Source: an uncultured virus (IMG/VR IMGVR_UViG_3300027776_000003) (lineage: Duplodnaviria; Heunggongvirae; Uroviricota; Caudoviricetes). Taken from it: a stretch of DNA of 20,000 bases. The notes below the pieces were generated by a model. The model did not search any database. It worked only from the letters and a program-made list of their open reading frames with translations, and had not been told where the DNA came from. Position 1 is the stretch's first letter. Each line of letters begins with the position of its first letter. Positions 1-20,000 of this stretch are shown one piece after another. Both the position numbers and the translations under genes were made by a program. Location: the IMG/VR virus record IMGVR_UViG_3300027776_000003, positions 48,882 through 68,881 of that record, one strand, 5' to 3'.

Positions 1-1
1 C

Positions 2-260
2 TAGCGGCGTCGGCTCGCGCTCCACGCGAAACGTGCCGAGCACGCCCTGCTTCCGGTCCCGCCGCATCTTGGCGACGTCGATCACGAGGAGGCCCTCGTC
101 GGAGTCGTTTGCGTACCCGCGCGGGATGTCCTCCGAAGGGTGCGCGAAGACCGCGTTGCCGATGTGGCGATTCGCGAGCCCGCGCCGCTCGTTACTCGCG
201 AGCAGCCCCTCGGAGAGGATCGCCTCGTGATTGTCGGGATCGGTGCCGTGATACAGGACC
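2..260 (-). other. HGT-type (Tpt1/KptA- or PARP-like) ART domain, truncated by window edge
   Basis: VLYHGTDPDNHEAILSEGL...AVFA...GY...LLVID. Confidence 0.7.
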
Positions 261-3200
261 GACGGGCCGTGCTCCGCCCAAAAGTCGGCGTGCACCTCTT
301 CGTTGAGGCGGGTCACCTCATCGTCCACGTTGAGGTCGTCCACGAACTCCCGCACGCTCTCCACGCGAGAATAGCCGCCGCCGGTGACGCCGGGCTCCCA
401 TGTGATGACCGCCGTCTCCTCCTCCCCTCGGTGCGTGCGCGTGAACGTGGCCGCGTGCGCGTGCCCATAAGCAGACAGGTCTTGGCGCTCGGCGCCGAAG
501 TGCCGCAACACCTCATCGAACTGCTCGGGGGTCGCGGCCTCGTCGGCAGCGGCTTCGATGTCATCGCCCCATCCATCGTCGCCGTTGTCGGGGTCCGCCG
601 GCCACGGGCGCCAGCCGGCCGCCGGGTGCTCGCGGTAGAACGCCTCGGACGCTTCGGCGATGTCGGGGAACATCTCCCCCTGATTCTTGTCCCGGAACCG
701 GCCGATGTTGTCCCGGGGATGCTCCGCCTCAAAGTCCGCGCTCTTGTGGAACTTGTTCGAGCGCGTCGGGCGCGGGTTGAAGGCGCTCTTGATCTGGTTC
801 GGCGACAGCGGGATGAAGACGTAGTTGTCGCCGCCCTGCACCGCCTCGTTTGGCGAGGTGTTGGTATAGCGCAGCCCATCGTGGCCGCTGTCCTTCAACC
901 ACTGGCGATAGCGCCGCATCACCCGGAAGGCGAGCCCCTGCTTCGCCGGGTCACCGCGATGCAACACGAGGCGATCCGAGTGATTCCGGAGGATGAAGTG
1001 TTGCAGCGAGCGGTAGGTGGTCGTGCCGCTGTTGTGCTGGTTCGGCCACTCGAACCCGTCCCGCGCGGTCATCTTCTCGTGGAGCTTGCGCGCGTTGTCG
1101 CGCCACTCCCGGCCCTTGTAGTCATAACCGTTCTCCTGCCCGATCTCCGTCATCCACTCATAGAGCAGCTTTGGGCTCGCGGTGAGCGCCTGCGTGTACG
1201 CGTCGGCGGCCACCGCCTCCTCATCGCCCACCCGGCCCGACGAGATGTTCTCGTCGTCGTCGTACAGGTCTCGGAAGTGTGGTTGTGGGACTACACGCGG
1301 ATTGCGGATGGCGAGGTAGACCGGCACGACTCGCCCACCGGGCTTCGCGGCGAATGGCGTCGCGTCCCGCATCCACGACGGCACGGTCTCGCCGGCGGCG
1401 GCCATACGCGCAGCGTTTTCGTCCTGCACGAAGTCCCGGCCGTGCACCGCGAGCCCTTCGCGCAACAGGCGGTCGGCGCCCCACTGATCATCTTCGCGGG
1501 CGTAGATGCCCGCCGCGAACTGTGCCGCCGTCGCGGGCTCGCCGGTGAAGTGCGGCCCGAGCGCGCGGTCGATGGTCGTGCCGGTGTGGATGACGTGTCC
1601 GTTGCCGATGTCCTTCGTCTGGTCCGGGGGATCGCCCCGGAAGTTCGAGAACTGGTGGCGGGTGCCGTGGTACATCTGGCGCGGGGTGCCGTCAGCGTTC
1701 GTGACGACCGACCCGCCGAACCACTTCCGCCACTCGGGCGTGTCCCATCCCCCGCCCGGGAGCGGCTCGGGATCGCCGGCCATCACGGTCGAGTTGCGCC
1801 GCCAATGCGGCACCGTCGCATCGAGCAGCGCGGCCCCCTCACCCGTGGCGCCGCCCCATCGCACGCGATCCCCCTCGCGCTGGTCGAGGAACGCGCGAAT
1901 GAGTGCGCGCCCCACGCCTTGCCGGCGTGCGTCGGGGTGTACCGCGATCATCGAGACGGAATCCTCCCCGTTGTAGCTGACCGCTTGCACGACGCCGACC
2001 GCGCGGCCGCTGGCGTCCCGCGCCACGACGTTGTAGTTGACCTGTCCGCTGTACGCGTCGGTCACCTCGGTCGAGAACGACAGCGCCGTCTTGACCCACT
2101 GGCCGCCGTTCGGCTCACCCTTGGGCGCGCGCGGCTGGTCCGCGTCGAACTTCTGCACGCGTGCCTTGCGCGTGATCGTGATGTCCCCCGGCAGCCACAG
2201 CCACCGATCCTCTGACGATGGCGCATGCGCCACCGAGGCGGCCTTGCCGATGGTCGCTTTCGGCGTGTAGTGTGGCGCCAGCTTGGGCACCACCGTGATG
2301 ATCGCCATCGGGTTGCCGGCCATCGTGCGGTAGAACTGCCGGTGTTTCACGACGAACTCGGTCGCCGGCGGCAGGATGTACTCCTGCTCGTGCGAGCGAA
2401 TCGCCGGGATCGCGGGCCATCCGTCGGGCCAGATCGTTCGGATGATGGTGCCGCCGGCCCCGGCGAAGCTGGTCGCATTAGCCGGGTGTGTCGAGAACGA
2501 CGCGAACCCCTTGTCGGTGAATGCGTCGCCGGGCTTGAGCCTCGCGAGATCGCCCGCCAGCTCTCCCCGTACACCGCGATACATCTCGGTATCGCCGGCG
2601 TGCGGGAAGTGCCGAATCATCTCCTCCATGAGATCGAAGTCCGCCTTGCCGCGCTGCTCCGTCGCGTCGTCGAGCGACCACTGTCGCGTGCGAATGCCGC
2701 GCGCCGAGTCGTTGATCGGCGACGAGGACCGCTGATACCGTGAGATCGAGCCGCGCAAGAACGCGAGCGGGCCGCCCGACATTCGCAGCGCCTCGTCCGC
2801 ATCATCCTCGTAGCCCGGGAGCCCCGACAGTTCCGCCACGCGCTTCATGCGCTCCGTCACCGCGCCGCTCGTCGCCACGCCGGCGGCCGACCACGCCGCC
2901 TCGCTTCGCGTTTCGTGGTCAGAGTCCTCGACGGAGACGGCCTCCATCATCCCTCGGCTCCAATAGCCGAACGCCTCGTGCTCCGGCACGAACTGCACGC
3001 GCGCGCCCTTGGGGCCGTCCGTCGTCTGGTGCACCATGATGCCGACCCCGTTCTCGTCAGGGTCGATGCCACGGTTCACTTCCGCCACCATGCGCCGCTG
3101 CTCGCTGAGCATGTTCGCAGCGGACCGCGAGAACTCGTGGCGCCTAACGACCGCTTCGGCTGCGGCCTTGGCCTCCTCCATCGAGCCGTAGAACTTGCGC

Positions 3201-6200
3201 TGTGATGGCTGCGATGTATCAACCGGCACGAACTGGTTGATGTACGCGCTGATCGGGTCGATGACGAAGCCCTTGCTGCCAGCCGGGCTAATGACCAGCG
3301 TCCCGCGCAGCACCGACTCGTCAGCGGGCATCCACACGCCTTGCACGAGCTGGAAGGTGTCCTTGATCACGCCGCTCGCGATGGCGGTGCGCGCACGCTT
3401 GGCCTCTGCGGGCGACGAGAAGACAAACGCGCTTCGGCCATCCGGCCCCACCACGAACTCGGGCGCGTCCTCGCCAGTGTGCTGCGGGTACGCCTCAATC
3501 TCTTCGGGCGCTTGCGGTCCGGCTGCAACGGCCTCCACGCGGGCGGACCACGTGAGCGACGCCGCGAGGGCGCGCCCAACGCTCGCCGCTGTCGCGACGA
3601 ACTCGTTCTGGCCCGGCACCTCGGTGGCCATGCCTAACAACGCCTCGGCTTCTTCCTTCGTCGGCTTGAGCACCGCGAACTCCGGCCGGCGCCCATCGTG
3701 GTTGTAGTTGCTCGTGTGGCGTTGGATCGTCGCGATGCGCGACAGGCTATGCCCCGCGACGCGCACCGGCATGTCGTCCGGGCTGATGAACTGCCCGCCC
3801 GTCGGGTCGCCGGCCGCTGCGTGCAACATGCCGTTGGCATCCACGACGCCCGGCGCGGCCTTCGTGATGTTCGGGTCGCGGCGGTCGTAGGTGCCTCGAT
3901 TGCCGACCGCCGATTTCACCTGACGGGACGACCAGACGATGTAGTGCGCGGCATCCCCGCGCTGAAACTTGTGCTGCATCCCATTGAACACGCCCGGGTC
4001 CATGATGATGCCGTCGAACTTGAGGCGCCGCACGAGGTCGCGCTGGAACTGCTTGTACATGTTCGGGAACGTGTCGGTGCGCCCCCGCAGACGAGGGTCT
4101 CCCGCCCCCTCCACGTCGATCTGGCTGTCCATGAACGCGTAGCGAGTCGTCGCCGCCGTGAGCGCCTCGCCGAGGTCGATCTTCCCCTCGCCCCACTCCT
4201 CGCGGCGCATGGCGACATGCTCAAAGAATCGCTGTTGCATGTCCGCCACCTCCCCATCGCGCATCCCGTACTCGGCCCCCACGTCACGGAGCGCGCGCGC
4301 GAACAGCCGCACGCCGCGCCGGTCGAGGGTCGTCGGCTCGCCGTATCGGAATGACAGCTCCGACCCCTTCGCGTAGAGCAGCGCCGGCTTTTTCATCGCG
4401 AGGAACACGGGGACCGTCGCGCCGCCGTGAGTCACGCCGAGCGACTCGCGCGCGATCCGCAACTTCTCCTCCCGGGGGAGGTCGGCGCCGTCATCGTCGC
4501 GGTCGATGTTGGCCTCGATCCAGAGTTCGAGGTTGTTCCGGAGGTCGGGGCCGTCTGCCGAGGCGTAGTGTGCGCCGGCGTCCCCGAGGTCGTCGGTGAA
4601 GTAGTGGCCCGCGCCGAAGAAGTTGTCGGGGTTCGCGTAGGCGTAGCCGAACTCCTCGAAATCGCGCGTGGTCCCGTGCAGCACGGCCTCCGTGACCTTC
4701 GATCCGTCCATGAAGCGGCGCAGGTTCGCGGCCGCCTCCCCGAGCCCGGACGCTTCCAGCTCGCGCGCGTGATCCTCATACGACCGCCCGTCACCGAGCG
4801 ACGGCGCGCTCCCCTTCACCCACTGGCCACCGTTCGGCTCGCCCTTGGGCGCGCGCGGCTGGTCCGCGTCGAACTTCTGCACGCCGTCGGTTGGCGTCGG
4901 CATGGCATACGTGGGCCATTCGTCATAGAGGACGCGCCCCCCGCGCGAGATCGAGTCGGCCGGCCGATCCTGCCACGACTTCCCGAGCGCCGAGACCGTC
5001 CGTTTCCGCCCGGCGCTTACGACGCGTGCATAGCGCAGCCCCATGACGCGCGCGAAGTGGCGCATCGCCACGTGCGAGTGCTCGTTAATGGTGCGAACGT
5101 TCGCCTCTTCATTGGACATCCCACCGTTCACGCGCGTGGCCCATCGGTTGTTGAACGTGACGTGATGGCGGTCGAAGAAGTGGTCGGCAATCATGGCCAT
5201 CGCGATAGCGGCGCGCTCGTCCGGCGTGCGGTCCGTGTCCCCGGCTTGCATCCAGCGCGGGCGGAGCGTTCCCTCGATCTGCTCGCGCAGGAACCGTGTG
5301 TCGTGTCTCGCTTCGCTGCGCCGAATCGGCGTGTCGTTCGCGGACTCCTTCTCGTAATGCGCCGCGTGGTCGCGCACGAACTTGTCGATGGCGGTCGTCG
5401 CGTCCCAATCTTTCGGCCGCTGGAGTCGGTAGAGCACGCGCTGGCCATCCCACGACGTGCCAACCGCGCGGAGTTCCGCCATCCGCGTGCGGGTGAAGAT
5501 GGCCATGTCGTCCGTCGAGAACGAGGACGCGTTCGGGTGGTTGTGCGTCAGCGTGCCGCCGGCCATCGCGCGTAGTTCGTCGTCGGTGAACTCGACGGAG
5601 TTGTGGTTCCCCGTCTTCTCGAAGTTTGCCCCGACGCCGCCCGTCAGCGCCGCCGTCTCGATCTCGTCCTCGGCGATGCCCATCTCGAAGGCGGTCATCG
5701 TGCTGCCGGTTCGCGCCCACCGCCCACCGCCCTTCTGCCCCTTGGGGATGCGCGGCTGGTCGGCCTCGAACTTCACCACGTTGTGCCTGACGGTCGCGAC
5801 GCCCGCGCGCGCGAGCGCCCGTCGCACGGCGGCGATGGTGCGCGGTGCGTAGGATGCGAATCGGGTCGGGGCCATGCCGGCAACCTGCTGTGCCCCGAAG
5901 AGGTAGCTCGCCGCGTGGGCGAACGCTTCCTTGGGCGACGACAGCGCGTAGACGATGTTATCCTCGTCGAACGCGTTCGGCGCGATGGCGAGGGTGCGCT
6001 CGATCTTCTTCTTGTCGCGGGCGAGCGACCCGCGCACCGACGCCTTGTCCCACCCCCAATGACTCAGGGGCGCGGAGCCACCGATGGCGTAGTCGAGCGC
6101 GTGGCCGAACTCGTGCAGCACGATCTCGTGGAACACCGCGTCGGCCTTCTGCTCGTCGGTGAGGGCAATCACCTTGGTATGCCGGCGCGCGGTGATCCCA

Positions 6201-9200
6201 TCGTCCACGACGTGAACCATCGCCGCCATCTTGATCGTTGAGAACAGCACACCCCGGACAGGTCCGTCGCCGTCGTCCACGGAGTAGTGCAGCCCAGCCG
6301 CCGCCGCGAAACGCTCCGACGGCACGTGCCCAATCGCGGTGCCGGCGGCTGCCTCCTCCATCGAGGCCGCGACCGACACCCCCTCCGTGAGCGATGCCGC
6401 GATGCGGCGCCGCGCGCTGACCGGGAGCGTGTTGAAGATCGTCCGCACGCGCTTCGCATTCGCCCGCGCGGTGGCGTCGAGATCGGCACTCATCGCGGTG
6501 GGTCGGATGAGCAGCCCGTCAGGCCCACTCGCGTCAGCCAGCCCCGCGTAGCGGTTCCAGTCGGGTCGGCTGTCGATCACCCCGAGCGCGTCACTCCACC
6601 GCCCGCGCTCGTCGCGCGGCTGGTCGGCCCGGTACTTCTCGATCACGGTGAGGATCGCCTTCCGCATGTCGTCCGGGGACGCTGGCGGCCCTTTCTTCTT
6701 TCCCTTCTTTGGCGTCGTGCGGGCGAGCCCCGGCCGGCGCCGAACCGTGCGCTCCGGGTCCACATCCGGCTCGACGAATGCCTCGGGCTCGGCGGTGTCG
6801 GGCTCGGGCAGCGGATCGAGATCACGCGCGAGCGGGTCCGGCGCGCGCTTCCGGTCCGCGATGCGTTCGAGCAGCGTCTTGAACCACTCACGCGCCGCGC
6901 GCACCGCTTCGTTCTTGTTGTCACCGAACAGCGGCTCCCACCACGCGGAGCCCTTCGGATCGCCTTCCGGCGGCCCGGTCTCCACCACGGGGAACGGCCG
7001 CTCATCGGGTCCAACGGAGCCAAGCCGCGCCGGGAAGTTGGCGACGAGCGCATCGGCCGCGTCGGCGAGCATCTGATCGGCCGCCTCGGGGCTCACCTCC
7101 CACTCAGGCGGCAACGCGCCCGGGGCGGGAGTGATCACGAGCGTGCAGCGGCAGCCGTACGATTGCGGCGGCCCCCACACGGACTCGCCATCCACGATGA
7201 ACGACTCGTCGTAGGTGAGCGTCACGCCGTCCACCTCGCGGTGTTGGTCGCGCACCTTGTGGTCGCCCATCGTTTTCCACCGCTTCGTGATGCGCGTCGT
7301 GTCCGTGCCGGTGGCCGCGATGAACGCGTCCCACCCGGCGCGGAGCGTGGCGAGGTCGCGCTCGCGCCATTCCTTCATCGCCTCGACGCCGCGCAGATAC
7401 TCGTCGGCCCGGCGTCGGTACACGCCAGCCATGCGGTCGATCTGCTCCTGCGTGAACGGGGCGATCCCCCGGTCGCCGCGCTCCCATGCGGTGAGCGCCC
7501 CGATCCCTACCTGCGACAGGCGGTCATCGCCGCGCTGGTCGCGGAACACGCGCGCAAGGGCCATCGGATCGAGAGCTTGCAACTGGCGGCGGTAGCTCTC
7601 GGTCCACGCCGCGAGCCGACGCGCGCCGGCCTCGGACAGCGGCGGGAGCGTGTCGAGCGTGGCCTTCCCGACCGTGGCGCGCGAGGTGCGCCGCGTGATC
7701 GTGATGTCACCCGGGAGCCACACCCACCGATCATCCGGCGACGGCGCCGGGAGGTTCGGGTTCTCCTGCTTCGCAACCGTCGCCTTGGGCTTATACGCCT
7801 TCTGGAGGCGCGGGACGACCGTGACGAGCGTCATCGGGCTTTGCGTGACGGTGCGAAAGTGCTCGACGTGCTTGACGGTGAACTCCGTCCCGGGCGGGAG
7901 GATGTACTCCTGCTCATCGGAGCGCAGCGCCGGGATGGCGGGCCATCCGTCGGGCCAGATCGTTCGGATGATCGTGCCGCCCCTGCCGGCGAAGCTGAAC
8001 GCGTTCGTGTGGTGTGTCGTGAAGCTCGCAAAGCCCTTGTCGGTGAACGCGTCGCCAGACTTGAGCACCGCCAGATCACCCGCGAGCGCGCCCCTCACTC
8101 CGCGAAACATCTCCCGTGCGCCTTGCAACGGGAAATGCGGCACGAGCGCCGCCATGAGATCGAAGTCTGCCTTTCCAATCTCCGCCTGCCTGTCCTGTAA
8201 CGCGAAGTCACGCGTGCGGATACCGCGCGCCGAGTCGTTGATCGGCGACGATGACCGTTGGTAACGCTTGATCGAACCGCGCAGCGTGCCGAGCGTCCCG
8301 TTATCTCCGTGCGCCTCTTCGATGACGTCGGCGTCGCCCCCTGTCAGGCTTGGGTGCACAAGCCGCACGACGCGCGCGGCGGCCGCCGTGATGGCCGGGT
8401 CGTTGGCGCCCTCGCTCGACTCCGCAGCGGACCACGCGCGCCGGCTTTCCTCCTTTTGGTGGTCATCCTCGACGAGATGCGCCTGCATCATCGCGCGGTC
8501 GGCGTACCCAAACGCGATGTGCTCCGGGGAGAAATGGCCATACAACACGCGCGGCCCGTCCGATGTCTCCCCGAACACACGGAGCCCCGGTCCATCCTCC
8601 ACTACGGGGTCGATGCCGTTCTGTAGTGTTTCGGCGATCCAATACGCATCACCAAGATTCCGGGTGGCGGTCTCGTGCCACGCAAGACGCCGCATGATCG
8701 TACGCGCCTCAGCGGTGGCTCCTTCCAACGTGGGAAACCACGCGGCGGGTAGCTCCGAGCGCATGACATACGGCGCAGCGCCGGATGCTGCTATCACCGA
8801 GTAGCCGTTTGAGTCCGGGTGGATCGAGAGCGCCGGCTCATCGACACTCTGCCCGTTCGCGTAAGCCGCTTTTGCCCGATCCGCGTCCTCCTGCGATGCG
8901 TAGACGTGCCACCAGCCGGACCCGTCTTGATCCTCGACGATGGCCGGCTCCGCCGCGTTTGGGTGTTGGGGGTATGCGGCCAGCTCGTCGTCGGTCCGGT
9001 CTCGACGCTGCGCCCACCCTTTCAGCCGGTCGCGATACTGCACCGACGCGAGGAGCGCAGCCTCAAACTTCCGCGCCGTCGTCACCGGGTTGTAATCATC
9101 CGAGGCAATGGCCGCGATGGCTGCGGCCTCGGCCTCCGACTCGTACAGCGCGGATGTGTCGGGACGCAACGCGCCTGCACGCACGGCGCGCAGCGCACGC

Positions 9201-11881
9201 TCCGCTTTCTCTCGGACGGTTTTCAGTTGCATGACGGCTCCCTCGTCCGTCACGAACACCGGCCGATCTTCGTCCGACATGAACTGCCCGCCGGCCGGGT
9301 CACCAGCCGCCGCGTGCAACATGCCGTTCGCGTCCACGACGCCCGGCGCCGCCTTGGCGAATGGTGTCATGCCCGCCGGGTAGCGCACCATCGTGGGCGA
9401 GAGCGGGTCACGCAGCCGGCGCGCGCCGGGTTCACGGTATCCCTCGAACCCAAACTCGCGATAGAATGCCATGAGTTCCGCCTGCGTGCGCGGCCGGTGC
9501 TGTCCGATCACCCCCGGGATCGGGGACGCGAACAGGTCGAGGATCACGCCGTGCTTGTCGGCCAGCTCCGTCAGCATCTCCATCGCCTTGCGACCGCCGC
9601 CTCGCGTGACGGCAACCAACTCTTCCAAGTGCACGCCCTCGTCGCCGAGCGGGTACAGCTTGACCATCGCCGTGTAGTGCCGTTCCCCGCCACCCGTGAG
9701 GCGGAAGTTGGTCACGCGAATGCGCCAATCAACCGGATGGTCGAACGAGCGGGCCTCGAACTCCGCGACGAAGGCGTCAATCGCCTCTTTCCCCGAGAAC
9801 CGTCCGCCCTTGTCGCGCGGGTGCTTGGCCTCGAAGTCGGCGTCCTTGCCTAACGGGGCTCGCACGCGGATGGTGCACAGCGTGAGGCCGTCGTCGGCCG
9901 CCTTGTGCAGGGTTGTGGGCAGCTTGTTCGAGTGGAGGAGCGCGCGGGTGACGCGGATCGCGCGCGGGAACGCCCGCGCGAACTCCGTGCTCGCCACGCC
10001 TCGCACGTAGCGCGCGCCCATGAGGTACGCGTACGCGTCGGCGAACAACTCCGACGGCTTCACCAGTGGCGCCGTGAACGTATTCACCCACCGGGACGCG
10101 TCGGTGTCGCCCCATCCGCTCACGTCATCATCGCTCGCGCGCTTGAGCGTCGCGATCTTCTCGGACCCGAAGCTCGTGCCGCTGCGGCCCACGCGCCCGG
10201 CGAGCCCGAAGTCAATCGCGTGCCCGGTCTCGTGCAGGACAACGGAGCGCATGAGGTCCGCGCTGTCCGGTTCCGCGACATCGTTCATCGTCGCCACCGT
10301 CTTGCGGTAGCGTTCCACGCTGCGCTCGCCAATGCACATCTCGGCGCCCGTCATGAAGTACGCCGCACATCCGGGCTCGCTGCTTTGCGCGTCGAGCGAC
10401 GTGAGCGACACCTGTGGCAGGACCTTCACCGTCCCAAGGCTGCCATACTCGCGCGTCGAGGCGAGGAGCGCGCGGTGCTCCACCGGCAATGAGGCGAGCG
10501 TGTCCCCGACCAGATGTTGCGTCTCCTCGCTCGCGCCCATCGGGATGATCACGATAGCCCCTTTCGGCAACTCGGCATCGACGCCGTTCCACGGGGTCTC
10601 GCTCGCCAAGACGGCGAGTTCTTGCGAGACGACGGGGTGCTTGCCGGCGTTACGCAGAAACGCGCGTGCCGCCTCGCGGGTGGCCGGATCGCGCACATCC
10701 TGCTGCCACTTCGCCGCCTCGTGCTCCCCCGATGGGCCATCCCCCACGACCTCCTGCACCGCCGCCCGCACATGCTTGATGTGCTCGGCGCCTAACAGCA
10801 CGGGCGAGCCCGCGTGCACACCCGAGAACGCCCGCTGGCCGCGCAAGCTGCCGACGTGTAGCCCACCCGACAGCCGGACCCATTGGCCCGCTGTCGGCGT
10901 CCCCGCCGGCACGCGCGGCTGCGCCGGGTCGTACTTCGCCAGCGCGTCGCGGTCCACGTCGCAGACGTGCAGGAACGCCCACGCGTTCAGGTCGAGCATC
11001 GGCCCGGCGTCGTCCTCGCCCTTTCGCACGGCTGCGCGGCGCGTCGCCACGTAGCCCCCAAGCCGCTGCATCGCCGCCGCGTCGTCGAACCGCAGCACGA
11101 GGTTGCCGGCGCCGATTCCCGCGTAGCGGTGAAACCCGTTGTCGGCAAGCAGTCGATGGGCCGCCGCGCGCGGCTTCATGTCCGCGATGCGCCAGATGGC
11201 TTTCGGGTCCGGGTCGTCCAGCGCGCGCCACACCTCGGCCACCTGTGCCTTCGTCAGGTCACCGGCCTTCTGCATCGCGGCCATGTGCCGCTGCACCATC
11301 TCGCGGCGCCACGGATCGCGATCCGGCCAGTTGTCGGCGTGCGTGAACCCCATGCGCGGCCACGCATACGCCCCATCTTGGGCGGCGCCCATTTCGGCGC
11401 GGTTGATGTTCAACCCGGGCGTCCGTGCCGCGTCGAGCGCGTTAGCCACCAACTGCGCGCCGGCGCCCCGCTGCATGGTCTGCACGCCGATGGAGTCGAG
11501 GAAGAGACGCCCGGGTTGCGCCGGTCCGTCTCCTAGCTCGAACTCATACGTGGCCGCCAGCACCGCGCGGCCGCCCTTCCCGGTGCCGTCGATCTGCACG
11601 CGGAGCACGTCCGTCGGGTCGCCGTTGCCTGAGTACCGCTTGGCCACCTTGCCGACGGTGACCTCGTAGGTGTATTCGTCCGGCATCCCGGCGACCATGC
11701 GCCGCGCGAAGTCCTCCGCCTGCACGCCGGCAACCCGCAACACAGCGGCCGCCTCTGGCCGCACCGAGGCGCTCACGCGCGCCGGCATCGCGTCCCCGTC
11801 GGTCCAGCGGCCGCCGGCATCACGCGGTTGGGTGGGATCGTACTTCCCCACCAGCGCCGAGAACCATGCGTGCGTCGTCAT
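2..11881 (-). CDS. Giant (>=3960 aa, 3' end beyond window) MuF-containing polyvalent protein / putative effector polyprotein
   Basis: ATG at 11881-11879 overlaps the TGA of the upstream gene (ATGA coupling). Hand translation (MTTHAWFSALVGKYDPTQPRDAGGRW...VEREPTPL) shows no stop to the window edge. The ORF track has no minus-strand ORF in this frame in 1-11881, while the long plus-strand shadow ORFs (140, 4427, 6287, 8819 etc.) all lie in its antisense register. Many recognisable enzyme motifs; located after terL and portal. Confidence 0.95.
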   Translation of the reverse strand, partial: MTTHAWFSALVGKYDPTQPRDAGGRWTDGDAMPARVSASVRPEAAAVLRVAGVQAEDFARRMVAGMPDEYTYEVTVGKVAKRYSGNGDPTDVLRVQIDGTGKGGRAVLAATYEFELGDGPAQPGRLFLDSIGVQTMQRGAGAQLVANALDAARTPGLNINRAEMGAAQDGAYAWPRMGFTHADNWPDRDPWRREMVQRHMAAMQKAGDLTKAQVAEVWRALDDPDPKAIWRIADMKPRAAAHRLLADNGFHRYAGIGAGNLVLRFDDAAAMQRLGGYVATRRAAVRKGEDDAGPMLDLNAWAFLHVCDVDRDALAKYDPAQPRVPAGTPTAGQWVRLSGGLHVGSLRGQRAFSGVHAGSPVLLGAEHIKHVRAAVQEVVGDGPSGEHEAAKWQQDVRDPATREAARAFLRNAGKHPVVSQELAVLASETPWNGVDAELPKGAIVIIPMGASEETQHLVGDTLASLPVEHRALLASTREYGSLGTVKVLPQVSLTSLDAQSSEPGCAAYFMTGAEMCIGERSVERYRKTVATMNDVAEPDSADLMRSVVLHETGHAIDFGLAGRVGRSGTSFGSEKIATLKRASDDDVSGWGDTDASRWVNTFTAPLVKPSELFADAYAYLMGARYVRGVASTEFARAFPRAIRVTRALLHSNKLPTTLHKAADDGLTLCTIRVRAPLGKDADFEAKHPRDKGGRFSGKEAIDAFVAEFEARSFDHPVDWRIRVTNFRLTGGGERHYTAMVKLYPLGDEGVHLEELVAVTRGGGRKAMEMLTELADKHGVILDLFASPIPGVIGQHRPRTQAELMAFYREFGFEGYREPGARRLRDPLSPTMVRYPAGMTPFAKAAPGVVDANGMLHAAAGDPAGGQFMSDEDRPVFVTDEGAVMQLKTVREKAERALRAVRAGALRPDTSALYESEAEAAAIAAIASDDYNPVTTARKFEAALLASVQYRDRLKGWAQRRDRTDDELAAYPQHPNAAEPAIVEDQDGSGWWHVYASQEDADRAKAAYANGQSVDEPALSIHPDSNGYSVIAASGAAPYVMRSELPAAWFPTLEGATAEARTIMRRLAWHETATRNLGDAYWIAETLQNGIDPVVEDGPGLRVFGETSDGPRVLYGHFSPEHIAFGYADRAMMQAHLVEDDHQKEESRRAWSAAESSEGANDPAITAAAARVVRLVHPSLTGGDADVIEEAHGDNGTLGTLRGSIKRYQRSSSPINDSARGIRTRDFALQDRQAEIGKADFDLMAALVPHFPLQGAREMFRGVRGALAGDLAVLKSGDAFTDKGFASFTTHHTNAFSFAGRGGTIIRTIWPDGWPAIPALRSDEQEYILPPGTEFTVKHVEHFRTVTQSPMTLVTVVPRLQKAYKPKATVAKQENPNLPAPSPDDRWVWLPGDITITRRTSRATVGKATLDTLPPLSEAGARRLAAWTESYRRQLQALDPMALARVFRDQRGDDRLSQVGIGALTAWERGDRGIAPFTQEQIDRMAGVYRRRADEYLRGVEAMKEWRERDLATLRAGWDAFIAATGTDTTRITKRWKTMGDHKVRDQHREVDGVTLTYDESFIVDGESVWGPPQSYGCRCTLVITPAPGALPPEWEVSPEAADQMLADAADALVANFPARLGSVGPDERPFPVVETGPPEGDPKGSAWWEPLFGDNKNEAVRAAREWFKTLLERIADRKRAPDPLARDLDPLPEPDTAEPEAFVEPDVDPERTVRRRPGLARTTPKKGKKKGPPASPDDMRKAILTVIEKYRADQPRDERGRWSDALGVIDSRPDWNRYAGLADASGPDGLLIRPTAMSADLDATARANAKRVRTIFNTLPVSARRRIAASLTEGVSVAASMEEAAAGTAIGHVPSERFAAAAGLHYSVDDGDGPVRGVLFSTIKMAAMVHVVDDGITARRHTKVIALTDEQKADAVFHEIVLHEFGHALDYAIGGSAPLSHWGWDKASVRGSLARDKKKIERTLAIAPNAFDEDNIVYALSSPKEAFAHAASYLFGAQQVAGMAPTRFASYAPRTIAAVRRALARAGVATVRHNVVKFEADQPRIPKGQKGGGRWARTGSTMTAFEMGIAEDEIETAALTGGVGANFEKTGNHNSVEFTDDELRAMAGGTLTHNHPNASSFSTDDMAIFTRTRMAELRAVGTSWDGQRVLYRLQRPKDWDATTAIDKFVRDHAAHYEKESANDTPIRRSEARHDTRFLREQIEGTLRPRWMQAGDTDRTPDERAAIAMAMIADHFFDRHHVTFNNRWATRVNGGMSNEEANVRTINEHSHVAMRHFARVMGLRYARVVSAGRKRTVSALGKSWQDRPADSISRGGRVLYDEWPTYAMPTPTDGVQKFDADQPRAPKGEPNGGQWVKGSAPSLGDGRSYEDHARELEASGLGEAAANLRRFMDGSKVTEAVLHGTTRDFEEFGYAYANPDNFFGAGHYFTDDLGDAGAHYASADGPDLRNNLELWIEANIDRDDDGADLPREEKLRIARESLGVTHGGATVPVFLAMKKPALLYAKGSELSFRYGEPTTLDRRGVRLFARALRDVGAEYGMRDGEVADMQQRFFEHVAMRREEWGEGKIDLGEALTAATTRYAFMDSQIDVEGAGDPRLRGRTDTFPNMYKQFQRDLVRRLKFDGIIMDPGVFNGMQHKFQRGDAAHYIVWSSRQVKSAVGNRGTYDRRDPNITKAAPGVVDANGMLHAAAGDPTGGQFISPDDMPVRVAGHSLSRIATIQRHTSNYNHDGRRPEFAVLKPTKEEAEALLGMATEVPGQNEFVATAASVGRALAASLTWSARVEAVAAGPQAPEEIEAYPQHTGEDAPEFVVGPDGRSAFVFSSPAEAKRARTAIASGVIKDTFQLVQGVWMPADESVLRGTLVISPAGSKGFVIDPISAYINQFVPVDTSQPSQRKFYGSMEEAKAAAEAVVRRHEFSRSAANMLSEQRRMVAEVNRGIDPDENGVGIMVHQTTDGPKGARVQFVPEHEAFGYWSRGMMEAVSVEDSDHETRSEAAWSAAGVATSGAVTERMKRVAELSGLPGYEDDADEALRMSGGPLAFLRGSISRYQRSSSPINDSARGIRTRQWSLDDATEQRGKADFDLMEEMIRHFPHAGDTEMYRGVRGELAGDLARLKPGDAFTDKGFASFSTHPANATSFAGAGGTIIRTIWPDGWPAIPAIRSHEQEYILPPATEFVVKHRQFYRTMAGNPMAIITVVPKLAPHYTPKATIGKAASVAHAPSSEDRWLWLPGDITITRKARVQKFDADQPRAPKGEPNGGQWVKTALSFSTEVTDAYSGQVNYNVVARDASGRAVGVVQAVSYNGEDSVSMIAVHPDARRQGVGRALIRAFLDQREGDRVRWGGATGEGAALLDATVPHWRRNSTVMAGDPEPLPGGGWDTPEWRKWFGGSVVTNADGTPRQMYHGTRHQFSNFRGDPPDQTKDIGNGHVIHTGTTIDRALGPHFTGEPATAAQFAAGIYAREDDQWGADRLLREGLAVHGRDFVQDENAARMAAAGETVPSWMRDATPFAAKPGGRVVPVYLAIRNPRVVPQPHFRDLYDDDENISSGRVGDEEAVAADAYTQALTASPKLLYEWMTEIGQENGYDYKGREWRDNARKLHEKMTARDGFEWPNQHNSGTTTYRSLQHFILRNHSDRLVLHRGDPAKQGLAFRVMRRYRQWLKDSGHDGLRYTNTSPNEAVQGGDNYVFIPLSPNQIKSAFNPRPTRSNKFHKSADFEAEHPRDNIGRFRDKNQGEMFPDIAEASEAFYREHPAAGWRPWPADPDNGDDGWGDDIEAAADEAATPEQFDEVLRHFGAERQDLSAYGHAHAATFTRTHRGEEETAVITWEPGVTGGGYSRVESVREFVDDLNVDDEVTRLNEEVHADFWAEHGPSVLYHGTDPDNHEAILSEGLLASNERRGLANRHIGNAVFAHPSEDIPRGYANDSDEGLLVIDVAKMRRDRKQGVLGTFRVEREPTPL
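760..1742 (-). other. ART-PolyVal-like ADP-ribosyltransferase domain B
   Basis: TPEWRKWFGGSVVTNADGTPRQMYHGT...GPHFT...VVPVYLAIRNP...GHDGLRY...PNQIKSA. Confidence 0.87.
1815..2080 (-). other. GNAT acetyltransferase domain 3
   Basis: Canonical motif A MIAVHPDARRQGVGRALI, then WGGATGEGAAL. Confidence 0.87.
2285..2755 (-). other. R-S-E clade ADP-ribosyltransferase domain, copy 2 (paralog of 7810-8280)
   Basis: RYQRSSSPINDSARG...EMYRG...FTDKGFASFS...HEQEYILP. Confidence 0.88.
3863..4725 (-). other. ART-PolyVal-like (HGT-type) ADP-ribosyltransferase domain A
   Basis: VLHGTTRDFEEF...FGAGHYFTD...PVFLAMKKP...FDGII...HYIVW...QVKSAVGNRGTYD. Confidence 0.85.
5020..5700 (-). other. JAB/MPN (JAMM)-like domain
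   Basis: Upstream acidic EIETAA plus TLTHNHPNASSFSTDD (H-x-H...S-x-x-D), then ELRAVG. Confidence 0.8.
5800..6460 (-). other. Zincin metallopeptidase domain 2 (HExxH, lethal factor-like)
   Basis: IVLHEFGHALDY (HEFGH at 6101-6115) and downstream YALSSPKEAFAH. Confidence 0.87.
7130..7630 (-). other. MuF (Mu gpF / SPP1 gp7-like) minor head protein domain, internal
   Basis: TQEQIDRMAGVYRRR...KRWKTMGDHKVRDQHREVDG...PPQSYGCRCT: W-x-T-x-x-D-x-x-V-R-x-x-H and CRC signature. Confidence 0.9.
7810..8280 (-). other. R-S-E clade (VIP2/C3-like) ADP-ribosyltransferase domain, copy 1
   Basis: RYQRSSSPINDSARG...EMFRG...FTDKGFASFT...DEQEYILP: catalytic R, S and E-x-E signature. Confidence 0.88.
9380..9780 (-). 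other. GNAT acetyltransferase-like domain 2
   Basis: VHLEELVAVTRGGGRKAMEMLTELADKHGVILDL...ELMAFYREFGF (motif-B-like FYxxxGF). Confidence 0.8.
9930..10530 (-). other. Zincin metallopeptidase domain 1 (HExxH, anthrax lethal factor / MPTase-like)
   Basis: VVLHETGHAID (HETGH at 10220-10234) followed by the third-ligand motif SELFADAYA. Confidence 0.85.
11050..11700 (-). other. GNAT acetyltransferase-like domain 1 of giant protein (approximate bounds)
   Basis: LFLDSIGVQTMQRGAGAQLVANALDAA...AAQDGAYAWPRMGF: motif-A-like QRGAG and C-terminal YAW-x-R-x-GF. Confidence 0.7.
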
Positions 11882-13980
11882 GAGCGCCCCCATCCCGGGC
11901 CGAATACCATCCGGATCGCCTTGGTGAGGTCGCGGCCGGCGTTGAACACGATCTTGCGCTTCCCGCCCCGCTTGAACTCGATGCGCCCGCTGCTCATGGC
12001 CGCGCCTAACGTGGCGTCGGTATAGCCGTAGCCCTCCGCCAACTTCGTGAACGGACGCGTGCCGAGGTCGGCCACCCGCTCGATCACCGGCGCGTGCTTC
12101 GGGGCGAACTGCATCTTGACCGTCAGGTGTCCTCCGTCGCCCTCATTCCACCCGAATCCTTCGACCTTCCCGCCGTACATGCCTAACGTCAGCTTCGGGA
12201 GGATGACGCTCGTCTCCATCGCCGCGCGCGTCAACCGCTGCTTGACCCCGGGGTGGATCGAGGGCTGATCCATGATGTTGCGGACCATCTGCTCGCGTGC
12301 CTGCTCCACCGTGATCTCCTTCCGGTGCAGCGCCACGAGCACGTCCTTGTTCTTCGGCACGTAGCGGATCACGCCCGGGAGCTTCTCCTGCTGGAAGAGG
12401 GCGAGGTTGTCGGCCACACGGAACGCGCTCCCCACCGCATCGTTCTCCCAATCGACGTCGGCCTCGTAGTGCCGCATGATCACGTCCGACGTGTGCCGCG
12501 CGGCGCCGTCGCCGAGGGCCTCGCGCACCATCCCGCGCAGGTTCGTGTTGAAGTGCTGCGCCGACCACCGGGGATGCTGGCCGTCGAGGAAGACGCGGCT
12601 CGGGGGCGTGAGATACCCCGCGTCGTGGAACGCGGCCGCCATGAACAGGACGGCCCTGTCCTCGGCGGAGTTCTCGTGCGTGCCCGGTACGGCCTTGAGG
12701 ATCGCGAGCGACTGATCGAGGTCCTGCAACAGGTGGCGCGCGCCGTGGTCGCCGAGCGACCGCGCGATGGACTCGGACTCCTGCGCCGCCATGTGGTCGA
12801 ACCACGACTCGGCCAGCCGGCGCGCGGCCGCGACCGGCGCCCGGGCCGTCAGGAGCGTCTCGTGGAAGTCCACCGCGCTGCGCTCGATCATGCGGGCGGT
12901 GTCTTGGTGGAACGCGCCCTCTTTCACGAGCGTCGCCACGCGCGCCTTGACGGCGGCGCCATACTCGGCGGCGCCGTCCCACGCACCCGCGACCCCCGAG
13001 ACGGCCGACACGGCGCGCTTGACCGTCACGGATGCGTTGGCCTGACGGTCCTGCTCCTCGGGGTCGAGCGCGTCCCACGCCTTGCGCCGGTCCGGGATCG
13101 AGCGCCCGGTCCACGAGGCGGTGTCGAAGCCCCCGCCGGCCCCTCTGGCGCGCCGCGTCTGCTCCGGTGGCGTCTTCCCCTTGCCGGCGCCGTCCGCCCC
13201 GCTGGCGGGGCTGGCAGAGGCGCCGGCGCCGTCCTTGGGGGCGAACTGTCCGCCGCGCTTATCGCCCTTCGGGTGCCGCTTGTACTCGCGCGCCGCCTTG
13301 GCGAACCACGCCCACGGGTCGCCCGACTCCTCGCGGCTTTTCTTGATCCACTTCTCTTTGATCATTTGGGCCACCCGTTCGGTGTCTTCATAGTGCAGAT
13401 CGGTGTGCACGGTCCCGTCCCCGCCCTTGCCCCAATAGACCACCATCGTGTGCGGCGTGTCGGTCGCGCTGCGGTCGATGTTGGTATCCCGCCAGCGAAT
13501 GCCGTCGTAGCCCTTGCGGCGGAGGTCTTCGCGCAGCCGGTCCATGTAGCGCGCGCGCTCGCCGGTCTCCGGATACGTCGGGCGCATCACCAGCGTGAGG
13601 ACCTCGGCCTTGCTCATCTTTTTGCCGAGGTACTTCATCGCGCGTTGCGGGGTGGCGAACTGCTCAAAGAATCCGGACTTGACGTCGAGGAACCGCGCGC
13701 CCTGCAACAGCTCGTGGTAATCCGCGTTGGCCCGGCGGACGCGCGGCCCGAACTTGCGCGCGTGCGCCGGGTCGTCGCTCCACCACGTCCCCATGTCGTC
13801 GATAGCGCGCGCGTCGGTGCCGAGGCGCCGCGAGAACCCGCCCCGCGTGATCGCGCCCTCGACAGCGAAGATCGTCCCGTGATACCAGCCGGTGCCGCGC
13901 GTCCACTTCCCGTCGTCGTCGCGCGGCTGGTCCTTGTTGTACTTCGTCACCAGCGCCGCGCACCACTCGGCCACGGTCAT
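11878..13980 (-). CDS. 700-aa two-effector protein: N-terminal HGT-type ART domain plus C-terminal HD phosphohydrolase domain
   Basis: Start MTVAEW at 13980, 2 nt after the upstream TAA. ART motifs WYHGT...GTWWSDDP...GYDGI (~13430-13890). HD motifs DHGARH...AAAFHDAGY (HD at 12622-12627)...RH...VADNL. Two tag peptides. Confidence 0.88.
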   Translation of the reverse strand: MTVAEWCAALVTKYNKDQPRDDDGKWTRGTGWYHGTIFAVEGAITRGGFSRRLGTDARAIDDMGTWWSDDPAHARKFGPRVRRANADYHELLQGARFLDVKSGFFEQFATPQRAMKYLGKKMSKAEVLTLVMRPTYPETGERARYMDRLREDLRRKGYDGIRWRDTNIDRSATDTPHTMVVYWGKGGDGTVHTDLHYEDTERVAQMIKEKWIKKSREESGDPWAWFAKAAREYKRHPKGDKRGGQFAPKDGAGASASPASGADGAGKGKTPPEQTRRARGAGGGFDTASWTGRSIPDRRKAWDALDPEEQDRQANASVTVKRAVSAVSGVAGAWDGAAEYGAAVKARVATLVKEGAFHQDTARMIERSAVDFHETLLTARAPVAAARRLAESWFDHMAAQESESIARSLGDHGARHLLQDLDQSLAILKAVPGTHENSAEDRAVLFMAAAFHDAGYLTPPSRVFLDGQHPRWSAQHFNTNLRGMVREALGDGAARHTSDVIMRHYEADVDWENDAVGSAFRVADNLALFQQEKLPGVIRYVPKNKDVLVALHRKEITVEQAREQMVRNIMDQPSIHPGVKQRLTRAAMETSVILPKLTLGMYGGKVEGFGWNEGDGGHLTVKMQFAPKHAPVIERVADLGTRPFTKLAEGYGYTDATLGAAMSSGRIEFKRGGKRKIVFNAGRDLTKAIRMVFGPGWGRS

Positions 13981-13982
13981 CG

Positions 13983-14201
13983 TTAGGCTCCGGGCTGCTG
14001 CACCGTGGGCGGCGTGCGCGAGAGCGGCGTGAAGTCGGCGTCGTAGCTGCGCCCGGGCTCCCACCACGCGAACGGGCGCCCGTGGAATGTGTCGGTCGGG
14101 TCGAGGGTCACGAGGCCGTCCATCATCATGCCGTCCATCTCGCCGGCGATGTCGATGATCTTGGCGCCGTTCGGTGTGAGGCCGCGTCGCACGTGATACA
14201 T
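13983..14201 (-). CDS. 72-aa hypothetical protein between portal and ART/HD gene
   Basis: ATG 1 nt after the portal TAA (MYHVRRG...QQPGA); fills the gap tightly on both sides. Confidence 0.7.
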   Translation of the reverse strand: MYHVRRGLTPNGAKIIDIAGEMDGMMMDGLVTLDPTDTFHGRPFAWWEPGRSYDADFTPLSRTPPTVQQPGA

Positions 14202-14202
14202 G

Positions 14203-15714
14203 TTAGGCTTCCCCCTCCTCGGTGTCGTCCTCTTCGTCGTCGGCCGTGTCCCGCGTGGGCGTCCCGTCGCCGAAGTGCGTGGGGCCATCGTCGGCCGCGT
14301 CCTCCGGCTGCTCGCCCGCTTGTGTGTCCTGCCCCTTGTCCGGCGTGTTGTTCGGTGACGCCGCCCCCGGTGCCCCCGGCTTCTCCTCGCCCTCGGCGCC
14401 CGGCTTCCCCGCGTTGGGGTCCGGCACGGGTGCGTTCAGCTCTTCCTCGGTCGCCTCGGGCAGCGAGCCGGCCTCGCGCACGAACTGGCGCATGTTGGGG
14501 CTGACGGTGAGATAGCCCGCCGTGGTCATGGCCGTGATGTACGTCGAGAGCGCGGCGAGGTCGCGCTTCGACAGGTTGCCATGCCGGAGCTTCGGCGCCC
14601 GGTCCTCGGGGTAGCCGTTCAGCGCCATCCAGCGATGCACGAGCGAGTGCTGGAACTCGCCCTCCATGATGTCCGCAAGCCCGCCCGTGGCGTGCTCGTA
14701 CATCGTCGTCTTGTCCTCGGACAGCGCCCACGAGCCCGTGGACCCTCCACCGCCTAACAACAGCCAGTCGGCGAGCACCGAGGCCGCCATGCGCTTGTCG
14801 TAGCGTTCGAGCGTCGGGTTGAAATCGACGTTCGAGCGGCCGTCGTTCATCTTGTACTCGATGTCGAGCAACGGCACCTTCTGGCCCCCCTGTCCCGGGA
14901 GCCCGCCCGACTCGATCACGTCCGACGGCAACACGATGGCGGCCTGCCGGTCCTCGGCGATCTTTTTCACCGAGGCGACGAACGAGGCATAGAGCGCGCG
15001 CTCGTCCGGCGTCGCGGTCGTCGTCATCCAGCGCATCGGCGCGCGACCCACGACAAGGCCGGCCGAGCGCATGAGCTTCCGCCCCTCGGCCTCTTCGAGC
15101 ACGCGTTTCTGTACGTAATACTTGTAGGCCCCACGCAAGATGCTGCGGCCCTCGGGGTTCGCCGACTCCAGCACCGTGCGCGGGATGCACAGCTTCTCGA
15201 TGGGGATGAAGACGAGCGGCCGGTCGTAGGGCTGTTGCCACATCCCGAGCAGCACGTCGCCCTCGCCCTCGTCGTCGAACTCCCACTGGTTCACGGACGT
15301 CTGCGCGCGATAGGCGATCTTGTCGATGGCCAGCGTGCCCTTCGCCTTGTCGCGTCGGTAGACCAGCTCTAGCGGCGCGTAGCCGTAGATGATCATCGTG
15401 CTCGCGTCCGCGACGACGCCCGGCCACGGCGTCTTGCGGAGGTCCACGAAGAGCATCTTGCGGAACTCGTCGGCGAACCGCTTCGCCTCGCGTGAGTCGT
15501 CCGCCGGCTCTACGCGCCATTGCATCCGGCGGAGGAGCATCTGCACCGAGTAGACCATGCCATGCAGGAGCGCGTCGGTGTACGCCATCTCGCGATACGC
15601 GTACGCGCCGCGCACCCCGTTCAGCTCGGGCACCCAATCCCACGCGAGGAACCCGCCCGCGCGGTTGATGCCGGATGACCCAAGCTCTGAGGTGAAGTCC
15701 TTGATGTTGGCCAT
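14203..15714 (-). CDS. Phage portal protein (DUF935 / Mu gp29-like), 503 aa
   Basis: Directly after terL. Features: ELGSSG, YREM..D, YGYAPLELVY, NPEGRSILRGAY, GSWALSEDK, acidic low-complexity C-tail. MANIKD start preferred over the GTG extension to 15774. Confidence 0.88.
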   Translation of the reverse strand: MANIKDFTSELGSSGINRAGGFLAWDWVPELNGVRGAYAYREMAYTDALLHGMVYSVQMLLRRMQWRVEPADDSREAKRFADEFRKMLFVDLRKTPWPGVVADASTMIIYGYAPLELVYRRDKAKGTLAIDKIAYRAQTSVNQWEFDDEGEGDVLLGMWQQPYDRPLVFIPIEKLCIPRTVLESANPEGRSILRGAYKYYVQKRVLEEAEGRKLMRSAGLVVGRAPMRWMTTTATPDERALYASFVASVKKIAEDRQAAIVLPSDVIESGGLPGQGGQKVPLLDIEYKMNDGRSNVDFNPTLERYDKRMAASVLADWLLLGGGGSTGSWALSEDKTTMYEHATGGLADIMEGEFQHSLVHRWMALNGYPEDRAPKLRHGNLSKRDLAALSTYITAMTTAGYLTVSPNMRQFVREAGSLPEATEEELNAPVPDPNAGKPGAEGEEKPGAPGAASPNNTPDKGQDTQAGEQPEDAADDGPTHFGDGTPTRDTADDEEDDTEEGEA

Positions 15715-15782
15715 GCGTGCCGGAGGTGGGAGAGTCGGCGCAGAATACCGCACGCACCCCGACGGCGCACGCAACTACCGGC

Positions 15783-17453
15783 TCATTCGTCCATCGGGTT
15801 GAACGGGTCCTTTTTCTCCATGAGCGGCAGCTCGGGCAGATCGCCGACCATCCCGCCACGGAAGTAGGCCGAGAGCTTGGCGAAGCCGCCGGCGAGCGCA
15901 TCGGCCACGTCGTCCTTCTGGTCCTTGACGCCGGGGTGGATCGAGGTCAGGAAGTCGAGCAGGATCGAGTTCCATCGACGCTCGGGCGGGAGATGCGCGT
16001 CGCTCACGATCCGCACGTTCCCCGACGCGAGCCACCCGATGAACGGCTCCCATCGCAACTCCTTCTGGCCGACCGCCGGTTCGTTGTGGATGCGGTAGCC
16101 GATGAGCAGCTCGCGCAAGGCTTGCGTGCGCTCGCGCGCGCCTTGGCCGGTCTCCGTCTCCCACCAGATCGGCACCGCCGTGGGATCGGGCCGCACCACG
16201 CCGGTGTCGGGGTCGCGTCGGCCGAACTGCTGCGCGTCGTCGTCCGCCGCTTCACGGATGCGCCGATTGCGGTCCGGCACGCCCCACTGGCCGCAGCGGA
16301 GGTCTTCGATATAGATGATGCCCTTCTGGTCGATGCTCATGCGCGGGCCGGCGGTGTAGTCCGGGTCATCGTCGCCGCTCCCGTCCCGCTCCGTGCCCGC
16401 GAGGTCGTAGTACCTAATGCGGAGCAGCGGGTCGGCCGGCATCGCGTTGACAATCTGGAACCACTCGCGCTTGAACATGGTCCCCTCAGCGGGCCGGGGC
16501 CGCTGGAGGTTCATCGACCACCACCAACGCGGGCCGCGCCGGCGCTTCTTCTTCGCGACGGCAGCTTTGGAGAACCGTTCGGGCTCCAGTACTTCGCCCG
16601 CGCGGCGCCAGTCGGGTTCGAGCGTCGAGGACGGCGGCACGCTCAGCGGCGGATCGAGCACCCGCTCCTCATCGAACACGATGAAGTGCCAGCCGGTCTG
16701 GTCGAGCGCCTCCTGCTCGGTGAGCCAGCCCACGATGTCCAACTGGTGCCACCGCTGCATGATGATCACGAGGGCGCAATTCGGCTCCTCGCGGCTCGTC
16801 CATGTGGATTGCCACCAGTTGATGAGCTTCCGGCGGTAGACCGCGCTGTCGGCCTCCGAGAAGTTCTTGATCGGGTCGTCGAGCAGGAGGAAGTGCGCCC
16901 CGCGTCCGAGGATCGCCCCCATCGCGCCGGCGGCCCACACGCCGCCACGCCCCTGCGTCTGCCAGAGACGCACACTCGCGCGTTTCTTCCCGCCCTTGCG
17001 CTTGGTCTCCTCCTCCTCGGCGACCGAGATGTTCCCGCCACCCTCGACGTAGAGGTCGCGCGCTTCGGCATTCGACTGGTAGGCCAGTTCGGCGCCGTAG
17101 CCGGCCATCCCGGTCCAGAGGTCGGGATACTGTGACGCGATGTAGGCCGCGAACAGATTCAGTAAGAGCGTCTTCCCGTAGCGCGGCGGGATGTTGATGA
17201 TGAGGTAGCGCAAGTCGCCATCCGCGACGCGCTGGAGCTGCGCGATGATGCGCTCGTTATAGCGCCAGAACTTGAAGTTGGGCTTGACGCGCCGGATGAA
17301 GTCGCGGAACCGCTCGCGGGGCGGCGCCGGCGGCACCTCGTCGAGGTCTCGCGCTATCGCCTCGCGTTCCTGCTCGGTGAGCGTCGCAAGGAATGCAGCG
17401 GCCGCCGCCGGGTCCGTCGCGGCCAGCTTGGGCAGCGCAAGCCCTGCCACCAC
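15783..17453 (-). CDS. terL: Terminase large subunit
   Basis: Walker A IPPRYGKT, Walker B LLLDDP, IIMQRWH, nuclease-domain YYDLAG and KDDVAD. Confidence 0.95.
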   Translation of the reverse strand: MVAGLALPKLAATDPAAAAAFLATLTEQEREAIARDLDEVPPAPPRERFRDFIRRVKPNFKFWRYNERIIAQLQRVADGDLRYLIINIPPRYGKTLLLNLFAAYIASQYPDLWTGMAGYGAELAYQSNAEARDLYVEGGGNISVAEEEETKRKGGKKRASVRLWQTQGRGGVWAAGAMGAILGRGAHFLLLDDPIKNFSEADSAVYRRKLINWWQSTWTSREEPNCALVIIMQRWHQLDIVGWLTEQEALDQTGWHFIVFDEERVLDPPLSVPPSSTLEPDWRRAGEVLEPERFSKAAVAKKKRRRGPRWWWSMNLQRPRPAEGTMFKREWFQIVNAMPADPLLRIRYYDLAGTERDGSGDDDPDYTAGPRMSIDQKGIIYIEDLRCGQWGVPDRNRRIREAADDDAQQFGRRDPDTGVVRPDPTAVPIWWETETGQGARERTQALRELLIGYRIHNEPAVGQKELRWEPFIGWLASGNVRIVSDAHLPPERRWNSILLDFLTSIHPGVKDQKDDVADALAGGFAKLSAYFRGGMVGDLPELPLMEKKDPFNPMDE

Positions 17454-17702
17454 CTAACGGGCACGCACGAGTGTCAGCGGGGCGCCGGTCGGTCGTTGGA
17501 CGAGATACCGCTGATGTGACCCGGTGTCGGTCCGCACGAAGGTGACCGCGTGGTCCGTGCCGCAATACCACAGTTGCCCGATCACGTGCGGGGCGAGGCC
17601 ATGCTGTGCCGCGAGCGCCGCGCGGACGTCCCGCATGAATACCGAGAAGAGATCACGCGGATGCTCCTCGGCGAGGAAGGGCGCCATCATCGTCTTACGC
17701 AT
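17454..17702 (-). CDS. ~82-aa hypothetical protein
   Basis: AGGAGG Shine-Dalgarno at 17708-17713 before GTG/ATG (17705/17702); stop abuts the terL start. Confidence 0.7.
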   Translation of the reverse strand: MRKTMMAPFLAEEHPRDLFSVFMRDVRAALAAQHGLAPHVIGQLWYCGTDHAVTFVRTDTGSHQRYLVQRPTGAPLTLVRAR

Positions 17703-18201
17703 CACGGCCTCCTGTCTCGGGACGGTCGAAGATGATGCTGTATGGCGAGAGCCGCGCGGCCAACCGCTCCGCCGGCACCCATAGGTGCGTGAGGTTGGCG
17801 CCGTCCACCACATCGCACGCGGCCGGGTAGACCTCGAACGCGATGGCATCACGGCCGACCAACTCGTCTTTGATCCGCATGAGGTCGTGCCAGTCCCGCA
17901 CCGGGAACGGATCGAGCGACGAGATCATGAGGTGGCACGCCTCCCCCTCGTCCGTCTGGATGGGGCGCACCAGCACGGAATAGTAGCCGTTCTCGTACGC
18001 GTGCGTGACGTCACGCAACAGCGGGTTGTTCGGGCCGTGCCGCTCGCGCATGTCCTGCGTGATCCCGCGCTCGCGCCACAAGGGCCACGGGCGCGGCGCT
18101 TTGCAGACGATGCGCTCGCGTTGTGCCTCGTCCGTGAGGTAGACGGGACGCAGCGCCTTGAGGACCGCTTTCTGTGGGTTGGGTCGCGTGTGTTTCGGCA
18201 T
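17695..18201 (-). CDS. Conserved phage hypothetical protein, 168 aa
   Basis: Pattern WHDLMRIKDELVG...EVYP...DVVDGANLTHLW resembles a widespread uncharacterised phage family (recognised by eye). Confidence 0.8.
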   Translation of the reverse strand: MPKHTRPNPQKAVLKALRPVYLTDEAQRERIVCKAPRPWPLWRERGITQDMRERHGPNNPLLRDVTHAYENGYYSVLVRPIQTDEGEACHLMISSLDPFPVRDWHDLMRIKDELVGRDAIAFEVYPAACDVVDGANLTHLWVPAERLAARLSPYSIIFDRPETGGRDA

Positions 18202-18213
18202 GGTGTCGTGAGC

Positions 18214-18618
18214 CTAACGGCGATGCCGGCGAGCGCCCTCGCGCTCGTCCATCGCCGCCCAATGATTCCGAAGTGTCGTCCGGTACTGGATCGCCTGCTG
18301 TACAAGCCCCGCGAGCGCGGCCCCTTCGGACACGCACGCCTTGACCCACGCATCATGCCCCATGCGCCACGCGCTGAGCAGCCGGCGGAGCGCCACGGTA
18401 TCCGGCGGCTCATCGAGCGCCGGCGCGGGCGGTGGCGCGTCCTCGCGCGGCGCCGGCGCGACGGCGGCCGTTGCGCTCCCCCACGACGCAGCGGACGCGA
18501 GAATCGCCTCGACCGCTTCGGCGGGGATCACGAGCACCATGTCGCCGCTCGTGGCGCCGCTCGCGTGGAACGCATCGAGCGCGTGTCGCAGCTTCGCGAG
18601 GGAGGCGTGCGGGATCAC
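18214..18618 (-). CDS. Hypothetical protein (~134 aa, start uncertain)
   Basis: In-frame GTG at 18618 just after the upstream stop (18620-18622); helical Ala/Leu-rich product. Confidence 0.6.
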   Translation of the reverse strand: MIPHASLAKLRHALDAFHASGATSGDMVLVIPAEAVEAILASAASWGSATAAVAPAPREDAPPPAPALDEPPDTVALRRLLSAWRMGHDAWVKACVSEGAALAGLVQQAIQYRTTLRNHWAAMDEREGARRHRR

Positions 18619-18619
18619 G

Positions 18620-18952
18620 TCACACTTCGGAGATGTACCATTTACGCGGCGCGCCGTACGCCTCGGCCACGTTCGTCGCCCTGAGCATTCCCGCGCGCGT
18701 GCCGTCGCGCAACTCCTGCATGAGCTTGAGGATCGGGTAGCGGGGGCCGCCATCCTCAATGGAGGCGCGCGTCACCGTTGTCGTTCGCTGTTCGCCATCG
18801 ACAAAGGCCACCAGCACGTGTAGCGAATCCTCGAACAGGTCGCCCCACTCCTCGATGTGCGCGACGCGATAGCCCGCCGGGTCGCCCGGCAAGTACCGTT
18901 GCTCAGCGTCGGCCGATGGCACGGCGTCGCTGGCGATGGTCACGCGACCCAC
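18620..18952 (-). CDS. Hypothetical protein (~107-110 aa)
   Basis: ORF track; an alternative GTG at 18943 would form a GTGA overlap with the upstream stop. Confidence 0.7.
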   Translation of the reverse strand: MGRVTIASDAVPSADAEQRYLPGDPAGYRVAHIEEWGDLFEDSLHVLVAFVDGEQRTTTVTRASIEDGGPRYPILKLMQELRDGTRAGMLRATNVAEAYGAPRKWYISEV

Positions 18953-19080
18953 CGCACCGCGATGTCGATGTGAAGCCAGAGGTACCTCAGCGCGAGGTAC
19001 GCCAGCACGCCGAGGAAGAAGCCGATGACCCCAACGACGGTCAGCAACTCTCTTAAGCCCTTGCCCATGTCGCCGTACAT
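18940..19080 (-). CDS. 46-aa single-pass membrane protein (not in ORF track)
   Basis: MYGDMGKGLRELLTVVGVIGFFLGVLAYLALRYLWLHIDIAVRWVA; purine-rich GAGGAGGAG upstream, TGATG overlap with upstream stop; ~20-residue hydrophobic stretch. Confidence 0.75.
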   Translation of the reverse strand: MYGDMGKGLRELLTVVGVIGFFLGVLAYLALRYLWLHIDIAVRWVA

Positions 19081-19508
19081 CACTCCTCCTCTACGGTGAG
19101 GCGCCACGCGGCGGCGATGAGGTCCACCTCTTCGCCCGTCAGGCGCGGCACGCTATCGTCACACAGAATATCACACGCCTTGTTCCACTCCTCCCGCGTG
19201 ATCGTGCGCCGTGCGGGCTCAGGCGGTACGTGTGGCCCAGCCGCATTGAGATAGCGGCTGACCGACTCTGCAATGCGCGGCACTTCCACGCTATGCAGCT
19301 CTGGAATATCGCCGCTGATGAACCCGGCGAACTCGCGTAACGCCGTTTCCACAGGTGACGGTGGTCGCTCCGTCTCAGGCGGCGGCGCGGCTTCAAGGTC
19401 GCGGACGAGTTGCTCGGCAATCACACAACGCGCGTCCTTCCAGTCGTATGTCACGCGTGCCAGCTCGGCCACGATCTTTGCCAGCTGCAACAGTGGGGTG
19501 TCGGTCAT
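19080..19508 (-). CDS. Hypothetical protein, 142 aa
   Basis: GGAGG SD and ATGA overlap with the upstream gene. Confidence 0.75.
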   Translation of the reverse strand: MTDTPLLQLAKIVAELARVTYDWKDARCVIAEQLVRDLEAAPPPETERPPSPVETALREFAGFISGDIPELHSVEVPRIAESVSRYLNAAGPHVPPEPARRTITREEWNKACDILCDDSVPRLTGEEVDLIAAAWRLTVEEE

Positions 19509-19795
19509 GCGTCCCCTCCCAGCGCGGCGAGCACGTCGCCCAAGACTACACGCGACAGTACCACGTCAGGCGCACCGAAGCCGTAGCGGTCGAGTTGCAA
19601 CACCCGCTCCCGCACCCCCGCGAGCTGCGCGCGGAGCGTGGCGAGTTCGGTGTGCAGTTGACTGACCAGCATCAGTTGGTCCGTGTTCGCGTTCGCCACC
19701 TCACCGTCGATGTGCGACGCGTGCTGGTTCAAGACACTCCACGCCTTGCCGATCTTACCGTAGTTGATCTGCGCTCGATCCAGTGTCTCCGTCAT
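19505..19795 (-). CDS. Hypothetical coiled-coil protein, 96 aa
   Basis: GGAGG SD; paralogous C-terminus with the ORF at 19833-20000. Confidence 0.75.
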   Translation of the reverse strand: MTETLDRAQINYGKIGKAWSVLNQHASHIDGEVANANTDQLMLVSQLHTELATLRAQLAGVRERVLQLDRYGFGAPDVVLSRVVLGDVLAALGGDA

Positions 19796-20000
19796 CCCTC
19801 CCCCTTCGCCGCAACCGCCTCGGCCATATCACTCACGCGGCACCTCCCAGCGCGGCGAGCACGTCGTCGAAGTAGCACCAGCCTCCCCAGTCGCACTTCT
19901 CCATCTCCGCGCGACCGGCGAAATAGCCTTCCACCGGAATGTACCGCTCCAGCTTCTCGGCCTTCTCCCGCACCCCCGCGAGCTGCGCGCGGAGCGTGGC
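19515..20000. repeat. Two pairs of exact direct repeats: 36 bp (19607-19642 = 19965-20000) and 24 bp (19515-19538 = 19843-19866)
   Basis: ctcccgcacccccgcgagctgcgcgcggagcgtggc twice; cctcccagcgcggcgagcacgtcg twice. Confidence 0.95.
19833..20000 (-). CDS. Hypothetical protein, 5' end beyond window; paralog of 19505-19795
   Basis: ...ATLRAQLAGVREKAEKLERY...FDDVLAALGGAA*. Confidence 0.75.
   Translation of the reverse strand, partial: ATLRAQLAGVREKAEKLERYIPVEGYFAGRAEMEKCDWGGWCYFDDVLAALGGAA

What the first reader, a model, noticed from the sequence alone, without database searches (positions are those of the whole stretch)
695..13944. Twelve copies of a short peptide tag mark the start of almost every effector module across two genes: candidate capsid-loading or ejection signal
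Seen in sequence (minus strand): KYNKDQPRDDDGKW (13903-13944, before ART); KAAREYKRHPKGDKRGGQF (13243-13299, before HD); KYDPTQPRDAGGRW (11804-11845, GNAT1); KYDPAQPRVPAGTPTAGQW (10880-10936, peptidase 1); KDADFEAKHPRDKGGRF (9797-9847, GNAT2); KAAPGVVDANGMLHAAAGDPAGGQF (9281-9355, ART module 1); KYRADQPRDERGRW (6596-6637, peptidase 2); KFEADQPRIPKGQKGGGRW (5717-5773, JAB); KFDADQPRAPKGEPNGGQW (4820-4876, ART-PolyVal A); KAAPGVVDANGMLHAAAGDPTGGQF (3788-3862, ART module 2); KFDADQPRAPKGEPNGGQW (2096-2152, GNAT3+ART); KSADFEAEHPRDNIGRF (695-745, last ART). The shared core is [QH]-P-[RK]...G-[QRK]-[WF]; the two KAAPG copies keep only H...GGQF. The structural MuF domain has no tag. Inference: one tag per cargo unit, attached to unrelated enzymes, behaves like an addressing signal for packaging into or delivery from the head, analogous to the capsid targeting sequence of T4 internal proteins. 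It could also act as a recombination junction for swapping effectors.
Basis: partly seen in the sequence, partly recalled or inferred. Interest (0 to 1): 0.92.

Follow-up and report, generated by a model that had tools for sequence, protein, structure and literature searches.

The report
Retained tag on phage-head cargo
This uncultured phage puts one short peptide at the front of each enzyme it appears to carry in its head, right behind a predicted cut site of its head protease, so the peptide probably labels each freed enzyme for holding and delivery, though nobody has shown what reads it.

Summary
Observation confirmed: all 12 peptides are at the stated coordinates, and two more lie just outside the window in an XkdF-type prohead-protease gene. 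The first Lys is probably not part of the tag: all 14 copies follow [VILF]-x-K, a motif also enriched in the scaffold, which I read as the protease cut site. The tag would then be the new N-terminus of each released cargo, the opposite of the removable T4 capsid targeting sequence. Relatives support this: the residue before the tag is genome-specific and tracks the protease family (K/R in 18 of 20 S78/XkdF clusters, D in 12 of 14 DUF2213 clusters); in an SPP1-like group with no detected protease all 23 tags sit just after a start codon; two further tag classes follow the same cut residue. A natural variant lacks one whole module starting at its Lys, with 1 nt of overlap, so tags are module borders rather than crossover sites. 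The tag is accessory (10 of 25 capsid-selected relatives) and some cargo lacks it. Reader and cleavage are unmeasured. I found no paper on it; this scan noted a similar or the same tag in other genomes.

The parts
15783..17453 (-). terminase large subunit (556 aa)
   Evidence: Pfam Terminase_6N E 0.0012, below its cut-off; position before the portal
14203..15714 (-). portal protein, Mu-type (503 aa from ATG); no tag
   Evidence: Pfam Portal_Mu E 2e-28, phrog_113
11878..13980 (-). 700-aa cargo protein: leader - cut - tag - ART-like - cut - tag - HD-like
   Evidence: start matches the 700-aa record P0154; domain labels by motif inspection only
1..11893 (-). polyvalent MuF polyprotein, 4013 aa (ends at G000 48733, 149 nt beyond the window), 10 tags
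13903..13950 (-). V-T-K predicted cut site plus tag 1 (before ART-like domain)
13243..13305 (-). F-A-K cut site plus tag 2 (long loop, His type; before HD-like domain)
11804..11851 (-). V-G-K cut site plus tag 3 (before GNAT1-like)
10880..10942 (-). L-A-K cut site plus tag 4 (before HExxH peptidase 1)
9797..9853 (-). L-G-K cut site plus tag 5 (before GNAT2-like)
9281..9361 (-). F-A-K cut site plus divergent tag 6 (KAAPG type; before ART module 1)
7707..9353 (-). stretch absent, in frame, from a natural variant: the whole ART module 1 from its Lys847 to Asp1396
   Evidence: run X11 contig at depth 22.7 joins 7706 to 9354, 1 nt ambiguity
6635..7663 (-). MuF fragment: preceded by V-G-K, no tag
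   Evidence: Pfam Phage_Mu_F E 1.5e-9
6596..6643 (-). I-E-K cut site plus tag 7 (before HExxH peptidase 2)
5717..5779 (-). V-V-K cut site plus tag 8 (before JAB-like)
4820..4882 (-). V-Q-K cut site plus tag 9 (before ART-PolyVal)
3788..3868 (-). I-T-K cut site plus divergent tag 10 (KAAPG type; before ART module 2, paralog of module 1)
2096..2158 (-). V-Q-K cut site plus tag 11 (before GNAT3 + ART-PolyVal, two domains under one tag)
695..751 (-). F-H-K cut site plus tag 12 (before last ART-like domain). Outside the window follow: 512-aa ORF G000 47202-48740 with tags 13 and 14 and a C-terminal XkdF protease, scaffold G000 46117-47148, and major capsid protein G000 44650-45648
13408..13409 (.). 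site of a roughly 744-nt insertion in the same natural variant, near the end of the first ART-like domain; content not seen
   Evidence: record 6 of run X11

Best explanation
A two-part code for head cargo. (1, inferred) The three tagged proteins enter the prohead, carried by their MuF or protease domain or by a short leader. (2, inferred, well supported) The XkdF protease cuts after [VILF]-x-K, as it would in the scaffold, and frees about 14 cargo fragments. (3, shown as sequence pattern) Each cargo fragment, but not the MuF or protease fragment, starts 0-4 residues ahead of an aromatic-x(3-4)-[QH]PR-loop-G[RKQ][WF]-T motif and a Gly/Ser linker. (4, inferred, weakest) This retained N-terminal motif docks the fragment on a partner inside the head (portal face, inner shell or packaged DNA) so that it is kept and queued for ejection with the genome; in phages without a protease the same motif, placed right after the start codon, also has to do the loading. 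The enzymes (ARTs, GNATs, peptidases) then act on the newly infected cell.
For: 14 of 14 tags follow [VILF]-x-K (chance about 4e-15 from per-ORF coverage); 13 of 20 scaffold Lys are [VILF]-x-K (P 2e-6 to 4e-4); protease His445/Ser501 invariant in 10 aligned XkdF domains. In 148 homologous polyproteins (640 of 709 tags used) the residue before the tag is shared within a protein (identity 0.495 vs 0.181 between proteins) and falls to background by -10; 100 of 127 proteins with 3 or more tags have one residue in all tags (permutation mean 15, max 27). That residue follows the protease family: K/R in 34 of 36 S78/XkdF loci and 0 of 24 DUF2213 loci, D in 20 of 24 vs 5 of 36; after clustering proteases at 50%, 18 of 20 vs 0 of 14 and 2 of 20 vs 12 of 14. 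A different tag class follows the same residue in the same genome (L in L053, L171, L191; K in L147), which copying of one cassette cannot explain. SPP1-like group without a protease hit (15 loci): 19 of 23 tags have ATG within 7 codons vs 18 of 147 in protease loci, and the other 4 have GTG. Tags are spaced one domain apart (median 241 aa) and rarely near a C-terminus (5 of 147 within 60 aa). MuF is never within 240 aa downstream of a tag, while 58 of 117 portal ORFs carry a tag, nearly always after the portal domain. Whole tagged modules are gained and lost.
Against: T4 delivers foreign proteins with a removable CTS alone (PMC9026906, passages), so no ejection tag is needed there. The tag is accessory: 4 of 73 capsid-selected relatives by the strict pattern, 10 of 25 with long upstream coverage by a broader one, and L464 and L452 carry MuF-fused cargo without a tag; Acb1 and InPase fusions in tag-bearing loci often lack one. 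[VILF]-x-K is not sufficient: 34 sites in the polyprotein, roughly half inside modules. The scaffold-match test across 48 loci was weak (196 of 20000 permutations; K and L not enriched; top residue matched in 18 of 48). Exceptions: a tag 8 aa before the protease in L033, D/A-type tags beside an XkdF in L180. Tag positions themselves are also more alike within proteins (0.68 vs 0.34), so shared ancestry contributes. The SPP1-like group is one clade, and 'no protease' rests on five local HMMs over at most 16 kb.
Confidence: 0.55

Rival explanations
1. Loading signal only: the tag binds scaffold or shell during prohead assembly; many tags give avidity or are left over from fusion of once stand-alone genes, and the tag is idle after the cut.
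For: Stand-alone genes scattered in SPP1-like prophages have nothing in common but the N-terminal tag; domains are known to accrete from solo genes (PMC5512222, passages).
Against: Portal-, MuF- and protease-fused cargo is loaded by fusion yet keeps a tag right behind the cut; the cut-to-tag distance is held at 0-4 residues; shared residues are kept while codons drift.
Confidence: 0.2
2. The tag acts after entry, in the host cell (tethering enzymes to the incoming DNA or a membrane site, or protecting the new N-terminus).
For: The same motif occurs with unrelated portal, capsid and tail families and across many host phyla, which is hard to square with one evolved phage partner; invariant Arg, Gly and aromatic residues; a recalled resemblance to the GxGGRF loop of NF-YA (from memory).
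Against: Mean net charge of the tag is -0.9 and class 3 often has no Arg; no Pfam or PDB match to a DNA-binding family; host diversity argues as much against a host protein reader; many tags begin with Ala, Asp, Glu or Ser, so no uniform N-degron.
Confidence: 0.12
3. DNA-level recombination junction for swapping effectors.
For: Cut site plus tag is 96% identical over 71 nt in front of two unrelated cargos; modules are gained and lost at tag borders.
Against: Synonymous codon differences at shared residues in 9 of 10 pairs; the same peptide in AT-rich and GC-rich genomes; the natural loss in run X11 has 1 nt of overlap and its other end is not in a tag. Tag similarity may still help shuffling as a side effect.
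Confidence: 0.06
4. Prime-side docking motif that helps the prohead protease cut between folded domains.
For: Fixed position right after the predicted cut.
Against: Same tag with K-, R-, D-, N- and L-type sites and different protease families; present where no protease was found; MuF, protease and scaffold sites are predicted to be cut without it.
Confidence: 0.07

Closest known systems
Phage-type polyvalent proteins (Iyer et al. 2017, PMC5512222; passages read)
   Same: Many unrelated effector domains (ART-PolyVal, zincin peptidase, GNAT) with MuF in one chain, in a portal-terminase module; assemblin-like peptidase at a C-terminus; presumed packaged and injected.
   Different: The passages seen name no repeated inter-domain peptide or head-protease cut code ('linker' 0 hits; 'repeat', 'motif', 'signal' passages are about other things); they propose processing by the zincin domains. 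Supplements were not read.
T4 capsid targeting sequence of IPI-III (PMC9026906; passages read)
   Same: A short shared peptide on unrelated head cargo, coupled to a prohead-protease cut.
   Different: CTS is a 10-19-residue N-terminal propeptide removed by gp21; this tag is behind the cut, retained, internal in polyproteins, and shared across unrelated phage lineages. The closer CTS analogue here may be the Trp-rich leader before the Lys, which is clade-specific.
Giant-phage ejection proteins cut at A-X-E by gp245 (SPN3US, PMC10052503; passages read)
   Same: Three-residue small/hydrophobic-x-P1 site shared by head substrates.
   Different: P1 is Glu; propeptides are removed; no common retained N-terminal motif is reported in the passages seen.
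MuF polymorphic toxins (Jamet et al. 2017, PMC5576092; passages read)
   Same: MuF-linked toxin domains proposed to be loaded in the head and injected.
   Different: N-terminal MuF with one C-terminal toxin; here MuF is central among about ten cargos; 'motif' and 'cleav' have 0 hits in that text.

Membership tests
T4-type capsid targeting sequence | N-terminal propeptide ending in the protease site | tested here: not met
   All 14 tags lie C-terminal to the predicted site; 11 are internal
T4-type capsid targeting sequence | Removed in the mature head | not testable with these tools
   Position predicts retention; no proteomics exists here
T4-type capsid targeting sequence | Sufficient to load a foreign protein | not testable with these tools
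   Stand-alone N-terminally tagged genes are only suggestive
Phage polyvalent proteins | 2-15 disparate domains in one chain | tested here: met
   MuF, ART-PolyVal x2, GNAT above Pfam cut-off, further modules by motif
Phage polyvalent proteins | Portal-terminase head context | tested here: met
   TerL, portal, XkdF, capsid adjacent
Phage polyvalent proteins | Packaged and injected | not testable with these tools
   Only a weak match of one cargo to T7-like 'internal virion protein' (E 5e-3)
MuF polymorphic toxins | N-terminal MuF with C-terminal toxin | tested here: not met
   MuF at aa 1534-1585 of 4013
MuF polymorphic toxins | Temperate phage, downstream immunity gene | not tested
   No lysogeny or immunity search was run
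XkdF (Peptidase_S78_2) prohead protease | Family match with conserved His and Ser | tested here: met
   PF14550 E 3.6e-11 above cut-off; His445 and Ser501 invariant in 10 sequences; their catalytic role is recalled
XkdF (Peptidase_S78_2) prohead protease | Cuts after hydrophobic-x-Lys | tested here: inconclusive
   Statistical only; no paper with a measured XkdF site found (listing)
Site-specific recombination junction | DNA-level conservation and crossovers within the site | tested here: not met
   Codon drift; one variant breakpoint pair with 1-nt overlap
NF-YA/CCT-type minor-groove motif (recalled) | Profile match and basic character | tested here: not met
   No Pfam hit among 146 members, no such PDB hit, net charge -0.9

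The most novel reading that the evidence does not exclude
A portable, retained N-terminal delivery signal, in at least three interchangeable sequence classes, used across tailed phages of many host phyla regardless of portal, capsid or tail family: exposed either by whatever cut the local head protease makes or by a start codon, and sufficient to have a protein held in the head and ejected with the DNA. It would be the first defined ejection address for head cargo and a lookup key for thousands of virion-delivered effectors.
Probability: 0.35. Interest if true: 0.93.

Novelty: new variant of a known kind. Interest (0 to 1): 0.8.

Why it matters
How MuF- and portal-linked effectors and polyvalent proteins are processed and delivered has been a hypothesis since 2017. 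The pattern gives testable answers: where the chains are cut, where each effector begins, and which unknown domains are cargo. It also predicts the specificity of unstudied head proteases from sequence (Lys for XkdF, Asp for core DUF2213, which has no assigned function in Pfam). At least 734 protein clusters at 50% identity carry the motif, so the tag is a mining handle for day-zero anti-defence and host-takeover enzymes.

Tried and rejected
Complex prediction of tag with portal: never ran, so no verdict on any partner. AlphaFold2 of a 30-mer with 146 tags gave a small hairpin (bridge Arg7-Trp13, pLDDT 74, pTM 0.27); Foldseek found nothing. No Pfam, PHROG or NCBIfam family for the tag; ESM Atlas best score 0.83, unnamed. 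PDB: only phage 7-7-1 baseplate hub (9RKU, gp113) with a partial tag lacking the aromatic anchor, E 0.009, the only match in that genome. Cultured phages: tblastn and blastn with a single tag gave nothing usable; 0 of 7 fetched records had a tag. A second cut site making an excised spacer is not general; a Trp-rich leader is not general (17 of 75 first tags vs 21% expected). Scaffold composition test weak. Portal-based locus searches found no relatives. No RNA holder listed on record. Three of four laid runs were too fragmented to show joints, and the short-sided joints in X17 were set aside as likely other organisms. Literature: 10 searches found no description of the tag; subscription journals and the supplements of Iyer 2017 and Jamet 2017 were not seen and could hold it.
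Full report
Setting. The window is the end of a 68,881-nt phage contig with direct terminal repeats, CheckV 100%, held by wastewater and freshwater metagenomes (17 rows, 8 studies, 8 rows possibly the source). Host unknown; GC about 68%. The minus strand reads terminase, Mu-type portal, a 700-aa ORF, a 4013-aa MuF polyprotein, and then, outside the window, a 512-aa ORF ending in an XkdF protease (PF14550, E 3.6e-11), a scaffold-like ORF, a small ORF, a Phage_cap_E capsid protein and siphovirus-type tail genes.

Observation. The 12 peptides are exact. The core pattern has 12 hits in all six frames of the genome, 10 in the window and 2 in the protease ORF; with the two divergent KAAPG copies that makes 14 in three adjacent head genes and none elsewhere. 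Shuffles give 0.0085 on average. The copies are not all independent: the KAAPG modules are 50% identical paralogues, and two copies share 96% DNA identity over 71 nt that cover only cut site plus tag.

The Lys is probably a cut site. The scaffold has 13 such sites among 20 Lys (P 2e-6 to 4e-4). The MuF fragment and the protease domain are preceded by the same motif but have no tag. The protease keeps His445 and Ser501, invariant in 10 aligned XkdF domains. Head proteases with three-residue sites are established (A-X-E in SPN3US, PMC10052503, passages). The motif is not sufficient, since the polyprotein has 34 copies, about half inside modules.

Relatives. A profile of 12 tags found 734 clusters at E 0.001 or better among 1.84 billion representatives, 121 at 1e-10. 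In 148 of the best 150 (self and a near-copy dropped) there are 709 tags; 640 were used after dropping 12 without an aromatic anchor and 57 within 30 aa of the N-terminus. The residue before the anchor is shared within a protein (0.495 vs 0.181) and identity falls to background by -10, so whole-flank duplication does not explain it; 100 of 127 proteins with three or more tags have one residue in every tag (permutation mean 15, max 27), and 49 of 65 non-K proteins do (mean 8, max 17). Positions inside the tag are also more alike within proteins, so cassette copying contributes. Tags are one domain apart (median 241 aa) and followed by a Gly/Ser/Thr linker. In K-type proteins P3 is V, I, L or F in 64% of 315 sites against 25% for other Lys.

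Natural experiment. With local profiles seeded from Pfam hits, core DUF2213 loci have D before the tag (20 of 24; K/R 0 of 24) and S78/XkdF loci have K/R (34 of 36; D 5 of 36); after clustering proteases at 50% the figures are 12 of 14 and 0 of 14 against 2 of 20 and 18 of 20. Divergent DUF2213-like loci show N, L or A. A matching test on protease C-terminal regions was weak (196 of 20000 permutations, K not enriched), and L180 and L033 are exceptions. In an SPP1-like group of gut prophages (15 loci, no protease hit), tags head small stand-alone genes: 19 of 23 have ATG within 7 codons against 18 of 147 in protease loci, and the other 4 have GTG after a GGA(G). The tag is therefore N-terminal in the predicted mature protein either by cut or by start codon. 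Two more classes, [YF]NxxHDxxG[RE]F and GDxxGH[PE]F[RHY]GNQ[YW], occur in the same slots after the same genome-specific residue; the KAAPG copies resemble the His-only long-loop form seen in L049.

Context and controls. 102 of 113 distinct tag loci of 12 kb or more have a head or packaging gene (27 of 35 among genome loci). MuF is never closer than 240 aa downstream of a tag, while 58 of 117 portal ORFs carry one, almost always after the portal domain. Among 73 distinct relatives chosen by capsid protein, not by tag, 4 match the strict pattern; 10 of 25 with at least 5.5 kb upstream match a broader one, with 0 hits in 377 kb downstream; L464 and L452 have MuF-fused cargo and no tag. The tag is thus accessory and not obligatory for fused cargo.

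Modules move as units. In run X11 a contig at depth 22.7 skips window 7707-9353, 549 codons in frame, from Lys847 of tag 6 to Asp1396, with 1 nt of ambiguity; the same run has about 744 extra nt at 13408-13409 whose content I could not see. An 86% identical relative of the 700-aa ORF has an extra leader-cut-tag-peptidase cassette in front (P0158). Shared residues differ in codon in 9 of 10 tag pairs. Tags mark module borders and are selected as peptide; they do not look like crossover sites.

Mechanism. Shown: the sequence pattern and its statistics. Inferred with good support: cutting after [VILF]-x-K that leaves the tag at each cargo N-terminus. Inferred weakly: what the tag does. One tag per released piece, even on cargo already loaded by fusion, points to a job after maturation, most simply docking inside the head for retention and ejection (0.55); loading only (0.2), action in the host cell (0.12), protease docking (0.07) and recombination (0.06) are the rivals. 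The model of the tag is a small hairpin of modest confidence; its mean charge of -0.9 argues against plain DNA binding.

Comparison and novelty. The carrier is an ordinary phage polyvalent protein (PMC5512222 and PMC9503650, passages). The system works like T4 head cargo in coupling a shared peptide to a protease cut, but it fails CTS membership, since the CTS is the removed part (PMC9026906, passages). Ten library searches and term searches inside the named papers found no description of the tag; supplements and subscription journals were not seen. No Pfam, PHROG or NCBIfam family covers it. My cut-site reading was written down before I looked at earlier notes; notes e1-5948233, e1-5356772 and e1-6044020 describe a similar or the same tag in other genomes and are unchecked leads, not support. 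Verdict: real, widespread, apparently unpublished; new variant of a known kind; interest 0.8.

Noticed in passing
P0028; L053, L079, L147, L171, L191: A distinct tag class GDxxGH[PE]F[RHY]GNQ[YW]T alternates with the PRD class in the same polyproteins after the same cut residue.
   Followed up: partly
L381:3903-5264 (phage 7-7-1 baseplate hub gp113, PDB 9RKU): A partial tag with Gly/Ser linker sits in a loop of a baseplate hub protein, the only match in that genome; chance or remnant is undecided.
   Followed up: partly
L004, L029, L035, L038, L060, L132 and other DUF2213 loci: DUF2213 occupies the protease slot and predicts Asp-specific sites; divergent members go with Asn, Leu or Ala.
   Followed up: partly
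L311:431-1234, L331:7974-9224, L312:7995-8894, L325:7995-8954: Melainabacteria contigs carry stand-alone N-terminally tagged genes, some among housekeeping genes; prophage remnants or host use of the tag.
   Followed up: no
L316:3-587: A Gly/Arg/Asp-rich low-complexity protein of an alphaproteobacterial MAG contains the full motif, so the core is not strictly phage-limited.
   Followed up: no
window 13942-13980, 13297-13320, 11843-11881; P0158-P0160: A Trp-rich leader ends at the Lys in this clade and could be the removable loading signal; not enriched in the wider set.
   Followed up: partly
window 13408-13409: About 744 nt inserted in run X11, likely in frame; content not seen.
   Followed up: no
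L001:18007-18657 (G000 48006-48656): First cargo of the protease ORF weakly matches 'internal virion protein' of T7-like Synechococcus phages S-CBP42 and P60 (E 5e-3 and 0.6).
   Followed up: no
L012, L023, L031, L060: Acb1-family domains fused to portal, MuF or protease mostly have no tag directly in front.
   Followed up: no
window 5357-6450: Dense substitutions in run X11 over the JAB-like and peptidase 2 modules suggest a swapped allele.
   Followed up: no
window 19505-20000: Two short repeat families (D7, D10) point to a duplicated small ORF upstream of the packaging genes.
   Followed up: no

What the first reader, a model, noticed from the sequence alone, without database searches (positions are those of the whole stretch)
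743..13950. Hydrophobic-x-Lys sites at module boundaries suggest a polyprotein cut by the prohead protease
Seen: every tag starts at [VILF]-x-K: VTK|Y, FAK|A, VGK|Y, LAK|Y, LGK|D, FAK|A, IEK|Y, VVK|F, VQK|F, ITK|A, VQK|F, FHK|S. Similar sites follow domain ends: IKK|S (after upstream ART), VRK|G (GNAT1), LHK|A (peptidase 1), VAK|Q (ART1), VGK|A (before MuF), LGK|S (JAB), IGK|A (ART2), and LTK|A near the end of the HD protein. Lys is uncommon in this GC-rich proteome, so the placement looks non-random. Established: phage prohead proteases cut many head proteins at short motifs (T4 gp21 at hydrophobic-x-Glu), and the Listeria phage A511 capsid protein is cut after a Lys. Inference: the ~4000-aa product is a polyprotein matured into about a dozen separate effectors, each exposing the tag at a new N-terminus.
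Basis: partly seen in the sequence, partly recalled or inferred. Interest (0 to 1): 0.88.

Follow-up and report, generated by a model that had tools for sequence, protein, structure and literature searches.

The report
Protease-jointed phage head cargo chain
An uncultured wastewater phage makes a 4,000-residue head protein built of enzyme modules, each starting with the same short tag right behind a probable cutting site of the phage's own capsid protease; other phages keep the tag but swap the site to fit their own protease, so the chain is very probably cut into separate cargo proteins, although no cut has been measured.

Summary
All listed sites exist, in two genes: a 4,009-aa MuF protein and a 700-aa HD protein. 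All 12 tags have hydrophobic-x-Lys 5-10 residues upstream (chance 0.074 each). The motif is not enriched protein-wide (39 of 128 Lys vs 96 of 357 elsewhere), and non-tag sites are only weakly enriched. The next gene, left of the window, is an XkdF-type head protease (conserved His/Ser, T4 gp21 fold) that carries two more tags; the scaffold is loaded with the motif (13 of 20 Lys). In other phages the tag is constant but the residue before it follows the protease family: h-x-K in 15 of 17 XkdF loci against 1 of 22 DUF2213 loci, which use Asp (19 of 22). Where no protease was found, the tag often follows the start codon directly. A natural variant lacks one 549-codon cassette starting in a site's Lys codon. 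HK97's measured site fits the motif. Verdict: cleavage by the prohead protease about 80% likely, not shown. A new variant of T4-type cargo processing and of polyvalent MuF proteins. This scan has noted the Lys motif on other phages several times.

The parts
1..11881 (-). 4,009-aa MuF-type polyvalent head protein (ends 148 nt left of the window, genome 48733); 10 tagged modules plus an untagged MuF piece
   Evidence: same protein on record as P0003; covered by overlapping contigs of an independent run without a listed indel (X2)
11878..13980 (-). 700-aa protein: leader, tag, ART-like domain (motif only), leader, tag, HD/PDE-like helical domain, C-terminal h-x-K
   Evidence: HD/PDE assignment is a lead (no Pfam hit; Foldseek E>=0.28)
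13903..13950 (-). site VTK|Y + tag (HD protein K13)
   Evidence: kept as h-x-K in 3 of 3 homologs covering it
13243..13305 (-). site FAK|A + tag (HD protein K228); flanking IKK|S at 13339-13347
   Evidence: both kept with other letters in P0036
11920..11928 (-). C-terminal flanking site LTK|A (HD protein K687)
   Evidence: h-x-K in 6 of 8 homologs; in the low-confidence end of the model
11804..11851 (-). site VGK|Y + tag (K17, numbering from the ATG at 11893); GNAT-like module follows (motif only)
   Evidence: no Pfam hit
10880..10942 (-). site LAK|Y + tag (K320); flanking VRK|G at 11021-11029; zincin-like module follows (HETGH)
   Evidence: SprT-like E 0.07
9797..9853 (-). site LGK|D + tag (K683); flanking LHK|A at 9902-9910; GNAT-like module follows
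   Evidence: module has a homolog in L198
9281..9361 (-). site FAK|A + variant tag (K847); unknown domain plus Alt/VIP2-like ART follows
   Evidence: ART related to P0005 (E 4e-14), which is PF03496
7707..9353 (-). 549-codon cassette (tag, unknown domain, ART) absent in frame from a natural variant; one breakpoint in the K847 codon
   Evidence: one contig of run X11, depth 22.7
7664..7777 (-). flanking sites VAK|Q (K1375) and VGK|A (K1410) around a short spacer before MuF
   Evidence: both kept as h-x-K in the paralogous copy
7097..7618 (-). MuF (SPP1 gp7-like) domain, the only module without a tag
   Evidence: PF04233 E 1.5e-9, phrog_3517 E 1e-15
6596..6667 (-). flanking MRK|A (K1745), site IEK|Y + tag (K1753); second zincin follows (HEFGH)
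   Evidence: Peptidase_M90 E 0.004
5717..5779 (-). site VVK|F + tag (K2041); JAB-like module follows (motif only)
   Evidence: homologs in L162, L089; no Pfam hit
4820..4987 (-). flanking LGK|S (K2305), site VQK|F + tag (K2340); ART-PolyVal follows
   Evidence: PF18760 E 6e-11
3788..3868 (-). site ITK|A + variant tag (K2678); second copy of the unknown+ART cassette (44% identical)
2096..2251 (-). flanking IGK|A (K3217), site VQK|F + tag (K3248); GNAT and ART-PolyVal follow
   Evidence: PF13508 E 1e-8, PF18760 E 7e-10
695..751 (-). site FHK|S + tag (K3717); KptA/PARP-like ART follows
   Evidence: PF01885 E 0.005, PF00644 E 0.011
14203..15714 (-). portal protein (Mu gp29 type); no tag
   Evidence: PF06074 E 2e-28, phrog_113
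15783..17453 (-). terminase large subunit
   Evidence: phrog_38 E 7e-64

Best explanation
The two window proteins and the protease precursor are head-cargo polyproteins made of portable units: [short hydrophobic leader]-h-x-K|tag-enzyme. They are built into the prohead (MuF and/or the leaders; inferred). The XkdF-type serine protease encoded next door then cuts after exposed h-x-K, the same code with which it digests the scaffold and frees itself (inferred from sequence co-variation and from HK97/T4 precedent). Flanking sites remove spacers of 8-35 residues (weaker inference). Each freed enzyme (ARTs, GNATs, zincins, JAB-like, HD) starts with the tag at or near its new N-terminus, which most likely keeps it in the head or carries it out with the DNA (guess; partner unknown, DNA most likely because the tag is shared by phages with different capsid and protease families). 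The enzymes act on host targets early in infection (family-level prediction of PMC5512222). Shown here: sequence, genes, fold of the protease, co-variation. Not shown: packaging, cleavage, ejection.
For: 14 of 14 tags carry the site. Protease gene adjacent with invariant His445/Ser501 and gp21 fold. Scaffold 13 of 20 Lys, p 6e-4 against other genes; no such excess for R, D, E, S, T, A or G in the scaffold. Scaffold enrichment follows the protease among capsid relatives and among tag loci (h-x-K z median 3.7 for 13 XkdF vs 0.25 for 12 DUF2213, p 0.008). Site switch: discovery 12 of 13 vs 1 of 12; replication with frozen profiles 5 of 5 vs 3 of 10 for Lys and 0 of 5 vs 9 of 10 for Asp; pooled strict h-x-K 15 of 17 vs 1 of 22, p 8e-8, XkdF domains 28% identical at the median. 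First and last tag of a locus share a class in 65% of 97 loci against 35% shuffled. Tags directly behind a start codon: 1 of 133 tags in loci with a protease; 0 of 38 vs 11 of 59 loci of 15 kb or more (p 0.006). HK97 measured site fits. Paralogous cassettes keep 3 boundary sites and lose 3 in-domain ones. In-frame loss of a cassette at a site. Homologs range from a stand-alone leader-tag-HD gene (P0037) to longer chains with a site at each joint (P0036, P0038, P0039).
Against: No cleavage data. Motif not enriched over the whole protein (p 0.25); 31 non-tag sites, and in-domain ones can be as conserved as boundary ones (K596 6 of 8, K646 7 of 8). Non-tag boundary enrichment is marginal. No tree-based correction: all 8 tag loci with a portal like this one are Lys-type, so that test gave no contrast. 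Exceptions: L045 (XkdF, Asp-type tags, though 4 of 6 have a Lys 7-8 residues further up), L087, L145. My generic Asp test on DUF2213 scaffolds failed (p 0.66) and top-residue matching was only 23 of 47 (p 0.027). HK97-type S78 loci are mixed Lys/Arg with a loose P3 (7 of 34). Most loci had no assignable protease (352 of 425). In T4 and SPN3US the measured cuts remove terminal propeptides or shred scaffolds rather than separate several mature domains (passages).
Confidence: 0.8

Rival explanations
1. The Lys is simply part of a repeated binding motif, or a relic of the leader of once separate genes; in the fused protein the internal sites are not cut and the chain is packaged or ejected whole.
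For: Leader-like W-x-W-L-x-K remnants sit before several internal tags, as gene fusion would leave them. N4 virion RNA polymerase is packaged unprocessed (PMC5512222 section 8); about 80% of SPN3US head proteins are not cut.
Against: Internal tags follow the phage's own class (65% vs 35%) and the protease family; P3 and P2 letters vary while the pattern is kept; L045 appears to have added Lys sites in front of Asp-type tags.
Confidence: 0.11
2. The embedded zincin domains cut the chain (before the Tyr/Phe/Ala of the tag), in the head or in the host, as proposed for polyvalent proteins.
For: Two HExxH domains in the big protein; proposal in PMC5512222; 7 of 12 sites have Tyr or Phe at P1'.
Against: 48 of 64 multi-tag proteins in the loci have no HExxH motif; the HD protein has none; the class follows the prohead protease and its scaffold.
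Confidence: 0.05
3. The sites are cut, but to destroy the chain: it is a core or scaffold-like filler or a self-toxic product shredded at maturation, and few modules reach the host.
For: The same motif marks the scaffold for digestion; T4 core proteins are cut into many fragments.
Against: Sites cluster in front of tags, modules are whole enzymes (tag spacing median 273 residues, minimum 110, in 64 proteins), and the tag lies on the retained side.
Confidence: 0.04

Closest known systems
Phage T4 prohead protease gp21 with capsid targeting sequences of IPI-III and Alt (PMC9026906, passages)
   Same: Same protease fold; three-residue h-x-Z site; scaffold shredded at that site; short leader ending in the site; ART cargo.
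   Different: Lys instead of Glu; sites are internal and would release about 11 products from one chain; a conserved tag stays on the product, whereas T4's signal is the removed propeptide.
HK97 gp4 (Peptidase S78) acting on the gp5 delta domain (PMC10275583, one passage)
   Same: Measured cut K103/S104 is h-x-K|S, and five more h-x-K lie in the delta domain.
   Different: XkdF branch (PF14550); separate scaffold gene; capsid protein has no propeptide; cargo chains as substrates.
Phage-type polyvalent proteins and MuF-fused effectors (PMC5512222 section 8 and passages; PMC9503650 passages)
   Same: MuF, ART-PolyVal, Alt/VIP2-like ART, GNAT, zincin domains in one chain within the head genes; the paper already draws the polyprotein analogy and notes assemblin-like peptidases at C-termini.
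   Different: The passages read propose release by embedded zincins and do not describe the tag or a site code set by the prohead protease.
phiKZ gp175 / SPN3US gp245 processing of ejection proteins (PMC10052503, passages)
   Same: Short P3-P1 motif, many head substrates, redundant sites in removed segments.
   Different: Glu-specific; measured products come from removal of terminal propeptides.
MuF polymorphic toxins (PMC12226406, search listing only; architecture recalled)
   Same: MuF-linked enzymatic cargo in a head gene cluster.
   Different: MuF is internal, there are many cargo domains on both sides, and the next gene is the protease, not an immunity gene.

Membership tests
Phage-type polyvalent protein (Iyer 2017) | Several unrelated effector domains in one chain | tested here: met
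   ART-PolyVal x2, GNAT, MuF by Pfam; two Alt/VIP2-like ARTs; zincins and KptA-like only weak (E 0.004-0.07)
Phage-type polyvalent protein (Iyer 2017) | Encoded among head-packaging genes | tested here: met
   terminase, portal, HD gene, big gene, protease, scaffold, capsid in one run
Phage-type polyvalent protein (Iyer 2017) | Packaged in the virion and injected | not testable with these tools
   uncultured phage; no proteome
Prohead-protease substrate of the T4/HK97 kind | Cognate assemblin-fold protease with catalytic His and Ser | tested here: met
   PF14550 E 3.6e-11; His445, Ser501 invariant in 7 of 7; model matches 5jbl Z 8.4
Prohead-protease substrate of the T4/HK97 kind | Same short motif crowds the scaffold and the protease precursor | tested here: met
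   13 of 20 and 12 of 26 Lys vs 96 of 357
Prohead-protease substrate of the T4/HK97 kind | Sites lie in exposed linkers | tested here: inconclusive
   tag sites lie outside homology-covered domains, but low pLDDT there may reflect the thin alignment; non-tag enrichment marginal
Prohead-protease substrate of the T4/HK97 kind | Cleavage demonstrated | not testable with these tools
   needs virions or purified protease
T4 capsid targeting sequence | Targeting signal is the removed N-terminal propeptide, one per protein, Glu site | tested here: not met
   Lys site, repeated internally; the conserved element lies after the site. Short W-rich leaders exist but their role was not tested
MuF polymorphic toxin | N-terminal MuF, one C-terminal toxin, downstream immunity gene (recalled) | tested here: not met
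   MuF at residues 1426-1599 of 4,013; next gene is the protease

The most novel reading that the evidence does not exclude
The tag is a widespread, head-independent N-terminal delivery signal for phage cargo that works only once exposed; phages with a maturation protease place their own cut site in front of it (Lys for XkdF, Asp for DUF2213, Asn, Arg, Glu or Leu/Phe for others), and phages without one put it behind the start codon. Cassettes of site-tag-enzyme are then gained and lost as units. The residue before the tag would thus read out the specificity of uncharacterised prohead proteases, and the tag could load and eject foreign proteins.
Probability: 0.45. Interest if true: 0.85.

Novelty: new variant of a known kind. 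Interest (0 to 1): 0.64.

Why it matters
It gives a concrete, testable answer to how giant MuF and polyvalent head proteins can be delivered through a narrow tail: as separate pieces cut in the head. It predicts the specificity of two protease families for which my searches found no measured site (XkdF: h-x-Lys; DUF2213: acidic), and it points to a short portable tag found in hundreds of phage loci, including prophages of cultured Kitasatospora strains and close relatives of a cultured Faecalibacterium phage, where the test can be done. The processing principle itself is known from T4, HK97 and giant phages.

Tried and rejected
Whole-protein enrichment of h-x-K: none. Generic Asp-small test on DUF2213 scaffolds: no difference; some scaffolds there were picked wrongly by the automatic rule (L165, L198). 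Portal-family contrast as a check on shared descent: no contrast. Locus search with the protease domain found nothing; protease alignments were too divergent for that tool. Tag against cultured phages by tblastn: no match; tag profile against PDB sequences: nothing significant; ESM Atlas: unnamed clusters under 0.9. Protease profile against PDB sequences: nothing. Capsid protein plus tag co-folding: no verdict, no evidence either way. HD domain fold search: no match at E<=0.001, weak PDE-type rows. XkdF vs DUF2213 profile comparison: probability 3.8%. Candidate Leu/Phe-type proteases had no Pfam or PHROG hit, so that class is a lead. N-terminal-tag test in the replication set alone was not significant (0 of 17 vs 6 of 34, p 0.16). 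No RNA holder listed. No tRNA. No earlier notes on this genome or by sequence. Papers PMC3601020, PMC3185647, PMC7556043 (passages) held nothing on Lys cleavage; PMC3709472 is not held, so HK97's secondary sites and encapsidation signal could not be read. An N-degron role for the Tyr/Phe exposed at 7 of 12 sites (N-end rule recalled) was considered; many tags elsewhere have a small or acidic residue before the aromatic one, so it is not general.
Full report
Setting. The window is the last 20 kb of a 68,881-nt phage contig. On the minus strand run terminase, portal, a 700-aa gene, a 4,009-aa gene and, left of the window, a 512-aa gene, a 343-aa scaffold-like gene, a 132-aa gene and the capsid gene. 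The 4,009-aa protein is on record as a called protein (P0003). Contigs of run X2, from another study than the possible source, cover 1-14300 in overlapping pieces with no indel listed for that run; no single piece spans the stretch. Holders are mostly wastewater metagenomes (17 runs, 8 studies).

The observation. All 20 listed sites are present. A Lys-free pattern, written after seeing the sequence and needing a second form for the two variant tags, finds 12 tags in the window and 2 in the 512-aa protein; 14 of 14 have [VILFM]-x-K 5-10 residues upstream. A random window of that size holds the motif 7.4% of the time; even counting 8 independent tags gives about 1e-9. The flanking sites are a weaker case: 7 in 400 residues before tags, 31 in 4,064 elsewhere (p 0.049); 7 of 21 vs 31 of 125 given a Lys (p 0.28). 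In the two paralogous cassettes (44% identical) three boundary sites are kept with changed letters and three in-domain sites are lost, but in HD homologs in-domain sites K596 and K646 are kept as often as the terminal K687 (6, 7 and 6 of 8).

The protease. The 512-aa protein ends in a PF14550 XkdF domain (E 3.6e-11; PHROG head maturation proteases). His445 and Ser501 are invariant in 7 of 7 aligned homologs. The model (pLDDT 80) matches T4 gp21 best among 48,161 chains (Z 8.4, rmsd 3.4, 110 aligned), and the varicella protease at Z 5.1. The precursor has 12 of 26 Lys as h-x-K, the scaffold 13 of 20 (p 0.034 and 6e-4); capsid and portal do not (4 of 13, 7 of 22). Among 12 capsid-related loci listed, scaffolds next to an XkdF gene, or judged so from the layout (L005), had 19/42, 14/24, 13/28, 8/19 and 24/50; those with other head genes 6/18, 3/11, 3/11, 2/12, 14/58 and 10/40; one locus held no scaffold. 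Precedent: HK97 is cut at K103/S104 (PMC10275583, one passage), an h-x-K|S site with five more in the delta domain; T4 gp21 cuts L/I-x-E (PMC9026906, passages); SPN3US gp245 A-x-E (PMC10052503, passages). The A511 claim is recalled and was not confirmed.

The natural experiment. After removing duplicates there were 425 loci and 637 tags; 73 loci had a protease by my local profiles, 352 did not, many being short. In the first two scans Lys stood within three residues before the tag's aromatic anchor in 12 of 13 XkdF loci and 1 of 12 DUF2213 loci, Asp in 2 of 13 and 10 of 12. With the profiles frozen, the other two scans gave Lys 5 of 5 vs 3 of 10 and Asp 0 of 5 vs 9 of 10; one of the five repeats L055 and was dropped from the pool: strict h-x-K 15 of 17 vs 1 of 22 (p 8e-8), Asp 2 of 17 vs 19 of 22. 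My XkdF profile includes a branch that Pfam hits only weakly. Tag subtype (QPR or HPR) is partly confounded with protease family, but L023, L173, L198 and this genome carry both subtypes with one class. Smaller classes: Asn in 3 of 4 loci of a DUF2213-like branch, Glu in 2 of 2 of another family, Lys or Arg in HK97-type S78 loci, and Leu/Phe beside a candidate Mu-gpI-like gene, whose profile found two new loci of the same class. T1-like phages have DUF2213 homologs and the TLS capsid protein is cut after Glu (PMC11447400, passage), which fits an acidic P1. Against: L045, L087, L145; the failed Asp scaffold test and the modest 23 of 47 match; no correction for shared descent.

The tag wants to be N-terminal. 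In a gut-phage family whose head genes gave terminase, portal and MuF hits but no protease hit, 9 of 9 tags in 6 loci follow a ribosome-binding site and start codon within three residues. Overall 1 of 133 tags in protease loci is of this kind; among loci of 15 kb or more, 0 of 38 vs 11 of 59 (p 0.006); the replication set alone is not significant. Absence of a recognised protease is not proof of absence.

Modules move as units. A contig of run X11 (depth 22.7) skips 7707-9353, 549 codons in frame, from inside the K847 codon to residue 1396; depth over the cassette falls to 2-6 against 20-25 beside it. A breakpoint falls in one of the ten tag Lys codons by chance 0.25% of the time. Another X11 contig carries about 248 extra codons at 13408, between the first domain and the next sites of the HD gene; its letters were not shown. 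These are single events and show modularity, not cleavage. HD homologs range from a stand-alone gene with a 7-residue leader, site, tag and HD domain (P0037) to chains with extra zincin or ART units and a site at each joint (P0036, P0038, P0039); 2 of 8 have no tag.

Mechanism and rivals are set out in their sections. The zincin model of PMC5512222 (section 8 read whole; passages) is weakened because 48 of 64 multi-tag proteins lack HExxH. What the tag binds is open.

Novelty. Ten literature searches found no paper on this tag or on XkdF specificity; the library lacks most subscription papers, PMC3709472 among them, and the supplements of PMC5512222 were not read and may list the motif. Processing of head cargo at short motifs and the polyprotein analogy are in print. 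Earlier notes of this scan describe the Lys motif beside XkdF proteases and other tags on several other genomes; they are unchecked and not counted as support. I saw in them no mention of the start-codon class or of the multi-family switch, but only a few lines of each are shown. Verdict: new variant of a known kind; cleavage 0.8; interest 0.64.

Noticed in passing
window 13983-14201 (-): A 72-aa ORF between portal and HD gene begins like a spacer that sits behind an h-x-K site inside homolog P0036, so a spacer may exist as its own small gene here.
   Followed up: partly
window 11923-13170 (-): The helical domain has HD-type motifs and weak likeness to PDE/SidE-PDE folds; a head-packaged nucleotide phosphodiesterase would be a candidate counter-defence enzyme.
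   Followed up: partly
window 13408-13409: Run X11 has an in-frame insertion of about 744 nt here; content not seen.
   Followed up: no
L001:14206-15741 (-), left of the window: The protease precursor itself carries two tags and an unknown cargo domain (phrog_3170) in front of the protease domain.
   Followed up: partly
L045:7067-11119: XkdF phage whose Asp-type tags have a Lys-Ser/Ala site 7-8 residues further upstream in 4 of 6 cases, as if re-coded for a new protease.
   Followed up: partly
L437/L438: Locus with 11 tags, each behind x-x-K-G-[YN]-P-E; no protease assigned in the DNA held.
   Followed up: no
L086:2218-15435: One phage holds the tag both in a 2,649-aa chain and in four separate small genes and the protease, all Lys-type.
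   Followed up: partly
window 2169-2224 and 7692-7747: A conserved spacer (W-x-W-L-P-G-D motif) lies between two h-x-K sites in both cassette copies; not found in other loci except a loose match in L144.
   Followed up: partly
L187, L205, L168, L059, L417: Genes at the protease position with no Pfam or PHROG hit form one local family, faintly Mu gpI-like, beside Leu/Phe-type tags.
   Followed up: partly
window 19941-20000 and genome start: The contig ends in a 127-nt direct repeat (circular assembly), and 19583-19642 resembles 19941-20000, two small paralogous genes.
   Followed up: no
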